The translations under genes were made by a program, and so were the position numbers. Below the pieces are notes generated by a model. It was given only the letters and a program-made list of their open reading frames with translations. It was not told the DNA's origin and ran no database searches. Positions 1-64,000 of a stretch of 64,000 nucleotides of DNA are shown piece after piece. Location of the stretch: contig JAJFUE010000185.1 of assembly GCA_021372575.1 (NCBI GenBank), positions 14,018 to 78,017 of the forward strand, read 5' to 3'. Numbering within the stretch: position 1 is the first letter of the stretch; every line of letters begins with the position of its first letter. The stretch comes from a bacterium (GTDB lineage: Bacteria > Sumerlaeota > Sumerlaeia > MVZB01).

Positions 1-76
1 GACAAGCGACCCCATCCCTTGCGATGTTATATTGTTTGTTCGGGCCGGGGAGGTCCACGGACCACCCAGCCAATGC

Positions 77-154
77 GGGGTCGTAGCTCAGTTGGTTTAG
101 AGTGCCGGACTGTCACTCCGGAGGTCGCGAGTTCAAGTCTCGTCGGCCCCGCCA
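77..154 (+). tRNA. tRNA-Asp (anticodon GUC), CCA encoded
   Basis: Hand-folded cloverleaf. Acceptor stem is GGGGTCG/CGGCCCC. Anticodon stem is CCGGA/TCCGG with loop CTGTCAC (GTC). T arm is GCGAG-TTCAAGT-CTCGT, followed by discriminator G and CCA. Confidence 0.9.
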
Positions 155-513
155 CTCAAAATAAAAGACTTAGCCGCCTTTTCGGGCGGCTTTTCTTTTG
201 CTTCACAATAGTTTTTTGCCATAATCCTGCCAATTTCATGCAGTCCCCTGCTCACCTGTATCCTGGCCATCTGGTCAAGCACTACCGCCAGCATCATGAG
301 AAACAGAGGCGTGTAGCGCCCTGGATCTTCGGCCGGGAATTGGTTGCCGGCTTCGAAGAAGTGATTCAATTCGTCGCGGGAAAACGGACGTTCCAAGTGC
401 CCATCGCCTTTGGAGCGTGATGGCGGGTTGATAGTGCAACCGTTTTCATTGAGAAGGCGCAGGATGGAGTGGATTTCATGCGTAACTTGCTCATGAAATT
501 CAAGGGAGGTTGA
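133..513 (-). pseudogene. Possible tyrosine-recombinase (integrase) remnant abutting the tRNA
   Basis: The open frame reads ...ERPFSRDELNHFFEAGNQ...RYTPLFLMMLA. This resembles the linker and start of the catalytic domain of phage-type integrases (xxLLFLLxLxTGxR). Similarity stops just before the expected TGxR Arg, and the frame runs into the tRNA 3' end. No catalytic R-H-R-Y region is present. Position next to attL fits an island integrase. Confidence 0.3.
172..198 (+). terminator. Rho-independent terminator after tRNA-Asp
   Basis: Stem GCCGCC / GGCGGC with loop TTTTCG, followed by TTTTCTTTT. Confidence 0.6.
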
Positions 514-1024
514 TTAAACTGAATTTGTTTTCAGACTCCCGCAATCGGCTGCATCGGCTGCCTCGCTTTGATCATTTGCAGAACGGCAAGCAAGAGCGCC
601 GCATCTACGCAATAAAAGACAGCCCGATTCTCTTCACCGAAGCAGTGCAGCAAACCGCAATTGCTCAGATTTTGCAAACTATTGGAAACAGCCCGAGGGT
701 CCTCCCCTCCCAACCAGAATTGAGCAACGCCACTCGCCGAATCACAGGCGTCGGGGTTACTGACGAAGTATTCCATAATGCGTATTTCGAGTTGCACGCC
801 TTGACACCTTAATCGACTGCTAATCCATCTATCGGATTCCAGCCAGACCCAGTTGAGGGTATGGACCATTACGCCCAATATAGACCAGATGGCTACGGCT
901 ACCGAAAATACTCGGTGTCAAGTTGCAATAATTTTGCGAGAGAATCAACAACAGCGATGGCGATTTAAAAAAAAATCCTCGCCCCACATCTATTACGAGA
1001 TGGACAGCAGGATCTTGGCAAAAT

Positions 1025-2461
1025 TTACAGGCTCAAATTTGCATTTCGCGCTTGTGCGTCAGGTTTGGGTTTTGAACTGAATTTCAGGAGTTTGTTGTAG
1101 ATTGTTTTTTCGCTGATGCCGAGCATGCGCGCAGAACGTGCCTTGTTGCCACGACACGTCTCGAGCGTCTGATCGATGGCTATCCGCTCGAGTTCTTCGA
1201 GCGTCAGCCCCGCCAGCGGCCGGGCCGACGTGGTTCTAATCTCCTCGGCTGCGTGCCGGAGCGGGATCCTCTCGGCGCCGATTTGCGCCTCGTCACAGAA
1301 CGCCGAGGCCTGCTCGAGCACGTTTTCCAACTCGCGCATGTTCCCAGGCCAGTGGTAATGCTGCAACTTATCGAGTGCCTCTTGAGTAAGGCACTTGGTG
1401 GGCTGGTTATTACGCCGTCCAGCGCGATCGAGATAATGCTCCACCAGCGCCGGGATGTCGCTCGGGTGCTCCCGGAGCGGCGGTATCGCCAAGCTCCGGA
1501 CATTTAATTGCAGGAACAGGTCCTCTCGGAACATCCGCTCTCGCACCATGGCCTGCAAATCCCGGTTCGTCGAGGCGATTAAGCGCACGTCAACATGGAC
1601 ATCGTGATCGCCCCCGACCCGCTGAAACCTGCCATTTTGCAGGAATGTTAACAGCCTTGGCTGCAGATCAAGCGGTATATCGCCGACTTCATCAAGGAAG
1701 AGCGTACCCCCCTCGGCCATTTCAACCCGGCCAAGCCGGCGCTCGGAGTCCGCGGTGAATGAGCCGCGCTCATGACCGAACAGCTCGGACTCAACCAGCT
1801 CGCGAGGCAGCGTCGTGCAGTTGACGGTGATGAACTGGCCGGCGGCGCGAGTACTCGCTTGATGTATCAGCCGCGCGAGCAGGCTTTTCCCGACGCCGCA
1901 CTCGCCGGTCAGCAGCAGGTTACCGTCGAGCGGCGCAAGCCGGAGGGCGTTTTCGAGAACCCGGCGCGAAACGTCCGAGGTGCCAATGTAAACCAAGGGC
2001 GGTTCCGGGCTGACGATCGCCTGACGAAGCCGACGATTCTCAAGGTGTAATCTCCGGTTCTCGCGCCGCAGCCGGCCAAAGCGCGCTGCTTGGCGCACCG
2101 TGCTGACGAGTTCCTCGGGATTAAATGGCTTGGCTACATAATCAAACGCGCCATTTTTGCTCGCGCGGGCTGCGGCACGGATATCGGAATGCGCTGTGAT
2201 CATGATTGTCTGGATGTCGGGATGAATCCGCGTCATCTCAGCCAGACATTGCAGCCCATCGAGCACCGGCATACTCACGTCAAGCAGCGCCACATCGAGG
2301 TCCTCTGTCGCCTGGTCGAGCGCCTCACGACCGTTGCGAGCGGTCAGCGTGCGGAATCCCTGGCGCTCGAGCGTATAGTTGAGCAGTGTTCGGATATGCG
2401 CATCATCGTCAGCCACCAGAACCTGGATGGGAGTTTCTGTCATGTCGCCGGAAGTTTTCAT
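1025..2461 (-). CDS. NtrC-family response regulator (REC - AAA+ - Fis-type HTH)
   Basis: REC domain ([11 protein letters not shown]...LLDVSMP). Walker A is [23 protein letters not shown] sits where GAFTGA is expected. C-terminal HTH reads [15 protein letters not shown]. The ATG at 2461 is preceded by GGAGGA. Confidence 0.9.
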
Positions 2462-2598
2462 ACACCGTTTCCTCCGTTCAAATTGGATGACAACCACATC
2501 AGGGCGGAATGGGTCCCAAGGGTCCTATGGGACGAATGGGACCGATGGGACCTATGAATTTTCATTCCGCGTCCCGCACGCCGTATCGCATGGTGTAC

Positions 2599-4452
2599 TC
2601 AGGACCCAGGGCTGTCTTTTACGGGCAGCTTTACAAGCACTACTGTTCCGTAGCCGAGTTCGCTCCCAATTTCGACACTGCCACCGTGGCGCTCGATGAT
2701 TTCGTGGACGATCGCCAAGCCGAGGCCGGTCCCCGCAACCTCCATCCCCGGTCGGTGCGCGCGATAGAAACGCTCGAAAACATGCGGCAGATCGGTTTGC
2801 GAAATGCCGATGCCGGTATCGGTCACGGTGAGTGTCAAGCCGTCATGGTCGCCTGATGCGCCGACCGTGATCGTACCGCCGGGGGGGGTGAACTTGATGG
2901 CGTTGCTGAGGATGTTGATGAGCACGCGCTTGAGAGCCTCGAGATCGCCGATCGGGCGCGGCAGTGACTCGGCGATTTCCAGCTTCAGGGTCAATGCCGA
3001 CGATTCGATCACCGGCGAGAGCATGGTGCAGGCGGCCTCGATGAGCGTGGGGATTTCAATCAAGCGCCGCTCCATTTTCATACGGCCGCTTTCGAGGCGC
3101 GAGATCTCGAGCATATCCTCGATCAAGGCCTCCAGCCGCTGCGTCTCCTGGTCGATGATGTCGAGGAACTGGTTGCGCAGCGATTCGGTCATGGCGCCGT
3201 CCTGGCGCAGCGCCTTGGTGAAGCCCTTGATCGAGGTGAGCGGCGTTCGCAGTATGTGGCTGACCGAGCCGACGAAATCGGTCTTGAACTGGTCGATCTC
3301 TCGTTCGCGGGTCACGTCGCGCAGGATAAGAACCCGGCCGGCGATGCGGCAGGCCGGATCGACCCATGCGCTCGCCACGATGCGTAGCGTTCGCGGGCAG
3401 GGCTCGTGCAACACGAGCATGATCTCCTCGGCCCGGTCGGGCTGGCAGGCTTCGAGCATTTCCTTGAGGCGCGCAGGCGGGGGCGTGCAGTCGCCGAACA
3501 GCGAGGCAAGCATGCTGCCGGTGCCGGCCTGTCCGGTCACCTCGAGGAGCCCACGCGCGATGTGATTCATCATCGTGACACGATGATCGAGATCGGTGAC
3601 GATGACGCCATCGCCGATGCCGCGCACGATGAGCTCGAGGCGCTTGGCTTCCTGGTTGAGCCGCTCGTTGACGGTCTTAAGCTGCTCATTGGCGAGAGCG
3701 AGTTCGGAGGCCTGGCGCCCGACCTCGATCTCGGCCTCGCGCCGGGCTGTAATGTCTAGCCCGTAGAGGTTTAAATACTTTTCACCGGCCACCGGGGCGC
3801 AGACTATCAGCCATGTGTGGCCAGCAACGGTCAACTCGAACTGGCAGACAAGATTGTCGGCGAGGCAGCCGCAGACGCGTTCGAGCGGCTCCGACGGCAG
3901 CGGCCGGCCGACCTGGACCGACCATGCCTCAAGGAGTGGCGCGCTCGCCGTGTTGGCATACGTCAGCACGCCGGCATCGTTCACACGCATCACCGGATTG
4001 GGATCTACGGCCGGAAAGCGCGCCATGCTGGCCAGCAGCGTGCACATCTGTGTCTCGAGCGTGACGTCTCGGATCGAGCCAAAGTATCCTTCGATCGCGC
4101 CATTCGCATCGCGGATGATCGTCGCCGTGACGAGCGCATCAATGACCACGCCGTTGAAGGTATCGAGAGTGAGCCTGGCCTCACGGACAAAGCCCTCCTG
4201 CTCAAGGCGTCGGAAGAAATCTTCGCGAAGAGCACGGTCGGTGATCATCTCGGCGAGCGAGATTCCATCGCAGCCAAGGCCAATTCCGAGCAGGCGCACG
4301 GCGGCCGAATTAAGCTCAATGAATCTGCCGGCGGAATCAACCATGAACCACGGCTCGGCGACCTGCAGGAAAATACGGCGATAGTGATCGGGATCGGAGT
4401 CACACAAGTTGACACTGCCGCACATTTCTATATTCAGTCTCGCGAGGTCCAT
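2599..4452 (-). CDS. Cytoplasmic multi-PAS sensor histidine kinase
   Basis: H-box FVGSVSHILRTPLTSIKGF and HATPase G-boxes DTGIGI / GTGLGLAIV. Long N-terminal PAS-like repeats and no obvious TM segment. SD GGGAGGGG lies before the ATG at 4452. Confidence 0.9.
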   Translation of the reverse strand: MDLARLNIEMCGSVNLCDSDPDHYRRIFLQVAEPWFMVDSAGRFIELNSAAVRLLGIGLGCDGISLAEMITDRALREDFFRRLEQEGFVREARLTLDTFNGVVIDALVTATIIRDANGAIEGYFGSIRDVTLETQMCTLLASMARFPAVDPNPVMRVNDAGVLTYANTASAPLLEAWSVQVGRPLPSEPLERVCGCLADNLVCQFELTVAGHTWLIVCAPVAGEKYLNLYGLDITARREAEIEVGRQASELALANEQLKTVNERLNQEAKRLELIVRGIGDGVIVTDLDHRVTMMNHIARGLLEVTGQAGTGSMLASLFGDCTPPPARLKEMLEACQPDRAEEIMLVLHEPCPRTLRIVASAWVDPACRIAGRVLILRDVTREREIDQFKTDFVGSVSHILRTPLTSIKGFTKALRQDGAMTESLRNQFLDIIDQETQRLEALIEDMLEISRLESGRMKMERRLIEIPTLIEAACTMLSPVIESSALTLKLEIAESLPRPIGDLEALKRVLINILSNAIKFTPPGGTITVGASGDHDGLTLTVTDTGIGISQTDLPHVFERFYRAHRPGMEVAGTGLGLAIVHEIIERHGGSVEIGSELGYGTVVLVKLPVKDSPGS

Positions 4453-4534
4453 TGCAATTTCCCCTCCCTGTTAAAAGACTACTTCTCACCCCATAATGAT
4501 CGAAAGATACGTTATGTTATCCTCATCCATCAGC

Positions 4535-6106
4535 TTATTTGCAAAATCCTTTCCATTCAGATTGCAATTCCTCTCCTGAGTTAAATATAAATTTCATGAT
4601 GCCCTTTATGGTGACATTGTTCATGGCTTTTTCGTCATTCGACCGATGGACGGTTAATTCGACGATCGCTTGATCTATTTCTTCCTTTATTATTTCTATT
4701 TTTGCGGATATATGCGGCCCTTGCGCGTCCATTTTATTGAACACTTTGTCGATCTTTACAGGCTTGCCCGAATGTCGTTTTACCACAAATGTCTTGGTGG
4801 CATTCCCATTAGGCTTCAATACCCCCACATTAATATTGTTCGGCGCAATATAAATATCGCTCACGATATTCATTGTCACGGGAATGCGTATATCAGGATT
4901 TCCTCGCACCTTTGTTGCTATCTCCAAAGTGCCTCTTATGGGCCCGTAAGGCTCATTGTCTGGTATCGCCGTCTTTATCATCACTCGATATTTTATTGGT
5001 GTATTATCTATTGATACGATGCTCCGCTTGGCCGGCCATGACAAATCTACAGTCTCCTTCATTTTCCCTTCCGGGACATATTTGATTTCCGTAACAGGAG
5101 TATATTCTTTTTTCGCGATCTGTTCATATTTTATTTCGGTTCCCTCGATCATCAGGTCATGTTTTCCATCGCGTTCGGTCACTTCTATGTCCTGCGATAT
5201 CGTTTGCCCAGGATAGACATCACCATAATCCAATATGCTTTTCGATATATGCACTTTCTCATTTATAAAACCTGTATATTGCAACTCAGTTGTAGTCGAT
5301 ATCGGGTCATTGCTTTCAACGTACACCGAAAGATTTTGATATCCCGCACGTCCTAGCGCCGAAAGCAGCACAGTTATTTCAGCCATCTCGCCTGGGTTTA
5401 AGACAGGCTTGGATGCCGTCGCGCTCGTGCACCCACAACTTTTTTTTATGCGATTTATCATTAATGGCGCCCGTCCAGCGTTCCTGAACGGGAAACGAGC
5501 CCTTAACATTTCACAGGATTCAGTAGATCCAAAATCCATCAAGAGAGTATCGAATTCCAGGCGCGGAACTTTTTTAGCCTGCGCCATCTCTTTGCGCCGA
5601 ATAACCAGCGATTCGCCATGCCAGTATGTGCTTATGTCATTTTTACTTATCCACTCAGACGCCATTCCAGGACGATACATCCTCACCTCTTTGTGATTTC
5701 TCGGGTTTCTCTCCCTTGGGTCAACGCAACAATAATGATTATTATTGACATATATTATGACAGGGGTATTCAACTTGACCAGATCCGACCATGTCAACTT
5801 GACTCCCTCCGCCTGCAGTCCATACATTTCGGCAACTTGCTTGAGCCGAAACATTGACGCGCCCTTTTCGGTCAATTCACAAGCGTTTATTAAATCCGTA
5901 AGATCTAATGCTTTGCCAAGCCGTGCTGCGGCTATTCTTAAGGATATTGGCCCGCATGCGCGATTATTGCCAGCATCCGCAGGCTCAAATACATTATTAT
6001 CGGGCGCGTTATTCCATCGTACGGCCCCCAATATTGAGAAAGCTATAAATAGTGCGCACATAAACGCTATCAGATACATGCGATAACGACGAATATAGTT
6101 TTTCAT
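4535..6106 (-). CDS. Signal-anchored C39-like cysteine peptidase fused to DUF1573/Ig-like repeats
   Basis: The N-terminus KNYIRRYRMYLIAFMCALFIAFSILGAV is a positive-inside anchor. The C39-like core has NRACGPISL (catalytic Cys context) and NNNHYCCVD (His). A DUF1573 signature follows (FDFG...FxFxNxG...L.I..V..SCGCT, here MDFGS...FPFRNAGRAPLMINRIKKSCGCT), then two more beta-rich repeats. Confidence 0.75.
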   Translation of the reverse strand: MKNYIRRYRMYLIAFMCALFIAFSILGAVRWNNAPDNNVFEPADAGNNRACGPISLRIAAARLGKALDLTDLINACELTEKGASMFRLKQVAEMYGLQAEGVKLTWSDLVKLNTPVIIYVNNNHYCCVDPRERNPRNHKEVRMYRPGMASEWISKNDISTYWHGESLVIRRKEMAQAKKVPRLEFDTLLMDFGSTESCEMLRARFPFRNAGRAPLMINRIKKSCGCTSATASKPVLNPGEMAEITVLLSALGRAGYQNLSVYVESNDPISTTTELQYTGFINEKVHISKSILDYGDVYPGQTISQDIEVTERDGKHDLMIEGTEIKYEQIAKKEYTPVTEIKYVPEGKMKETVDLSWPAKRSIVSIDNTPIKYRVMIKTAIPDNEPYGPIRGTLEIATKVRGNPDIRIPVTMNIVSDIYIAPNNINVGVLKPNGNATKTFVVKRHSGKPVKIDKVFNKMDAQGPHISAKIEIIKEEIDQAIVELTVHRSNDEKAMNNVTIKGIMKFIFNSGEELQSEWKGFCK

Positions 6107-6198
6107 TATAGCATCGCCTTTTCACGCCTTACAGTATGACCCCAAGAGGTAAATCCCTCAATGCAATACTTAGTCGAAGAGCGGTGAATGAATTATAT

Positions 6199-7194
6199 CT
6201 ATTTGACAATTCCCTGGGATATATCGCTTGGCAATGGAACTACCACAAAGGGCATTCCATCTGCATCTATGCGGCTGAAGTCCATGATGGATGTGTCGGA
6301 AGGATAATTTGTCACACTATTTATGGATGCATCAAACAATGTCTGATCGTGAGTTGTTATATATTTTGTTATCCTTGTGGTCATCTTATAACTCCTTATT
6401 GGGAATTCCAGATCGCCATTGGCATACATGGGCAATTCCGCGTTCCAGTAATTCTGCGATTTGCATGTGAACAAAGGTTTTTCATGGCCGGAAAGAGTGA
6501 AAGATGCGCTTCTTACCAAATAATCGTGTTTGGTATCTATTTCCATCCGCCACATTCCTTTGTCCGACGAAAAGAGACTGCCTGGTCCCACTACGGTTGC
6601 AATCCCACCAGAATCGACCGTCGATGAAGTAATCGTATCGAGCAATTGAGAATAACCCCTGCCAAGAGATAAAAGATATCTGAAAAACAAATTCTCAGGA
6701 TCATGATGATTGACCGGATAGAGTTCAAGACGGGCGGCAAGTGCATCTGTTAATAAACTCGCTTCGCCTGTTTCTTTGAGAACACAATTGTCGTATTCTG
6801 ATCTGATCTTCCATGACGCGCCATCAAATGCGATGGTTCGCATTTTCATATTTGTCACAATGTAATTACCGGCACTGTCATAATCAAGAGGATTAGCCTT
6901 CTTTGAATAGCGAGATGCCCCAAGCAACGTCCTATTCTGAACCAAGGCGTATTTCCCATCATTTCCTGTGATTTGCAAGGTAAAGGTGCTTGGATCCTGA
7001 TCGACGCCTACGTTGGATTTACAACTCACAATCAGGTTCACGTTAAAATTGGATAAAAATTGAGCATCATAGGAATCTAATATGTCCTTAATGCTTTGGG
7101 CCTCGGCCGGATTAAAATGTTGCAACAACATAATCTGAACAAAATATACACACACTGTCATCATGAGTGAGCGTTGGCGGATTGACATCATCAT
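6199..7194 (-). CDS. Secreted hypothetical protein (no recognisable family)
   Basis: Signal peptide with AEA|QS. Low-GC gene, tightly packed between the Cys-rich gene and the C39 gene. Confidence 0.6.
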   Translation of the reverse strand: MMMSIRQRSLMMTVCVYFVQIMLLQHFNPAEAQSIKDILDSYDAQFLSNFNVNLIVSCKSNVGVDQDPSTFTLQITGNDGKYALVQNRTLLGASRYSKKANPLDYDSAGNYIVTNMKMRTIAFDGASWKIRSEYDNCVLKETGEASLLTDALAARLELYPVNHHDPENLFFRYLLSLGRGYSQLLDTITSSTVDSGGIATVVGPGSLFSSDKGMWRMEIDTKHDYLVRSASFTLSGHEKPLFTCKSQNYWNAELPMYANGDLEFPIRSYKMTTRITKYITTHDQTLFDASINSVTNYPSDTSIMDFSRIDADGMPFVVVPLPSDISQGIVK

Positions 7195-7215
7195 ATGACT
7201 CCATTAGTACAATAT

Positions 7216-7761
7216 TTAACAAATTATTAATCCATATCTTGTGGAAGACTCGATCAAAGTGCCGTCACAACCGGATGTATCGCAACGAAACCGAAATGCT
7301 CGCGGCGTACAATCGTGTCCAAAATGATGGACATATAAAACACGGAGTTCGCCCTGATAACTGGCTGCACAGCCAATGGAAGCCCTATAATATTGGATGA
7401 GAGACACTTGTTTTGTATTAATCGTCGCACTGCAACTAGATCCGCCATTTAAAGGACAATCGGCATCAAATATGTAATTGGCGATACACGCATCTGTTGC
7501 ACAAGGCTGAGGATAATCTTCCGTGTGGAAACATTCATCTTTTCTAAAAGCTGCATATTTACACCCCCCGCAGCAATCTCCCCCATGGATCGCTTGCATT
7601 TGTGAATCCGAAAGGGGGGATGATGCACAATTCATCTTGAGCGATAAAATCACGAGTATGCCGATAATGACGATCAATGCCGTTGCGGAGATGGTAAGTA
7701 GTGACTTCACGAAATAGCAATCCTTTGAGTTAATGTGATGAGCCGCTGAGAAGCGCCTCAT
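7216..7761 (-). CDS. Cys-rich exported protein with signal anchor followed by a double-glycine motif
   Basis: N-terminal TM segment SLLTISATALIVIIGILVILSL, then LSDSQMQAIHGG|DCCGGC. About 14 Cys occur in the ~120 residues after the GG. An alternative internal start, MNCASS at 7635, would give a 19-aa GG leader. Confidence 0.6.
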   Translation of the reverse strand: MRRFSAAHHINSKDCYFVKSLLTISATALIVIIGILVILSLKMNCASSPLSDSQMQAIHGGDCCGGCKYAAFRKDECFHTEDYPQPCATDACIANYIFDADCPLNGGSSCSATINTKQVSLIQYYRASIGCAASYQGELRVLYVHHFGHDCTPRAFRFRCDTSGCDGTLIESSTRYGLIIC

Positions 7762-7809
7762 CTATCGTTCACGCTTTCATGAGTGAGGTCTAAGTCCACC
7801 ACTCCCCTT

Positions 7810-8517
7810 TCACCTTTGGCCTCCCATTGATTTGCCCACTTTTGTCTCAGCTGGCGGCTTGGTCATTGCGGAATTTTTGCGGGTTAATAACCCCACTCCT
7901 GTTGCCGATTCTCTGGGCCTGAGATATTCTTTTAAAACTCTGTGACCCATATAACCCAACGGCAGCGCAATCAATATTAGGCACACTGCCGCCAGCATTT
8001 CAATGGGCACCCCGACCCTTGCAGAATTTCTGTAGACCATATCTCGAACTAATATTAACGATTCTCCGGCCCCGATATATTTTATTAGCACTTGTTGACC
8101 CATGTAGCCCAACACCGGCAGCGCAATCACTAATATGCACATGGCTGCGGCCAGCTTATAACCATATCGCCTGAACCCGGCTGCACATGTTTCGCGGTAG
8201 GTCGCCTGCTCAGTCTCGCACTCATTGATGCGAACCATAAGGTTCGCGACCTGTTCCTCGATGCTTGGCTCGCCCGCCATCCCGCGCCGCAGCTGCTCCA
8301 AATTATAGCAAAGCTCGGAAGTCCGTTCCCACTCGGCCCGGCATTCGGGACACTCGCTCAAGTGCTTCTCGATGGCGCCAAACTGAAGCCGGGACAGCGA
8401 GGGATCCCAGTGGTGATAAGCGCCCAGACGCAACCTGACCCACCGGCAACTGGGTACGCGGCCAGCAAGCAATTGCAGGCATTCTTTCAACCCACGGGCT
8501 ATTCTTCTCAGCTTCAT
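7810..8517 (-). CDS. Anti-sigma factor (zf-HC2) with duplicated TM hairpin
   Basis: HLSECPECRAEW zinc-finger anti-sigma motif. Two near-identical TM modules are present (CILVIALPVLGYMGQQVLIKYI and CLILIALPLGYMGHRVLKEYL). It lies downstream of an ECF sigma gene. Confidence 0.75.
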   Translation of the reverse strand: MKLRRIARGLKECLQLLAGRVPSCRWVRLRLGAYHHWDPSLSRLQFGAIEKHLSECPECRAEWERTSELCYNLEQLRRGMAGEPSIEEQVANLMVRINECETEQATYRETCAAGFRRYGYKLAAAMCILVIALPVLGYMGQQVLIKYIGAGESLILVRDMVYRNSARVGVPIEMLAAVCLILIALPLGYMGHRVLKEYLRPRESATGVGLLTRKNSAMTKPPAETKVGKSMGGQR

Positions 8518-8552
8518 CTGCCTTTGCCCTCTCTTCTGCCCTCTGCATAGAC

Positions 8553-8580
8553 ATGTCGAAAAGGGACGATTTTATAACAT
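8553..8580 (-). promoter_or_regulatory. ECF-type promoter candidate ATGTTA-N15-TCGACAT
   Basis: Motif read on the minus strand, 35 nt upstream of the anti-sigma ATG. The same bipartite motif occurs at 12391-12417 (-) and 28490-28516 (+). Confidence 0.45.
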
Positions 8581-8638
8581 CGACGCATAAAAATATTTCA
8601 ATTATTTTGGGGATGATTGATATTATATGAGTTACGCA

Positions 8639-9202
8639 TCAGCTTTTCTTGTCTTTTTCCATGATCGCGCGAAGACGGGCGCGTGCGCGCCACTCATAAA
8701 CCTGAATAGATGCCTCCCCCAGCCCTAGCCGGCGAGCTGCCTCGGCTTCCGAGCAGCCCTCGAAATACAGCAGGTTGATTACATGCCGAAGCCGGTCGGG
8801 CAGTTGCGCGACAGCCTCGCGAAGTTGGTCCAGACCTTCTGCCTGTGTGTCAGAACCCGAGCCGCTCTGAGTTACCGACCATGTCTGGGCTGTTTGCTTG
8901 AGTTCTTTTTCGATCCGCTTAGTTTTCGACACCTGCCGCCCCTTGGCCAAGAGCAGTTTCTTGGCGATCCCGAACAGATAAGGGCGGACCTTGTCTTTTT
9001 CGATCCTCCCCCGCTTGGCCCAATATGTCAAAAAGCTATCTTGGACCAGGTCTTCCACATCGTCCCGTCGGATGTTACGGCCAGCAAAAAAGCGCGCGAG
9101 CGCGGACCAAAGATTTCCATAAGGCTCGTCGGTGGGCCCGAGATCAGTATTGGAAGACCTATTGTCCAGCTTTTTCATGTGTTCATGATGGTTCCCTGTC
9201 AA
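8639..9202 (-). CDS. ECF-family RNA polymerase sigma factor (copy 1)
   Basis: Region 2 reads DVEDLVQDSFLTYW. Region 4 HTH reads LPDRLRHVINLLYFEGCSEAEAARRLGLGEASIQVYEWRARARL. The likely ATG start is at 9178. Confidence 0.85.
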   Translation of the reverse strand: MTGNHHEHMKKLDNRSSNTDLGPTDEPYGNLWSALARFFAGRNIRRDDVEDLVQDSFLTYWAKRGRIEKDKVRPYLFGIAKKLLLAKGRQVSKTKRIEKELKQTAQTWSVTQSGSGSDTQAEGLDQLREAVAQLPDRLRHVINLLYFEGCSEAEAARRLGLGEASIQVYEWRARARLRAIMEKDKKS

Positions 9203-9507
9203 ACCCTGGGGTTATTCTTCCCGAAAATTTACGCCGGATGCAATCTTCAAGTGTTTCGTTCGGACATTTCCCCATAAATTCCCACGCTTAGCGAAGGAAA
9301 ACGGATCGGTCTGGGTCGAATCCTCAGCGTGTGTTTGATGAGGCTCGAATGAAGGTCGCAGGCGGTTGCGCCAGACGATCGAGGTGGCTCGGCAGGGAGG
9401 ACATGCTGGAGACGGCACCCAGAGCAAGCCGCGCGACCGGACTCCGCATGGACGGACGCATGGGAGAGTAGTCAGGTCGTGATTCTCACCACTAATCTCT
9501 ATCACCA

Positions 9508-10467
9508 CTAGAATATATCAGGTAGCAACGATTGGATATCATCGATCTTCGGAAGATCATCATCCCAATACCGCAAGGACTTGCCGTCGTGGATCAGGTA
9601 AAAGCGTGGTGGTGCATTGCCGATGAATTCAAAGAACTTAAGCGGCTGAACACGTGCCATTGGGAATTGGGGCTTGAACTGCTCGCGGAACTGGCGGAGG
9701 GTGTCTTCCTCGCCAAGAATCAGGCCGACAACCGGTAACTCGCCGAACTCCTTGACAAGAGTGTTCATCCTCGAAACCAATTCCTGGCAATGCGAACAGG
9801 AATCACTCATAAAGCCGACAAAATATATACCCTTGCCCAAGTCGAGAGCTCGATTTGAATCGTCTTTGATAGCGAACTGCGCAAAGGGGCGATCCGTTGT
9901 GGTGGGGGGCTTTGCTACAGCCAGCCCGGCGTCAGACTTGACCGGTTTACCGCCCCAAAAGCTCCAGGCGAGACTGGCAATCAGCAAAAGCGGGCAGAAT
10001 GCGGCACATGCCGTCTGCAGTTTCTTGCTCCTGATATCCAATTCAAACGATTGGCTCTGAAATGATTGCGATGCACCACTTATTGCGATCACATTCATTC
10101 CGATCATGATAACATTCTTTATAATCGAGGCAATCGGCGATATTTTGATGAATGAGCCGAAACACCCGCAGTCTTCGAGGCCTTTGAAAAGCCAGCCGTA
10201 AACGATGATCCCGGTGAAGAAGATGAGTATCGCCAGGGAGAGCTTCAAGCATTCCACCCTAAAATGCTTACTTATGATCATGACCAAGCCGAGGAGAAAC
10301 TCGATAGAGATTATGAAAATGGCGATGGCTGTGACAAGTGTTGGGTTACGAATAATGTTAAAGTATGAGATCAGCATGGCGAAGCTTTGGACTTCGATTG
10401 CTTTCGCGATGGAGGAAAGCAAGAAAATGCTTCCAAGCAGGCAGGTAGTGAAGATGAACCGCTTCAT
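9508..10467 (-). CDS. MauE/DoxX-like membrane domain fused to TlpA-like thioredoxin (CxxC)
   Basis: Multi-TM N-terminal half with the CGCFG motif typical of MauE. The C-terminal thioredoxin fold has FMSDSCSHCQEL. Start taken at MKRFIF. Confidence 0.75.
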   Translation of the reverse strand: MKRFIFTTCLLGSIFLLSSIAKAIEVQSFAMLISYFNIIRNPTLVTAIAIFIISIEFLLGLVMIISKHFRVECLKLSLAILIFFTGIIVYGWLFKGLEDCGCFGSFIKISPIASIIKNVIMIGMNVIAISGASQSFQSQSFELDIRSKKLQTACAAFCPLLLIASLAWSFWGGKPVKSDAGLAVAKPPTTTDRPFAQFAIKDDSNRALDLGKGIYFVGFMSDSCSHCQELVSRMNTLVKEFGELPVVGLILGEEDTLRQFREQFKPQFPMARVQPLKFFEFIGNAPPRFYLIHDGKSLRYWDDDLPKIDDIQSLLPDIF

Positions 10468-10945
10468 TTGATTTTCCGACTGTCTGATCACTTTGAATAA
10501 GATTTCTTTGAGATTGCATCGACCGGCATATCGAGACATATGGAGCCGATCGAGACTTTTGCATTACCCATTACCGCACTCTTGGGTGATATTTTGCGAC
10601 GGATGACGTTTCCGTTCAACACAAATTCGTGGTGGTGTCATACCCCATTAGAAATGTCACCCCAACACCGCCTTGCATTTGCGCGATGATTGATTGCTCA
10701 GGGCCGAAGATAGGGTTCCATGGGGACGCGACCCGAGCACCGCACCGGAGGCCGAAGCAGAGCGGGTGCGGCCCTTGCGAGCCGTCCCTCTCTTTTTGCC
10801 ACCACGGTCCGTCCCCGACTATTTCCGGCCGGCCCGTCCTCGATCCTACTTCGGGTTGGAAGAATCGACAGAAGGCGTGAAGAGAAGAAAAGAAAACCCG
10901 GAAAATCCAACACTGCACCACTATCTTAGCGCTAATCCGGACAGT

Positions 10946-12361
10946 CTATTCAATAGTTGTTATTTGTGAATACGCAACCCATCCTTTCTTCATATTGGAA
11001 TGAAGATGGGCATGCATTTCGATCACGAGGCCAAGCCTAAATGCGTACTCATCTGTAATGCACGATTTAGAATCATATTTTATCCTAACAACATCATTAA
11101 GCACTTCACTACATGTTTTTGACAACGTCCTCCATCGCAAATCCGGTATGCAGCGTGATGTGATAATTATATAAATCAGCGCCCGTCTTAACCGAATATG
11201 ATCGCCAAGTATTTGATCCGCATAATCATAATCGGCTTTCTCGACATTGCCTACCGATTTATTTTCATGGCCAGATGTTGTTTGGTCCGGATCTCCTGAT
11301 ATTGGGATAAACGACACAAGCGCTTTTGGGAACCGGCCTTCAATTGACAAATCAGAATAATTGAGCGGCGGCAATTGTTGTTTACCGCCATCTTCAAGTT
11401 GCAACATGCAACCAGCAATCGCTGCGGCGCGTTTCATGGCGTCGATCGTGGGTCGGACGTTGGGGTCTTCGGGCTTGATCGGGTAATCAAAACGGAAAAT
11501 CTCGCCTGAGTAGAAAACAAGCGCGCGCCAGCCGGCCGGCCGAGTAACTTCATCGGTCCAAATCTTCTTGGCCCAGTCGGGGATATAAGCCGGCTTGCCG
11601 TTCCAGTTGATGCCGTATTCGGGTTTGGTGAGAACGTCATAAACCCACATGATGTGCGGGTATTCCTTGCGCGCCCAGGCTTCCCACTCGGCCTCGGTGT
11701 GCGGCAGCATCGCCTCGACCTGCACCTGCGCCAGGGTTTGTTCGAATCTCCGGTCTAGCTCAATCAACGATTCGGCAGGAAAGCTATTGAGGCGATCATA
11801 ACGAATTGTTGAGTGATCGTTCGCCGCGTGATGTCCAGGCTTGAGCACGACGATTTGATTTTCACATTTCGTTGAATCCGATAATCGAATATAGGCCAAT
11901 GCGTCCTTTGATTGTTTGTGGTAATCAACCAGATATTTACCGATCTGCGCAAGAACGGGAAAGCCTAAGGCGAGCAAGCATACCACCGCGAGACCGTAAG
12001 CCCATCGTCGAGCACAGACTCTTTTGGGGCTCTTGAACTCTCTCGACCTGCTGGTTTCGTATTTGGCAATTTTCAATAATGCTGCGGACGCAATGTCATC
12101 CGAATTTAAGTGGCTTGGCTCCTGGTTTCTGCGCAGTTGCTCAACGCAATTGCACAAGGAACAGGTGGCCTCCCACTCGGCCGCGCATTCGGGGCAGTGA
12201 GCAAGATGTTTCTCAATTGCGGCATATTTGCGGCATGAGAGCGAGGGATCCCATGCGTAGTAAGCCCCAAGACGCAATTGGACCCAGGCGCAACCGGGAT
12301 CCTTCCCCAGCATCAGCGTGAAGCACCTTATCATCGCGTCTATGGTTTTTATAAAGCCCAT
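10946..12361 (-). CDS. Anti-sigma factor (zf-HC2) with one TM and a ~320-aa extracytoplasmic domain
   Basis: HLAHCPECAAEW. The N-terminal ~90 aa are clearly paralogous to 7810-8517 (WVxLRLGAYxxWDPSLS...AIEKHL). The TM segment is LAVVCLLALGFPVLAQIGKYLV. Confidence 0.75.
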   Translation of the reverse strand: MGFIKTIDAMIRCFTLMLGKDPGCAWVQLRLGAYYAWDPSLSCRKYAAIEKHLAHCPECAAEWEATCSLCNCVEQLRRNQEPSHLNSDDIASAALLKIAKYETSRSREFKSPKRVCARRWAYGLAVVCLLALGFPVLAQIGKYLVDYHKQSKDALAYIRLSDSTKCENQIVVLKPGHHAANDHSTIRYDRLNSFPAESLIELDRRFEQTLAQVQVEAMLPHTEAEWEAWARKEYPHIMWVYDVLTKPEYGINWNGKPAYIPDWAKKIWTDEVTRPAGWRALVFYSGEIFRFDYPIKPEDPNVRPTIDAMKRAAAIAGCMLQLEDGGKQQLPPLNYSDLSIEGRFPKALVSFIPISGDPDQTTSGHENKSVGNVEKADYDYADQILGDHIRLRRALIYIIITSRCIPDLRWRTLSKTCSEVLNDVVRIKYDSKSCITDEYAFRLGLVIEMHAHLHSNMKKGWVAYSQITTIE

Positions 12362-12390
12362 CTCCAACCTTGCAACCCTTTATAATTTAT

Positions 12391-12417
12391 ATGTCGAGCA
12401 CAGGGCATTTTTAACAT
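12391..12417 (-). promoter_or_regulatory. ECF-type promoter candidate ATGTTA-N14-TCGACAT
   Basis: Minus-strand motif about 29 nt upstream of the anti-sigma ATG (12361), within the 100-nt sigma/anti-sigma gap. Confidence 0.45.
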
Positions 12418-12469
12418 TTCAAGAAGAATATATTTTTGAAGACACCTTATAATACTGATTCTCTTTATC

Positions 12470-13030
12470 TTATGACACATCGGATCCCGGCTCCGGGGTT
12501 TCGATTTCTATCGATTGAAGCATAAGCATTTGTCCCAATCTTTGAATCGCACGATGATCGGCCATATACACCGCCGGCATCGAGATTCCAAGTTCATGGG
12601 CGACATCCGCGTGGGTTTTTCCTGCGAAATGAATCAGTTCGGCAACTTGTCGTAGTCGCGGCGGCAACAACTTGATCATTGCGCGGATTCGTTTCATCAT
12701 CGATTCGTCATGTTCTTGTGTAGTATTTTCCTGAACAGACACGATGATCGGCCATGCATTGATGAGTTGTGCCCGTCGCTTTGCCTCGAGGCCCATTTTC
12801 CGGCGATAAGCGAGGGTGAGTTTATGGGCAATACCGAATAGAAAGGATCGTTCTTTGCCTTCCTGGATTTCATTGCGTTTAATCCATAAGGTTAAGAGGC
12901 AATCCTGTATCAGGTCATCGATATTGTCCGGATGCACGCCGGTGGAGCGAATAAATCGGCTCAACGCTGCACTATGCTCCCTGCATAGGGCCCTTATCGT
13001 TTCCTCCGTGAACCTGGGTGGGTGTTTCAT
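12470..13030 (-). CDS. ECF-family RNA polymerase sigma factor (copy 2)
   Basis: Region 2 reads DDLIQDCLLTLW. Region 4 reads LPPRLRQVAELIHFAGKTHADVAHELGISMPAVYMADHRAIQRL. Confidence 0.85.
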   Translation of the reverse strand: MKHPPRFTEETIRALCREHSAALSRFIRSTGVHPDNIDDLIQDCLLTLWIKRNEIQEGKERSFLFGIAHKLTLAYRRKMGLEAKRRAQLINAWPIIVSVQENTTQEHDESMMKRIRAMIKLLPPRLRQVAELIHFAGKTHADVAHELGISMPAVYMADHRAIQRLGQMLMLQSIEIETPEPGSDVS

Positions 13031-13042
13031 ATTTTATTGAAT

Positions 13043-15418
13043 TTATTTCTTTTCCAACTTGCGAATGTATTCTTTTGCCTGGCGCGTGAATTGGCCACTT
13101 GGATAAAGATTGGCGAGATCATTAAAAGGGCGCACGGCTTCCTCGAGCTTGTTTTCCCTAATGTAAGAATAACCAATCAAATACAAAGCGCGTTCGCGGT
13201 ATTGCCGCGAATCACGATTCTGGACAATCGAGAGTTCATTGCGTGCATCGTCGTAACGCGAGGCCCCAATCAAAGCAAGTCCCAGCAGTGTGCGAACTGG
13301 AATGTCCTGGTATTCTTTCGGAAGCGTCTTTATAAGCGAATTTAAATCCATAACCGCCCGCTCGTATTTCTGATTATCCATTAATATTTTTGCAGCGCGC
13401 AACCGGGCATTATAGTCGTATTCGGTATTCTGGCAGATTCTTGATAATCTCTTCTGAATACCGATTGCATTCTCCGGCTGCTTGAGCTGTTTCTCATACA
13501 GGTCTGTTATCCTATTCGCCACACCGACGATGAAAGTGGTGGTCGCACCCGTTGAATATGAATCTACGATTTTCGTCAGGTGGCGTATTTCATTTTCATA
13601 CGAATGAATACGATTGTATTCATCCGCCATAAATAAATGGTACTTTTCGCCATACGGAACAGGCTCGATGGCTTTTTTAGATTCGACATTCGCATCCATC
13701 CATTTGAGCATTTTGGCCACGTCATAGTTATCGTAATGCTTCGCAAGTCTCTCCTTCAGAAATGTTCCGATTTCCTCCACGTTGCTCGATCCGTTACTGA
13801 ATCTAGTGGCCATATCATTCAGTGCGATCTGGATCAGTTCATCACGATCGCTCGATATATTCATAGTCAGCCCTGCAATTTGCGAGAGCGTTGATATTTG
13901 GGAATATTGATCCTGCAATGAGGCAAGTCGGCTGTATTCACTCGTTTTTTTCGCACCAGACGAGGACTTCTTTTTTAGATCGGCCTCGCGGGTTAGGATT
14001 TCATTCCTCAAGGGTTTAATAAAATCAGGGTCCGGGGAGCGGTCCACAATCCATGTAAATATCTTTTTTGCAGAAGCTGTGCACCCAAGAGCCTTTGGCA
14101 TATTTCCAAGATTATTCCATATTTCTGCTTCATCGAGCAGGTTGCATATTTGTGCGCTGACGCGGCAATAAGAAAGCAGGAATGCACTGTTATGGTCGCC
14201 AGATAATTTCTCGAGTTTATCAAACGGGATTTTCATAGAGTATTGCCGGTTTAACAGAGGATCTGAGATAACGTTGATACTGTTCGCCGCACCGTCAATT
14301 CGCATCCTGACGCCTTCGCTGATAATTGAATACGCCTGCGTTTGCGACGGCGATGACTCCGCAAGCCGAATCGAGATCGGGTCCCTGATGAAGTAATCGC
14401 TGGAGGTATTTCCGGTGAACGTCGTCTTCCGCAAACTGACTTCTATGGGTTTACCGCTACCGGCTATAGAACTTAGGCCGATCGTATTATTACGAATGGA
14501 GCAGTTTTCAACAATGAGTCCAGGACAATTGAGCCGATTCAGCTCAACCCCAACGGAATTGTGATGAATGATGGTGTCCTTGATTTTCCAGTGGATGCCC
14601 TGATTTTCCTCGAGCTTAAGCGCCGAAGATGTTGAGCCGTCAAACGTGCATGCGGAAATGACTGACGGATAGCTGGTTGACCCTTGCAACGCGTTTCGAT
14701 TCCCATTGATATAAACGCCATTAACATTACTTGTGAACGTGCATTTGTTCATGTTGAGTGTTGTGGAACTGTAGCCTTGGGAAATCCTGACCAGAACGCC
14801 GGTTCGGTTTTTGGAAAACGAGATGTTTTTGGCTTCAATGTGGCTTTGCCGACTATTTTGCACGACCATAGCATCAGTCTTGTGCTCCGAGAACGAGCAA
14901 TTTTCCAAGTGTATATCGTTGGATATGCTGTTCATATACATCCCGTTGATTCTTACGCCCTCTCCCCGATTCTTCGCGAATGTGCAACCGACAATATTCA
15001 AGCTAATATCATTCAGCACACTTATGCCAATTCCATAATTCTCGAAGATATTCATATCGCAGAGGGAGAGGCTTGTCGGCTTTTTTGACTTCGAGACGCG
15101 TATAGCATCGTCCATGCATCGGTTTACAATGATGCCAGACAGCGAAACAGTACCGGCCTCATCGCAGACCAGAATGCCAGGACCGGTAGGATTATTGATG
15201 ACTAGTTTTTTATTTGCATCGCCAGCGATCGTGATGTTCTTTTTTAGAACGATTCCTTTTAGATATACATAACCTGCTCCCACATGGATCGTATCGCCCA
15301 TACTTGATTTTTCGATCGCTTCACCGAGATCCTTGATATCCTGCGGAACACGAACGTCTTTCGCCAGTGCCACGGAAGACAATACGAGTATCATGATCGA
15401 TTTAAGAATCAATTTCAT
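13043..15418 (-). CDS. Secreted right-handed beta-helix (PbH1 repeat) protein with C-terminal TPR region
   Basis: Signal peptide ALA|KD. Repeated xNCxFxxNxxxGVxI units are present (e.g. VGCTFAKNRGEGVRING, ENCSFSEHKTDAMVV, NKCTFTSNVNGVYING, ENCSIRNNTIGLSS). The C-terminal third has TPR-like helices. Confidence 0.7.
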   Translation of the reverse strand: MKLILKSIMILVLSSVALAKDVRVPQDIKDLGEAIEKSSMGDTIHVGAGYVYLKGIVLKKNITIAGDANKKLVINNPTGPGILVCDEAGTVSLSGIIVNRCMDDAIRVSKSKKPTSLSLCDMNIFENYGIGISVLNDISLNIVGCTFAKNRGEGVRINGMYMNSISNDIHLENCSFSEHKTDAMVVQNSRQSHIEAKNISFSKNRTGVLVRISQGYSSTTLNMNKCTFTSNVNGVYINGNRNALQGSTSYPSVISACTFDGSTSSALKLEENQGIHWKIKDTIIHHNSVGVELNRLNCPGLIVENCSIRNNTIGLSSIAGSGKPIEVSLRKTTFTGNTSSDYFIRDPISIRLAESSPSQTQAYSIISEGVRMRIDGAANSINVISDPLLNRQYSMKIPFDKLEKLSGDHNSAFLLSYCRVSAQICNLLDEAEIWNNLGNMPKALGCTASAKKIFTWIVDRSPDPDFIKPLRNEILTREADLKKKSSSGAKKTSEYSRLASLQDQYSQISTLSQIAGLTMNISSDRDELIQIALNDMATRFSNGSSNVEEIGTFLKERLAKHYDNYDVAKMLKWMDANVESKKAIEPVPYGEKYHLFMADEYNRIHSYENEIRHLTKIVDSYSTGATTTFIVGVANRITDLYEKQLKQPENAIGIQKRLSRICQNTEYDYNARLRAAKILMDNQKYERAVMDLNSLIKTLPKEYQDIPVRTLLGLALIGASRYDDARNELSIVQNRDSRQYRERALYLIGYSYIRENKLEEAVRPFNDLANLYPSGQFTRQAKEYIRKLEKK

Positions 15419-15456
15419 GTTCGTCTCCCCGGTTTGCTGTCAATCGAAAACGGTTT

Positions 15457-17457
15457 TCATATATAATAAAAATATTTATCAATCAAATAAAGCTTGGCAT
15501 TGCTACTCGGCATCGACTTCATCTTTTTGAGGATGTCGCGCGCCTGCGACTGATCGTTATTATAGAGCGCAATCCATGCAATCCAAGATGCGGCCTTGAC
15601 TCGTTCATCATTGAACAGCTGGGAGCTTTTTTCGCCGTTCTTGAGCGCCTGCTCAAAATATTTGCATGCGCCTTTGAGATCGGGAGGATTCTGATTGAGG
15701 TAAACAAGGCCCAGCCAATTTAACATTTGAGACTTCTTAAGTTCGTTCTGGTCTTTTGATTGGAGGAACTTGTTTGCCGCTTCCTTGATGCCGGCATAAT
15801 CATCCTGGTAATACATTGCCTCCATTGGTCCCTGCACGGCGGGCTTTTCGCCTTTCATCCATTCGATCAAATACTTGCGGGCTTCCCGTTCATACTGGTC
15901 AGCTTTACTTATCTCGCCGCCTGATTTCAATTCCGCCGCATAATTCAGTTTCGCGATACCAACATAGAGTCTGGCATTGGCGGCCACTTCGCCTTCAGGG
16001 GACTGCTCAATCAACTTGCAAAGCGCTTCCGAGGCTTCGGCCCATCTTGCACGCCGGAAATCGGTCATGGACAACAGGAATTGCAATCCGTAACGTCCAG
16101 TCTGATCCGGCATCTCCGTCAGGCTTGTTTGGATCAATTGCCTGGCTTGGTCAATTTCCTTTCCAAGGATCATGCAATTGAAGAGATTATACTGGGCTGT
16201 ATTCTTCATGTCTTCAGAGGTTGTTGGATAATTTGCAATGAAAGCCGTGATGGACGTTTTAGCCGCCGCCCATTTTTCCTGGTGATAGGGAATCATCGCA
16301 ATCTGGTAGGCGATCTTTGCAGCGCTTTCGGTATTCGGATATTGGGCAATGTATTGTTTGGCCGCCTGCTCAAATGCCGGGCTTTCAATGTTCATCAGGC
16401 ACAGGACACGATGATAATCGATCGTGCCCTGGCGCCCTTTCATTAAATCATTGTTGGCCGGCTTCTGCTGCACCCATGAGTCAATCGCGTTGTAGCATTC
16501 TATGGCCTTGTTCCATTTCGCACGGGCAAAGTAAGACTCCCCATGTTCATACAACAGGATACCGCGATCTGCCTGATGTTCCGGCTTGGGGAGGGCAATT
16601 TTCATCGCCTCATCGAGCGAATCGTATTTTTTCAGTTTCAAATCGCACTGAATCTCGCGCAATTCTATCTTGGCGACCAGCGATTTATCCTGGATGCCGG
16701 ACTTTTTGAAGTTCTCAATCAGGTCCATTGCCTGTTTGAATTGATTTTCTACCAGTTCAGGTTTTTCCCCTTTTTGAACCATTTCCACCCCCAACATGTA
16801 AGCCGTGTTCACAACATAATACTTTGACTGCCGGCATATTCCCTCATCAGGATCCGCCGTCGCCAAGCGGCTGAATTTCTCATGGGCCTTGGGGTATTCC
16901 CTTCGGTTCAAAGCTGCCTGGGCATCCATGAACAATAAGCTCGAACGTTGTGTATGCTTCGGCTTTTCAATCAGGACTTTATTCACATACGGTTCGACCT
17001 GGTCATATTTCCTGGTCTGCATCCAACTGGAAACCAGATATCGATCAACTTTATCCCTGTTCATCGTATGCAACTTGTTATATTTTTCGAGGTATTTCAT
17101 GGAGACCGATATGACCTCTTCATATTTGCGCTCTCGATAATAGACGCCGATAAGATTGGAGATCAGATCCGCGGTATATTTGTTATTCGGATAATTATTT
17201 TCAAAATTACTCGCCAAATTGAGGAATGCAGCGGTATCTTTTTTGCCCAAGAATGATATCGCCTTCACAAAAGTCAGGCTTCCAACGATATCACGATTGG
17301 CAGCATTGGATTTAATGTAATCGTCGGCCAGCCTGATTGCTTCATCGTAATTTTTAGATGCATACTTTCCCATAACTTCCTCAACCGGTGCTGCCGCAAC
17401 AACGATTGGAGATATTAATAAAGACAATAACACCACCCCATGAAACAGCAGTTTCAT
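15457..17457 (-). CDS. Secreted TPR-repeat protein
   Basis: Signal peptide, then many Y/A/L-patterned 34-aa helical repeats. The ATG at 17457 is preceded by GAGGTG. Confidence 0.7.
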   Translation of the reverse strand: MKLLFHGVVLLSLLISPIVVAAAPVEEVMGKYASKNYDEAIRLADDYIKSNAANRDIVGSLTFVKAISFLGKKDTAAFLNLASNFENNYPNNKYTADLISNLIGVYYRERKYEEVISVSMKYLEKYNKLHTMNRDKVDRYLVSSWMQTRKYDQVEPYVNKVLIEKPKHTQRSSLLFMDAQAALNRREYPKAHEKFSRLATADPDEGICRQSKYYVVNTAYMLGVEMVQKGEKPELVENQFKQAMDLIENFKKSGIQDKSLVAKIELREIQCDLKLKKYDSLDEAMKIALPKPEHQADRGILLYEHGESYFARAKWNKAIECYNAIDSWVQQKPANNDLMKGRQGTIDYHRVLCLMNIESPAFEQAAKQYIAQYPNTESAAKIAYQIAMIPYHQEKWAAAKTSITAFIANYPTTSEDMKNTAQYNLFNCMILGKEIDQARQLIQTSLTEMPDQTGRYGLQFLLSMTDFRRARWAEASEALCKLIEQSPEGEVAANARLYVGIAKLNYAAELKSGGEISKADQYEREARKYLIEWMKGEKPAVQGPMEAMYYQDDYAGIKEAANKFLQSKDQNELKKSQMLNWLGLVYLNQNPPDLKGACKYFEQALKNGEKSSQLFNDERVKAASWIAWIALYNNDQSQARDILKKMKSMPSSNAKLYLIDKYFYYI

Positions 17458-17793
17458 TTTCACACCTCGCGGTTGCACATATTTACCCGCCGGATAGGTT
17501 ATGACCCCCCGCCAGCAACGCCCAAGACTAAAATATTTACAGCCCCAGCCTCCGCAGTATAGCAGGATATTTCGTAGAAAGAGGTGATATTAATTGATCT
17601 TCTTTCATTCTTGTAAGCTTCTAACGTAGGTATGTTCGACATGTCAATTGAAATATTGATAACTCAAAGCTTAGCATTGTAATATTTACCGTGCGCGCGT
17701 TTAAGCCCCCCCAGTGCAAGTTATTGAGATATAGGGCTTGAAAAAAATGAAATACTAAGTAATCTTGCGCCATTGCTATCGTGGATTTCAAAA

Positions 17794-18171
17794 ATGGCGC
17801 GCTACATCAACCCACCAAGTCCGATAAGGGGAGTTCTTCTGCTGGAGCTCGCGTTGTCGATGTTGATCATTTCTGTGGCCCTGCTTGGCCTCATGGAAGG
17901 CTACCGCGCATCCACGGAAGCCAATGCGCGTTATGATCGTATGGCGGATTTACAGCTCTTGGCCGACCAGAAGATCGCGGAGCTCTCGCAACAAGCGCAA
18001 TTCAAGACGGGCCAGGACGAGGCTGTTTTCCAAACCAAACCCGACGTGAGTTGGCAAACCGTTACGGCTGAGACTGCTGCCCCGAATTTATACATGATCA
18101 ATTTAGAAGTATCGAAGCAGTCCGATAATTTTCGTATATCCCTCTTTATGAGGCCGAAGAAGGCGCAATGA
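17794..18171 (+). CDS. T2SS minor pseudopilin, GspI-like
   Basis: Prepilin-like N-terminus RG|VLLLELALSMLIISVALLGL (Glu at +5). Small size and a C-terminal beta region (DVSWQTV...LYMINLEVS). Confidence 0.6.
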   Translation: MARYINPPSPIRGVLLLELALSMLIISVALLGLMEGYRASTEANARYDRMADLQLLADQKIAELSQQAQFKTGQDEAVFQTKPDVSWQTVTAETAAPNLYMINLEVSKQSDNFRISLFMRPKKAQ

Positions 18172-18830
18172 GCTGTTACCGCCAGAGAAGATTCAAGAAC
18201 AGCTTGACCCTTGTCGAGCTTGTGGTTGCCCTGGCAGTGATGTCCGCAATCGGCGGAATCGCAATTGAGACGCTTGTTCTCGTGATGAAACAGCAGGAAG
18301 TCATGGAAGAATCGAGAGAGACCTTCGACGCCATCCAATGTTTGGATCTGGTTATTCGAAGCTGCATCCAAAACCTCGTGCCCGGGCCCATCGGCGAAGT
18401 TCAGCCATTCAGCCAACGGACAGAGCCGAATGGAGGCATGACTTACCAGTTCCTCAATAGAGTGCCTGAGAATTACAACTTTCGAGATAAATCGGAAAAG
18501 TCCTCGGCAACGATTGCGCTGCTCGTTGGTTTGAGGGTCGTTCCAGACACAAATGAGAGTCTTGTCCTAAACCTCGAATATTCCACTCAATTCGTTGGAT
18601 CTTCAGGTCCCATCGATGAGCCTGAAGTTCAGTCGTTAGTCAAGAGCTTGACCCAGTTCTCGATCAAGTCACAAGGTGCAGAGGGAGACGATGAATCGTC
18701 AACCCTTCCAAAGGCATTCAACGTACATGCCGAATTTAACGTGTCCAATGGAAGCCCGGTTGTTTGGGATAACTCTTATTATGTCAAAGTCAGCCGGCCC
18801 AAGACTGAGACCAAGGAGGAAAAAGAATGA
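18168..18830 (+). CDS. T2SS minor pseudopilin, GspJ-like (non-canonical cleavage site)
   Basis: The N-terminus KNS|LTLVELVVALAVMSAIGG has the hydrophobic helix and Glu+5, but Ser where the -1 Gly is expected. An ATGA overlap couples it to the upstream gene. Confidence 0.55.
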   Translation: MSCYRQRRFKNSLTLVELVVALAVMSAIGGIAIETLVLVMKQQEVMEESRETFDAIQCLDLVIRSCIQNLVPGPIGEVQPFSQRTEPNGGMTYQFLNRVPENYNFRDKSEKSSATIALLVGLRVVPDTNESLVLNLEYSTQFVGSSGPIDEPEVQSLVKSLTQFSIKSQGAEGDDESSTLPKAFNVHAEFNVSNGSPVVWDNSYYVKVSRPKTETKEEKE

Positions 18831-19264
18831 TGTGGCCATCCACAAGCGTTCACTTCAGGAAGGGCGGCTTCACGCTTATTGAAATCATGCTCGTGGTAAT
18901 CATCATCGGCATCCTTGCCTCGATGGTGATCGCGAATTTCGGCGGCATGTCAACTGAGGCACGCAACACGCGGGCCCAGGCCGATTTGGGGCAATTGCGG
19001 ATGCAACTCGGACTTTTCGAGCAACGTTACGGCCATTACCCCACCGAGGAAGAGGGAGGATTGATGGCTTTGCTCGAGCGGCCAAGCTCGATAGATGAGG
19101 CGGACTGGCGCCGTTTCGGCGATAACGAGCCTGTCGATCCGTGGGGGAACACGTATATTTATCTGGTTGGGAACAGGCGAATTAATCCCGATCGTGATTT
19201 CAACATTTATAGCCTGGGGCCGAACGGCCAAGATGACGGGATGGCGGGTGATGATGTGAAATGA
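18827..19264 (+). CDS. gspG: T2SS major pseudopilin GspG
   Basis: KGGFTLIEIMLVVIIIGILA prepilin motif, with GspG-specific DPWGNTYIY and SLGPNGQDDGMAGDD (calcium-site region). Confidence 0.85.
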   Translation: MMWPSTSVHFRKGGFTLIEIMLVVIIIGILASMVIANFGGMSTEARNTRAQADLGQLRMQLGLFEQRYGHYPTEEEGGLMALLERPSSIDEADWRRFGDNEPVDPWGNTYIYLVGNRRINPDRDFNIYSLGPNGQDDGMAGDDVK

Positions 19265-20337
19265 GTGTTAGTTGCCCCACTCTCCAGCCGGCAGTGCGGC
19301 ATGGCCTGGTTCTGCTTACAGTCAGTTGGAGCGTTCTCCTGCTGACGCTTATTGTCCTTTATGAAATACACTCTGTCGAAATGAGGCGATCGATGCAGCG
19401 CGCTGCCAGCACAGATTTGCAACTTCGAGTCGCTCTCCTCTCCTTGGAGAATCAAATATTTGCGGCGATGGAAAACGATTCGGGGACATCCCAAAACGAT
19501 TGGGACGCCCCATCGGAAGCGTGGGGCTTGCATGCGATCCAGGAGGAGTTTGGAAAATCAATGCAGGAGGCCTACCCGGGGATCGAACTGACCGGCGAAA
19601 TTGAGGATGATGACAGCAAGGTCTCATTGAAGTCGGATGAACCTGACGCACTCCAGGCAATTTTTCAACAGATGGGGCGCGGGGAAATGGAATCGGAGCG
19701 GCTCGCGAAGGCGGTTTCAGCGTGCCTTAAAGAGAGCCCGGCTCAAGATCCCCAAGGCGAAAATGCCAAGAATGCGCCAAGTGAAACAGCCTTGCCCGAT
19801 CTTCGTTTTCTACTAAAAATCCCGAGTATTGACCATGCATTTGTTTTCGGCGAGGATTGTAATTTCAATAATAAGCTTGATGAAAACGAAAACGACGGAG
19901 CGACGAGCCGGCCGATAGACAACGGCGACGGCGTGCTGCAAAGAGGGATCGGACGCGTTCTCACGATCCATGGCGATGGCAAAATCAATCCCAACTTCGC
20001 ATCGCGCGAGGTGCTGGAAACGGTTCCCGGGATTTCCGACCGCATTGCCGAGGAAATCGTCTGGAAGCGCAACGGATCTGATGGAATCCCTGGCACCGAC
20101 GATGATTATGTTTTCCAGAAGGTTGAGGACCTGAAAGAACTGCGCTCGATCTCCAAAATTGACGAACTTGAATACAACAAGATGACTCCCAAGATGCGTG
20201 TGACAAGTAATACATTCACGCTGCGCCTTTGTGCAACCCACCTTCGCTCCATGCAGCGCCACCGCATCCAGATGGTCGTGAAACGGGGCAAGGGGAAGAT
20301 AACCGTTTTGAGTTGTCTGGAGGATTTTGGCTCGTGA
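19261..20337 (+). CDS. gspK: T2SS minor pseudopilin GspK
   Basis: Hydrophobic N-terminal helix lacking Glu5. GspK-type helix-hairpin-helix region INPNFASREVLETVPGISDRIAEEI. Confidence 0.7.
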   Translation: MSVSCPTLQPAVRHGLVLLTVSWSVLLLTLIVLYEIHSVEMRRSMQRAASTDLQLRVALLSLENQIFAAMENDSGTSQNDWDAPSEAWGLHAIQEEFGKSMQEAYPGIELTGEIEDDDSKVSLKSDEPDALQAIFQQMGRGEMESERLAKAVSACLKESPAQDPQGENAKNAPSETALPDLRFLLKIPSIDHAFVFGEDCNFNNKLDENENDGATSRPIDNGDGVLQRGIGRVLTIHGDGKINPNFASREVLETVPGISDRIAEEIVWKRNGSDGIPGTDDDYVFQKVEDLKELRSISKIDELEYNKMTPKMRVTSNTFTLRLCATHLRSMQRHRIQMVVKRGKGKITVLSCLEDFGS

Positions 20338-21761
20338 ACGGAAAACCGCTGCAATTCTTTCTATTCCGCGGGGACGATTTGCTCGTCGTGGATGCGTCCT
20401 ATCGCAACCGCGCGTGGGATGTCATCCGTGCCGAGCGAATCGAGAATGTAGGCGCCTTGTCTGGTGAGGAACTGACGGCCAGCATTCGCGGGCAGGCGTC
20501 CGCGCGCAGAAAAGACACCCAGGCGCGTCATTCGATTCTTGTCCTCGAGCGTACCGAGCTTGCACTGCTGAATCTGGCGTTCCCCAGGGGGGGAGCGGAA
20601 GAGACGGCAGCGATGCTTGAGCTCGAACTCGACCGCCAATTGCCGCTCGAAGCACAAAAGCTTTGCTATGGCCATGCGAAACACTCAGGCGATGGAGAGG
20701 ATCTCGTTCAGGTTTATTGGTCGCCGCTCGATAGAATCGAACCCCTCCTTTCGAAGCTCAAATCGGCGGAAATCGAGGTCGATGAAATCTGCCCCGCGAT
20801 GGCGTTCTACCGGTGGATTTCGGCGGATGCGGCGCCGAACGCATCATTTAATACCCAGTTGTTCATTCATGCAGGCCATATCGAATTGATCCATTGGTCG
20901 GCCCCCGGCATCGTCGGATTCAGCCGATTCTCGTCCGATTCCGAGATTGAACGTTCGCTAACGGCTTTGATTGAACACCGAAACGACGCAAGCCCGATTT
21001 CGTTGTATTCGCCGGAAGCGCAAAAGCAATCCATTTCAGGGCTGTTTGCCGCTATGGGACTGCGGTCAGTCCATGCGATCACGAGATTCGAATGGGCAAC
21101 GAATTTGACGGATGACGAACAGATTGAATTCCTGCCGATTCTCGCAGTGCTCAATGCAATCGACGCGGACTCCCTTTCATCCGGATCGCCTCGACTGACC
21201 TCAACGCTAAACATGCTGCCACGCAGCATCGAGGTTCAGCGTCAGCGGCGCCAGCGGCGCAGGAACATGATTCAGACTGGCGTGCTGGCGCTCCTGTTCG
21301 CAGTGTTGGGAGTTGCCAATCTGATGCTTTACATGAATCGGCTAGCGACGCAAATTAATGCGAACACCGAAGAGATAAAACGTTTGACGCCGGAAGCCAA
21401 ACAAGTCGAAGCGATGGAGGAGCGGATTGCATCAATCCGGAGACAGATCAATTACGTGATTACGCCGATCGAGGCGCTCGGCACCGTCAACAAAGTCCTC
21501 TCCGACCAGGCCGGTCGGCTTGAGGGCCTTTTCCTTGATCATTTTGATTACACGGAAGTCGGGCTCATCACGCTGGAGGGGCATTCAACCAACGATATCA
21601 CCCCATGGTCGTTTGCCGAAGCTCTCGACAAAACCGGGAAATTCAAAATAGTCCAAAAACCCAGGATCGAAATGCACCCATACGGCGAAACACGTGCCAT
21701 TCGTTTTCAACTGAGCTGTCAGGCCCTAACACCTTCAACGAAGGGAGTCGCAACCGAATGA
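20334..21761 (+). CDS. GspL-like assembly protein (PilM-like cytoplasmic domain, TM, PilN-like periplasmic domain)
   Basis: GTGA overlap with gspK. A single TM (GVLALLFAVLGVANLMLYM) sits about two thirds of the way in, followed by a coiled coil. Position is between gspK and a GspM-like gene. Confidence 0.55.
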   Translation: MNGKPLQFFLFRGDDLLVVDASYRNRAWDVIRAERIENVGALSGEELTASIRGQASARRKDTQARHSILVLERTELALLNLAFPRGGAEETAAMLELELDRQLPLEAQKLCYGHAKHSGDGEDLVQVYWSPLDRIEPLLSKLKSAEIEVDEICPAMAFYRWISADAAPNASFNTQLFIHAGHIELIHWSAPGIVGFSRFSSDSEIERSLTALIEHRNDASPISLYSPEAQKQSISGLFAAMGLRSVHAITRFEWATNLTDDEQIEFLPILAVLNAIDADSLSSGSPRLTSTLNMLPRSIEVQRQRRQRRRNMIQTGVLALLFAVLGVANLMLYMNRLATQINANTEEIKRLTPEAKQVEAMEERIASIRRQINYVITPIEALGTVNKVLSDQAGRLEGLFLDHFDYTEVGLITLEGHSTNDITPWSFAEALDKTGKFKIVQKPRIEMHPYGETRAIRFQLSCQALTPSTKGVATE

Positions 21762-22303
21762 TTGGCCGGCTAACTCCCCGCGAGCGGAGAATCATGCTCT
21801 TGACGGTGCTGATCGCGGTCATTGCCGCAGTGCAGATCGCAATCATCCGGCCGGCTGTGGCCCAGTTTCGCCATGTACGCGCCAAGGCAAGCATTTCCGC
21901 CCAGGATCTCTCCCGCTTGAAGAACGTGCTGTCGAATCGTGAAAAAGTCGAAGCCGCATATGAGACGGTTCGCAACCGGATCACCTCCAACAAAACGCCT
22001 GAACGGGAAATCATTGATATCCTGCAATCTGTGCAGCAGGCGGCCGAAGACAGCAAAATCGAGATCCTGCTCAACGTCCACTCCAAGGATGAACCGCTGG
22101 AATACTTCAACATCCACACGATTCAGTTCCAGGGTCGTGGCGAGCTGCCCCAGTTCTTGCAGATGCTTGGGCGTTTGCAGGATCCGCAACTCGGGCTCAA
22201 AGTCACGAACATGAAATTCGTCGTTAAGAATTTCAAACTGGAGGCGGAATTGACCCTGACGCGCGTCGTATATTCCGCTGCGCCGGAAGGAGCGGCCGAA
22301 TGA
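21758..22303 (+). CDS. GspM/PilO-like bitopic protein
   Basis: ATGA overlap with the upstream gene. N-terminal TM RIMLLTVLIAVIAAVQIAII followed by a coiled coil and an alpha/beta domain. Gene order supports the call. Confidence 0.5.
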   Translation: MIGRLTPRERRIMLLTVLIAVIAAVQIAIIRPAVAQFRHVRAKASISAQDLSRLKNVLSNREKVEAAYETVRNRITSNKTPEREIIDILQSVQQAAEDSKIEILLNVHSKDEPLEYFNIHTIQFQGRGELPQFLQMLGRLQDPQLGLKVTNMKFVVKNFKLEAELTLTRVVYSAAPEGAAE

Positions 22304-22752
22304 ACTTGATCTTCTTTCAACGTTCGAAGTTGGCGCTGACCGTTCTGGTCATCGGATTGGCTTCGCTGCTGGTCTGGGGTTCGGCGGGGAATCTCTACCA
22401 GGTCAAATCAAGTCCGCTGCGGCGGCCTGTTGCCAATCTGGATGATCCGCAGGGCGATGCCGTTCCAGACGTTCAGAAGTATATCGGGGTGGCGCAGCAG
22501 CGCGAAATGTTCAAGCAGAGTGTCATCTACGAGACCAAGAAAGGTCCCGCCGTGAACATCCTGGAAGGCATTCAGTTCCTGGGCGTCACCAAGCACGGCG
22601 CTTCAATTCGGGCCATCTTATTCAATAGCAAGAACGGAATCTCAACTTCCTATGCGCCGGGCGAAATGATTGGCGATTTAAAAATAAATGAGATCCGCAC
22701 CGATCGGGTCGTTCTGAGCCACGGTGCCGAGACTTTGGAACTGATTCGCTGA
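22300..22752 (+). CDS. GspC/PilP-like protein
   Basis: N-terminal TM, then a small beta domain ending GEMIGDLKINEIRTDRVVLSHGAETLEL (HR/PilP-like). It lies immediately upstream of the secretin gene. Confidence 0.5.
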   Translation: MNLIFFQRSKLALTVLVIGLASLLVWGSAGNLYQVKSSPLRRPVANLDDPQGDAVPDVQKYIGVAQQREMFKQSVIYETKKGPAVNILEGIQFLGVTKHGASIRAILFNSKNGISTSYAPGEMIGDLKINEIRTDRVVLSHGAETLELIR

Positions 22753-22778
22753 CATTCTGCGATTTTTAAGACAGGGGA

Positions 22779-24986
22779 ATGAGCAAGATGCATCCGACCC
22801 AGCTTTCAATTCGGCTTTACCGCAACATTTTTCTGATTGCGATCTTTGCCGGAATAACGATTCCCGCTACCGCGGCATCGGGCGACCCGGAAAACCAGCC
22901 TGCATGGAAAAGTGTCGCCGAAACCAAAGATGACTCGCGAGTCGATTTGAAATTAAACAATCAACCCATTGAAATGGCCGTATCCATTTTATCGGATGCG
23001 TTGAAACGCACCATCCTCGTGGGTGATAACCTGAGGCAACGGCCGGTTTCCGTTTACTTTCAGAACGTCCCGGTCGAGGACGCGATGAAGGCGTTTTGCA
23101 CCGCGCAGCTTCTCGTTCCGATCGAGCGGAACGGCTGCATCGTACTCGTGGCACGTTCCGAGTATTTGAGCAATTATGCACCGACCCGGATTGAGACCAT
23201 CAAGAATGCCGATCCCGCCATGTTGGCCGGAGTGCTTGGCGATCTTATTCAGAAAAGTGAACTCATTCAGGTCACGTATGACGACCGGACGCGCAATCTC
23301 ATCCTGCGAGGCGATCCGGAACAAATCGAGAAGTTCAGCAAAACCGCCTCGACGCTTGACAAGGCGCTCCGCCGCGAGGTCTTTCCGGTCCGTTATGCTT
23401 CCGTGAACAATATCGCCCAGACGCTGCAGGACACGCTCTATCCAAACTCTTCCGGTCAGAGGGCGGGAGGATCGTCCGGCAATGGCGGCGGGGGGCGCGC
23501 GGGGTACGGCAGCGTAATTGTCGATGAACGCTCCAACCAAGTCATTGTTTGTGAAATACCCGAAAATATCGAATGTTGCAGGTCAATTATCCAAAAGCTC
23601 GACATTCCAATTCAGACCAAAGTCTTCTCAACGGGCAACATCGACCCCAAGGTGGTTGCGGACCAAATCAAAAAAGGCGAACTCGGCGGCAGTACGAACG
23701 AGGCCGCGGGCAGCAAGACCACCGGCCAGACCTCGTCCAGTGGCTCGGGATTCAGACGCGTCAATTCGGAGGCGACCGTTCAGGTCGTCGAGGGAACGAA
23801 CCAAATCATGGTGACTGATACTCCCGAGCGCCTCGAGATCCTCGATAAAGTGATGCGCGAACTGAATCGCAATATCGAAACAATCGTCATCCAGCCGAAG
23901 AACGGACTGCCGACGGATTTGTCAGAGGTGATCAAGGGCGCCTATGCCAACCTGACTGTAGCGGTTGATATGCGTTCAAATTCTATTGTGCTTACCGGCC
24001 ATCATGACCGCGTGGAACAGGCTGCGGATTTAATCCACAAACTCGATTCACAAAAAAACATCAAGGTCGAGATCGAGTCAAAAATCATGATCGTCTCAAC
24101 CAGCAAACTCAATGACCTGGGCGTGCGGTATTTCGGCCAGGACTTGAATGGCCTGAACGAATCGCTGATGAATCTGAATATGAACTCGAATTTCCCGGCC
24201 GATTCGGTCAAGCCCCGCGGGGCGCAAATGGGCAGTGCCCCGGGATCCACTCTCGAGAATCCAACAAAGCATACCAGCAATTTCCTCGAGGCACTTCAGC
24301 CCAATGTCCAGATGCAGGCCATTGTCAAGGCGCTTGAAAGCGATGCCGATACGCAGATGCTTGCCAATCCCAGGCTGCAAATGCTCGCCGGCCAGACATC
24401 CACCTTCTTTTCCGGTTCAAAGGAACCTTACAGTGAGACCACGCTGCAAAACGACACATCCGTGCAAAACGTCAAGTTTATCGATGTTGGGGTGAAATTC
24501 GAGGTCACCCCGCTGGTCCGCCCTGATTATGGCATGACCATCGACGCAAATACTGAATTCAGCTACATGAGCGAACTGCGCAATGGCGTTCCGGTTGTTG
24601 ACACGCGCACCGCGCATTCCATTATTGAAGCGGGGCCCGGCGAAACCATCCTGCTTGGCGGACTGATCAGCAAGGAAGATTCACGGGACCATTCCGGCGT
24701 TCCGCTCCTGAGCAGAATTCCGGGCGTCAAATACCTTTTCGGATCGAAGCGGCGATCGCATGTCGATCGTGAGATGGTGATCTCGATTACGCCCCGCATC
24801 CTGAAGTCGGACTATGTCTTCACCGCGAGCGATTACAACAATATTCGTCGTTCGTTCGAAATGCCTGCGGATCCCTCAAATAGCACGACCAAGACCGGTA
24901 CAGCGAGGACCGTTCCGCCGATAAGCGGCAAACCGATCAAGCCGTCCGTCACGTTGCCAGCCCCGGTTCCGGAGAAGAAGCCATGA
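22779..24986 (+). CDS. gspD: T2SS secretin GspD
   Basis: Signal peptide and repeated N-domains. The secretin core has LANPRLQMLAGQTSTFFSGSKEPY and GVPLLSRIPGVKYLFGSKR...ISITPRIL. Confidence 0.85.
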   Translation: MSKMHPTQLSIRLYRNIFLIAIFAGITIPATAASGDPENQPAWKSVAETKDDSRVDLKLNNQPIEMAVSILSDALKRTILVGDNLRQRPVSVYFQNVPVEDAMKAFCTAQLLVPIERNGCIVLVARSEYLSNYAPTRIETIKNADPAMLAGVLGDLIQKSELIQVTYDDRTRNLILRGDPEQIEKFSKTASTLDKALRREVFPVRYASVNNIAQTLQDTLYPNSSGQRAGGSSGNGGGGRAGYGSVIVDERSNQVIVCEIPENIECCRSIIQKLDIPIQTKVFSTGNIDPKVVADQIKKGELGGSTNEAAGSKTTGQTSSSGSGFRRVNSEATVQVVEGTNQIMVTDTPERLEILDKVMRELNRNIETIVIQPKNGLPTDLSEVIKGAYANLTVAVDMRSNSIVLTGHHDRVEQAADLIHKLDSQKNIKVEIESKIMIVSTSKLNDLGVRYFGQDLNGLNESLMNLNMNSNFPADSVKPRGAQMGSAPGSTLENPTKHTSNFLEALQPNVQMQAIVKALESDADTQMLANPRLQMLAGQTSTFFSGSKEPYSETTLQNDTSVQNVKFIDVGVKFEVTPLVRPDYGMTIDANTEFSYMSELRNGVPVVDTRTAHSIIEAGPGETILLGGLISKEDSRDHSGVPLLSRIPGVKYLFGSKRRSHVDREMVISITPRILKSDYVFTASDYNNIRRSFEMPADPSNSTTKTGTARTVPPISGKPIKPSVTLPAPVPEKKP

Positions 24987-26704
24987 TCTCCGAATCAACA
25001 CGAATATCTGACGGAATGATACGGCAAACTGGAGATTTGCTGGTTCAGAAGGATTGCATTTCGATTGATGAATTAAACCGAGGGCTCCACGAGCAAAAGC
25101 AATCCGGCGGCCACCTTGGAGAAATCCTGTATAGGTTAAGCCGCAATGAGAAACCGGAAATCATGGCGGTTGTCGCCGACAAGCTTGGCTGCCGTTGGGT
25201 GCGCCCAGATCAGATCGAGATCGAACCCGAACTGATCGCCAGATTTCCGGCCCGGCTTGCCAACCACTACCATGCCATCCCTGTGGGTATGGATGGCCCT
25301 CGGCTTGTGATCGCCCATTCGGAGCCGCAAAAGCTCGAAATCAAGGATGAGATCGAACTGCTTATTAACTGCCCTGTATGCATGGCCCTTGCGACCCGCC
25401 AGCATATCGACGAAGCCATTCGGCGTCATTATGGGGTCGGCGCCGAGACCCTCGAGGAAATGCAATCCGAAAATGACCCGGTGCTAGAACTCGAGGGAAG
25501 CGATCTCCATTCTCTCGACGAAGGCGCCGATGAGGCCTCGATCATTCGGTTCGTGAACCAGATCATCCTGGAGGCGCATCGGCTTACGGCGACCGACATC
25601 CATTTTGAGCCGGGCGATGAGTCGTTCAGAATCCGCTACCGCATCGATGGCATGCTCGAGCCGATTCACCTGCCCATCCATGTTCGCCAGTATCAAAATG
25701 CGATCATTTCGCGCATCAAGGTGATGGCGCGCCTGAATATCTCCGAACAGCGCCTCCCCCAGGACGGCCGCATTCAAGTCCGCTTGCACGATGAAAGTCT
25801 GGATCTTCGCGTCTCGGTACTGCCCACACCGAAAGGCGAGGCGCTCAACCTGCGTCTTCTTCGCCGCGCGAGCCTTCACCTGGGCCTTCATCAACTGGGA
25901 TTCGAAGACCACCATTTGAAAACCATTTCCGCCGCGGCGAACCGCCCGAACGGAATCATCATCGTTACAGGTCCGACCGGTTCAGGAAAGACCACAACGC
26001 TTTACGCGCTTCTCGACCAAATCAATTCACTCAATAAAAAAATCATTACCATCGAGGACCCGATTGAGTACCAATTGGCCGGCGTTCTTCAGATGCAGGT
26101 GCACGAGGAGATAGGATTCACGTTTGCGCGCGCTCTTCGCTCGATTCTTCGCCATGACCCAGACGTAGTGCTTGTCGGTGAAATCCGGGATGCCGAAACC
26201 GCCGAAATCGCCATTCGAATGGCGATGACCGGTCATTTGGTGTTTTCAACGCTGCACACGAACGATGCGGCTTCGACAATCGTTCGACTTCTCGACATGA
26301 ACCTGGAGCCCTATCTGCTGGCATCCACGATTCACTGCGTGATTGCCCAGCGCCTTGTGCGATTGAATTGCCCGCACTGCCGGGTGCCCTACCCCGTCGA
26401 TGCCGCGATCATCGAGGCCTTCTCAACTCTTGGCCTAGAGATGCCGAAGCACTTCTATCGCGGCCAAGGCTGCGAAACTTGCCGCCGCTCGGGTTTTATC
26501 GGTCGAACATCGATCCAGGAAGTCTATCCCCTCGATGAGGATTTCGGCGCATTGATTCTCGAACAAGCGCCCGCATCCAAATTCCGGGCGCTCGCGCGGA
26601 GAAAAAATATTCGCATGATGGCTGAGGAAGGCTGGCAGCTTGTTCTGGCCGGCCGCACGACGACAGAGGAAATCCTCCGCGTCACCCAGGCAGTCGAGAC
26701 GTAA
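24983..26704 (+). CDS. gspE: T2SS ATPase GspE
   Basis: MshEN-like N-domain. Walker A GPTGSGKTTTLYA, Walker B/Asp box, the His box, and tetra-Cys CPHC...CETC. Confidence 0.9.
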   Translation: MISESTRISDGMIRQTGDLLVQKDCISIDELNRGLHEQKQSGGHLGEILYRLSRNEKPEIMAVVADKLGCRWVRPDQIEIEPELIARFPARLANHYHAIPVGMDGPRLVIAHSEPQKLEIKDEIELLINCPVCMALATRQHIDEAIRRHYGVGAETLEEMQSENDPVLELEGSDLHSLDEGADEASIIRFVNQIILEAHRLTATDIHFEPGDESFRIRYRIDGMLEPIHLPIHVRQYQNAIISRIKVMARLNISEQRLPQDGRIQVRLHDESLDLRVSVLPTPKGEALNLRLLRRASLHLGLHQLGFEDHHLKTISAAANRPNGIIIVTGPTGSGKTTTLYALLDQINSLNKKIITIEDPIEYQLAGVLQMQVHEEIGFTFARALRSILRHDPDVVLVGEIRDAETAEIAIRMAMTGHLVFSTLHTNDAASTIVRLLDMNLEPYLLASTIHCVIAQRLVRLNCPHCRVPYPVDAAIIEAFSTLGLEMPKHFYRGQGCETCRRSGFIGRTSIQEVYPLDEDFGALILEQAPASKFRALARRKNIRMMAEEGWQLVLAGRTTTEEILRVTQAVET

Positions 26705-26721
26705 AAAGGTGCTCAAGACGA

Positions 26722-27942
26722 ATGCCTATCTATAAGGCCATTGTCAAAAATACCGCCGGCTACAATGTCCAAATCGAGCGACCTGCTTCCTCAAGGAAAG
26801 CCCTGATGGAAGCGCTCCGTGCCGAAGGCCTGTTTCCGCTCAGCATTGACGAACCAGGCGCAGGCACGGCCGATAGCCTTGCTCGCAGCTCCGGCCGTTC
26901 CAAAAAACCTCGCCGCCGCCAGGTTCTCATGTTCATGAAAAATCTGGCCCGCCTGCTCAAGGCGGGAATGGATCTCGAGCGGGCATTGGCAACGCTTGCC
27001 AGGGAAGACAATGGAACCGCCGCGCTTCCGGTCGAGCGGATCGCCGAGCGTGTGCGCCACGGCGACTCGCTCTCGGTCGCAATGGAATCGCTCGATGTCT
27101 TTACCCCTTTCCAGATTAACATCATTCGCGCCGGCGAATTCGGCGGTAATCTGGACGCCGCACTCCAGCGAATCGCCTCGGCGATTGAACGCGAACTGGA
27201 GCTTCGAAGCAAAGTCATCCAGGCCACCGCATACCCGCTTTTCCTGATCTGCTTTGGATTGCTCTCACTGCTGATCATGATGATTTTCATCATGCCGCGT
27301 TTCTTCAAAGTTTATGACGAAATGCATGTTCGCCTACCGATGCTCACGCACATCGTCCTGACTGCGAGTTCGATCCTTCATGCCAACGCGTTTTGGCTGG
27401 TGCCGATGGTCGGCTTCGCCGGATTTTTCGGGATTCGCCAGTTGCTGCACTTGTCCGAAAACGAATCGCTTGACCGCTTGCGCTTCAAATTGCCCCTGTT
27501 CGGCCCACTCATGTTCCAGATGCAGATTCTGAATTTTCTGCGCACGCTGGGTTTACTGGTCCAGAGTGGAATCCCGGTCGCCCAGTCGCTTGCGCTTTTG
27601 ACCAAAATTGCCGGCAGCGCGGTTTTCTCGAAAATAGCGAATGAAATCGAGCAGGGAATTCGTAATGGAAGTCGTCTATCCCAGGAACTTCGCCGCAGCA
27701 ACCTGTTTGGTGAATCGATTGTCAACCTCGTCGCGGTCGGTGAAGAGTCCGGCCATCTCGAATCCATGCTGATCGAAATTTCATGTGATCTCGAAAGGCG
27801 GATCGATGAGTTGATCAAAAACGTTCTCACATTCCTCGAGCCCATTCTCATTCTCGCCGTGGGCGCAATTATCGGCCTCATCGTGATGTCCATGCTCCTG
27901 CCGATTTTCAGCCTGAGCGCCAATCTTCGGGCGGGCGGGTGA
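26722..27942 (+). CDS. gspF: T2SS inner-membrane platform protein GspF
   Basis: Two repeated GspF-type cytoplasmic domains with three TM segments. Size (~400 aa) and position after gspE fit. Confidence 0.85.
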   Translation: MPIYKAIVKNTAGYNVQIERPASSRKALMEALRAEGLFPLSIDEPGAGTADSLARSSGRSKKPRRRQVLMFMKNLARLLKAGMDLERALATLAREDNGTAALPVERIAERVRHGDSLSVAMESLDVFTPFQINIIRAGEFGGNLDAALQRIASAIERELELRSKVIQATAYPLFLICFGLLSLLIMMIFIMPRFFKVYDEMHVRLPMLTHIVLTASSILHANAFWLVPMVGFAGFFGIRQLLHLSENESLDRLRFKLPLFGPLMFQMQILNFLRTLGLLVQSGIPVAQSLALLTKIAGSAVFSKIANEIEQGIRNGSRLSQELRRSNLFGESIVNLVAVGEESGHLESMLIEISCDLERRIDELIKNVLTFLEPILILAVGAIIGLIVMSMLLPIFSLSANLRAGG

Positions 27943-28391
27943 TAGCGATGCGGCGCCGTGTCGGATTCACACTCATCGAGATCATGCTGGTCATGCTCAT
28001 TCTTTCGCTGTTGACGGGAGTCGCCATGACCAGGATGAAAGCGGCTTTTGATGACGCCGCATTGAGCACCGACGCGCAACGGATTGAAAAGCTGATTCAG
28101 GTCGCTCGTAAACGCGCACGACTGGAAAACAAGATCTACCGGATCAGCATCGATCAGAATAATTCCAGCTACACCATGGAACATGCCGCCGCCGCCGAGG
28201 GCACGTTCAAGCATCCTTCTGATATTGATTACGAATATACGCTTTCGGTCGGGGTCACATTTGCTGAGGTGCGCGCAATCAGGGCCAACCAAACACAGCA
28301 TGAATCGATCTATGCCTACCCGGATGGGCAATATGATCCGCTGGCCATCACCCTTATCAACTCCGCCGGCGACACTCGAATCATCGACTGA
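27939..28391 (+). CDS. T2SS minor pseudopilin, GspH-like
   Basis: RRVGFTLIEIMLVMLILSLLTG is a canonical prepilin motif. About 145 aa. GTGA overlap with gspF; an alternative ATG is at 27948. Confidence 0.65.
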   Translation: MIAMRRRVGFTLIEIMLVMLILSLLTGVAMTRMKAAFDDAALSTDAQRIEKLIQVARKRARLENKIYRISIDQNNSSYTMEHAAAAEGTFKHPSDIDYEYTLSVGVTFAEVRAIRANQTQHESIYAYPDGQYDPLAITLINSAGDTRIID

Positions 28392-28489
28392 ACCAGTTAT
28401 TTTGCACATCCAGATCATGAATATGCGCGGTAAAAACCAGCGCATATCGGCCTAGCTGTTCAATAAATCTGAAAATATTTTCACTTCCG

Positions 28490-28516
28490 ATGTTAGATTC
28501 CGCATCCAATCGACAT
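28490..28516 (+). promoter_or_regulatory. ECF-type promoter candidate ATGTTA-N14-TCGACAT (third copy)
   Basis: Same bipartite motif as the two copies upstream of the anti-sigma genes, here on the plus strand 229 nt upstream of the ATG at 28746. Confidence 0.4.
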
Positions 28517-28745
28517 TCATATTCAGAAGGGAAAGCGCATCTTGGAACTGTGCTTTCCACCCCTCCTTGAGACAGTTCAATGTGGTGTCCGTATTCGACG
28601 ACCGCATTCGAATCTTGTCGCGATGGAGGATTCGTGAAAGGAGGTGAACATCAAACAAGCATATCTATCACGGGTCGAGGTTTGGCAATGTTGACAGGGA
28701 ACATTAAACCTGTGTCAGTTTTGTAAGAAAGAAAGGTTGGAGTAT

Positions 28746-29591
28746 ATGAAAGCCAATTTCGTCAGGTCATGCATGATAGCGCTCGCCTTGCTCTCGCTGC
28801 ATAATTTTGCATGCGCCGGCTGGGACACCACCGTGTATGGACCATCATTCTCTGTGAATGTTGCAGGTTATGACGGAGGAGGTGTCCCAGGTGACTCTTG
28901 GTGGCAAAATTCATGGGGGGAATCCACACAAACCAACACACTCTATTATTGCGTGGTGATTATGGAAGGTGCGGTAGAAGTCTCGGACCCGAATGAGCCG
29001 CTGGAAGCCACGACGGAAGGGTATGCATCCTTTGATCGATCCATTCATGAAACTTGGTCCGGTTTGGAACCGCCTACATGTCGGACCGTTTCTGATGATT
29101 TCGAATGCACCGGCACAGAATACATTTGTGTCAATGTGGTTGGCGGCAGTTCCGATGGCAAAGCAGATGGATGGGGACAATCCGCATGCTATTTGTCCCC
29201 TGAAGACCGGTATCTTGGAACCATATTTGACATGTTCAACTTGGAAGTAACGAAGGAGATGACAACGACTGAACTCAAAGCTGGATACTATCACGATTCC
29301 AGCGCTAATCCGGATGTTGTATGGGAAACCAATAATCCCTATGTATATACTGACACCACTGTAACATCGCGTTATGGTGCTTATAACAGTTATAAGGAAC
29401 AGTATAATCCGGATTCCTCAGATGTGGAAGGTTACGCCAACTACCACTGTGCTGGATCCTATTCGACGTACACCAATTCATCTTCCTACAAAAATGACCA
29501 TGGGTATTCATGGGCAAGTGGAAGTGTCCTGGCAACTGCCGGTGGATCCGGTGACTTCTTATCGCTGTCTTCGGTCAGTGTCGCCAAATGA
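28746..29591 (+). CDS. Secreted hypothetical protein, Cys-containing with Y/S/N-rich C-terminus
   Basis: Signal peptide ALALLSLHNFACA|G. GGAG lies before the ATG. Low-GC gene with no recognisable family. Confidence 0.6.
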   Translation: MKANFVRSCMIALALLSLHNFACAGWDTTVYGPSFSVNVAGYDGGGVPGDSWWQNSWGESTQTNTLYYCVVIMEGAVEVSDPNEPLEATTEGYASFDRSIHETWSGLEPPTCRTVSDDFECTGTEYICVNVVGGSSDGKADGWGQSACYLSPEDRYLGTIFDMFNLEVTKEMTTTELKAGYYHDSSANPDVVWETNNPYVYTDTTVTSRYGAYNSYKEQYNPDSSDVEGYANYHCAGSYSTYTNSSSYKNDHGYSWASGSVLATAGGSGDFLSLSSVSVAK

Positions 29592-29609
29592 TCGTTAATT
29601 GGATGTCGA

Positions 29610-29640
29610 GGTACTGCCACCGCTATGCGGTGGCAGTACC
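29610..29640 (+). terminator. Perfect 14-bp hairpin after the secreted-protein gene (no U-tract)
   Basis: GGTACTGCCACCGC-TAT-GCGGTGGCAGTACC. Confidence 0.45.
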
Positions 29641-29756
29641 TGCATATAAGTGCCCATAAATTATATATGTTCAACACATCATTTCTCAGATAAGGTGAGC
29701 ATAATACCGTGCTTTTGACGGTGCTGAAAAGTCGATTATTAAGTTGGAGCTGTCCA

Positions 29757-31523
29757 ATGCTTTTACATAGAACTTCTATGTTGTTGGCTCTGTCAACCAT
29801 CATTCATGCATTCTCTTTGTCATCTTTTTCTTATGCGGTCGAAGTAAATGCGGGCTATAATGGCGGGCCCAAAGGCGTTCACAGTGCGCTCAATGAAAAA
29901 ACGAGCGACATTCGCTCCAAGTTGCAGCAAGTTTTCGAACAGGAAGATTGCACCTTTTTGCTCGCAAAGAAGGAATCCATGGATTCCTTCATGCTGCCCG
30001 TGTTCCTTCCTTTCGAAATGCAACTGAATTCGCCTGATTATTGCCGGGTGCTGCGATTCGAATATGCAGATAGGCCAGTCACTTATCAAGATAATGGCGC
30101 CTTTGCCATTTTCATCAATAATTTGTTCCAGATAAAGAGCATGCGTGACGATCAAGTTCTTGAATACGATTTACGCCAGTCTCGCCATCCATATATTTCG
30201 ACGGAGTACCCGGTTACGTTGCAATCGACCGCGCGATTAACGAAGGACAGCTGCATACTGGATACGACCTGGTACGAACCATATCTGGCAAACCGCGGTC
30301 TTGATTTTACAGCTCATCCTGAGTGTTTGCGGTACGGGTGGGATCGATCCTCACTGATTATGTGGCCACGCTCAACGAATGACGCTCCGATCGTTGAAAA
30401 AATATCCTCGAAGGAGCTCCTATTTGATAATCCAGCTTATATCTATTCACTACTGGACTCGTTGCGGATGCAGAAGGTCGTTTTTCGCGATAATATCAAG
30501 GCTGAAAGCACATCGAGTACGACATCTCGCATCGTAACCGCGGATGGGCGGATCGTGAGAGAGTTTCAAATCACCCATACGGGCTCCGGGAATTATAACA
30601 TCACTATCGTGCAAAAGCCCGTTTTGTTAAATCACAAGTCCTCAAAGATTGCTCACATCAAAAAAGAAACTGGGGGAAAGACGCTAGGGACCGAAAAATT
30701 CCAACCTTCCGCTGATGTGACCTACCTGGGCAGCGGGCGAACGGTAAACATATCATTTGTTGAATGCGTCCAACTTGGGAATAAGCTATTCCCCCATGAA
30801 ATATCTGTCAAGGCGAATGGTCTCACGCTTTATGAGGCCGAAATATTGAATGCTCGACTTGCAAGCAGTACAAAGACGACGTTCGATACGGATGCCCTTA
30901 CCTCAGCGAGCGAAGTTGCAAGAACCAAGAACTTATATAAAATGATCAATGCCCGACAAAAAGGCGACGTTCAGTTGTACTCGGAAAGGGAACTGACCGA
31001 ACCGACCGACGGCCTAACGGCTCGACGTCGCATTAAATTCAACATCATCGCCGCTTCGCATTCCAATAATTTCGAAGTGTTGGATTACACATTACGTGAA
31101 TACAACAACAGGTTAAAAGCAGATCGGTGTAACCCAGTTAACTACGTTTACAGTCTTGAAGCAATCACCGAGCTTGGCTATCGCTATTGCAATCGCGAAG
31201 CTGGAGATCGCTTGGCGTTTGGTTATCTTTCCGACGCATATCGTCAATGCACAGACCAGGAATTGAAAGAGCATGTTATCAGGTTGTTGGATCAGTACCG
31301 CTTGGGTTATGCCCTCATCGCGCTCGACGTCCTGGGCGGGCGAAAACCAACCAATCCAACTGTTGCGGGATGGACGATTACCACAAGAAAGTTTATCATT
31401 AACGTGTTAAACGGAGATGACAAGAACTTCGCAAAACCGGAATATCCCGGATTGAAAGAGATGGAAATCTTAAACGAGACCATATTCGATACTTATAATA
31501 TTCGGAAAGGATCAAAGTCATAA
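29757..31523 (+). CDS. Secreted hypothetical protein (~590 aa)
   Basis: Signal peptide MLLHRTSMLLALSTIIHAFSLSSFSYA|VE. GGAG lies 8 nt before the ATG. Low GC, no recognisable family. Confidence 0.6.
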   Translation: MLLHRTSMLLALSTIIHAFSLSSFSYAVEVNAGYNGGPKGVHSALNEKTSDIRSKLQQVFEQEDCTFLLAKKESMDSFMLPVFLPFEMQLNSPDYCRVLRFEYADRPVTYQDNGAFAIFINNLFQIKSMRDDQVLEYDLRQSRHPYISTEYPVTLQSTARLTKDSCILDTTWYEPYLANRGLDFTAHPECLRYGWDRSSLIMWPRSTNDAPIVEKISSKELLFDNPAYIYSLLDSLRMQKVVFRDNIKAESTSSTTSRIVTADGRIVREFQITHTGSGNYNITIVQKPVLLNHKSSKIAHIKKETGGKTLGTEKFQPSADVTYLGSGRTVNISFVECVQLGNKLFPHEISVKANGLTLYEAEILNARLASSTKTTFDTDALTSASEVARTKNLYKMINARQKGDVQLYSERELTEPTDGLTARRRIKFNIIAASHSNNFEVLDYTLREYNNRLKADRCNPVNYVYSLEAITELGYRYCNREAGDRLAFGYLSDAYRQCTDQELKEHVIRLLDQYRLGYALIALDVLGGRKPTNPTVAGWTITTRKFIINVLNGDDKNFAKPEYPGLKEMEILNETIFDTYNIRKGSKS

Positions 31524-32644
31524 TGAAGACCAATAGTATATATTGCGCCATCCTGGCTATTAGTATATTTATTTTATCAAATAATACAAGGGCTGCCAAC
31601 CATACAATTGTCAGCGACATGTCCAGTGTGATCGGGCAGTCAAAGCTCTCCGATACAAAGAAGGAAATGCTGGTTTCTACACTCAAGGATGTGCTCCTGT
31701 CGGCTCCGGAACTAGATGCAGACAAAAAAAAGACGGCAAAGAGCAATCTCAATATGTACATGTCCGAGAAAATAATGCGGCAGATTGAATGTACCGATGA
31801 ACAATTTAATGTTGTTGCGAAGACATTCAGATACGATCTCGAGAATTATGTTTCCTTGCCAGCAATCAATGATGCGCAGAGAACAGGATCGCTGAAACAA
31901 ATCGATCAACTGAAGAGTATCACGAAGCAATTCATTGAAGAATCATATCCTAATAAGACTTCGGCCGCAAAGAATGAAATATATTCTTTTATTGATAACC
32001 GCCTTACGCAAGATTCCGGAAGGATCGGCAACTATTTGTATCCTTATTTCCTGTATCCCAAAGGGGATGAAGCACCACGCAACGAGCTTGTCGCTGCATT
32101 GAGGAAGTCCATAACCAGCAAGGACAATATCGCCCTGCCTACCATTGTTGAATCATCAAGAATGTACGGTGCAATTCAGAGCGTATTAATCAAAATGTTC
32201 ACCATCGAGAAGGCTCGTAAGGATAATAAATTCAAAGCGGTCCCAAAAGAGTTGTCGAACGAACAAAGAACCTTGTACCAGGAATTACTTAAAACATCAA
32301 AGGCAAAACAAGAGCAGCTTAAGAAACAATTTAAATATCATGAAGTGGTAATGGGAATATCTGCTGGCGCTTCATTCAACAACATTGTCAACGGCATGAA
32401 TGTGGATAAGGTCATGCCCGTAGATGCTGAAACAACCAACAATTTGATAAACAAAGCCGATCCGACCATAAACAAGAAATTGGCGAATGCCGCACCTACA
32501 CCAAAAATCATGGCTGCCGAATCCAAGGATTCCGACATAAAATCCAAGTCTTCGAGAAACCTGCTTATTGCACCAGGCATTTTCATCATAGCGGTGGCTG
32601 TTACCGTCATTTTTATCAGGCGGAGGAATTCCCGCATTAATTAA
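31523..32644 (+). CDS. Lys-rich exported protein with N-terminal signal peptide and C-terminal TM anchor
   Basis: Signal peptide ...NNTRA|AN. The C-terminus is LLIAPGIFIIAVAVTVIFIRRRNSRIN. ATGA overlap with the upstream gene. Confidence 0.55.
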   Translation: MKTNSIYCAILAISIFILSNNTRAANHTIVSDMSSVIGQSKLSDTKKEMLVSTLKDVLLSAPELDADKKKTAKSNLNMYMSEKIMRQIECTDEQFNVVAKTFRYDLENYVSLPAINDAQRTGSLKQIDQLKSITKQFIEESYPNKTSAAKNEIYSFIDNRLTQDSGRIGNYLYPYFLYPKGDEAPRNELVAALRKSITSKDNIALPTIVESSRMYGAIQSVLIKMFTIEKARKDNKFKAVPKELSNEQRTLYQELLKTSKAKQEQLKKQFKYHEVVMGISAGASFNNIVNGMNVDKVMPVDAETTNNLINKADPTINKKLANAAPTPKIMAAESKDSDIKSKSSRNLLIAPGIFIIAVAVTVIFIRRRNSRIN

Positions 32645-32799
32645 AGAGGACGATCGTTCATCCAAATCAGTCCAGAATTATTATATAGCTATTTCATGAA
32701 CGGCGTACAAGCCAGATAGCAGAAGCGGGCAATAGTAGGATCGAATAGATGAGTATGAGCCAATTTCATATTATTCTTGTCCGCGGATGTTCCCCATAG

Positions 32800-33063
32800 T
32801 TGTTTTATTTTTTACCAAGATGGCGCCGCCACGATATTTTCGAATCCTCGTGTCAGACGTACGTGAACACCATCAACTGTGTCGGGGTGATAAGGTTCAT
32901 GGATGTCTATCGTTCTGAAGGGATCGCGTCGATCGCATTCCCCTTGCTCGGCGCGGGGCTTGGGGAATTGAATCCGGGGCGGTCACAGGAAATCATGATC
33001 TCTTATCTGGGGAACTGTTCCATACTTGTTGAAATCTTCAGGGGGATTTCCCCGAATGCCTGA
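32800..33063 (+). pseudogene. Macro-domain gene remnant (5'-truncated, ~195-bp internal deletion)
   Basis: SSCQTYVNTINCVGV ... SEGIASIAFPLLGAGLGELNPGRSQEIMISYLGNCSILVEIFRG aligns with the intact copy at 40216-40716. It lacks the central ~65 residues. Confidence 0.7.
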
Positions 33064-33173
33064 GCGGCCATTGACCTGCGCGCCGGATTTATATTGAATA
33101 GCCGGAGAGGCGGACGGCCCGCTTGATGCGAACCCGCAATCCGGCACTCCGAGCAAACGATAAATGGAGGGCG

Positions 33174-35912
33174 ATGGAGTTGGCCGAAGACAAAGAATCT
33201 CAGGTCATCAAGGTATTCGTCTCGAACCGGGATTCGATAAAACATTTGAGCGAATTACGTCTGACACCTTCGGGCCATTTGTGTTGGGAGGCCGCGGATA
33301 ACTCGGCCGAGCCAGGGGCGGCCGTGTCGCTGCACGAAGCCTTCGACGCGGACTGGCGCGAAGGTCTTTTTGTTCTCGCGGCGGAGAAAATCGATGGCGG
33401 GGCCGCCCCCAGCCTGCGTTTCTGGAAAGGGATTGCCGAGCAGTTCCTGACGCGGTTGTGTCAGTTGTCCGATGGGATGAAGATCGATCAGGTTTCGCGA
33501 CCGACCGACGCCGAATGCGCCGAGTGGGTGCTCACGGCGCCGCCGATGCACGGGGGTGAATATTTAACGGCCGAAACGTTGCTCGCGATTTGGAACGGGC
33601 TCGTCGAGTGGAGCGAGGTGGCCATTGGGAGTGCCGGCGGGCTGAACGCTTTTCTCGAGGCGCGTGCGCCGCGCTGGCATCAGGTCGGGCGGGTTTGTTT
33701 TCACCTGGCCGAAAACAAGGCCGATGCGGAGCGGCCGTTCGCGTTCATGGCGACGTACGTCACGGGGTTGGGCGCGGCGGGGCAGGCGCGCCACTTGCCG
33801 CTGCGCCAGGCGCTCGAGCAATACTCGGGGGCGAAGAATCGCACCGCGTTGATCAAGCTTTTATCGCCCGTGCAGGCCGCCGCCGAAAGGATCGATTGGG
33901 TCAAGGCGATGGTCGAGGGCGGCGAGATCTACCGGCCGATGGCGTGGACGGCCGAGCGCGCGTATCGATTTTTACTCTCGGTGGCGGCGCTCGAGGAAAG
34001 CGGGCTGACCGTGCGGCTGCCTGACTGGTGGCGGCGGCGCCCGCGTCCGCGCGTGGCCGTGACGATCGGCGAAAACACGCCCGCGCTCCTGGGCATCGAC
34101 TCGGTGCTGGACTTCAACATGAAAGTGGCGCTGGGCGATGAGCAGTTGACCGAAGAAGAAATACGGGAACTGCTGCGCGGCGGCGACGGGCTGGTGCTGC
34201 TCAAGGGGCAGTGGGTCGAGGTCGATCGCGAAAAACTGCGCGAGGCAATCGATCACTGGCAGGCGCTGCGCGGGCAGGTGCGCGAAGGCAGCGTCACGTT
34301 TATCGAAGGGATGCGGATGCTGGCCGGGGCGTCCGAGGATTTGAGTCACGAACATGAAACGGAAACCGTTCGGCCGTGGGCGCACGTCGAGGCCGGCGAG
34401 GGGCTCAAACACATTCTGGCCGGCTTGCGCGATCCGACGCGGCTGGCGGATTCCAGCGACAATGAAAAACTCTCCGGAACGCTGCGCCCGTATCAGCGCC
34501 GCGGTGTGGCATGGCTCAGTTTTCTATCCGAGCTCGGCCTGGGCGCGTGCCTGGCCGACGACATGGGCCTGGGCAAAACGATCCAGGTGCTGGCCTTGTT
34601 GCTTCGCGACGGGAAGAAGTCCGGGCCGTCGCTGCTGGTTGTGCCGGCCTCGCTATTGGGCAACTGGCACGCCGAGGCGGTGCGGTTCGCCCCGACGCTG
34701 CGTCTGGCCTTCCTGCATCCGGCTGAAGCCGATCGCGACGAATTGAAACGGATCGAGAAGAATCCGGCGAAGGAACTGGCCAGCATCGATCTGGCGGTAA
34801 CGACGTATTCGATGCTGGCGCGGCAGGAATGGTTGCACGGGGTGAAGTGGCGGCTGGTCATTGTCGACGAGGCCCAGGCAATCAAGAATCCGGGCACGAA
34901 CCAATCCCGCACGGTGAAGAAACTGCCGGCGCACGCAAGGATCGCGTTGACGGGAACACCCGTCGAGAACCGCCTCGGCGATCTGTGGTCGATCTTTGAT
35001 TTCCTCAATCCGGGCCTGCTCGGTTCGGCCAAGGTTTTCAAGTCGTTCGTGGGCGAACTCGGCGCGCGCGAACACGATCAATACGCGCCGCTGCGCCGGC
35101 TCGTCGCCCCTTACATCCTGCGCCGCATGAAAACCGACCGCTCGATCATTGCCGACCTGCCGGACAAGGCGGAGACAACGCGCTTCTGCAACCTGACGCG
35201 ACGGCAGGCGCAGCTCTACGAGCAGGTGGTCGGCGCGATGAAGAAATCGCTCGAACAATCCGACGGCATCAAGCGCCGCGCGCTGGTACTGCAGACGCTC
35301 ATGCGGCTCAAACAAATCTGCAATCACCCGAGCCAGGCGACGGGCGACGGCGGCTACGCGGCCGAGGAGAGCGGCAAATTCCAGCGCCTCGCCGAAATTT
35401 GCGAGGAGCTGGCCGAACGCCAGGAGCGCGTGCTCATCTTCACCCAGTTCCGCGAGATCATCGACCCGATGGCCTTGTATCTTGCGCACGTTTTCGGCCG
35501 GCCGGGCCTGACGCTGCACGGTGAAACGAGCGTTGCCAAACGCAAAGGGCTCGTCGAGCAATTTCAGCGCGATGATGGGCCGCCGTTTTTCGTGCTGTCG
35601 CTCAAGGCCGGCGGCACGGGGCTCAATTTGACCGCCGCCAGCCACGTGATCCATTTCGATCGCTGGTGGAATCCGGCCGTTGAGGATCAGGCCACCGACC
35701 GCGCATTCCGCATCGGCCAGAAACGCAACGTGCTCGTGCACAAGTTCGTCACGAGCGGCTCGGTCGAGGAGCGCATCGACCAAATGATCGGCGACAAGCG
35801 CAGGATGGCCGCGGAAATTTTATCGGGCGGCGGCGAAGTCGACCTGACCAGCCTGAGCAACGATGAACTGATTGACCTGGTGCGGCTTGATGTCACCCGC
35901 GCGGTGGTGTAA
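33174..35912 (+). CDS. SNF2-family helicase (SWIM-associated type) with a chimeric 5' end
   Basis: LADDMGLGKTIQ (motif I), VIVDEAQAIKN (motif II), LTGTPVENRL, helicase-C motifs LSLKAGGTGLNLTAASHVIHFDRWWNPAVEDQATDRAFRIGQ. The first ~20 codons copy the start of the DUF2293 gene, so the start is uncertain. Confidence 0.85.
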   Translation: MELAEDKESQVIKVFVSNRDSIKHLSELRLTPSGHLCWEAADNSAEPGAAVSLHEAFDADWREGLFVLAAEKIDGGAAPSLRFWKGIAEQFLTRLCQLSDGMKIDQVSRPTDAECAEWVLTAPPMHGGEYLTAETLLAIWNGLVEWSEVAIGSAGGLNAFLEARAPRWHQVGRVCFHLAENKADAERPFAFMATYVTGLGAAGQARHLPLRQALEQYSGAKNRTALIKLLSPVQAAAERIDWVKAMVEGGEIYRPMAWTAERAYRFLLSVAALEESGLTVRLPDWWRRRPRPRVAVTIGENTPALLGIDSVLDFNMKVALGDEQLTEEEIRELLRGGDGLVLLKGQWVEVDREKLREAIDHWQALRGQVREGSVTFIEGMRMLAGASEDLSHEHETETVRPWAHVEAGEGLKHILAGLRDPTRLADSSDNEKLSGTLRPYQRRGVAWLSFLSELGLGACLADDMGLGKTIQVLALLLRDGKKSGPSLLVVPASLLGNWHAEAVRFAPTLRLAFLHPAEADRDELKRIEKNPAKELASIDLAVTTYSMLARQEWLHGVKWRLVIVDEAQAIKNPGTNQSRTVKKLPAHARIALTGTPVENRLGDLWSIFDFLNPGLLGSAKVFKSFVGELGAREHDQYAPLRRLVAPYILRRMKTDRSIIADLPDKAETTRFCNLTRRQAQLYEQVVGAMKKSLEQSDGIKRRALVLQTLMRLKQICNHPSQATGDGGYAAEESGKFQRLAEICEELAERQERVLIFTQFREIIDPMALYLAHVFGRPGLTLHGETSVAKRKGLVEQFQRDDGPPFFVLSLKAGGTGLNLTAASHVIHFDRWWNPAVEDQATDRAFRIGQKRNVLVHKFVTSGSVEERIDQMIGDKRRMAAEILSGGGEVDLTSLSNDELIDLVRLDVTRAVV

Positions 35913-35949
35913 ATGAATTGGGGCTCGATGTTTCAGAAAGGAATGAGCG

Positions 35950-37293
35950 ATGGCTTACTGGGATTATTTCCCCAAATACGTGTCGGTCGCAGCGCGGAAG
36001 GCGAAAGCCAGGAAGGAACTCGAGAAGCTGCGCAAGAAGGGGATCGACATCCAGCCGGTCGCGCTGAACGCCCGCACCATTGCCCGCAGCTTCTGGGGCA
36101 AGGGCTGGTGTGATCATCTGGAATCATTCTCGGATTTTGAAAACCGTCTGCCGCGCGGGCGCTCGTATGTGCGCAACGGCTCGGTCTGCCATCTGGACAT
36201 CAAGCCCGGCCGCATCGAGGCGATGGTCAGCGGCTCCTCGCTTTACAAAATCACAATCAAGATCGAGCCGCTCAAGGCCGCGGCGTGGAAGGCGGTCAAA
36301 GACAAGTGCCGTGGCCGGATCGGCTCGATGCTGGAGCTTCTGCAGGGCCGCCTTTCGGATCACGTGATGGCCGTCGTCAGCGACCGCAAGAATGGCCTCT
36401 TCCCGCAGCCGGGCGAAATCCATCTGGATTGTTCGTGTCCGGATTGGGCGACGATGTGCAAGCACGTGGCCGCCGCGCTCTATGGCGTGGGCAGCCGGCT
36501 GGACAGCCGCCCCGAGCTGCTGTTTATCCTGCGCGGCGTCGATGCCGAGGAACTGATCGCCGCCGAGGTCGCACTGCCTCAGGCCGCCGCGTCCGATGAC
36601 GCCTTGGCCGAGGCCGGCCTCTCCGAAATTTTTGGCATCGAGTTGGACGCGCCCAAACCCAGGGCCAACGGCAAGACCCCCGCGAAAGTAAAAGCGGATC
36701 CGGTTCCGGCAAAACTCGCGCATCGCAACGAAAAATCACCAAAGGCCGGGGACCCAAAACCGATCGCGAAACCGCGCGCGAAAAAATCCAAACGCGTCGC
36801 GCCGACGCGATTCCACCCCGCGTTCGATCTCGCCGCGCCGACCGGCGAGGCTATCGCCCGGCTGCGCGATGAGCTGGGTCTTTCGAATACCGAGTTCGCG
36901 CGAAAGCTGGACGTGACGGCGGCCAGCGTGCATCGTTGGACGCACCATTCGGGCACATTGAAAATTCACGCCCGCCACCTGGTCGCGCTCACCCGGTTGC
37001 AGGAAGTATTCGCAAGCAAAAATAAAAGAACCAAAAAGCCGAGGGAAATCGATCCGTCCTCCTACGTTTGTAGTTGCGGTGCGCGGAGCGATCATTTTGA
37101 GAACACGATCCGCGAAATGAAGGAGAAGAGCAGGCGGCGACGTCAAGCCCTGATCGCCGACGATGACGAACACATGATTATTTTTGAAGGCGGGGAGATG
37201 GTCGCCATGTATTGCCCGAAGGCGGGTCGCGAAATTGCTTGTGCCGGGGCTGCACCCCGCACCGCCAAACCGCGGCCGGCTCGCCGCAAGTAA
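35950..37293 (+). CDS. SWIM zinc-finger protein with C-terminal HTH extension
   Basis: The SWIM motif is CSCPDWATMCKHVAAALYG. The C-terminal part has an XRE-like helix LGLSNTEFARKLDVTAASVHRW and a CxxC-containing tail. Confidence 0.8.
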   Translation: MAYWDYFPKYVSVAARKAKARKELEKLRKKGIDIQPVALNARTIARSFWGKGWCDHLESFSDFENRLPRGRSYVRNGSVCHLDIKPGRIEAMVSGSSLYKITIKIEPLKAAAWKAVKDKCRGRIGSMLELLQGRLSDHVMAVVSDRKNGLFPQPGEIHLDCSCPDWATMCKHVAAALYGVGSRLDSRPELLFILRGVDAEELIAAEVALPQAAASDDALAEAGLSEIFGIELDAPKPRANGKTPAKVKADPVPAKLAHRNEKSPKAGDPKPIAKPRAKKSKRVAPTRFHPAFDLAAPTGEAIARLRDELGLSNTEFARKLDVTAASVHRWTHHSGTLKIHARHLVALTRLQEVFASKNKRTKKPREIDPSSYVCSCGARSDHFENTIREMKEKSRRRRQALIADDDEHMIIFEGGEMVAMYCPKAGREIACAGAAPRTAKPRPARRK

Positions 37294-37314
37294 AGAGACA
37301 AGACGCCGTGCTCC

Positions 37315-38052
37315 TCAACCGTTCAAACCTTTTTTTCGCAATCGGGTTTGTTGATAAGAGGCCGGGGTCTCGCTGACGGCCCAACGGATCGCTTTGGCCG
37401 TGCGGGTGCCGATGCTCGGGATTGTTTCCAATGCTTGTTGACTGGCTGCCATGATCGCTTCAATGCTGCCGAATTTATCGAGCAAGGTACTGGCCCGTTG
37501 CGCGCCAATGCCGGGCAGGCTTTGCAGGATGGCCAGTTGCGTCTTGCGCTTGCCTTTGGGGCGGCGGCCCGGGCGGGGCAGCGCACCGTGGGCAAAAGCG
37601 CGACCCTGCCGCGCGGCGTAGATCATGAGTCGCGCGCTTTCCTCGCCGTCGCGAGCGCGCAAAATCGGCAGGCCGAAAAACAGGCTGAGGGTGATGAGCG
37701 CGCCCTGGATCGCCTCGCGCCGCATGTTGCTGCGCTCCAGGTCCGAGCCGGTTCCTTCCAGAATCAATGCGCCTCGTAACGGTTCGCCCAAGTTGGCCAG
37801 CGCCCACGCTTGGCGAAACAACCGGCCATCCACGATTGACCCGGCAAAATCCAGTAATGTTTTGCGTTCAAACACAAAATGATCGTCGATCACATAATCA
37901 CCCACCTCGAGGCGGGCGGTGGACAACTGCACTTCGGGCATGGCGCTCAAGGCCGCGATGACGGCGTCGGCGGGTTCGCGGTCATCCGCAACCACCCGGA
38001 TTTTGGTCGGAGGCTCATGGTGTTCACCGGTCGAGCTCATCAGGGTCCTCAA
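37315..38052 (-). CDS. ERCC4 (XPF/Hef-type) nuclease with C-terminal (HhH)2
   Basis: VGDYVIDDHFVFERKTLLDFAGSIVDGRLFRQ matches the GDY...ERK...GRL signature. The HhH pair is LQSLPGIGAQRASTLL...LETIPSIGTRTAKAI. Confidence 0.8.
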   Translation of the reverse strand: MRTLMSSTGEHHEPPTKIRVVADDREPADAVIAALSAMPEVQLSTARLEVGDYVIDDHFVFERKTLLDFAGSIVDGRLFRQAWALANLGEPLRGALILEGTGSDLERSNMRREAIQGALITLSLFFGLPILRARDGEESARLMIYAARQGRAFAHGALPRPGRRPKGKRKTQLAILQSLPGIGAQRASTLLDKFGSIEAIMAASQQALETIPSIGTRTAKAIRWAVSETPASYQQTRLRKKGLNG

Positions 38053-38058
38053 ATTTGG

Positions 38059-38484
38059 TTATTGTGTATCCAATAGTTTCTCCGCCAGCGCGGCCACCGG
38101 CGCGAAAGCCCGGTCCAGGTTGAATTCCTCGAAATCTGAGAGGCGCAAAACCGGAATTTGCCGGTTAAGACTGGCGATCGCGTTCTTGATGCTTACGACA
38201 CGCGAACTGCGTTCCTTGCGTGATGCACTCGCCACCATGGGAATCACAAAATCGAGGTCCTCGCTCATCCTGTAAAAATCAGTGTAGATTTTTGCAAGGC
38301 AAGTTCCGCCCTTAAATACGAGCGAATCGCCGGTTGAGGCAAGATACTCCAGTAGAACGGAGCAGTAATAATCCTTCTCGATGAGCCGTGCTGAAAAAGC
38401 GGTCTCGGCGGCTGTGAATGTCAGCGCCTCCTGAAACATCGTGGAATCTTCATGCAAATGAATATTGTATCTATTCGTTGTCAT
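38059..38484 (-). pseudogene. AbiEii/AbiGii-family nucleotidyltransferase toxin, C-terminally truncated
   Basis: FKGGTCLAKIY...RMSEDLDF nucleotidyltransferase motif. Only 141 aa, and from memory family members are roughly twice as long. It ends 7 nt from the ERCC4 start. Confidence 0.6.
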
Positions 38485-39271
38485 TCAGGATAACTCCCCA
38501 GCGTTTATTGAGCTGCCCCCGTTTCGGCAGAGTGGGGATCCAGGCGATCCAACCAGTCGTGGGTTTCAACGCACGTTCAAGTTTCTTTAACAGGGAGTTT
38601 TCGACTTGTTCACGCTCGAGGAGCACGCCGATACGCCGGATCGTGCCGATATCGCCAAAACGCAGGGCGGCCTTGACGAGTTGAGGAGCCGTGACGCGCT
38701 TGGCGGCCAAATCATTCCGAATCCACTCATATGCGCGTGGCAGGCTGTTGAACCTTGACCAGTCATACACGGCATCGACCAGCGTCCGCACCCGCGAGGC
38801 ATACACGAGCGTTTGCCCGTCGGCCGTCCGAACTTTCTCGCAATCGCCCAGCCGTTCATCGGCCACTTTGATCAGGGCGAGCGAAACAGCCCCGATGGTG
38901 CGGTTGCCCGAAATGCGATTGTTGTATGCGTAAACACGATTTGGCACCTGGTCTTCGAAGCCATAACGGTTGAACGCATTGGGACCGCATATCTGGTAGC
39001 GCCCTTGCAATCCCGTCATCAGGGTACCGATGGCAAGGGCCTCGGAGGGGGACCATTTGCCTCCGAGCGGGAGCCGTTGCGGGACAAGGTAAAGTCCGCG
39101 CCAGACCCGGGCGATCAAACCGGCGCGACTGAGCCGGCTCAGTAGATTTTGTTCTTGGATTGTTGACAGCCTCAACGGATCAACCAATTCACCCAGGCGA
39201 ACCGTTTGCAGACCGCGCAACTGAGTATAGGCAAAAAACCGGGTCTCGATTTGTCCCAAGCGCCGTTTCAT
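38471..39271 (-). CDS. AbiEi-family antitoxin / transcriptional regulator
   Basis: N-terminal wHTH (LSRLSRAGLIARVWRGLYLV) and a C-terminal AbiEi-type domain. A 14-nt overlap with the toxin gene is typical of TA pairs. Confidence 0.7.
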   Translation of the reverse strand: MKRRLGQIETRFFAYTQLRGLQTVRLGELVDPLRLSTIQEQNLLSRLSRAGLIARVWRGLYLVPQRLPLGGKWSPSEALAIGTLMTGLQGRYQICGPNAFNRYGFEDQVPNRVYAYNNRISGNRTIGAVSLALIKVADERLGDCEKVRTADGQTLVYASRVRTLVDAVYDWSRFNSLPRAYEWIRNDLAAKRVTAPQLVKAALRFGDIGTIRRIGVLLEREQVENSLLKKLERALKPTTGWIAWIPTLPKRGQLNKRWGVILNDNE

Positions 39272-39338
39272 AAATGCATCATATATTCCAATATTTCTCT
39301 GTCAAGTCATATTTAGAAAATAGAATGCACAGCCTGGG

Positions 39339-39504
39339 TTGCCATAGTCTTTGCAATAGTTTAGGCGTTTCGGGGACGGAATCAATCGCATCAGGGCGTC
39401 AAAACATGCCTGATTCTATTCAACTTGGCTTCGGTGGAATCTCAAATCCGCCCTATCACTCCGGAGGTCGCGAGTTCAAGTCTCGTCGGCCCCGCCACTC
39501 AAAA
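39339..39504 (+). repeat. Island right-end arm plus 49-bp tRNA-Asp 3' copy (attR-like, copy 1)
   Basis: 39456-39504 is identical to 113-161. The preceding ~117 bp is roughly four-fifths identical by eye to 55034-55150. Confidence 0.8.
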
Positions 39505-39508
39505 GTCT

Positions 39509-39546
39509 GCCGCAAGTCTCTGAAATTATGGGACTTGCGGCTTTTC
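39509..39546 (+). terminator. Rho-independent terminator after the displaced tRNA 3' end
   Basis: GCCGCAAGTC ... GACTTGCGGC followed by TTTTCTT. Confidence 0.6.
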
Positions 39547-39695
39547 TTATATACCTGACTTGGTCTTCAACAAATCTGCAAAACCAAATTGCCCAAGCCG
39601 AATTTTTGCGTGCTTCAGTGTTACTTCCCGTGGAAAATGCATAACATTGAAACACTGCATGGGTTGGAAACATCGCTTCTGGAGAAGGACCATCC

Positions 39696-40205
39696 ATGAT
39701 AAACCCGAATGAAGACGAGACGAAGGATAGACCTTTGCCGGAGGGATCGGTGTCCAAACCCGAGTGCCAGTTTTTCGGTAGCGGATGCCGGCCGTATTGC
39801 CCGCCGGTTTTGATCAGCGCTTGCTTGCTGGGAATTCCGTGCAGATGGCACGAGAGGCGGCCGGAAAAACGCGTTCGATTGATGGAGAGCTTGAAAAAGC
39901 GATATGTGCTTGTTCCGATCTGTCCGGAACAACTGGGCGGCATGCCGACGCCTCGAACGAGCGAGACGCTTTCAGGCGGAAGCGGCGCGGAGGTTTTGGA
40001 CGACGGATTGCGGATCATCGCGCCGGAAACGGGAGTGGATGTGACCGCCCATTACATCAACGGATCGGCCTATTGTCTTGAAATCGCAAACGAGGTGGGC
40101 GCACGCAAAGCCTATCTAAAGGGTGGCAGCCCTGCTTGTGATAAAGAAGGCGTCACCGGCGAGACGCTTCGGAGAGCCGGCATCGAAGTGATTCGCGTCG
40201 CGTGA
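39696..40205 (+). CDS. DUF523 (YbbK / thiouracil-desulfurase-like) protein
   Basis: LISACLLGIPCRW...CPEQLGGMPTPR...AYLKGGSPAC matches the DUF523 Cys pattern. Confidence 0.7.
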   Translation: MINPNEDETKDRPLPEGSVSKPECQFFGSGCRPYCPPVLISACLLGIPCRWHERRPEKRVRLMESLKKRYVLVPICPEQLGGMPTPRTSETLSGGSGAEVLDDGLRIIAPETGVDVTAHYINGSAYCLEIANEVGARKAYLKGGSPACDKEGVTGETLRRAGIEVIRVA

Positions 40206-40215
40206 TGCTTATTTC

Positions 40216-40716
40216 ATGAGGAATGACATCGTGGCGATCAAAATTTTGGACGGCGATATTCTTTCATCCACTTGCCAGACGCTCGTGAATACCGTCAACT
40301 GCGTCGGGGTGATGGGGGCGGGGCTTGCATTGGGATTCAAGCGGCGCTACCCGGATATGTACCGGGAATATCGTTCGATGTGCCAAAGCGGCGGGATGAA
40401 GATCGGGACGCTTTGGATTTACCGAATGAAGGATCGATGGGTGCTGAATTTCCCCACCAAGCAGCACTGGAGAGGAAAGAGCAAGGAAGAATATCTTCAT
40501 GCCGGCTTAAAATCCTTCATGGATATTTATCTTTCCGAAGGGATCGAGTCGATCGCGTTCCCCTTGCTCGGGGCGGGGCTTGGCGGATTGAATCCGGGGC
40601 GCTCACAGGAAATCATGATGTCCTATCTGGAAAATTGCGCGATACCTGTTGAAATTTTCCGGGGATTCCCCACGATACGTGAACGAGAGATTGACGATGG
40701 AAAGACCAATCCATGA
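40216..40716 (+). CDS. Macro-domain (ADP-ribose binding/hydrolase) protein
   Basis: LVNTVNCVGVMGAGLALGFKRRYP...IAFPLLGAGLGGL are typical macro-domain glycine loops. Confidence 0.75.
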   Translation: MRNDIVAIKILDGDILSSTCQTLVNTVNCVGVMGAGLALGFKRRYPDMYREYRSMCQSGGMKIGTLWIYRMKDRWVLNFPTKQHWRGKSKEEYLHAGLKSFMDIYLSEGIESIAFPLLGAGLGGLNPGRSQEIMMSYLENCAIPVEIFRGFPTIREREIDDGKTNP

Positions 40717-40730
40717 AATGAGCAACGGAG

Positions 40731-41411
40731 ATGCCTCAAGAAGAAAAACCTCAAGAACTAAAAGTGTTCATCTCGAACCGGGATTCGACCTGCGACGAAT
40801 GCGGGGAACATCTCGGCCATGGGGCTTGGATCACGCTGGCCGGGGAGAAAGGCGCCCTGTGCCTGTCCTGCGCCGACCTGGATCATTTGGTGTTTCTTCA
40901 GCCCGGCAACGCGGCGCTGACCCGCCGTGCCCGTAAAGCTTCTGTGTTATCGGCTGTTGTCTTGAAATGGAGCCGCGCCCGCAAACATTACGAGCGGCAG
41001 GGCATTCTGGTTGAGGCCGAGGCCTTGGAAAGCGCGGAAGAGGCGTGCCTTTCGGATAGTGAGGCGAGGGCGCGCAAGCGTGAGCGCGACGCGGAGCGCC
41101 GAAACGAACTGGACAAACAATTCGTCGAACGCTTCGCGGCGCGCGTGCGCGAACTGTTCCCGGATTGCCCGGCTGATCGAGAAGCGATCATTGCCGAGCA
41201 TGCGTGCCAAAAGTATTCGGGCCGGGTGGGACGATCGGCCGCCGCCAAGGAACTGGACGAGGAGGCCGTCCGGTTGGCCGTTGCGGCACACGTCCGGCAC
41301 GTCGAGACCTCGTATGACACTTTGTTGGCAAAGGGATGGGATCGCCGGGATGCTCGCGACCAGGTGAGGTCCGAGGTGGATCGAGTATTGATCAAGTGGC
41401 AGGGGGAATGA
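40731..41411 (+). CDS. DUF2293-like protein
   Basis: N-terminal CDEC...CLSC zinc-ribbon-like motif. The C-terminal part (CQKYSGRVGRSAAAKELD...AVAAHVRHVETSYDTLLAKGWDRRDAR) matches my memory of the DUF2293 pattern. Confidence 0.55.
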   Translation: MPQEEKPQELKVFISNRDSTCDECGEHLGHGAWITLAGEKGALCLSCADLDHLVFLQPGNAALTRRARKASVLSAVVLKWSRARKHYERQGILVEAEALESAEEACLSDSEARARKRERDAERRNELDKQFVERFAARVRELFPDCPADREAIIAEHACQKYSGRVGRSAAAKELDEEAVRLAVAAHVRHVETSYDTLLAKGWDRRDARDQVRSEVDRVLIKWQGE

Positions 41412-41453
41412 ATTTATCCTGATTTCCGAGATCAACGGGACTTGATTGCTCGA

Positions 41454-41930
41454 TCAGCCCCTTGATAGCACTTTGGCCTCCGGCTGAGCTCTCCATAGGC
41501 GGTATCGCACTTCGACGTCTTCGGGCGCGTACACCACGATTGGCAAACGGCTGTTGTAGCGGATCAAATAAGGTTCGCCGCCGAGCGTGACAAACCGGTT
41601 CTCCTTGGGCGCGTTCGGATCGGTCGCCATGCGCGTGCCCGCCATTGGGCCCAGCCGGCTGACGTTATAGCGGGGAAATCCCCAGCCCGCGATGGTTTCC
41701 GTTTCGATCTTGCCGCCGAAAAAATATTTGTTTCCCTTATCGACCTCGACGGTCTTGCCGACGATCAGCTCGACGCGGAAAGCGGATTCGTCATCCTGCC
41801 GCGGAAGTTGCAGGACGTATCGCGTCATCCCTTTCCCGGCGGGTGGGAACGCCTTCATGTTATCCGCGGCCCCAATGGATAACACGACAGCCATCAATGA
41901 GAAAGCAGCGAGCATCGACACTCTTTTCAT
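41454..41930 (-). CDS. eco: Ecotin (periplasmic serine-protease inhibitor)
   Basis: Collinear with E. coli ecotin from memory: AFPPAGKGMTRYVLQLPRQDDESAFRVELIVGKT, GWGF, RYNSRLPIVVYAPEDVEVRYRLWRA. Has a signal peptide. Confidence 0.85.
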   Translation of the reverse strand: MKRVSMLAAFSLMAVVLSIGAADNMKAFPPAGKGMTRYVLQLPRQDDESAFRVELIVGKTVEVDKGNKYFFGGKIETETIAGWGFPRYNVSRLGPMAGTRMATDPNAPKENRFVTLGGEPYLIRYNSRLPIVVYAPEDVEVRYRLWRAQPEAKVLSRG

Positions 41931-41969
41931 ATTGTCTCCTGTTCATCATTGATTCCCGGAAAGTACGGC

Positions 41970-43163
41970 TTATAAAACCACCCCGGCGAGCGCGTCCAAT
42001 ATCTTGGCGACCGGCATCACCAGGAACAGCAGCGGCAGCGCGGGCAGCGCCGTCGCGACCGCCAGTTGGAGGACCGCCCGGCGGCCGAACGGCACGATCC
42101 TCATCTCGCTGATGAACCGGTAACTGTTGCCCAGATCGGCCAGCGACTGGATGTCGCCGCTGCCCAGCAGCGGCTCGCCCTCGGGCGCCTCCCCTTCAAT
42201 CCACTTGCGGTGAAATTCCCGGTTGTAACGGTCCACCAGGATGCCGTATTCCTTCAGCCCCCGGCGTCTGCTCAGCGCCATCTTTGACGAGAAAATCAGC
42301 AAGGGGCCGAGAAACAGAACCTGAGTGACCGCGAGCAGGATGACCAGCGGGATTTTGAACGTGTCGATCTTGGCGCCTTCAAAGACAATCCGAAAAGCAG
42401 CCTCGGCGCTGTAGATGGAACTGAGGGCGAAGGCAAAGATACCGAGTGAGACGTGGGCCGTTGACAGGAAGCCCAGTCCGCCAGCCCCGTCGGCGTGCGT
42501 GGGAACCAGATCGAGTTTCATTCGGTTGACATCGCGCAGGAAAAGCGTCCAGTTAAGAATCCGCCACAACCAGCGATACCACAGGAATTGAATAATGGGC
42601 ACGGCGACGAGATGATTCCATACGCCGGCCCAGGAAAGCCGGGAAACGCCACTTCCCGAAAGGCTGATCGCGTTCCAACTCGCCTTGTATCCGCCGTGCA
42701 TGGTTTCGGCCGTGAAGAACCAGGCGCCGATCACCGCCAGGCCAATCAGGATAACCGTCGCCAGGACGGACTCGCGCCGGCGCGCCACACGGGCGATGGC
42801 CTGTTCAAAAGCCGGATAATCGTCTTGATGGACGAATCCGGCGCGCAGGAAGTGCAGCCCCGCCACCGTCAGCCTGGGGCCGACGACCGCCTCCGCCACG
42901 AGAACAAGCGGGATGGCCACGAAGAAACGCGCGTAGGAGGCGAAGTCCAGCAGGAATGACTCTCGCGGGGTTGGCCCAAGCGCTTGCCCCTGCAAAATGG
43001 AGAGCACCAGCATCGGGACCCAGGTGAGCAACAGGAAGAGAACGCAGCGGCGCCCAATCGACAGACCGACAAGCCGCGCCACGCCGATGCGCTGCATAAG
43101 CCGGAACATCGGCCCTTCACGCCCGAAATACAGCAAATCTTCGTTGGGCACGATTGGATTCAT
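41970..43163 (-). CDS. Multi-pass membrane protein, unknown function
   Basis: Several hydrophobic helices. Coding is supported by length and codon bias. No family recognised. Confidence 0.6.
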   Translation of the reverse strand: MNPIVPNEDLLYFGREGPMFRLMQRIGVARLVGLSIGRRCVLFLLLTWVPMLVLSILQGQALGPTPRESFLLDFASYARFFVAIPLVLVAEAVVGPRLTVAGLHFLRAGFVHQDDYPAFEQAIARVARRRESVLATVILIGLAVIGAWFFTAETMHGGYKASWNAISLSGSGVSRLSWAGVWNHLVAVPIIQFLWYRWLWRILNWTLFLRDVNRMKLDLVPTHADGAGGLGFLSTAHVSLGIFAFALSSIYSAEAAFRIVFEGAKIDTFKIPLVILLAVTQVLFLGPLLIFSSKMALSRRRGLKEYGILVDRYNREFHRKWIEGEAPEGEPLLGSGDIQSLADLGNSYRFISEMRIVPFGRRAVLQLAVATALPALPLLFLVMPVAKILDALAGVVL

Positions 43164-43178
43164 AGGCCGCCTCTTTTT

Positions 43179-44393
43179 TTAAGTAGTCGATTCATCCCCC
43201 GCCGGCAGCTCGATTCGGAACGTCGTTCCCTTCTCAGCCGTCGATTCGAACGCGACCAGGCCGCCGAGGTAGCGCTCGCCGAACAGCTTCATGCTGTAGG
43301 TGCCGATGCCGCGGCCCTTGGCGGCCTTGGTGCTGAACGAGCGCTTGAACAGTTGCAGTTGCACCTGCTCGGGGATCATGCCGGGGTTGGAGACCAGGAA
43401 CACCGGCCGGCCGTCGCGGCGCTCGAACGCCACGCGAACCGTTTCGCCCTCCGGGATCGCCTCGAGGGCGTTCTTGGTCATGTTGGTCAGGATGCGTTGC
43501 AGGAGCCCCGGGTCGGTCTGGATTTCTTCGAGTTCATCAATCTCGGCGATCTCGACATGCCGGTCCTTGGCCGCGGTGTGCCCCTCAAAGACCGCCCCGA
43601 TCCCCTCGAGTATTTCCCGCACGTGAACCGGTTTCTTCTCGGTGGAGAGGGTGCCGTTTTCGGCTTCAAGCAGGCGGCGCTGCTCCTCGATTTCCTGCTT
43701 GAGCCGGCGCGACAACACGAGGATTCGCTGCGCCGTCTCCTTGGGGTCGAGCCCTTCGATCGTCTGCATGAGGCTGCTCCAGCCCATCAGGCCGCCGACC
43801 GTGTTGAGGATGTCGTGGAAGAAAGTGCGCTCGAGCGCCTGGCGGCGCTTGTCGCCGCTGATATCGTGGAAGGTGAGGACGGTGAACTCGTGCGAGCCGG
43901 CCCGGATGGGCGTGGCGCGCACCCGGAATTCCAGCGATTCCTCCGCGTCGCCGTGGCGAACCGTGGCGAGGCATTCATTCGTGATCGGCTCCCCCTCGGT
44001 CTGGGACGCCATGATGGAAATCACGGCGCCGCACGTGGCGCAGGTCTTGGACGTGCCGCAGCCGCCGGGCCCCGTGTGCGCATGGATACATCCCAGGATC
44101 TCGCCCGGGCGATCCCCCGCCAGACAATTTGGATCCTCAATCTTCAGGTCCTTGAGCAACTGCTGGTTCATGGCAAGGACCTGACGCTCGTGATTGAGAA
44201 TCATCAGGTATCCGTCGATCGATTCCAGGATGGCCAGAAAGAGCGGGTTTTCCCGGACGAACTGGCTCATCTCCTTCACCTCAGCCGCGCCGGCGCGTTC
44301 GGCTGGGGCGAACCAGGTGGAGACGGATTCGTTTTCGATGCTCTTGGTATCTTGATCGCTGGCCATCATCGGCGCTCCCGGTATGGAATACAA
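43179..44393 (-). CDS. Soluble sensor histidine kinase with Cys-rich N-terminal sensor
   Basis: CIHAHTGPGGCGTSKTCATCG cluster. H-box FFHDILNTVGG. HATPase motifs LTNMTKNALEA and GRGIGTYSMKLF. Confidence 0.8.
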   Translation of the reverse strand: MYSIPGAPMMASDQDTKSIENESVSTWFAPAERAGAAEVKEMSQFVRENPLFLAILESIDGYLMILNHERQVLAMNQQLLKDLKIEDPNCLAGDRPGEILGCIHAHTGPGGCGTSKTCATCGAVISIMASQTEGEPITNECLATVRHGDAEESLEFRVRATPIRAGSHEFTVLTFHDISGDKRRQALERTFFHDILNTVGGLMGWSSLMQTIEGLDPKETAQRILVLSRRLKQEIEEQRRLLEAENGTLSTEKKPVHVREILEGIGAVFEGHTAAKDRHVEIAEIDELEEIQTDPGLLQRILTNMTKNALEAIPEGETVRVAFERRDGRPVFLVSNPGMIPEQVQLQLFKRSFSTKAAKGRGIGTYSMKLFGERYLGGLVAFESTAEKGTTFRIELPAGDESTT

Positions 44394-44410
44394 TTGAACA
44401 GGAAACAGCT

Positions 44411-45541
44411 TCAGGGGCGAACGGCCACCACGTAACCGACACGGCCGTTGACGAAAGTGCGCCGGTAAAACACATCGCCAGCATAATAATAGGTGACGCC
44501 ATTGACCGTTTGAACGGCATAGCCGGCCGGCAGATCATAGACCACGGCCCCAACCGGCGGGACGACCACGGTATATGAGACGACGCCGGCAGCCGTGACC
44601 GGACTGTAATAGACTCCGCCGGAATAGTAATAAGTCGCGCCCGCGACAACGACCGGGTTGTATCCGACAGGCAGCGTTCTGACCGCTGTGCCGACGACGG
44701 GGCGAACAACCGGATGGCCGCTGACGTTGACATTCCGATCGACGTCCACGGTTCCGTTATCCACATGAACCTGTCGTGAGCCTTCGATCTCGCCATAAGG
44801 CCCCGTCACCTGGCGATTGACGCTGGCCTGTCCATCGCCCCAACTCGCGTTGCCGGAACCGGAGACCGTCTGACCACCCGGCCCTGTAGCCTGACGATTC
44901 CAGTTGGCGTGGCCATCATCGATGCTTCCGGACCCGGAAGTCCTGGCAGTCTGGCCTCCGGGGCCTATCACCTGGCGGTTGTAGCTTGCCTGACCGTCAC
45001 CCCACTGGGCGCTTGAGGAGCCCGATATGGTCTGTCCACCCGGCCCGGTGGCGCTGCGATTGATGTTTGCATGACCGTCATCGATGCTTGCGCTGCCGGA
45101 GCGGGTTGCCGTCTGGCCGCCGGGTCCGGTCACCTCGCGATTCCAATTCGCATGACCATTTTCGACGTTTGCGTTGCCGGAGCTGCTGGCAGTTTGACCG
45201 CCCACCCCAGTGACCTGGCGATTATAGTTTGCTTGCCCGCCGCCATAGCTGGCGTTGCCGGAACTGCGCGCGGTTTGGCCGCCCGCTCCCGTCGCCTGAC
45301 GGCTGTAGCTCGATGATTGACGCACGGAACCGTAAGCCTGGGATTGGCTGCGGTAACTCGCCGAGCTGCGGTTGGAGCTATAACTCTGGGAACGGCCGGC
45401 CGAGCCTGAATAACTCGAACGGCCGGCTGAGCGAGAAGCGGATCGGCCGCCGCGTTGGGCTAGCGCTTCACCGGATTGAGCCAGGATCAGGCAGCCGGCC
45501 GCGATGACGACGCCCAGGCGAATCAGTTTTTGCATCTTCAT
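44411..45541 (-). CDS. Secreted protein with six 27-aa tandem repeats and a Y/V/G-rich C-terminus
   Basis: Signal peptide, then the repeat TGxGGQTxxxSGxAxxxxGxAxxNRxx six times (about nt 44807-45292), then YYYSGGVYY / YYYAGDVFY motifs. Confidence 0.75.
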   Translation of the reverse strand: MKMQKLIRLGVVIAAGCLILAQSGEALAQRGGRSASRSAGRSSYSGSAGRSQSYSSNRSSASYRSQSQAYGSVRQSSSYSRQATGAGGQTARSSGNASYGGGQANYNRQVTGVGGQTASSSGNANVENGHANWNREVTGPGGQTATRSGSASIDDGHANINRSATGPGGQTISGSSSAQWGDGQASYNRQVIGPGGQTARTSGSGSIDDGHANWNRQATGPGGQTVSGSGNASWGDGQASVNRQVTGPYGEIEGSRQVHVDNGTVDVDRNVNVSGHPVVRPVVGTAVRTLPVGYNPVVVAGATYYYSGGVYYSPVTAAGVVSYTVVVPPVGAVVYDLPAGYAVQTVNGVTYYYAGDVFYRRTFVNGRVGYVVAVRP

Positions 45542-45572
45542 TTGGAATTCCTTTCATATCCTCGATTAAGTC

Positions 45573-46403
45573 TCAGTGAGTTTCTTCGCTGCTGGCAGGC
45601 TGGATCTCTACCCGTTCCGCCCCGGTCGGCGCCTTGAATTTGAATTCGGCCGCATCCACGGCTGACAGGGGCTCCACGCTCAGGACCCGAAGGACATATT
45701 GGGGCCTTCCGGCGAGGGTCTTGTAATCGATCGCAATTTTTCGCAAGACGGGCGCGTCACCCGCATCAACCCAGATCTGCCAATCAAAGTCGCCCCCGGT
45801 GAATGCCAGGTGATGGCAGGCAGTCCCATCGATCTCGCTCATGCCGACGTATTCGGACGAGGTCATTTGTTCGAGGAAGCTCTTGCCGGGATCCTCATAG
45901 AAAAAATCGGCCGCCGGTACCGCCGTATGGTAGCGGACCATCAGCGTGTCAAGCGCCTGATCGATCGTTCCCGGATCCGGGATCTGGGCGTAGATATTTT
46001 CATCGCGGTCCCAAATGGTGACGGTCTTGCCGTCCTTGTAGATGGTGCGGTCGGCCACGTCGCCTGTGCTCTCAATCTTCAGAAGCCCCGGTCGGCTGAC
46101 GACGCCCTGGCGCACATGCGTCATCTGGATCCTGCGGCCATCGGGCCGGACATCATCAAACTCGTCAGCAAACTTGAACCGGAAAGCATGCAGCGCTTTG
46201 CCACGGCTCGCCAGCTCACGAATGATCTGTTCGGCCTTCGGATCACGACCTTGTATTGCCGTGGTCGCGGCATCCGAACTTCCCATGCTTTGGTTACCGG
46301 CCGCTGTGAGCGCGGGTTTGGCCGGCTGCACGGTCGAACACCCCGCCATGGTCATGAAGAGAACCGTCAGCACGGTCCAAAAGTTGAGTCGTCTTGCCAT
46401 CAT
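45573..46403 (-). CDS. Lipoprotein, DUF2092/LolA-like
   Basis: Lipobox MAGC. The C-terminal pattern DFDWQIWVDAGDAPVLRKIAIDY...FKFKAPTGAERVE resembles DUF2092. Confidence 0.55.
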   Translation of the reverse strand: MMARRLNFWTVLTVLFMTMAGCSTVQPAKPALTAAGNQSMGSSDAATTAIQGRDPKAEQIIRELASRGKALHAFRFKFADEFDDVRPDGRRIQMTHVRQGVVSRPGLLKIESTGDVADRTIYKDGKTVTIWDRDENIYAQIPDPGTIDQALDTLMVRYHTAVPAADFFYEDPGKSFLEQMTSSEYVGMSEIDGTACHHLAFTGGDFDWQIWVDAGDAPVLRKIAIDYKTLAGRPQYVLRVLSVEPLSAVDAAEFKFKAPTGAERVEIQPASSEETH

Positions 46404-46474
46404 CTCTCCTCCGGTTACATAAGATTTCTTTTTCCAGTTTTTGATCTGTTCATCTCAGCGAGCGCTTGCGATCG

Positions 46475-48088
46475 TTACTTCTTATCCTTCACCTGAATCG
46501 TTGAAAGATCATGCTTGCCCGTGAAGCTCCACCAGTCAGCCTGATTCTTCATCTGTTCGCGGATCTGCTCCGGCACCAGTTCCTGGCCGACGCGGTTTTG
46601 CCAGCCGCCCCCGAGCGCCTTGTAGATCGCGACGTAATCTGTCGTGGCCTGCCCGCGCCAGGCCCACATCTGATCCTGCTGCGAAGCCAGGAATGTCAAC
46701 GCGGCCAGGGGAACGGAAACGATGACTTTGCCTTCCTTGTAGGCGGCCATCGTTGTTTGGGCGGCGTCGAGCGCCTCATCGACGTTGTCTTCGAGAACGG
46801 TCGTTTCGTCCTGCGCCTTCAGGAATGAATACAAGGAATTCTCTACTTCGAGATTGGCGTTCAGGACCGTTTCCCGGTAATTGAGCAACGCCTCCTGGAA
46901 TTGGGCGTCCTCGTTGCGGACTAATTCCACGGTCACCGGGTAAAGGATCAGGTTCGAGACATTCAACAGCCCGCCGTAGGTGCTGCTGACGCTGTCGGAC
47001 CGGAAGAATTTGTCGGAATCGGATGAGCTGAGTCCAATCGAGCCGAAGATGTTGAACGAGGGCAGAATGGCAGCCTTGGCGATGCCAACGCGGGCGCATT
47101 GGGCCGCCGCCATGTGTTCGGCCACCCGCACGTCGGGGCGCCGGCGCAGCAGGTCGGCCGGGATGCCCACGACGTTTTGCACCGGGGCGACTGGAATGGC
47201 GCCGGTGGTGCCGATGTCTTGATGCAGGGTTTGCGGCGCTTTGCCCAGCAAGACGCACAGGTTGTTTTCAGCCTGGCGGCGCTCCGCTTCGAGCGGCGGG
47301 ATCCAGCTTTGCACGGTGCCTGCCAGCAGTTCAGCGAGCTGGACGTCGGTGATCAGCGCCTTTTTGTTTTTGTATCGTTCCTCGGTGAGCGCCACGAATC
47401 TGTCCAGGGTGTCATTCAGGCTGTTTAATGCGGCAAGCCGTTGATCGAGCGTCCGGATCCGGATATAGGTTCGCGCCACTTCCGCCGCCAGCGAGACCAT
47501 GATGGCGTCATAACTGGCAAACGCCGCCTTGAGCTGTTCGCCGGTCGAGCGGAACAATTGACGATATTTCCCCCACAGGTCCATTTCCCAAACCGCGTCG
47601 AAACCGGCGCTATAGACATCCATTTCCGGCGTGACACTGACCGCGGGCAGATTGCTCATCAATTGCTCGCGAACGGCCGGCGGAAGTTTTCTCTGCGGCT
47701 CCGTGAGACTCACGCTCACTTCCGGCTTGACGCTCGTGCTGTAATCGTTGTGCGAAATCGAACCCTGGCCCGTGATGATCGGCGCGAAACTCCAACCCGC
47801 GACGGCATGGCCGACGCGCGCCTGCACGATGCGAAGCGAGGCCGCCTGCAAGGTCAGGTTCTGGTCGAAGGCCTGCCGGATGAGCGAGTCGAGAACGGGG
47901 TCGTTGAGGCTCTTCCACCATTCCACCCGATCGACCGGCTGGCCGGTGAATTGCGGCTGACCCGTGTCTCGCCACTGCTGGGCGATCGGGACCTCCGGGG
48001 TCTTGTACTTCGGGCCCACCACGCAACCGGAAGCCAGCAGGACCATGGCGATCGGGGCGCATAATCCCAGCACTGATTTCTTCAACAT
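46475..48088 (-). CDS. Outer-membrane efflux factor (NodT/TolC family lipoprotein)
   Basis: LLASGCVVGPKYKTPEVP is the NodT-type lipobox and start. There are two OEP repeats. No MFP or RND partner is present in the window. Confidence 0.8.
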   Translation of the reverse strand: MLKKSVLGLCAPIAMVLLASGCVVGPKYKTPEVPIAQQWRDTGQPQFTGQPVDRVEWWKSLNDPVLDSLIRQAFDQNLTLQAASLRIVQARVGHAVAGWSFAPIITGQGSISHNDYSTSVKPEVSVSLTEPQRKLPPAVREQLMSNLPAVSVTPEMDVYSAGFDAVWEMDLWGKYRQLFRSTGEQLKAAFASYDAIMVSLAAEVARTYIRIRTLDQRLAALNSLNDTLDRFVALTEERYKNKKALITDVQLAELLAGTVQSWIPPLEAERRQAENNLCVLLGKAPQTLHQDIGTTGAIPVAPVQNVVGIPADLLRRRPDVRVAEHMAAAQCARVGIAKAAILPSFNIFGSIGLSSSDSDKFFRSDSVSSTYGGLLNVSNLILYPVTVELVRNEDAQFQEALLNYRETVLNANLEVENSLYSFLKAQDETTVLEDNVDEALDAAQTTMAAYKEGKVIVSVPLAALTFLASQQDQMWAWRGQATTDYVAIYKALGGGWQNRVGQELVPEQIREQMKNQADWWSFTGKHDLSTIQVKDKK

Positions 48089-48137
48089 GTCTGTCTGACT
48101 CCTGCCTTTATTTGAATTTCAAAATGGGTGAATGATT

Positions 48138-49433
48138 TCAGCGGTCCTTCAACACAATCGCAAGCGGCCCGTCCGCCGCCTGCATGATGTGCGACAGAGG
48201 CAGGCCGTGCTCCAGCAACTGCGTCATCCCGCGCAGATACTTGCGAATATGGAGAAAGAATTTCTTGTATCCCGGGCACAGATAATGCAGCCCCGGTTCG
48301 CCATTGTAAGTCGTCATAAAGCGATGCTTGGGGCATCCACCGCGGCACGCCGCAAGGACGTCGCAGCTTTTGCACGCATGCGGCAGGGCCGTCTCTTTGG
48401 CGATCCCAAAACCCGACTGGATGGATCTCTCAACCATGTCCGGCAGATTATCCGCGGCGATATTCCCCAACCGATGCTGCGGATAGACGCAGTGATCGCA
48501 GGCATAAACATCGCCGTTATGCTCAATCACGACGGAACGACCGCATTGCTTCGCGTGGATGCACACCGGGGATGGATTGCCGATCCATGCGTTGAGCGCC
48601 CATTCGAAATTCATGACGAAGACTTGGCCCACGTCACAGCGGACCCATTCCTCGTAGATCGCAATCAGGAACTCGCCGTATTCGCGAGGGTTAACTGTCC
48701 AGGGCGTCACCTCGGTCGAAATGGTTTTTGAATTCAGTTCAGCGGGACCCGCCAGGCTCAGGCCGCACTGCGCGGCCGTGTCATCGGGCATGCGCTCCAC
48801 GATCGGCGTGAACTGGATGAATTCCACGCCTTCGTCTTTAAAGAAATGATAAATGTCGAGCGGGTGCTTCGCCGCATCGTGGGCGACACACGCCATCACG
48901 TTGTACTCCACCCGGTGCTTCTGGAGAAGTTTCAGCCCTCTCATCACCTCGTCGAACGTGCCGTTGCCGCTCCGGTCGCGGCGATAGCGATCATGAATCT
49001 CCCGCGGCCCGTCGAGACTGAGGCCCACCATGAAATTGTTTTTCTTTAAGAACGAACACCACTCGTCATTGAGCAAGGTCCCGTTGGTCTGAAGCGAATT
49101 GGTGATGGTTTTCTTTCGCACGTAAGGTTTTTGCAGATCGACGACTTTTTTGAAGAAGTCGAGCCCGAGCAGCGTCGGCTCGCCGCCCTGCCAGACGAAT
49201 TCGACGACGGGCGTCGGCTGCGAGTCGATATAATTCGAAATGAACGCGCGAAGCACCTCGTCGGACATCCGCATCTTCTCGCCGGGCCCGAAGAGCGCGT
49301 GTTTCTCAAGATAGAAGCAATAATCACAATTCAGATTGCACGCAGGCCCGATCGGCTTGGCGACTACGTGCAAGCCGTGTGCGGCCTGGCTATTCAAGGT
49401 GGTATTTTCGGGACTGCTCATAACACCTCTCAT
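48138..49433 (-). CDS. Anaerobic sulfatase-maturating enzyme (radical SAM/SPASM)
   Basis: CNLNCDYCFY (CxxxCxxC) plus C-terminal SPASM Cys clusters (CGRSVVIEHNGDVYACDHC, CKSCDVLAACRGGCPK). It is adjacent to a sulfatase gene. Confidence 0.85.
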   Translation of the reverse strand: MRGVMSSPENTTLNSQAAHGLHVVAKPIGPACNLNCDYCFYLEKHALFGPGEKMRMSDEVLRAFISNYIDSQPTPVVEFVWQGGEPTLLGLDFFKKVVDLQKPYVRKKTITNSLQTNGTLLNDEWCSFLKKNNFMVGLSLDGPREIHDRYRRDRSGNGTFDEVMRGLKLLQKHRVEYNVMACVAHDAAKHPLDIYHFFKDEGVEFIQFTPIVERMPDDTAAQCGLSLAGPAELNSKTISTEVTPWTVNPREYGEFLIAIYEEWVRCDVGQVFVMNFEWALNAWIGNPSPVCIHAKQCGRSVVIEHNGDVYACDHCVYPQHRLGNIAADNLPDMVERSIQSGFGIAKETALPHACKSCDVLAACRGGCPKHRFMTTYNGEPGLHYLCPGYKKFFLHIRKYLRGMTQLLEHGLPLSHIMQAADGPLAIVLKDR

Positions 49434-49486
49434 TGGTTAGCACTGCTGCGCGGGGCGTGTTGGGCACGCCCCGCGCGATTGTGACA

Positions 49487-51916
49487 TTAATCCGACAAGG
49501 CCTTCTTCTGAGCGGCTTCGGCGCCGGCCTTGGCCGCCGCTGTTTTCTCGCCCGCCGGCATTGCCTTGAGTTCAACGGTGACCTTGTCGATCTTGCCGGT
49601 GAATTGATACGGCGCGGGAATCCCGTAGTCTTCCACGACCGGAGTTTCCCCGTCCTCACCGACATCGGCCCCTTCATCACCCGAGAACATCAAGGGTTGC
49701 GTGCGTTCGATCCGGCCTTCGGCGACTTTCTCGCCATTGACAAGGATCGTGCCGACGCCGCCCTTGGCCAGGCCGCCGCCGTCGTAGGCGAATTCGTAGC
49801 GGATCGTTGCTTTTCCGGCCGGCAGGGCCTTGTCCGCGGCAATCGTGAAGCGCTGCAATCCGAGGAAGTTGTAGGTATAGACCGGCTTCCCGTCCTTCAG
49901 ATACAGGCTCCAACCGCCGAAGCGCCCGGCCTGGCAGAGGATCACCCCGTTGGCGCCGCCTTCGGGAATGGTGACCTCCGCGGTAATGGTATGGGAGCTG
50001 TTCTTGGTGTTGATGAAAACGTTCTCGGACATTCCGATCATGCCATCATAGACGGTCAGCGAGGTGCGCCCGGCCATCAGGTCGGGCCGCCCCACGAGGG
50101 CCGGATTAAGCCTCTCAATGCCGCGGTCATCAATGGGAAACACGTAGTTCTTGACCGCTTCCTCCATGAACAAGTCCTGCATTTCCTTGAGCTTGCCCGG
50201 GTTCTTGGCCGCCAGATCGTTGGCCAGGCTGAAGTCAGCCCGCGTGTCGTAGAGTTCCCAGACATCCTTCTCCAGCGTCGCGCGCGGCTGGGCTTCCCAC
50301 GGGGCCTTATGCACGGTTCCCGCAAGCCAGCCATCGTGATAGATGGCGCGGTTGCCAAAAATTTCGAAATACTGGGTCAGGTGGCGGTCCTTGGCCTTCG
50401 CGTCATCGAAGCTGTACGCCATGCTGACGCCCTCGATGGGGGTCTGGGGAACACCGTTGACCACCTTGGGCTCCGGCAGGCCCGCGGCTTCCAGGATCGT
50501 CGGGGCGATGTCGATCAGGTGATGCCACTGCGAACGCACTTCATTCTTGGCCTTGATGGCCTTTGGCCAATAGACGACCATCCCGTTGCGTGTGCCGCCG
50601 TAATTCGAGGCGATCTGCTTGGTCCAGGTGAACGGCGTATCGCCCGCGACAGCCCAGCCCGCGGCATAGTGGCTGTAAGTACTCGGCCCGCCAAGTTCGT
50701 CGTAGTGTTTCAATACGCTCTCGACCGTTTCATTCACGCCGTTGAAGTAGGTCATCTCGTTGAACATGCCGGCAATGCCGCCTTCGGCGCTGGCGCCGTT
50801 GTCGCCAACGATGTAAAAAATCAGCGTGTTGTCGAGCTGTCCCATGTCGCCGATGGCATCGACAAGACGGCCGATCTCGGTATCGGCATACTCGCCGAAA
50901 CCGGCATAGACCTCCATCTGGCGCGTGAAAAGCTTCTTCTCGTCATCCGACAGCTTGTCCCAGTCCTTGATCGCAGAGGGCTTGGGGGCGAGCTTCGTGC
51001 CGGCGGGCACGACGCCCAGCTCGATCTGGCGGGCAAGGGTCTCTTCGCGCAATTTGTCCCAGCCCATGTCGAACTTGCCCTTGTATTTATCGATCCATTC
51101 CTTCGGCACCTGGTGCGGCGCGTGGGTCGCGCCCGGCGCGAAGTAGATGAAGAACGGCTTGTCGGGCGTCAGGGACTTTTCCGACTGCATCCACTTGATC
51201 GCCTGGTTCGTCATGTCGGTCATGAAGTGATAGTTGGGATCCTTCGGCACCTCGATCTTGGTCATGCCCTCATAGATCGCCGGCGCCCACTGGTTCGTTT
51301 CGCCGCCCATAAAGCCGTAGAATTTGTCGAAGCCGCAGCGGGTCGGCCAGCGGTCGGTCGGCCCGGAGGGGCTGACTTCCCACGCGGCCGTCTCGTGGCT
51401 TTTCCCAAACGCGGCCGTCGAGTAGCCGTTGTAACGCAGCGTGCTCGCCAGCGGCGCCACGCTGTCTGGGCGCTGCCCGGTATTGCCCGGGAAGGCCGTC
51501 GCGGTCTCCATGATGGAACCGGTGTTGCACACATGGTGATTGCGCCCGGTGAGCAGGCACATCCGCGACGGCGAACTGAGCGCCGCCGTGTGGAACTGGT
51601 TATATCGCAGGCCGTTCTGTGCCAGGCGATCCAGGGTGGGCATGTTGATGGGACCGCCGTAAACGCCGGACTGGCCGAACCCCATGTCATCGATGAGGAT
51701 GATGAGCACGTTCGGGGCGCCGGCCGGCGCCTGGGGATTGAAACGCGGCGGCGCCGTGGCATCCCTGACGTCGAGCACGGTGCTGTGCGGGAACTGGGGT
51801 TCCGGGATCGGGAGTTTTGTTCGATCCAGCCCAGCCTCCCCGGCGGCTGTTGCAGCGCAGGCGGCACCTAGCGCAAACCCGAATCCGAATGTTGACCTCG
51901 CGGTTCTCAGTTTCAT
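49487..51916 (-). CDS. Ser-type sulfatase (arylsulfatase family) with long C-terminal extension
   Basis: LIILIDDMGFGQ and TAALSSPSRMCLLTGRNHH (S-x-P-x-R instead of C-x-P-x-R). Signal peptide present. Confidence 0.85.
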   Translation of the reverse strand: MKLRTARSTFGFGFALGAACAATAAGEAGLDRTKLPIPEPQFPHSTVLDVRDATAPPRFNPQAPAGAPNVLIILIDDMGFGQSGVYGGPINMPTLDRLAQNGLRYNQFHTAALSSPSRMCLLTGRNHHVCNTGSIMETATAFPGNTGQRPDSVAPLASTLRYNGYSTAAFGKSHETAAWEVSPSGPTDRWPTRCGFDKFYGFMGGETNQWAPAIYEGMTKIEVPKDPNYHFMTDMTNQAIKWMQSEKSLTPDKPFFIYFAPGATHAPHQVPKEWIDKYKGKFDMGWDKLREETLARQIELGVVPAGTKLAPKPSAIKDWDKLSDDEKKLFTRQMEVYAGFGEYADTEIGRLVDAIGDMGQLDNTLIFYIVGDNGASAEGGIAGMFNEMTYFNGVNETVESVLKHYDELGGPSTYSHYAAGWAVAGDTPFTWTKQIASNYGGTRNGMVVYWPKAIKAKNEVRSQWHHLIDIAPTILEAAGLPEPKVVNGVPQTPIEGVSMAYSFDDAKAKDRHLTQYFEIFGNRAIYHDGWLAGTVHKAPWEAQPRATLEKDVWELYDTRADFSLANDLAAKNPGKLKEMQDLFMEEAVKNYVFPIDDRGIERLNPALVGRPDLMAGRTSLTVYDGMIGMSENVFINTKNSSHTITAEVTIPEGGANGVILCQAGRFGGWSLYLKDGKPVYTYNFLGLQRFTIAADKALPAGKATIRYEFAYDGGGLAKGGVGTILVNGEKVAEGRIERTQPLMFSGDEGADVGEDGETPVVEDYGIPAPYQFTGKIDKVTVELKAMPAGEKTAAAKAGAEAAQKKALSD

Positions 51917-52127
51917 TTACTGCTCTCCTTCAGAGATTTCATAAGTGACTATTGCTTGCCGGCGAACACCGTCGCCGCGGTTTTGACGGCTCAGTGCGCC
52001 CTGTGATCCTTCACGCGATTCTTCTCGATCAGGACCGCATAGCAGTTGTCGCTGACTTGTTCCATCTTCATGGGCTTGATCTCCTTTTGGGCGCGGCCGC
52101 AGTCTCGTCATCCAATTTGGCTTTGAG

Positions 52128-52487
52128 TTAATGCCCTCCCGCCGGGGTTCTCGACGGGTCGAGAAGCTCCATGCCCCAAATCCTGGAAGTCTCGTAAAAA
52201 CAGATCTCGGGCTGCACGGTGGACAATTCCATCGCAGCAAGAATCTTATGATAGTGCGTCGATTGGATATGGCGCTCGATACTGGCCAGGGACTCCCAGT
52301 GCTCCAGGTAAAGCACCGTCTGGTCTTCTCCCGATCCCTCATAGATTGCACACGCCAGACACCCCGGCTGGATCGCCGTCGGGCCGACCACCCCGCGCAG
52401 GATACCCAGCAGTTCCCGCCGGTTGGCGGGCGAGGGAAGAATTTTCAGCATGAAAAGCATCATATTTCGGTCCGATCCGGCCCTCAA
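52128..52487 (-). CDS. ABM/Dabb-like small protein (putative monooxygenase fold)
   Basis: About 110 aa with the pattern LYLEHWESLASIERHIQSTHYHKILAAME, typical of ABM domains. The start is uncertain. Confidence 0.5.
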   Translation of the reverse strand: MRAGSDRNMMLFMLKILPSPANRRELLGILRGVVGPTAIQPGCLACAIYEGSGEDQTVLYLEHWESLASIERHIQSTHYHKILAAMELSTVQPEICFYETSRIWGMELLDPSRTPAGGH

Positions 52488-52526
52488 CGCATCAAGAAAT
52501 CACGCACTCATGGCCGGATAGTCTTA

Positions 52527-52542
52527 GAAATAAGCGTGCCGG
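52527..52542 (-). promoter_or_regulatory. Weak sigma54-type -24/-12 candidate (CGGCACGCTTATTTCT)
   Basis: Read on the minus strand: GG-N10-TC with GGCACG and TTTC where TTGC is expected. It lies between the sigma54 activator gene and the ABM gene. Confidence 0.25.
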
Positions 52543-52657
52543 ATCTGGCCAGAAGCTTCAGAAGGCTTATAGAGACTTGAAAGACAAGGATTTAGAATGA
52601 CTCAAAGCGCAGTTGGAGGGCGTGTAAATCTTAGGTGGAAAGTCTGAAATATCGCAC

Positions 52658-54658
52658 CTAGGACGATATATCGTCCTTTTGGGGGCGATGGGGAATGCCC
52701 AATTTATCCATTCTGGAGCCGAGCGTGGAGGGATTGATGTGAAGGAGCGCGGCCGCGCCTTGGGGCCCCTTGACGCGCCAGCCGGATTTCTGCAACGCGT
52801 TCAGGATATGGCGGCGCTCAGCCTCTTCCAAGGTGAGCATGACCGGGCTTTCCGCCTCTTGAGTTTTAGGCAATTGCACTTCCAACCGGCTGCCGTGGCT
52901 AAGAATCATCGCCCGCTCAATAATGTTACGCAATTCACGAACGTTTCCCGGCCAGGAGTAACCCTTGAGCAATTCCATTGTTTTCTGCGAAACCGACTCG
53001 ATCTTCTTCCCCATATTTTTGCTGAACTCGTCAATGAACGCCCAGGTCAGCAGGGGGATGTCCTCGGCCCGTTCGCGAAGCGGCGGCACCTCGATGGGGA
53101 ACACGCTCAGGCGATAATAGAGGTCCTTGCGATATTCGCCCTGGCGCACGGCCTCGGCCAGATTCTTGTTGGTGGCCGCGATGATCCGCACGTTGACCTT
53201 GATCGTTTTGGACGGCCCGCCCAGCCGCTCGAATTCACCTTGCTGGAGGACGCGCAGGAGCTTGCTTTGCAACTCGAGCGACAGTTCCCCGATCTCGTCT
53301 AAAAAAATCGTTCCCCCATCGGCCAACTCGAATCGTCCGATCTGCCGGGTCATGGCTCCCGTATAGGCGCCTTTCTCGCGGCCGAACAATTCGCTTTCGA
53401 TCAGCGATGCGGGCAGGGTGGCGCAATTGACCGTCACCATCAGCCGGTCTTTGCGCTGGCTCTGGGCGTGAATGGCGCGGGCCACCAGTTCCTTGCCGGT
53501 TCCGGTCTCGCCCGTGATCAGCACATGGGAATCCGTCGGGGCGACCTGTTCGATCTGCTTGAGCACCTGCTGAATCGACTGGCTCCGGCCGATAATTTCG
53601 CCGTGTCCCTGTGAGATCACGATCTCCGCCCTCAGGTACTCTGCCTCGACCTGCAGGCGATCCTTCAAGTCTTTAATTTCTTGAAAATTTTGCTTATGTA
53701 TCTCGTCCGAGCGTTTTCGCGCCAGGGCGTTGACGAACACCTCGCCGAGCATGCGCAGACGCGGGATGTATTCCTGGGGCCATATGCGAGGGTGCTGGCA
53801 CGAGACGCCGATAATGTGGTCGAGCGTTCCGCCCATCAGCAGTGGAATCGATAAAAAAGCATCCACGCCGAGTTGCCGGTGGGTCTCCAGATCCACGCTG
53901 GCTTCCGGCGGGAGCTCCGCGGATGAATTCATGCAAAAGACTTCTCTTTTCAGGACGACTTGTTTATACAGCCATGGCAGGTGCGGCACGAGGTCTGTGC
54001 CGGGGGGCAGGGGCAATGCATTGGATTCCTCCCGGCCGAAATGCGTCAGTCGGACCTGGGCGTGATCGGGCGAGACCTCCATGAATCCGACCAATTCCAC
54101 GTCCAAAAACTCGCGGACCTCGTTGAGACCCGAGACAATCTCCTGATCAACCTGCTCAGAGGGAAGATTCGTGAATCGGGAAGAAAGATCCGCCAGGAGC
54201 TGTTCAAACCGAAGCCGCTGGGCCAGGGCCTCCTCGGCGCGCCTGTGCTCGGTGACCTCCTTGCCGAATACGGAAATGCCGATCGTCTCTCCGTTTCGCA
54301 GCAAAGGGCTGAATGTCAGCTGCAGGATATGCAGGCCCGAGCTGACCAGATACTCCTCGACAAAGGATCCTTCCCGCAAGGCGCGCTGATAAAGCGCATG
54401 CCATTTTGCCGCGAACGCCGGCGGCAGCATGTCTTCCGGTGGCATGCCGATCCGGATCTCGATGTGATGTTCCTGTAAAAAGTAGTCCCTGAGCGCATGG
54501 TTGAAGGTGAGCAGACCGTAATGCATGGGGTCCACCGACCAAATCATATCGTTCGTGCTGTTTATAAGGGCGGACAACAATGCCTGTGACTCGGCGAGGG
54601 CGTCATCCGACCGCTTATGTTCGGAAACATCCTCCATCGGAACACCTCCAAAAGCCAT
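52658..54658 (-). CDS. Sigma54-dependent transcriptional activator with PAS and GAF sensor domains
   Basis: GETGTGKELVARAIH, ESELFGREKGAYTGA, and C-terminal HTH AAALLHINPSTLGSRMDKLGI. Start set at 54658 or 54637, because the longer ORF overlaps a plausible plus-strand gene. Confidence 0.85.
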   Translation of the reverse strand: MAFGGVPMEDVSEHKRSDDALAESQALLSALINSTNDMIWSVDPMHYGLLTFNHALRDYFLQEHHIEIRIGMPPEDMLPPAFAAKWHALYQRALREGSFVEEYLVSSGLHILQLTFSPLLRNGETIGISVFGKEVTEHRRAEEALAQRLRFEQLLADLSSRFTNLPSEQVDQEIVSGLNEVREFLDVELVGFMEVSPDHAQVRLTHFGREESNALPLPPGTDLVPHLPWLYKQVVLKREVFCMNSSAELPPEASVDLETHRQLGVDAFLSIPLLMGGTLDHIIGVSCQHPRIWPQEYIPRLRMLGEVFVNALARKRSDEIHKQNFQEIKDLKDRLQVEAEYLRAEIVISQGHGEIIGRSQSIQQVLKQIEQVAPTDSHVLITGETGTGKELVARAIHAQSQRKDRLMVTVNCATLPASLIESELFGREKGAYTGAMTRQIGRFELADGGTIFLDEIGELSLELQSKLLRVLQQGEFERLGGPSKTIKVNVRIIAATNKNLAEAVRQGEYRKDLYYRLSVFPIEVPPLRERAEDIPLLTWAFIDEFSKNMGKKIESVSQKTMELLKGYSWPGNVRELRNIIERAMILSHGSRLEVQLPKTQEAESPVMLTLEEAERRHILNALQKSGWRVKGPQGAAALLHINPSTLGSRMDKLGIPHRPQKDDISS

Positions 54659-54805
54659 AAGGATTCCTTCTTGCCAACAGATTCTCCCAAGACGCCCTGC
54701 AAGGCAACCGCAGATTGAAAGCCGAGTACGATTATCCGAAACAATCATCCGCAAAATTCCGACGTAGTGTGCGTCGTATTCATGAACTGACGGCAGAAGT
54801 GACGC

Positions 54806-55042
54806 ATGGCCGATTCCGTGCTCAAAGTTCATCGCATTCTGCGCGAGCATCCGATCGCCACGGCGGGTTGGCTGGCAGAAAAAACCACTCTCACGCCGGC
54901 GCCCATTAACAAGGCATTGTCCCACCTTCAGAAGATTGGAATCGTCCGCGAGCTGACCCAACGGAAACGCAACCGCATGTTCAGTTATTCAACGTACATC
55001 GAGATTCTGAACAAAGAGACGGAAGGCCCGAAATTGCGATAG
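54806..55042 (+). CDS. Small winged-helix protein (resembles the C-terminal wHTH of Fic-family proteins)
   Basis: TAGWLAEKTTLTPAPINKALSHLQKIGIVRELTQRKRNRMFSY. Its stop codon coincides with the start of the island arm repeat. Confidence 0.4.
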   Translation: MADSVLKVHRILREHPIATAGWLAEKTTLTPAPINKALSHLQKIGIVRELTQRKRNRMFSYSTYIEILNKETEGPKLR

Positions 55043-55195
55043 TCCTTGCAATAGTTTGGACGTTTCGGGGACGGGATCATCCATGTCATGGTGTCATGAC
55101 GCGGCTGATTTTATGCAACTTGGCATCGGTGGAATCTCAAATCCGCCCTGTCACTGCGGAGGTCGCGAGTTCATGTCTCGCCGGCCCAGCCACTC
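55034..55195 (+). repeat. Island right-end arm plus degenerate tRNA-Asp 3' fragment (attR-like, copy 2)
   Basis: 55151-55195 matches 113-157 with 4 mismatches in 45. The upstream ~117 bp is homologous to 39339-39455. Confidence 0.75.
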
Positions 55196-55214
55196 TTGTA
55201 AAAACGATTTAAAC

Positions 55215-55236
55215 CCCTGATCCGTCAGGGATTTTT
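55215..55236 (+). terminator. Rho-independent terminator after the degenerate tRNA fragment
   Basis: CCCTGA-TCCG-TCAGGG followed by ATTTTT. Confidence 0.5.
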
Positions 55237-55334
55237 CTCATTTGTTCACGGATCGTGGTGCGCGAATCGTCTCGTAACCAACGATCATGATTGCCGAAAT
55301 TTTCACTGACTTGCCAACCGAAAAAGCCATTCGG

Positions 55335-57149
55335 TCAGCGCTTGGCGGGTTGCTTGACGGGCGACTCAATGAACCGGATCACGCCCATGCTGTATGCCAG
55401 CTCGATCGGTTGCTTCCCGAGCGCGTCCTTCGTGGCGACCATCCGGTAAGGGATCTTGAACTCGTCGAACCGGATGCGGTTCGACTGATAGAGGCCGAAC
55501 CAGGCTTCGACCGGTTTCTTTTTGTCGGCCAGTTCCCACATCTGCCGGCGGATCGTGCGGCTGGCCTCGACGCGGAATTTCCAGTTCACGTCCATCATCA
55601 GATAGACGTTATAGAGGAGGATTCCTGCCAGCACCCATCCCGTCCATTGCACCGGCCGCGAGGGGCAGGCTTGGGAGAGGACCAGCGCGGCGATCGGAAT
55701 CAGCCACAGGTGCGGGACGTAGCGCCCCCACCAGGCGTCGGGGTGAACAAGGGCCACGAACAGCAGGGCCACCATGAAAATGCCGCCCGCCAGCGCCATC
55801 CTCCGACTTTTCCACGCCGCGAGAGCCAGGATCACGAGCGACAGGATGAGCGCGCCGCTGTAGAGCGGACCGAATCCGCCGATGCGCAGGTCGGTTCCCT
55901 TGATGTCGCGCAATTCGTCCTCATAGATGAGGAACGGCCATTTGATCCGGGCGTTGCCGACCGAGTAAATATTACTGGTCCGGCTCAGGACCGACATCCC
56001 GAACCGCTGTAAACGATTGATATTTTTAAAGTTAGCCGGCCGGTTGCCTTCGTGGAACATCGGCGTGTTCACGTAGGCGTGTTTGCCGAAGAACGGGTGG
56101 AAGATGTGACCTTTATCCCGAATGTTGGTGATGTAAGGATTGTAGCCAATGGCCGCGATCGCGAAGATGGCGATTCCCACCGAGACCGCGCATAGCCGAT
56201 ACGCAACCGCGCGCCGGCCGGCGACAAACAACGCCACGACCAACAACCCGCCGATCAGGCACGCGAACACGACTGCCGGGATCTTGATGTGGAACAGGAT
56301 CAGGACGGCCATGGCGTAAAGAAGGTAGATCGGGCCGGACTCCGTCGCGAACAGCATCAGGCCCATGGCGATCATGATGGTCAGCATCGAGGCGATCTGG
56401 GTATCGACGTAGGTCGTAAACACCTCGACGATGCAGATCGGGTTGAGCGCCGCAAGGAGGCCGATCACGCCAATCCGGACCGGTCCCCAGGTTGGGAATA
56501 ATCGGATCAAAGTGGCGATCACCGCCAGCAACGAAGCGGCTAACAGCACGAAATTGAAAGTTTTATCCGTTTCGATGCGGCCGGTGACGAGATAGACGGC
56601 CGCGCCGGTCAGGGCCGCCGCCTTGGGCGAATAGTTGATGTACCAGGTCGTCTGGACGGTGTCGGGCAAGCCGCCGCGGAAGGGGTTCCACCCCCGCGCG
56701 AGCTGGATCGTCGTCTCCATCTGGTAGTTCTGGCCGTCGTAGGAGACATCGTAGATGCGGATGGCCGCATAGGCGCTGACCAGATAGAGGATGGTCAGCC
56801 CGGCGCCCATGCCGGCAAAAACCCGGATGAAACGCTTCGGGAAGAGGCGGCGCGCGAGCCAGAAGCCGTAAGCGGCGCTCAGGGCGGCGGCGACCCAGAA
56901 GTGAGCCCAATGCAGCGGGATGCCGGCCGCAAATCCCGCGCAGCCAAGGACGAGGATCGCGGCGTAATGGAACACGACGACCGACGCGGCGAGGAAGCAG
57001 GCCGATTCGATCCGGGCGCGCAATGGTTGCGCGCAGGCACTTCCGCCGTTGGTCCGGTCACACTGAGTAGATGTTAAAACCATTGATGCTTCACTGGTTG
57101 CCCACGATGAATTCTCGTTAATCTGCCTGAACTCGTCGCACCATGTCAA
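55335..57149 (-). CDS. Large polytopic membrane protein, possibly a GT-C-type glycosyltransferase
   Basis: More than 10 hydrophobic helices over ~580 aa. It neighbours a GT2 polyprenol-phosphate glycosyltransferase. No diagnostic motif was read, so the function is inferred from context. The start may be at 57083. Confidence 0.5.
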   Translation of the reverse strand: MTWCDEFRQINENSSWATSEASMVLTSTQCDRTNGGSACAQPLRARIESACFLAASVVVFHYAAILVLGCAGFAAGIPLHWAHFWVAAALSAAYGFWLARRLFPKRFIRVFAGMGAGLTILYLVSAYAAIRIYDVSYDGQNYQMETTIQLARGWNPFRGGLPDTVQTTWYINYSPKAAALTGAAVYLVTGRIETDKTFNFVLLAASLLAVIATLIRLFPTWGPVRIGVIGLLAALNPICIVEVFTTYVDTQIASMLTIMIAMGLMLFATESGPIYLLYAMAVLILFHIKIPAVVFACLIGGLLVVALFVAGRRAVAYRLCAVSVGIAIFAIAAIGYNPYITNIRDKGHIFHPFFGKHAYVNTPMFHEGNRPANFKNINRLQRFGMSVLSRTSNIYSVGNARIKWPFLIYEDELRDIKGTDLRIGGFGPLYSGALILSLVILALAAWKSRRMALAGGIFMVALLFVALVHPDAWWGRYVPHLWLIPIAALVLSQACPSRPVQWTGWVLAGILLYNVYLMMDVNWKFRVEASRTIRRQMWELADKKKPVEAWFGLYQSNRIRFDEFKIPYRMVATKDALGKQPIELAYSMGVIRFIESPVKQPAKR

Positions 57150-57343
57150 TTATGTAATGCCGCAGGTTGCCCGGGAAGGGTTTTGGAAGGATGATTGATT
57201 GCGCTGATTGAACTTGGCAGGCGGCCGGGGTGCGGTCAATTGGCTTGCCACCACCCGGGCCGCGTGATATTTTGAGGCCGAACTCGCTGATTAGCCGCGG
57301 GGCGTTTTTCACGGACGCGATGGGATTCGCAACAAGGGGCGAC

Positions 57344-58513
57344 ATGTTTTTTTCCGCATCCACCAAGTTGAAATTGTTGCGGGCGGCGCTCTTCAAGGAC
57401 ACGCCGATTTACGTGCAGTTCTTCGTGACGGCGCGCTGCAACCTGACCTGCACGTCCTGCAACGTCATCTACGCCAACTCCGACGTGCGCGAGTGCACGC
57501 TGGACGAGGTCAAGCGCATTGCCGACAACCTGGCCGAGGTCGGGGTGGCGATCGTGCTGCTGACCGGCGGCGAGCCGTTCGCGCGCAAGGACCTGCCGGA
57601 GATCATCCGCGAGTTCGAGACGCGCGGCATTCACGTGCGGATGCAGACCAACGGCATGGCGACCGAGGAGCAGATCCAGCGCGCGATCGAGTTCGGCGGC
57701 CATGACATCTCGATTTCGCTCGATTCGCTGTGGCCCGAGACGCAGAACAAGCGCAATGGCGGCTTCGCCGGCTCGTGGGAAAAGGCCGTTCAGGCGATGG
57801 CGAACTTCACGAAGCACCTGCCCAAGGACGGCAGCTTCGCCTCGCTGGGGTGCGTCCTGCAGCGCGACAACCTGACGCATGTGGAGGACGTAATCCGGTT
57901 CGGGACCGAGATCGGCTGGTTCACGTCGTTCGTGCCGATCCATGTGACGGATAATTTGCACCCGATGAGCTTCCGGTCGTTCGACCAGAGTTTGAGGTTC
58001 AAGCCGGAGGAATACCCGAAGGTGGACGCCGTCGTCGAGCGGATCCGCCAGATGCGCAAAGAGGGCTACCTGCTTTACGACAGCGACCAGTTCCTGGACG
58101 ACGTCAAGCGCTTCGTGCGCGACGAGCCGACGACGTGGCGCAGCAAGCACGGCGGCGTGTGCGACAGCCCGTTTTTGTATTTCGCGATCCTGCCCAACGG
58201 CGAGTTCGCGCCGTGCGTCGATCACCGGCTCGGCACGTTCGCGACCGTCGCGGGGCCCGAGTTCAAGAAGCTGTATCATGATCCGGTGTTCAGGGAGTCG
58301 GTGCGGCGCAAGACGTCGGCCTGCCCGGGGTGCATGTTCGGCAGCTACCCGGAGATGACGATCACGATGCGGTTCCTGGCGGCCAAGCTGCAGAGGACGA
58401 AGGTGTTCTTCACGTCGCCGCCGAAGAAGCCGTGGCCGATGACGTACGAGCAGATGGCCGGGATCGCCGAGCGGATCCGAAACGAACGGCGCGACCGCGC
58501 GGGGGTGGCCTGA
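57344..58513 (+). CDS. Radical SAM protein with C-terminal SPASM/twitch-like Cys cluster
   Basis: FVTARCNLTCTSCNV (CxxxCxxC), LLTGGEPF, and C-terminal CDSP...APCVDH...CPGCMFGSYPE. Confidence 0.8.
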   Translation: MFFSASTKLKLLRAALFKDTPIYVQFFVTARCNLTCTSCNVIYANSDVRECTLDEVKRIADNLAEVGVAIVLLTGGEPFARKDLPEIIREFETRGIHVRMQTNGMATEEQIQRAIEFGGHDISISLDSLWPETQNKRNGGFAGSWEKAVQAMANFTKHLPKDGSFASLGCVLQRDNLTHVEDVIRFGTEIGWFTSFVPIHVTDNLHPMSFRSFDQSLRFKPEEYPKVDAVVERIRQMRKEGYLLYDSDQFLDDVKRFVRDEPTTWRSKHGGVCDSPFLYFAILPNGEFAPCVDHRLGTFATVAGPEFKKLYHDPVFRESVRRKTSACPGCMFGSYPEMTITMRFLAAKLQRTKVFFTSPPKKPWPMTYEQMAGIAERIRNERRDRAGVA

Positions 58514-58516
58514 GCC

Positions 58517-59713
58517 ATGCCGAAGAAAATCGCATTCGAAAGCGCACGCACGCTGTTCCTGATGGCCGCGAGGCAGATCGTGGAGTCCGAACAGATTTTA
58601 AAGTCGGATTCCTGCGCGCAGTGGGAAAAATTCATCCAGTCGCTCGAGTTCGATTACGCCGGCGACGGCGTCGTGAACGTGAAGTGGAGCGTGCCCGCGG
58701 CGGGCGAATCGAGGTTCACGATCGACCGCGCCATGCTGCACCGGCGCGGCGACGACGTGAACGCCAACCAGATCCAGGCGCCGGTCGATGAGATCAAGCA
58801 GGCCAACAGCCGGCATTACCTGGAAGCGGTTTTGAAGATCGCGGGCGAGGCGGGGATCCGGCCGAGCGCGGCCAACCATGCCGTCGCGTCGATGAGCGGC
58901 GGCACGGATATTTCGACCGACCTCGAGGAGGCGTTCCACGACGAGTGGGCCAACACCGAGGACCCGAAGAGCATCGACGTGCGACTGATGAACGAGGCGA
59001 ACACGGCCCCCGAGATGCGCCACATCCGGCAACGGCTCGGCGATCTAAAAGGAAAGACATTGTTGGACGTCGGCTGCGGCCTGGGCGAGGCCGGCGTGTA
59101 TTTCGCGATGGAAGGGGCCGACGTCACCGTCACCGACCTGTCGCAGAAGATGCTCGACGCGGCGGCGGAGCTTGGGAAATGCAACGGCGTGACGGTCAAG
59201 ACGCACAAGGCGTCGGCGGAGTCGCTCAACCTGCCGCCCGACCGCAAGTTCGATATTATTTACGCGGGGAATTTGCTGCACCACGTGCAGATCGACAAGA
59301 CGCTCGAGACCCTGATCCCGCACCTGGCCGAGGGCGGCGTGTTTGTAAGCTGGGACCCGGTGCAGTATAATCCGATCATCAATGTGTATCGCATGATGGC
59401 GACAAAGGTGCGCACGCCGGGGGAACATCCGCTGCGCCTGCGCGACATCGGCACGTTCCGCAGGTATTTCGCCGACGTCGAGACGCGGTGGTTCTGGCTG
59501 ACGACGCTCATCATTTTCATCCTGATGGCGGTCCTCCAGCGGCGGAACCCGAACAAGGAACGCTACTGGAAAAAAATCGTGGAGGAGGGGAAACGCTGGG
59601 CATGGCTATACAATCCACTGGAACGCCTGGACAGCATCCTTCTGAGATGGCTGCCGTTTCTGCGACCCCTGTGCTGGAACGTGGCGATTCTTGCCCGCCG
59701 GCCGAAGCGTTGA
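58517..59713 (+). CDS. Class I SAM-dependent methyltransferase with a C-terminal membrane segment
   Basis: LLDVGCGLGEAGVYFAMEGADVTVTDLS is motif I. The C-terminal part has WFWLTTLIIFILMAVL. Confidence 0.75.
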   Translation: MPKKIAFESARTLFLMAARQIVESEQILKSDSCAQWEKFIQSLEFDYAGDGVVNVKWSVPAAGESRFTIDRAMLHRRGDDVNANQIQAPVDEIKQANSRHYLEAVLKIAGEAGIRPSAANHAVASMSGGTDISTDLEEAFHDEWANTEDPKSIDVRLMNEANTAPEMRHIRQRLGDLKGKTLLDVGCGLGEAGVYFAMEGADVTVTDLSQKMLDAAAELGKCNGVTVKTHKASAESLNLPPDRKFDIIYAGNLLHHVQIDKTLETLIPHLAEGGVFVSWDPVQYNPIINVYRMMATKVRTPGEHPLRLRDIGTFRRYFADVETRWFWLTTLIIFILMAVLQRRNPNKERYWKKIVEEGKRWAWLYNPLERLDSILLRWLPFLRPLCWNVAILARRPKR

Positions 59714-60666
59714 AGCAGCCTGACCTCTCGATCGTCGTGCCGTGCCACAACGAGGAGGAGAACGTCCCCGAGTTCGTGAGCCGGACGCGGGCCGTCGTGG
59801 AGAAACTCGGCCTCACGCATGAAATTATTCTAGTGAATGACGGCAGCCGCGACCGGACGCTCGAGGTCGCGCTGGGGCAGATGGAGACGTGCCCGCAGCT
59901 GCGCGTGATCGACTTCAGCCGCAACTTCGGGCACCAGGCGGCGGTGACGGCCGGGATCGACCTCGCGCGCGGCAAGGCCGTGATCCTGATCGACGCCGAC
60001 CTGCAGGACCCGCCCGAAGTCATCGAGCAGATGGTCCAGGAGTGGCGCGCGGGGAACGACCTGGTCTATTGCCAGCGCCGCAAGCGCGAGGGCGAAACCG
60101 CGTTCAAGCTCATCACGGCGAAGGCCTTTTATCGTTTCCTGAACTTCATGTCGAACACGCGGATCCCCGAGGACACGGGGGACTTCCGCCTGATGGACAG
60201 AAAAGTCGTCGAGAGCTTGAAAGGGATGCGCGAGCATCACCGGTTCATCCGCGGCATGGCGTGCTGGGTCGGTTACCGGCAGAAGGCGCTGCTTTACGAC
60301 CGCAAGGCGCGCCACGCGGGGACGACGAATTATCCGTTCCGCAAGATGCTGGCGTTCTCGATCGACGCGATCACGTCGTTCTCGGTCAAGCCGCTGCGCA
60401 TTTTGAGTTACATGGGGATCGGCATCGTCACGATATCGCTGCTGATGACGCTCATCGTCGTCGCGGTCAAGCTGCTGTTCCCGCACTACTTCATCCCCGG
60501 CTTCCCGGTGATCGTGATCCTGATCATGTTCCTCGGCGGCCTGCAGATCTTCGCGACCGGCATCATCGGCGAATACATCGGGCGCATTTACGAGGAAGCC
60601 AAGGGCCGGCCGCTATACCTGATCAACCAGGTCTATGCGAAACCCGACAAGCCCGAGGACAAATAA
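59647..60666 (+). CDS. GT2 polyprenol-phosphate glycosyltransferase (ArnC/DPM1-like) with two C-terminal TM helices
   Basis: LSIVVPCHNEEENV, VNDGSRDRT, IDADLQDPPE (DxD). The start is ambiguous: ATG at 59647, or TTG at 59710 overlapping the upstream stop. Confidence 0.8.
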   Translation: MAAVSATPVLERGDSCPPAEALKQPDLSIVVPCHNEEENVPEFVSRTRAVVEKLGLTHEIILVNDGSRDRTLEVALGQMETCPQLRVIDFSRNFGHQAAVTAGIDLARGKAVILIDADLQDPPEVIEQMVQEWRAGNDLVYCQRRKREGETAFKLITAKAFYRFLNFMSNTRIPEDTGDFRLMDRKVVESLKGMREHHRFIRGMACWVGYRQKALLYDRKARHAGTTNYPFRKMLAFSIDAITSFSVKPLRILSYMGIGIVTISLLMTLIVVAVKLLFPHYFIPGFPVIVILIMFLGGLQIFATGIIGEYIGRIYEEAKGRPLYLINQVYAKPDKPEDK

Positions 60667-60668
60667 CC

Positions 60669-62387
60669 ATGAACGTCTTCATCACGGGCGCCACCGGATT
60701 TGTCGGCCGCTACCTCGTCGAGACGATGCTGGCCGACGAGCGCTTCGCGGGGGCGGACATTTACTGCCTCGTGCGCGACGAACGCAAGCTCTCCGACTCG
60801 ATCAGGGACAAGATCAAGATCCTGGCCGGGGGCAGCTCCGACATGGAGCGCCACGCCGAAACGATTGCCGGTTGCGAATACATCTTCCACGTCGCGGCGC
60901 TGGCGACGTTCGGGAACAATTTGCCGTATGAACGCGACAACGTGGAGTTCACGCGCAAGCTGATCGAGATCGCGCGGCGCTCGACGGTGCTCAAGCGCTT
61001 TGTGTTCACGAGCACGATCGGCGCAGTCGATCGCCAGCCGCAGGATGATTGTTCAAAACCGCTCGACGAATCGACGCCGCCCAACCCGATGTCCGATTAC
61101 GGGCGATCGAAGCTCGAGTGCGAACGGATGCTCGGCCAGTCGGGCCTGCCGTTCGCGATCGTGCGGCCGACGTGGGTCTATGGCCCGCACATGCGCAAGC
61201 AGAGCCACGTGCGGGTGTTCATCGACGCGGTGGCGGAAGGCAAGCCGTTCACCAAAATCGATTTTCCCGGCCGCATCTCGATGATCCACGCGAGCGACCT
61301 CGCGCAGGCGCTGCTGCTGACGGCCGTGCATCCCGACGCGCAGAACAAGACCTACTTCGCGTCCGACGGCCGGCCGATCTCGCTGGGCGGCCTGTTCAAG
61401 TCGATCGCGCGCGCCATCGGCGGCTCGGCGGCCTCGATCAGGATCGGGCTCGGCATCCCGGCGGTGATGCGCAAGCTGCGCCCGTATATGCCGTTTGCCG
61501 CGCAGAACCTGTTCAGCGACGTCCTGTGCGCCTCGGCCGACCGGCTGTTCGAGCTTGGGTTCAAGCCGCGCGTGGCGCAGTATCAGGGCATCGTGGAGAC
61601 GGCGCGCTGGCATTTCCGCGAGGCGCTGAACGGCCGCACGCTGGCGATCGTGACCGGCGGCGCCGGCGGGATCGGCCGCGAAATCTGCCGGCAGCTCACC
61701 GGCCGCGGCTACGATATCGCCATCGTGGATTACAACGCCGAGGCCGCGCAGAGAGCCGCGGAGGAACTGGGCGGCGAGTATCTCGTGGCCGACCTCGGCG
61801 CCGACGAAGGATTGCAATCGGTGTGCGACCTGATCGAGCGCAACGCCGACCGGCTGGGGGTGATGATCAACAACGCGGGGATCGGCCGGCGCGGGCCGCT
61901 CGACGAGCTCTCGGCCGACGACCTCGCGCGGCTGCTCAAGATCAACTCGATGGCGCCGATGATCCTGTCGCGCGCGGCGCTGGCGGCGTTCCGCCCGGCC
62001 GGACGCGGCACGATCGTGAACATCGGCTCCTCGGCGGCGTATCAGCCGCTGCCGTACATGGCGGCCTACGCGGCGTCGAAGGCGTTCGTCGTGAACTTCA
62101 CGGAATCGCTGATCGGCGAGCTGCTGGGGACGAAGATCGAAGTGATCATGGCCTCGCCGTCGGGGACGAACACGCAGTTCCAAGTCTCGTCGGGCGTCAA
62201 GAACGAGGATGCGGCCAAGCTGCTCAAGCCCGAGCAGGTGGCGTCGGCTATCGTCAGGCGGATCGGCAAAGGCAGCCGCACGTTCATTATCGGCCGCAGC
62301 GGCCTGGCGATGATGCTTGTGGGGCGGATGCTCCCCAAGGCGATCCAAGTCCGGTTGTGGCAACGATTGATGACGAAAATGCGCTAG
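60669..62387 (+). CDS. Fusion of an extended SDR (NAD-dependent epimerase/dehydratase-like) and a classical SDR
   Basis: N-terminal ITGATGFVGRYL with YGRSK. The second domain has IVTGGAGGIGREI, NNAG and YAASK. Confidence 0.8.
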   Translation: MNVFITGATGFVGRYLVETMLADERFAGADIYCLVRDERKLSDSIRDKIKILAGGSSDMERHAETIAGCEYIFHVAALATFGNNLPYERDNVEFTRKLIEIARRSTVLKRFVFTSTIGAVDRQPQDDCSKPLDESTPPNPMSDYGRSKLECERMLGQSGLPFAIVRPTWVYGPHMRKQSHVRVFIDAVAEGKPFTKIDFPGRISMIHASDLAQALLLTAVHPDAQNKTYFASDGRPISLGGLFKSIARAIGGSAASIRIGLGIPAVMRKLRPYMPFAAQNLFSDVLCASADRLFELGFKPRVAQYQGIVETARWHFREALNGRTLAIVTGGAGGIGREICRQLTGRGYDIAIVDYNAEAAQRAAEELGGEYLVADLGADEGLQSVCDLIERNADRLGVMINNAGIGRRGPLDELSADDLARLLKINSMAPMILSRAALAAFRPAGRGTIVNIGSSAAYQPLPYMAAYAASKAFVVNFTESLIGELLGTKIEVIMASPSGTNTQFQVSSGVKNEDAAKLLKPEQVASAIVRRIGKGSRTFIIGRSGLAMMLVGRMLPKAIQVRLWQRLMTKMR

Positions 62388-62553
62388 TCTCGCCAAAAGA
62401 AAGCATGAATGGCAAGGTGTCAATCAGTCGAGTTTGATATATCCTTCAAGGCAGGATGGTTTTTTGGGCGCAAAACCAACATCTAAAAGTTTTAATTTGA
62501 CTTGCGCCGTCAACGCGCGATAATCCTGTGTTCTTTATTTTTCGAAAGGACCC

Positions 62554-62787
62554 ATGTTTCAGATGTTCAAGTTAACACCATTCGTCGCAATCATGGCCGC
62601 CATGTTTTTCATCTCCGGCAATGACGCCCATGCATACCTCGATCCCGGCACCGGAAGCATATTCCTCCAGGTGATCCTCTCGGTGTTTTTCGGCGCAATC
62701 CTGATGCTCAAAGTGTTCTGGCAGAATATCAAGGCGTTCGTGCAGTCGATTTTCGTCCGCCGCTCGCCGGACCACGAAGATCAGTGA
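62554..62787 (+). CDS. Small membrane protein
   Basis: Two hydrophobic helices flank YLDPGTGS. It is followed by a strong terminator hairpin. Confidence 0.4.
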   Translation: MFQMFKLTPFVAIMAAMFFISGNDAHAYLDPGTGSIFLQVILSVFFGAILMLKVFWQNIKAFVQSIFVRRSPDHEDQ

Positions 62788-62792
62788 ATTTC

Positions 62793-62819
62793 CATGCCGC
62801 TTTCGGCGAAAGCGGCATG
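62793..62819 (+). terminator. Hairpin terminator
   Basis: CATGCCGCTTTCG-G-CGAAAGCGGCATG is a perfect inverted repeat. Confidence 0.55.
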
Positions 62820-62880
62820 AATGCAGCAGCCCGAGCGTGAGCGAGGGACTCGCCATTCGCACGGTGCATGCAATTCAAAT

Positions 62881-62901
62881 GTCGCTTCGAGCCGAAGCGA
62901 C
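62881..62901 (-). terminator. Hairpin after the convergent sulfatase-like gene
   Basis: GTCGCTTCG-AGC-CGAAGCGAC, 24 nt beyond the stop at 62925. Confidence 0.45.
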
Positions 62902-62924
62902 CTGCTGACGAATTAAAATCAAGT

Positions 62925-64000
62925 CTATTTCACAAGGCGCAGCTCGGGCCGGCGCACGCGCGCAGCGGCGGCGATTCCCCAGTCGTAGCCGCGCTCGATG
63001 TAGCCGGCGGCCTCGACCTGCACCTTCATGGCCGTCTCGGGCGTTGAGGCGCGGAAGCGGTAACGCACCTTGTTCCAGCCCATGAAATCGTCGCCGCTGA
63101 TGTCGTGGCTCCAAATCCGCTTATTGCCCAGATAGACCGTCTGGATGAACCGGCCGGGGAACTTATTGTCGTTGTACGGGTCGCGGATTTCGACGCTCAG
63201 CTCGTATTCGCGGCCGGGCTTGAGTTTGGCGATCGGGATTTCGATGCCGATATAGTCGCGCCAGTGCGGATCGCGGTCGCGGAACATGATGCGAATATCG
63301 TCCTGATTTTCGGCCGCAAAGTACCACAGCGGCGTGGTGGCGGCGGACTCGGTGTAGAATTTCGGATTGCCGAAGAATTTGTTGTTCCGGCCGAGGAACT
63401 CGGTGAAATCTTTCGTTTCGCCCTCGGCGGTCGGGTAGAAAATGGCGCCCGTCTTGCGCCATGAACCGTTGAACCAGCTGAAGCCGCGGGCTTCGTATTC
63501 CTCGAATGGCGGCACATGGCGAAGCTTGTTGGCATCGACGAACAGGCTGTAGTGGCGGCGCACGCGCTGCGAGTCGGCGGCGACCGTCAGCATCGAGTCG
63601 TCCGGCCCGACCTTGGCCAGACCGACCGCCGAAAGCACGGTCGCCGGCAAATCGCCCAGGCTGACGGGGGCGTCGGAAATCTTCAGGTCGCCGGTGGCGC
63701 CGAACGGCTTGATCAGCACCAGCGGCAGGCTCTTGGGCGGGACCGTTTCGGCCGGGGCGCGATTCGGGTCGCCGCCCACGCCGGCCGTCGATGCGTCGGC
63801 CGGGAAGACGCTTCCGTGATCGCCGATGACGACAATCATCGATTTGTCGTAGATGCCGCACTGGCGCAGGGTCTCGAGGAATCGACCCATGATCTTGACG
63901 CACGCCTCGCCCTGGCGGCGCATGTTGGCGGGCGTCGCGTCCATCGCCTCGTAATGCAGGTCCTCGTTCAGGCGGAACGGCTCGTGGTTGCCGACGAGGT
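62925..64000 (-). CDS. Sulfatase-fold (alkaline-phosphatase superfamily, LTA-synthase/PEtN-transferase-like) protein, N-terminus outside the window
   Basis: MIVVIGDHGS motif. The frame stays open upstream of the listed Met to the window edge (...LVGNHEPFRLNEDLHYEA). A beta-rich C-terminal domain follows. Confidence 0.65.
   Translation of the reverse strand, partial: LVGNHEPFRLNEDLHYEAMDATPANMRRQGEACVKIMGRFLETLRQCGIYDKSMIVVIGDHGSVFPADASTAGVGGDPNRAPAETVPPKSLPLVLIKPFGATGDLKISDAPVSLGDLPATVLSAVGLAKVGPDDSMLTVAADSQRVRRHYSLFVDANKLRHVPPFEEYEARGFSWFNGSWRKTGAIFYPTAEGETKDFTEFLGRNNKFFGNPKFYTESAATTPLWYFAAENQDDIRIMFRDRDPHWRDYIGIEIPIAKLKPGREYELSVEIRDPYNDNKFPGRFIQTVYLGNKRIWSHDISGDDFMGWNKVRYRFRASTPETAMKVQVEAAGYIERGYDWGIAAAARVRRPELRLVK

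Follow-up and report, generated by a model that had tools for sequence, protein, structure and literature searches.

The Sigma and Anti-Sigma Genes

The window, the whole 64-kb stretch of DNA analysed here, carries two pairs of ECF sigma and anti-sigma genes with downstream cargo, and three copies of a short two-part motif (Table 1). The first-pass annotation had described the genes flanking two of these copies as ECF sigma and anti-sigma genes, and both assignments held. The two upstream ORFs match Sigma70_r2 and Sigma70_r4_2, and they score above the superfamily cut-off for sigma70-ECF (TIGR02937: 61.0 bits for sigma 1 and 54.6 bits for sigma 2; cut-off 42.9); with neither of them did any ECF subfamily model reach its own cut-off. 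Both proteins carry regions 2 and 4 only, and they are 34% identical to each other. Their region 4.2 recognition helices are unlike (SIQVYEWRARARL in sigma 1, AVYMADHRAIQRL in sigma 2), whereas the hexamers found at their gaps are identical. The DXXR motif of region 2.4 is absent from both: sigma 1 reads AKGR there and sigma 2 AYRR. The orthologues of sigma 1 show 83% and 73% identity, and a TTG start at 9202 for this gene was unsupported by the orthologue in locus L082. The sigma 2 locus is syntenic in a relative, L083.

The downstream ORFs show the pattern C-x27-H-x3-C-x2-C (zf-HC2) followed by a hydrophobic segment. In anti-sigma 1, the zinc residues are C24-x27-H52-x3-C56-x2-C59, invariant in five sequences, and its N-terminus is confirmed by orthologues. 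The zf-HC2 model (PF13490) scores 19.8 bits for anti-sigma 1 and 17.5 bits for anti-sigma 2, just below the Pfam cut-off of 22.2, and the NF052375 "antisigma" model gives the anti-sigma factors 27 and 22 bits against a cut-off of 100. The order of the cargo genes past anti-sigma 1 is identical in L081 and L082, two orthologous loci of site 1 from other samples, and MauE and redoxin genes also lie downstream of the anti-sigma gene in L083.

Table 1. Genes, motif copies and surrounding blocks in the window
Feature	Position	Strand	Remarks
ECF sigma factor 1	8639–9178	−	Pfam Sigma70_r2, Sigma70_r4_2, Sigma70_ECF
Conserved block upstream of sigma 1	9203–9330	−	..GATTGCATCCGGCGTAAATTT.CG..AA.AATAACCCC..; L081/L082 alignment; without motif
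Anti-sigma factor 1	7810–8517	−	Zinc-finger type, membrane-anchored; first gene past site 1
Cargo past anti-sigma 1	4535–7761	−	Three genes
Cys-rich protein, double-glycine leader	7216–7761	−	181 aa; cargo of anti-sigma 1
Unknown protein	6199–7194	−	331 aa; cargo of anti-sigma 1
C39 peptidase-DUF1573 protein	4535–6106	−	Cargo of anti-sigma 1
ECF sigma factor 2	12470–13030	−	Last gene of TPR/TPR/beta-helix-TPR operon (13043–17478)
Anti-sigma factor 2	10946–12361	−	Zinc-finger N-terminus, large C-terminal domain; first gene past site 2
Genes past anti-sigma 2	9508–10921	−	Two ORFs
ORF	10616–10921	−	101 aa; past anti-sigma 2
MauE plus thioredoxin-like membrane protein	9508–10539	−	Past anti-sigma 2
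Operon past site 3	28737–32644	+	Secreted 284-aa ORFan, 604-aa protein, 373-aa protein
Site 1 core	8553–8580	−	ATGTTA 8580–8575, 15-nt spacer, TCGACAT 8559–8553
Site 2 core	12391–12417	−	ATGTTA 12417–12412, 14-nt spacer, TCGACAT 12397–12391
Site 3 core	28490–28516	+	ATGTTA 28490–28495, 14-nt spacer, TCGACAT 28510–28516
Site 1 whole block	8539–8598	−	A/T tract AAATATTTT 8598–8590; TAT 8549–8547; AGGG 8542–8539
Site 2 whole block	12376–12435	−	A/T tract AAATATATT 12435–12427; A/T stretch with TAT; AGGG 12379–12376
Site 3 whole block	28473–28531	+	A/T tract AAATATTTT 28473–28481; TAT 28520–28522; AGGG 28528–28531

A Two-Part Motif at Three Intergenic Sites

The sequences and minus-strand coordinates first given for sites 1 and 2 agree with those read off the sequence. 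The same is true of the gaps, put at about 100–120 nt, which measure 121 nt (8518–8638) and 108 nt (12362–12469), and of the 29–35 nt from the end of TCGACAT to the anti-sigma starts (35 nt to the ATG at 8517, 29 nt to that at 12361). The motif had been described as lying between the sigma and anti-sigma genes; this is correct for sites 1 and 2, but a third exact copy adjoins no sigma gene. Site 3 follows a pseudopilin gene and a hairpin, and about 220 nt separate its TCGACAT from ORF 28737–29591. The operon that begins there is unlinked to the sigma genes, and no family matches were found for its 284-, 604- and 373-aa proteins.

The exact pattern, with a spacer of 13–16 nt, occurs three times in the window against 0.02 matches expected by chance, and none of 100 shuffles of the window contained at least three. 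When the two gaps were shuffled, any 6+7 bipartite match common to both appeared in only 83 of 20,000 trials. A crude ORF map puts the coding share of the window at about 93%; all three copies are intergenic and point the same way as the gene that follows. The spacing of the two boxes, TGTTA-N15/16-CGAC, is nearly fixed at the three sites, which also share an A/T tract 8–10 nt upstream, a TAT 4–5 nt downstream and an AGGG 10–11 nt downstream. Outside these motif parts, the gaps of sites 1 and 2 do not align. Given this, the divergence of the two sigmas and the 39% identity of the anti-sigma N-termini, the motif is, on these alignments, not the leftover of a recent duplication.

A chance resemblance or a functionless repeat remnant is disfavoured and hardly credible. 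By estimate, a post-hoc search of all 13-base bipartite words would yield about 0.6 triples in 64 kb, but none of the following depends on the route by which the motif was discovered: the third site, the A/T tract, TAT, AGGG, the placement, and conservation among orthologues and relatives. Nor was a longer repeat family found over the three sites.

Conservation in Orthologues and Relatives

About ten loci were compared, a small set whose members partly share descent. The motif and spacer in L081 are identical to those of site 1, and the sole motif difference in L082 is a T to C change before CGACAT. Around site 1, 33 of 37 columns are invariant with these two loci, compared with 28 of 56 upstream and 8 of 32 downstream. 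A protein at a contig edge (P0003) gives a translation through the motif that is consistent with it. Among eight related loci, CGACAT lies directly upstream of an anti-sigma or anti-sigma-like gene in six, against 0.26 expected in total, and it is present in four of five independent lineages (P about 1e-5). In L194, the box GTATGACAAATC..N..CGCGACATGTAT stands ahead of two successive cargo modules, so its occurrence is wider than the sigma/anti-sigma junction.

Conservation of the −35 position is lost in the more distant relatives: L083 has CTGAAA with the same TCGACAT, and L084 and L085 have no clear hexamer. The downstream box co-varies with region 2.4 of the sigma factors. Sigmas with ..LFGIA...A-x-x-R pair with CGACAT, and A-x-x-R is found in all relatives that carry CGACAT, whereas the sigma of L086/L088 has a canonical D-x-x-R (DVLR) and is paired with ACGTATAC. 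The motif, its non-random occurrence, its conservation and its placement are matters of direct observation.

Interpretation as a Probable ECF-Dependent Promoter

The motif is probably an ECF-dependent promoter in an uncultivated Sumerlaeia-like bacterium. More specifically, with a probability of roughly 0.6, the three sites would be promoters for RNA polymerase carrying an ECF sigma of the cluster, either sigma 1, sigma 2 or both. The first-pass annotation had read the gap copies as −35 and −10 elements of such a promoter, with sigma-dependent anti-sigma and cargo genes and sigma genes transcribed from upstream. The spacing, the position on the coding strand, the variable distance to the next start codon, the conservation, the motif-free regions upstream of the sigma genes and the likeness to the Tt-RpoE1 promoter fit this in part, with the correction that the copies are not confined to the gaps. 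Points against it are the departures from Tt-RpoE1 in box spacing, −10 and DXXR Asp set out below, the unlike region 4.2 helices, the small comparative set and the loss of the −35 in distant relatives. We infer from sequence comparison that the motif is a promoter, and likewise where transcription would start and which sigma would read it. ATGTTA would be the −35 element and (T)CGAC(AT) the −10 element, the A/T tract 8–10 nt further upstream would act like an UP element, and transcription would start around the conserved TAT, about 8–11 nt past CGAC.

A promoter for a housekeeping or other non-ECF sigma is quite unlikely. In that case, TGTTAnnnn would be an extended −10 (TGnTAnnnT) with TTGAAA, TTCAAA or CTGAAA as a distant −35, and TCGACAT would be an operator or part of the early transcript. 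ATGTTA with its following bases reads TGTTATAAA, TGTTAAAAA and TGTTAGATT at the sites, and a TTGAAA-like hexamer does lie 19–21 nt upstream of each ATGTTA; however, this spacing is too long, two of the three sites lack the crucial T that ends the −10, and generic sigma-70 consensus matches occur in these regions at chance level. Such a promoter would leave unexplained why TCGACAT never varies and always lies 14/15 nt away, and it is TGTTA that is lost and CGACAT that is kept in relatives.

It is also unlikely that the motif is, instead of a sigma contact, the operator of a repressor or activator co-ordinating the three operons. The spacer and downstream bases of site 1 are kept in its orthologues, short inverted repeats can be found (ATGT..ACAT, CCCT..AGGG and TCGAT-N8-ATCGA, the last around the −35 of site 1), and the AGGG element 10–11 nt past CGACAT is unexplained. 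The spacer conservation and inverted repeat at site 1 could mean binding by another protein. Against an operator, the motif halves are asymmetric, their spacing differs by 1 nt, and the motif invariably points towards the downstream gene; the repeats are only 4–6 nt long, none is perfect in the window, and sites 2 and 3 lack them. The element also tracks this sigma family across genomes, co-varying with sigma region 2.4, and an operator overlapping a sigma-dependent promoter would be compatible with the ECF promoter.

No terminator was seen in either sigma/anti-sigma gap, which probably means that transcripts from upstream run through the motif too. This would suit an RNA-level element in a read-through transcript (a processing site, an attenuator or a translational element), and the L081 and L082 sequences allow weak hairpins. 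Such an element is nevertheless very improbable, since fold energies are no better than those of shuffles (z = −0.5, +1.4, −1.1, −1.3 and −1.1), Rfam gave no matches even at E up to 1, site 3 lies outside any such transcript, and the start codon lies at varying distances, 24 nt in L081 and 29 nt in L082 as against 35, 29 and about 220 nt in the window.

The Predicted Feedback Circuit

No copy of the motif precedes sigma 1 or the sigma 2 operon, where another conserved sequence or a TTGACA box occurs instead; the block at 9203–9330 is presumed to be a separate promoter or leader of the sigma 1 gene. If the sites are ECF-dependent promoters, the sigma genes would be transcribed from other, upstream promoters, and the lack of a visible terminator in the gaps leads to the expectation of some read-through into the anti-sigma gene. 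Free sigma would fire the internal promoter and raise the anti-sigma factor, giving negative feedback and a fast shut-off. The same firing would raise the genes for the double-glycine-leader Cys-rich, C39 peptidase-DUF1573 and MauE/thioredoxin-like proteins, and free sigma would also fire the unlinked operon of the ORFan secreted protein at site 3.

One sigma may read all three sites, as the low identity of the two sigmas and their dissimilar region 4.2 helices contrast with the identical hexamers; for the same reason, at least one assignment of a site to its "own" sigma may be wrong. A bolder reading, which is doubtful, holds that a single non-canonical ECF promoter, with GTT where AAC is usual and CGA where CGT is, and read by sigmas lacking the DXXR Asp, serves both of the divergent sigma/anti-sigma modules as well as an orphan operon, forming a cross-inhibiting network. 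If so, a single sigma would drive the other sigma's inhibitor as well as its own, in a purely negative-feedback network without positive autoregulation, and its role in Sumerlaeota, an uncultivated phylum, would be to govern how double-glycine-leader, Cys-rich proteins are exported and matured.

Confirmation of the ECF-dependent promoter would give ECF signalling in Sumerlaeia-like bacteria, which have no cultured genetics, its first handle on a promoter and a regulon. It would mean that a whole sigma/anti-sigma family keeps an internal promoter before the anti-sigma gene and not the usual autoregulated promoter before the sigma gene, and it would link such pairs to C39 peptidase, DUF1573, MauE/thioredoxin-like and double-glycine-leader cargo. 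A sigma/promoter pair combining an unusual −10 (CGAC) with an A-x-x-R region 2.4 would also join the set from which promoter specificity is studied or engineered.

Comparison with Known ECF Promoters and Circuits

Generic ECF promoters have AAC in the −35 and CGT in the −10, as in the sigma-W promoter of B. subtilis, TGAAAC-N16-CGTA; their box cores are about 16–17 nt apart, and transcription starts 6–10 nt past the −10 box. A copy upstream of the sigma gene, for positive autoregulation, is usual but not universal, and this placement has been used for ECF promoter prediction (PMC7826278). The window sites resemble such promoters in overall architecture and spacing range, as do the relatives L083, with CTGAAA, and L086 and L088, with ..ACGTATAC. 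They differ in having GTT for AAC in the −35 and CGA(C) for CGT(C/A) in the −10, where C and G are kept, the third base differs and the box is conserved in the family; in addition, the usual copy upstream of the sigma gene was not found in the window.

The departure from GGAAC...CGTC pointed out in the first-pass annotation is real, but its oddity was overstated, for a −35 of the TGTTA type has been validated for an ECF sigma. In Thermoanaerobacter (Caldanaerobacter) tengcongensis, the Tt-RpoE1 promoter is tGTTAC-N16-CGTC, established by scanning mutagenesis, band shifts, in vitro transcription and a mapped start, and the Asp of DXXR in this sigma reads the −12G (PMC3397946). The window motif comes close to that promoter: both have TGTTA instead of GGAAC in the −35, and in both a C-G-N-C box forms the −10, with A/T-rich sequence containing TAT behind it. 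However, the window −10 is CGAC(AT) rather than CGTC, the base following TGTTA is not C, and TGTTA and CGAC are 15–16 nt apart instead of 17 nt, bringing the boxes 1–2 nt closer. The window sigmas have Ala at the position of the DXXR Asp, and the Tt-RpoE1 promoter precedes the sigma gene, for positive autoregulation, and does not occupy a sigma/anti-sigma gap.

The circuit layout predicted for the window is that of SigH/RshA in Corynebacterium glutamicum. There, sigH and rshA are adjacent and co-transcribed from upstream housekeeping-type promoters, and a SigH-dependent promoter drives rshA alone, an extra promoter that has been proposed to serve fast shut-off (PMC3489674). The anti-sigma factors are of the zinc (ZAS) type in both cases. 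RshA, however, is a small soluble redox sensor, transcribed alone, whereas the window anti-sigmas are membrane proteins heading multi-gene cargo operons; the promoter sequence is unrelated to the SigH type (GGAA..GTT), and the phylum differs. In Streptomyces venezuelae, the rsbN promoter is a direct target of BldN, whose cognate membrane anti-sigma factor is RsbN (PMC6101532). The window likewise has membrane anti-sigma genes with their own candidate promoter, but RsbN falls in another structural class of anti-sigma factors, and the rsbN promoter is unrelated in sequence and also BldD-repressed. The feedback design, in which a sigma drives the promoter of its anti-sigma gene, is thus already known from other bacteria; the case predicted in the window is a fairly ordinary one, and it leaves the current understanding of ECF systems unchanged.

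A bipartite motif at the heads of three transcription units

The motif ATGTTA-N14/15-TCGACAT, composed of a -35-like and a -10-like box, had been described by the first-pass annotation in the two gaps that separate an ECF sigma gene from its anti-sigma gene. Both copies are present on the minus strand (sites 1 and 2), the gaps measure 121 and 108 nt (100-120 nt had been claimed), and the distance from the end of TCGACAT to the anti-sigma ATG is 35 and 29 nt, as reported. Matching of the exact pattern added a third copy, overlooked in that annotation (site 3). It is located downstream of a type II secretion-like gene set (secretin, GspE, GspF and pseudopilin) followed by a hairpin, about 220 nt ahead of the gene for a secreted 284-aa protein without homologues among 5.8 billion proteins. 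Past the pseudopilin gene, the window and L089, the closest genome, differ in gene order. Judged from its placement, the element would be a mark of transcription-unit heads, not of the sigma/anti-sigma junction as such.

Features of the window; the minus strand carries all genes from ~17.5 kb down to ~1 kb, listed here first, in 5' to 3' order
Feature	Position	Strand	Remarks
TPR, TPR, beta-helix/TPR	13043-17478	minus	5' part of array
Sigma 2	12470-13030	minus	5' part of array
Sigma 2/anti-sigma 2 gap	12362-12469		
Site 2	ATGTTA 12417-12412; TCGACAT 12397-12391	minus	14-nt spacer; read from sequence
Anti-sigma 2	10946-12361	minus	
101-aa ORF		minus	
MauE+thioredoxin-like	9508-10539	minus	
Conserved block	9203-9330	minus	upstream of sigma 1
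Sigma 1	8639-9178	minus	
Sigma 1/anti-sigma 1 gap	8518-8638		
Inverted repeat	8570-8586	minus	wraps -35 box
Site 1	ATGTTA 8580-8575; TCGACAT 8559-8553	minus	15-nt spacer; read from sequence
Anti-sigma 1	7810-8517	minus	
181-aa Cys-rich protein	7216-7761	minus	
331-aa protein		minus	
C39 peptidase-DUF1573	4535-6106	minus	
Histidine kinase, sigma-54 activator		minus	end of array
Site 3	28490-28516	plus	exact-pattern match
AGGG	8539-8542, 12376-12379, 28528-28531		
Leader after site 3	28522-28745	plus	224 nt, to ORF 28737
48-aa ORF	28580-28726		within leader
tRNA-Asp(GTC)	77-154	plus	
Copies of tRNA 3' end	39448-39504, 55143-55199		95% and 82% identity
Repeats enclosing the copies	39339-39500, 55034-55195		85% identity
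Similar segments	32832-33237, 40254-40788		73-84% identity
Short ORF	32800-33063		
Macro-domain gene	40216-40716		
Tandem repeats	44801-45301		six of 81 nt (27 codons)
ORF with tandem repeats	44411-45541	minus	

With a spacer of 13-16 nt allowed, the window contains three copies of the exact motif, where 0.02 would be expected. Since the motif was defined post hoc, a fairer test was needed and two checks were made: any common 6+7 bipartite match arose in 83 of 20,000 trials with shuffled gap pairs, and site 3 counts as a prediction made independently. Each of the three sites is intergenic and faces the gene that follows; a crude ORF map puts coding sequence at ~93% of the window. A relaxed search of the window (up to two mismatches, or a TGTTA..CGAC core) returned extra matches at chance level only, and those at 29341, 27095 and 13505 all fall within coding sequence. 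The intergenic TCGACAT at 17637 (+) was rejected as merely the complement of a TTGACATGTCGA box on the opposite strand.

Alignment of the three sites reveals AAATWWWTT 8-10 nt 5' of ATGTTA, and TAT and AGGG 4-5 and 10-11 nt 3' of TCGACAT, respectively. Outside the motif parts the three site regions cannot be aligned, and they are not covered by any longer repeat family. The AGGG element recurs in the orthologous loci L081 and L082 (AAGGC in the related locus L083), 10-11 nt past CGACAT throughout, and its distance to most start codons is too large for a ribosome-binding site.

The long pattern AAATWWWTT-N8-10-ATGTTA-N14-15-TCGACAT was scanned in genomes and metagenomes, giving 6 and 19 matches. 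All were discarded as belonging to unrelated, mostly A/T-rich organisms, without a sigma or anti-sigma homologue and mostly without a downstream ORF. Four of the matches stem from sample ERZ1740055 and are copies of a single unrelated repeat. The repeated element AAATTTTTTGGTTTGTTATGTTAAGGACAGTTTTTTGTCGACATTTTCAACAATC (L170, L172, L173 and L185 in this sample; L175 and L186), likewise unrelated, lies on several contigs of an organism of 33% G+C; it fitted the pattern by accident and has no sigma genes nearby.

The proposal that the motif is an ECF sigma-dependent promoter for the anti-sigma gene and its cargo is the best-supported reading, with a probability of about 0.6, although such promoters would not be limited to sigma/anti-sigma gaps, given site 3. 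A housekeeping promoter with an extended -10 (TGnTAnnnn) can be read in TGTTATAAA, TGTTAAAAA and TGTTAGATT, with a TTGAAA-like box 19-21 nt upstream; it is a minor rival, as two of the three sites lack the final T, the boxes lie too far apart and TCGACAT is left unexplained. Other promoter types were rejected: TCGACA as a sigma-70 -35 box has no -10-like sequence 16-18 nt downstream, a promoter on the opposite strand would have its boxes reversed in order and nothing but antisense DNA downstream, and the GG-N10-GC of sigma-54 promoters is absent. As for an RNA element in the sigma/anti-sigma gaps, their folding is not superior to that of shuffled sequences (z from -1.3 to +1.4), and they have no Rfam match even at E up to 1. 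The leader after site 3 shows somewhat stronger folding than its shuffled versions (z = -1.88, equalled by 5 of 200 shuffles), and no Rfam match.

The sigma and anti-sigma genes and their transcription

The claimed ECF sigma genes match Pfam regions 2 and 4. Sigma 1 (61 bits) and sigma 2 (54.6 bits) exceed the cut-off of the sigma70-ECF superfamily profile (42.9), and neither reaches a subfamily cut-off. The anti-sigma assignments also held: both ORFs combine C-x27-H-x3-C-x2-C with a hydrophobic segment, the pattern of zinc-finger anti-sigma factors, and score slightly below the Pfam threshold. The sigmas are 34% identical and the anti-sigma N-termini 39%; therefore, the motif common to both gaps is no relic of a recent duplication. 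Comparison of both sigmas and both anti-sigma N-termini with all window ORFs by phmmer detected just these two pairs.

The region 4.2 helices of sigma 1 and sigma 2 are very dissimilar, yet their boxes are identical, and no readable code emerged from seven sigmas when these helices were compared with the -35 variants. Sigma 2 resembles sigma 1 (34% identity) more than it does the sigma at the corresponding position in L083 (28%), where the -35 is CTGAAA. Both sigmas might read the sites, or one sigma might act at all three; reading by a sigma encoded outside the window is less likely. A single reader for all three sites would imply cross-control of the other sigma's inhibitor.

The motif is absent upstream of sigma 1 in the window, L081 and L082, all of which carry another, strongly conserved block there (..GATTGCATCCGGCGTAAATTT.CG..AA.AATAACCCC....GGGAACC..; L081 ~2500-2640, L082 ~520-660). 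This block probably serves as the sigma gene's promoter and leader. Sigma 2 is the final gene of a TPR operon, with a TTGACA box in the gap upstream of the operon, as in its L083 counterpart, and neither sigma/anti-sigma gap has a terminator-like hairpin on the gene strand. All this fits the earlier suggestion that the sigma genes are read from upstream. Some read-through into the anti-sigma gene would then occur, and the internal promoter would add sigma-dependent expression of this gene and the cargo.

Conservation in related loci

The genome collection searched was without the window's own lineage. Sigma alignments retrieved only generic ECF sigmas (≤35% identity) from genome_contigs, and anti-sigma alignments found no relatives in genome_contigs and metagenome_contigs. 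In the protein collection, anti-sigma 1 has 3 non-self homologues and anti-sigma 2 has 17; this sigma/anti-sigma family is rare.

L081 and L082 share the gene order of the window's sigma 1 module, with sigmas 83% and 73% identical to sigma 1 and anti-sigmas 61% and 59% identical to anti-sigma 1. The L081 gap contains the motif and spacer of site 1 unchanged, and that of L082 reads ATGTTA-TAAAATCGACCCCTT-CCGACAT. In the three-way alignment with the window, 33 of 37 columns are invariant in the block from CGATGTTA to TATG, compared with 28/56 in the upstream and 8/32 in the downstream part of the gap. The product of a third orthologue (P0003), called from a contig edge, includes ..VDVMKSTPFDMSMQ.., as expected from translation of the motif.

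The -35 box of these sigma 1-type sites lies within an inverted repeat, (G)TCGAT-GTTATAAA-ATCGA(C) (L081 3241-3264, L082 1236-1257). The repeat is perfect in L082, contains a G.T pair in L081 and, in the window, a T.T mismatch; it may explain the spacer conservation. An operator for a DNA-binding regulator is a further minor rival, for which inverted repeats can be drawn (ATGT..ACAT; TCGAT-N8-ATCGA, which in the sigma 1 orthologues encloses the -35; CCCT..AGGG). The motif halves are asymmetric, though. Each repeat is just 4-6 nt long; none is perfect in the window, and sites 2 and 3 lack them. The ECF promoter reading would be compatible with an operator that overlaps the promoter.

Among more distant loci, L083, from the lineage of Candidatus Sumerlaeia MAG 5_bin.191, is syntenic with the anti-sigma 2 module and has a 143-nt gap with CTGAAA-N14-TCGACAT. 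The anti-sigma 2 homologue loci L084 and L085 have CCACCCCGACAT. In L194, two cargo modules lie after a single sigma gene; both consist of small genes, a C39-rhodanese protein and MauE, and both are preceded by GTATGACAAATC.GC...TCGCGACATGTAT. L086 and L088, of a different sigma sub-branch, have an 80-nt gap with ..ACGTATAC.. in place of the CGACAT-type box; the two gaps are identical to each other, which is uninformative on conservation, as the neighbouring coding DNA shares 96% identity as well. CGACAT lies directly 5' of an anti-sigma(-like) gene in six of eight related loci (0.26 expected in total) and in four of five independent lineages (P ~1e-5). These counts and the gaps of the relatives indicate that the -10-like box is a family-wide constant, while the -35-like box varies by lineage.

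The TPR/TPR/beta-helix-TPR genes ahead of sigma 2 are syntenic with L083 2785-9179. Divergence is fast, with 43% identity for the beta-helix protein and 28% for the sigma (sigma 2 is 34% identical to sigma 1), compared with 84% between the GspE of the window and that of 5_bin.191.

Cargo and composition of the window

In the 181-aa protein, a double-glycine leader (LSDSQMQAIHGG) precedes a Cys-rich core, and the protein weakly matches the GG-leader RiPP domain TIGR04149. Together with the C39 peptidase-DUF1573 and MauE+thioredoxin-like proteins, it looks like an export and disulfide-maturation set. Such cargo families recur beside related sigma/anti-sigma genes in L082, L086, L087, L088 and L194.

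The motif heads low-G+C segments at all three sites, which may point to horizontal acquisition. G+C is 43-49% in the sigma/anti-sigma/TPR/C39 cluster (4000-18000), apart from 53.5% in the 2-kb bin at 8-10 kb. It is 44-48% in the ORFan operon that site 3 precedes (28000-32000) and ~57-64%, mostly ~60%, elsewhere (34000-38000, 42000-64000). The 3' ~57 nt of tRNA-Asp recur twice inside longer repeats, and these copies resemble attachment sites left behind by integration; the window ORFs scanned included no integrase. The similar segments, in which the short ORF resembles the macro-domain gene and its downstream neighbour, are a partial duplication. The tandem repeats are 63-71% identical.

Comparison with known promoters and circuits

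The motif had been considered different from the classic ECF promoter (GGAAC...CGTC). Its -35 core is that of Tt-RpoE1 of Thermoanaerobacter tengcongensis, whose experimentally defined promoter is tGTTAC-N16-CGTC, with a mapped start and CGTC at -13 to -10 followed by TATA (PMC3397946). Compared with it, the window motif (TGTTA-N15/16-CGAC-AT...TAT) differs by one base in the -10 core and has its boxes 1-2 nt nearer each other. In region 2.4 of Tt-RpoE1, the Asp of a DXXR motif reads -12G (PMC3397946), whereas the window sigmas and all CGACAT relatives have A-x-x-R (AKGR, AYRR, AYLR, AFLR). The L086/L088 sigma has DVLR, paired with ACGTATAC. This co-variation would be expected if the box were a sigma contact, and with two clades only it is no more than suggestive.

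For the predicted circuit, precedents exist as well. In C. glutamicum, housekeeping promoters drive sigH and rshA as one transcript and a SigH-dependent promoter serves rshA by itself, with a proposed role in fast shut-off (PMC3489674); in Streptomyces, BldN directly targets the rsbN promoter (PMC6101532). Both the circuit and the -35 sequence thus have experimental precedents elsewhere. The motif is of use for regulon annotation in a poorly known phylum and will not surprise a specialist.

Follow-up and report, generated by a model that had tools for sequence, protein, structure and literature searches.

A candidate ECF promoter cassette that may join the two low-GC flanks of a type II secretion operon in a Sumerlaeota genome

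Introduction

The locus described here raises the question of whether genes lying on opposite sides of a secretion operon answer to the same sigma factor. In the window, by which we mean the whole 64-kb stretch of DNA that was analysed, a type II secretion system (T2SS) operon (17773..28391, +) encodes pseudopilins, K- and M-like proteins, a secretin, GspE and GspF, as recognised by Pfam matches of the T2SSG, K-like, M-like, secretin, T2SSE (with MshEN) and T2SSF types. On one side of this operon lies a block containing two ECF sigma/anti-sigma gene pairs, and on the other a block of three genes (28746-32644) whose predicted products begin with signal-peptide-like segments. The first-pass annotation had described both flanks as low in G+C, and the composition agrees: 43-49% G+C in both flanks, 50-56% in the T2SS genes and ~60% outside. 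It had also noticed a short motif in each flank, from which it proposed that the two flanks form one ECF regulon and that the three-gene block supplies regulated cargo for the secretion system. One goal of this study is to establish whether the motif copy downstream of the T2SS operon is a genuine relative of the copies in the sigma block, and what kind of element it is likely to be. A second goal is to weigh the regulon and the cargo proposals separately.

A rare intergenic motif in three copies

The motif reported at 28490-28516 (+) is real, and these coordinates delimit the core ATGTTA-N15-CGACAT; the 31-mer CGATGTTAGATTCCGCATCCAATCGACATTC, which spans 28488-28518 (+), occurs once in the window. 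This copy, hereafter copy 3, lies 97 nt past the stop codon of the last T2SS gene (a pseudopilin gene, 27939..28391), and the 229 nt given for the distance to the first secreted-protein gene is correct when counted from the last core base to the ATG at 28746. A scan of both strands of the 64-kb window with ATGTTA-N10-20-CGACAT yielded exactly three matches against 0.04 expected, and 0 of 100 shuffled windows contained three. The computed scan of the whole window thus found no copies beyond the three recognised earlier by eye between roughly 4.4 and 32.8 kb. The other two cores lie at 8553-8580 (-, copy 1) and 12391-12417 (-, copy 2). Each of the three copies lies between genes and points towards the gene that follows it, and each has the form ATGTTA-N15/16-CGAC.

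Comparison with other organisms permitted scoring of copy 3 with matrices from which it had been left out. Among 5.8 billion proteins, only three relatives of the window's sigma A exceed 40% identity; we refer to the relatives' contigs as L001 (82% identity), L002 (73%) and L003 (43%). A weight matrix trained on copies 1 and 2 together with the L001 and L002 sites, with copy 3 and L003 excluded, gave copy 3 a score of 34.4 bits, compared with 16.1 bits for the next real site in the window and 17.8 bits for the best site of 30 shuffled windows. With a matrix built from the sites of other organisms only, copies 1, 3 and 2 scored 38.3, 37.1 and 25.4 bits, respectively, and with a matrix built from the single L003 site copy 3 ranked first in the window. 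The extended pattern ATGTTA-N14-15-TCGACAT-N3-WAT-N3-RARGG has three single matches in 596 Gb of GTDB reference genomes, among which the window's own genome is not represented; this is about the number expected by chance and all in unrelated taxa (Candidatus Amphrikana, a chlamydia-like MAG; a Bacillota MAG; and a Sulfurimonas), and 0 matches in JGI metagenome contigs.

The first-pass annotation had additionally pointed to a -10-like half of the motif at 17636-17645, ahead of the T2SS operon. That sequence is present, but its meaning as a motif copy is not upheld: ATGTT is fused directly to CGACAT without a spacer, and the score of 13 bits falls within the shuffle range. The heptamer TCGACAT by itself occurs 17 times in the window vs 12.2 expected. 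The fusion and the 12-mer AATTGAAATATT that follows it lie at 17632-17659 (+); the 12-mer recurs exactly as the AT-rich box ahead of copy 1 (8590-8603, -), a match of marginal statistical weight. No motif copy was found for the T2SS operon itself, and a sigma-70-like TTGATA-N18-TAATAT lies upstream of it at 17656-17685.

Architecture of the shared cassette

When aligned on TCGACA, the three copies share an AT-rich box, (C)GATGTTA, a spacer of 14-15 nt, and TCGACAT-NNN-(T/A)AT-NNN-RARGG; the AT-rich box has the form TGAAA(A)TATTTT and is located about 7-8 nt upstream of the -35-like block. In copy 3, the AT-rich box TGAAAATATTTT (28470..28481, +), which the alignment shows to be common to copies 1 and 2 and L001/L002 and which may act in the manner of an UP element, is followed by the -35-like block CGATGTTA (28488..28495, +), identical in copy 1, L001 and L002. 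The -10-like block TCGACAT (28510..28516, +) begins after a further 14 nt, which leaves 15 nt from ATGTTA to CGAC. The predicted transcription start and the first transcribed bases fall in the conserved box ATATTCAGAAGG (28519..28530, +), which matches the L003 site at 12 of 12 positions and fits the general form TAT-N3-RARGG present in all copies. Copy 1 reads CGATGTTA-N15-TCGACAT plus the downstream box (8539..8582, -) and is positioned 56 nt past the sigma A stop and 35 nt before the anti-sigma A start codon; copy 2 reads AAATGTTA-N14-TCGACAT plus the downstream box (12377..12419, -) and is positioned between sigma B and anti-sigma B.

The blocks are fixed, while the spacer differs in sequence among the three window copies and varies by 1 nt in length, and it is this combination that gives the motif its likeness to a two-block promoter. 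Its form does not look like that of an RNA structure or a dyad operator, and a dyad operator was rejected as a reading given that the copies have no dyad symmetry. ECF-dependent promoters pair a -35 and a -10 block some 15-17 nt from each other in intergenic DNA facing a gene, and the distance of 15-16 nt from ATGTTA to CGAC is within this range, as in the sigmaW and sigmaE consensus sequences; the common ECF promoter pattern is 'AAC / CGT', from which the TGTTA / CGAC blocks differ. Other promoter classes were considered and set aside. The sigma-70 consensus is TTGACA-N16-18-TATAAT, in which the -10 hexamer has A as its second and T as its sixth base, and a sigma-70 reading of the copies as TTGAAA-N16-TGTTAT/G lacks the conserved -10 A; a sigma-70 promoter scan of 28200-28900 returned no plus-strand site. 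The sigma-54 promoter element is GG-N10-GC (TGGCAC-N5-TTGC), and no such element overlaps or just follows any copy; window-wide, matches stand at chance level (38 vs 31).

Between copy 3 and the ATG at 28746, which is preceded by a Shine-Dalgarno GGAG, the predicted 229-nt leader carries near its 5' end the hairpin GGAAAGCGCA...TGTGCTTTCC, followed by CCCCUCC (28530..28558, +; -14.3 kcal/mol, z = -3.0), and further along a 48-codon ORF (28580..28726). The hairpin is not conserved in the other motif copies, the leader shares nothing with the L003 leader beyond the promoter and start box, and an Rfam search of 27900-29000 produced no match at E<=1. On the upstream side, a hairpin without a U-tract (28421..28447, +; -16.2 kcal/mol, z = -2.25), 30 nt past the T2SS operon stop, may form the 3' end of that operon. 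A scan for canonical terminators found none between the T2SS operon and copy 3 and none along the minus-strand array of the sigma block.

The sigma and putative anti-sigma genes

Sigma A (8639..9202, -) matches Pfam regions 2 and 4 and scores 60.9 bits with TIGR02937 against a cutoff of 42.9; sigma B (12470..13030, -) matches Pfam Sigma70_r2 and r4_2 and scores 54.6 bits against the same cutoff. Both contain regions 2 and 4 only, the composition that defines the ECF (group 4) family, and none of the NCBIfam subfamily models reaches its cutoff with either protein. The two sigmas are 34% identical and have different region-4 helices. The best PDB matches of sigma A, both weak, are CnrH of C. metallidurans (9e-8) and SigL of M. 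tuberculosis (3e-6).

Class I zinc-binding (ZAS-type) anti-sigma factors have HxxxCxxC in an N-terminal helical domain, are encoded beside the sigma gene and usually continue with a membrane-spanning segment. Here, the putative anti-sigma A (7810..8517, -) has the HxxxCxxC zinc motif followed by membrane-spanning segments, and the putative anti-sigma B (10946..12361, -) has HxxxCxxC, one membrane-spanning segment and a large C-terminal domain. The N-terminal 160 aa of anti-sigma B are 39% identical to anti-sigma A, and H52-x3-C56-x2-C59 together with hydrophobic segments occurs in both. Scores with family models lie below their cutoffs (Pfam zf-HC2, 19.8 bits vs 22.2; NF052375, 27 vs 100). The best PDB match of the N-terminus, chain B of 3HUG, is weak (E = 0.013) and extends across the HxxxCxxC region; 3HUG is the SigL-RslA complex, and the matched chain is the anti-sigma RslA. 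An AlphaFold model of the N-terminus shows four helices and a membrane-spanning helix, at a pLDDT of only 49.5.

Read on the minus strand from 17478 to 4535, the gene order is two TPR/beta-helix proteins, sigma B, copy 2, anti-sigma B, a MauE/thioredoxin-like protein, sigma A, copy 1 and anti-sigma A. The remainder of the copy 1 operon (4535..7761, -) follows on the same strand and encodes three proteins, in a gene order shared with L001 and L002: first a 15-Cys protein that has a double-glycine leader, next a secreted protein of 331 aa, and last a C39 peptidase that also contains DUF1573. The leader of the 15-Cys protein (7216-7761, -) reads ...LSDSQMQAIHGG/DCCGG, and the protein has a weak TIGR04149 match; the C39 peptidase (4535-6106, -), encoded in one operon with it, carries the DUF1573 Ig-like domain in place of an ABC transporter. 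The block is further flanked by genes for a PAS histidine kinase and a sigma-54-dependent (NtrC-type) response regulator (1025-4452, -), and a sigma-54-like TGGAAAGGATTTTGCA (4540-4555, -) lies ~88 nt before the kinase start, although such matches occur at chance level window-wide.

The first-pass annotation had presented the motif as a link to the sigma/anti-sigma block. The motif is indeed shared with that block, but copies 1 and 2 lie between sigma and anti-sigma genes and not upstream of a sigma gene. No motif was found before sigma A (9203-9507) or before sigma B, and the same holds in L001-L003. As no sigma-upstream copy occurs in any of the four lineages, direct positive autoregulation through the motif is not indicated. 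ECF sigmas usually have a promoter upstream of their own gene through which they are autoregulated (PMC7826278). The present sigmas, which have no upstream motif of their own, depart from this norm in a less common but known way (PMC7826278), and the departure is not disqualifying given that ECF32 (PMC7826278) and rseA P3 (PMC8595263) are exceptions too.

Conservation of the motif and its neighbourhood in related loci

Contigs L001 and L002 have the same gene order as the window's sigma A block, and no part of the sigma/anti-sigma spacer is better conserved in them than CGATGTTATAAAATCG.CC..TT.CGACATGT.TATG. In L003, the sigma gene directly follows the T2SS gene gspE and is itself followed by GGTTGC-N14-TCGACAC-CTATATTCAGAAGG, the last 12 bases of which are identical to copy 3; past this motif come a leader of ~320 nt and a gene for a Cys-rich membrane or secreted protein. 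The same region of L003 contains a run of 13 G (9560-9580) and an ISL3-type transposase fragment (10390-10818), and its operon may be disrupted or partly misassembled.

The motif is present in L001, L002 and L003-L006 and absent in L007-L013. In seven related T2SS loci, searched for 10 kb on either side of GspF, neither the motif nor the sigma was found; the GspF proteins of these sigma-less loci are 46-78% identical to that of the window, and the closest is annotated as Candidatus Sumerlaeia. As negative controls, we used 80 ECF sigmas of <=34% identity recovered from a metagenome search with the sigma alignment, and ~480 kb of sequence around them contained no motif. Its absence both from sigma-less T2SS loci and from distant-ECF loci shows that the motif tracks this sigma clade: it is conserved beside orthologous sigmas and missing where the sigma is missing, as a promoter recognised by that sigma would be.

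The sigma block is also tied to the T2SS by conserved neighbourhood, as seen from the position of the MauE gene, which in relatives lies inside or right after the T2SS operon and in the window lies in the sigma block. In relatives (L003, and L001 combined with L007) the sigma block follows the T2SS and runs in the same direction, whereas the window has it inverted and on the opposite side, a difference in placement that shows rearrangement. The junction between the T2SS and the three-gene block is not an assembly artefact, since an independent assembly (L097) reproduces the order T2SS, copy 3, orphan block at 99.99% identity.

The MauE/DoxX-like membrane protein, which has a fused thioredoxin-like domain, is encoded at 9508-10539 (-) in the window and at 11772-12728, 3816-4847 and 8894-9934 in L007, L009 and L011, respectively. 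Its association with this type of T2SS is conserved, with the gene lying between gspE and gspF in some relatives, and suggests a role in disulfide handling of secreted proteins. Additionally, where the window has copy 3 and the three-gene block, L007 (12872-13198) and L008 (3501-3872) have a phage-integrase fragment after T2SS-MauE, the closest relative there being a Ca. Sumerlaeia MAG, and the position appears to be a hotspot of gene exchange.

Alternative readings of copy 3

That copies 1 and 2 resemble each other merely through duplication of the sigma/anti-sigma genes, with copy 3 a random match, would be the simplest dismissal of the regulon. The first two copies do precede paralogous genes, and their likeness alone therefore proves little. 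However, the 18 positions common to them all predict copy 3, for which our own calculation gives an expectation of ~4e-6 per window; the pattern is matched three times in 596 Gb, and the leave-out score of 34 bits stands against a shuffle maximum of 17.8. We assign this reading a negligible probability: a chance origin of copy 3 is excluded, effectively refuted.

Two other readings accept copy 3 as real and differ on what it does. It is possible but improbable that the conserved module is the site of another regulator, for example a repressor or activator contacting the spacer and the TAT-N3-RARGG box, or the promoter of some other alternative sigma, merely travelling with the ECF genes. Sigma recognition requires neither the spacer, in which TAAAATCG.CC..TT persists as far as the 43%-identity lineage, nor the box downstream of the -10 block that is conserved in all copies, and the PAS histidine kinase and sigma-54-dependent response regulator adjoin the block, with the kinase adjacency kept in L002. 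Yet the copies have neither dyad symmetry nor a GG-N10-GC in or just after them, the plus strand of 28200-28900 has no sigma-70 consensus, and across loci the motif follows the presence of the ECF sigma. We consider it distinctly improbable that copy 3, although a real cassette, is a relic of rearrangement or drives no more than a leader RNA or small ORF, with the block genes transcribed by read-through out of the T2SS operon or from a different start. Such a reading would draw on the inversion of the sigma block relative to its relatives, which marks a rearrangement, on the long structured leader with its 48-codon ORF, and on the want of a canonical terminator between the T2SS operon and the block; set against these, all functional blocks of copy 3 are intact, its score with the foreign-trained matrix is as high as that of copy 1, and the Shine-Dalgarno sequence before ATG 28746 is good. 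A long leader is also compatible with a working ECF promoter, as the 228 nt of rseA P3 illustrate (PMC8595263).

A probable ECF promoter and a proposed regulon

The reading we prefer, and regard as likely, is that 28488-28530 is an ECF promoter that places 28746-32644 in a regulon with both anti-sigma operons. The earlier proposal of one ECF regulon for both low-GC flanks thus gains computational support from the rarity of the motif, its non-circular recovery, its conservation in three lineages and its absence where the sigma is absent; the two flanks share one ECF-type motif and hence probably one regulon. Several features nevertheless weaken the promoter reading. Two sigmas of 34% identity and with different region-4 helices would share one core, which is unusual if their specificities differ; the start-region box and the conserved sigma-A-type spacer go beyond what sigma recognition needs; a 229-nt leader with a strong 5' hairpin intervenes between copy 3 and the gene; and the TGTTA / CGAC blocks are unlike the common ECF form. 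In addition, the 281-aa protein gene that copy 3 precedes has no homologue, and the block, a strain-specific one, is missing from relatives.

Of the two candidate sigma factors, encoded 16-20 kb from copy 3, sigma A is more likely to read it, since copy 3 has the same CGATGTTA and CAGARGG box as the sigma-A-type sites and scores 37.1 bits with the foreign-trained matrix vs 25.4 for copy 2. Sigma B may also read copy 3, the spacer of which equals that of copy 2 in length.

In the mechanism that we propose, each sigma would at rest be held by its membrane-bound zinc-motif anti-sigma. A signal would free the sigma, and RNA polymerase carrying it would start transcription at three sites with the cassette AT-rich box / (C)GATGTTA / 14-15 nt / TCGACAT / start region TAT-N3-RARGG. 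The pair that lies directly before anti-sigma genes would provide negative feedback, and copy 1 would in addition bring about co-expression of the Cys-rich double-glycine-leader protein, the 331-aa protein and the C39 peptidase. The third, before 28746..32644, would switch on the three secreted-protein genes with the same signal. We infer sigma binding, the position of the transcription start, read-through of the 229-nt leader into the genes and exit of the products via the adjacent T2SS. Neither the minus-strand array nor the gap between the T2SS and copy 3 contains a predicted canonical terminator. Read-through probably adds to expression, and it may include a cascade from sigma B to sigma A. 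The regulon link is well supported in silico, and the mechanism so conceived is conventional, an ECF sigma/anti-sigma module with its target promoters in an uncultured lineage; ECF signalling as it is understood remains unchanged by the finding.

Parallels with known systems are partial. E. coli rseA P3 is a sigmaE-dependent promoter that drives rseABC with a 228-nt 5' leader (PMC8595263). It resembles the present case in placing an ECF promoter directly before an anti-sigma gene, with sigma-driven negative feedback, and the leader lengths compare closely (228 nt vs 229 nt for copy 3). Unlike the motif here, which is intergenic, rseA P3 lies inside the rpoE coding region; rpoE has its own sigmaE-dependent promoter, whereas neither sigma gene here is preceded by the motif; and the rseA P3 consensus is unrelated. 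In P. aeruginosa, sigmaVreI/VreR (PUMA3) is encoded beside the Hxc T2SS and raises the expression of nearby genes that encode components of secretion and secreted proteins (PMC2729926). The likeness lies in an ECF sigma/anti-sigma pair encoded beside a T2SS. However, VreI is a FecI-like sigma of the cell-surface-signalling type that is paired with a FecR-like regulator and a receptor, whereas the anti-sigmas here are of the zinc-motif HxxxCxxC type, and VreI up-regulates the hxc machinery, whereas here the motif is found only at flanking genes and not at the T2SS operon. SigL-RslA of M. tuberculosis and CnrH of C. metallidurans are the nearest solved relatives of the sigma and anti-sigma proteins, by weak matches, and the TGTTA / CGAC blocks presumably do not resemble the published SigL consensus. 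HrpL of plant pathogens, a member of ECF32, acts at a bipartite hrp box before scattered, horizontally acquired genes for secreted proteins. It shares with the present system a non-autoregulated ECF sigma and a bipartite box before secreted-protein genes, and differs in serving type III secretion, in having no known anti-sigma factor, and in activation mechanism, sigma group and consensus. ECF32 has been described as not autoregulated (PMC7826278).

If the promoter reading is true, it would provide a concrete ECF regulon from an uncultured lineage that has scarcely been studied and whose nearest relative is a Candidatus Sumerlaeia genome, a sigma/promoter pair with a rare consensus that could possibly be used as an orthogonal switch, and a regulatory context for genes otherwise without annotation or homologue.

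The three-gene block as possible cargo

Past copy 3, the block encodes a 281-aa, 8-Cys protein (28746..29591, +), a 588-aa protein (29757..31523, +) that belongs to a small family without annotation, and a 373-aa protein (31523..32644, +) with a C-terminal hydrophobic anchor and basic tail. All three have signal-peptide-like N-termini, judged by eye from a basic-hydrophobic-AxA-like pattern; substrates of type II secretion carry an N-terminal Sec or Tat signal peptide. The description of the block as orphan holds for the 281-aa protein, for which a search of 5.8 billion proteins returned nothing but itself and the AlphaFold model reaches a pLDDT of 29, but not for the 588-aa protein, which has 49 distant relatives. 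These relatives, found in 1.8 billion representatives, are at most 38% identical and mostly ~580-600 aa long (range 119-977 aa); the family has no Pfam or PDB match, and its members are annotated just as 'hypothetical protein'.

Support is mixed for the proposal that the products of 28746-32644 are regulated cargo of the adjacent T2SS. It is favoured by the adjacency and co-orientation of the block with the T2SS, by the signal-like N-termini, by the conserved sigma-T2SS-MauE neighbourhood, and by the published precedent of Hxc, a T2SS that is up-regulated together with its substrate by the adjacent sigmaVreI (PMC2729926). It is disfavoured by the absence of homologues of the three block proteins from all related T2SS loci examined, so that the block genes show no conserved linkage with secretion genes of the kind that would mark T2SS substrates, and by the 281-aa protein having no homologue anywhere in the search. 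The T2SS operon, moreover, has no motif and an apparent sigma-70-like promoter, and the 588-aa family is unannotated.

If the promoter reading is true, the locus as a whole also points to a conserved association in which Cys-rich proteins, a C39 peptidase and a disulfide protein of the MauE type go together with the T2SS. A bolder and, in our estimate, doubtful extension would be that a single mobile, undescribed module of Sumerlaeota-like bacteria serves secretion and maturation and comprises the ECF pair or pairs and the T2SS together with the C39 peptidase, the MauE/thioredoxin-like protein and the Cys-rich double-glycine-leader protein. It would take up strain-specific orphan genes as cargo once they gain a promoter cassette of ~60 bp composed of the AT-rich box, the -35 and -10 blocks and the conserved start-region box; in such a module both sigmas would read the cassette, and the start box would add a second layer of control.

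Genomic context

The window begins close to a tRNA-Asp gene (77-154), the 3' half of which recurs as direct repeats at 39448-39504 (95% identical) and 55143-55199 (82% identical), an arrangement that suggests tandem integration of two genomic islands at tRNA-Asp. The first of these putative islands contains the entire ECF/T2SS cluster, and the contig of the independent assembly L097 breaks exactly in the repeat at 39.4 kb. The upstream sequence and first codons (32832-33237) of a SNF2-family helicase gene (33123..35912) are duplicated at 40254-40788, 7.4-7.6 kb downstream, with 73-84% identity, and the first copy of this duplication begins right at the end of the low-GC block. Further along, inside a minus-strand ORF (44411..45541), an 81-nt (27-codon) unit occurs six times in tandem at 44801-45301, with 63-71% identity.
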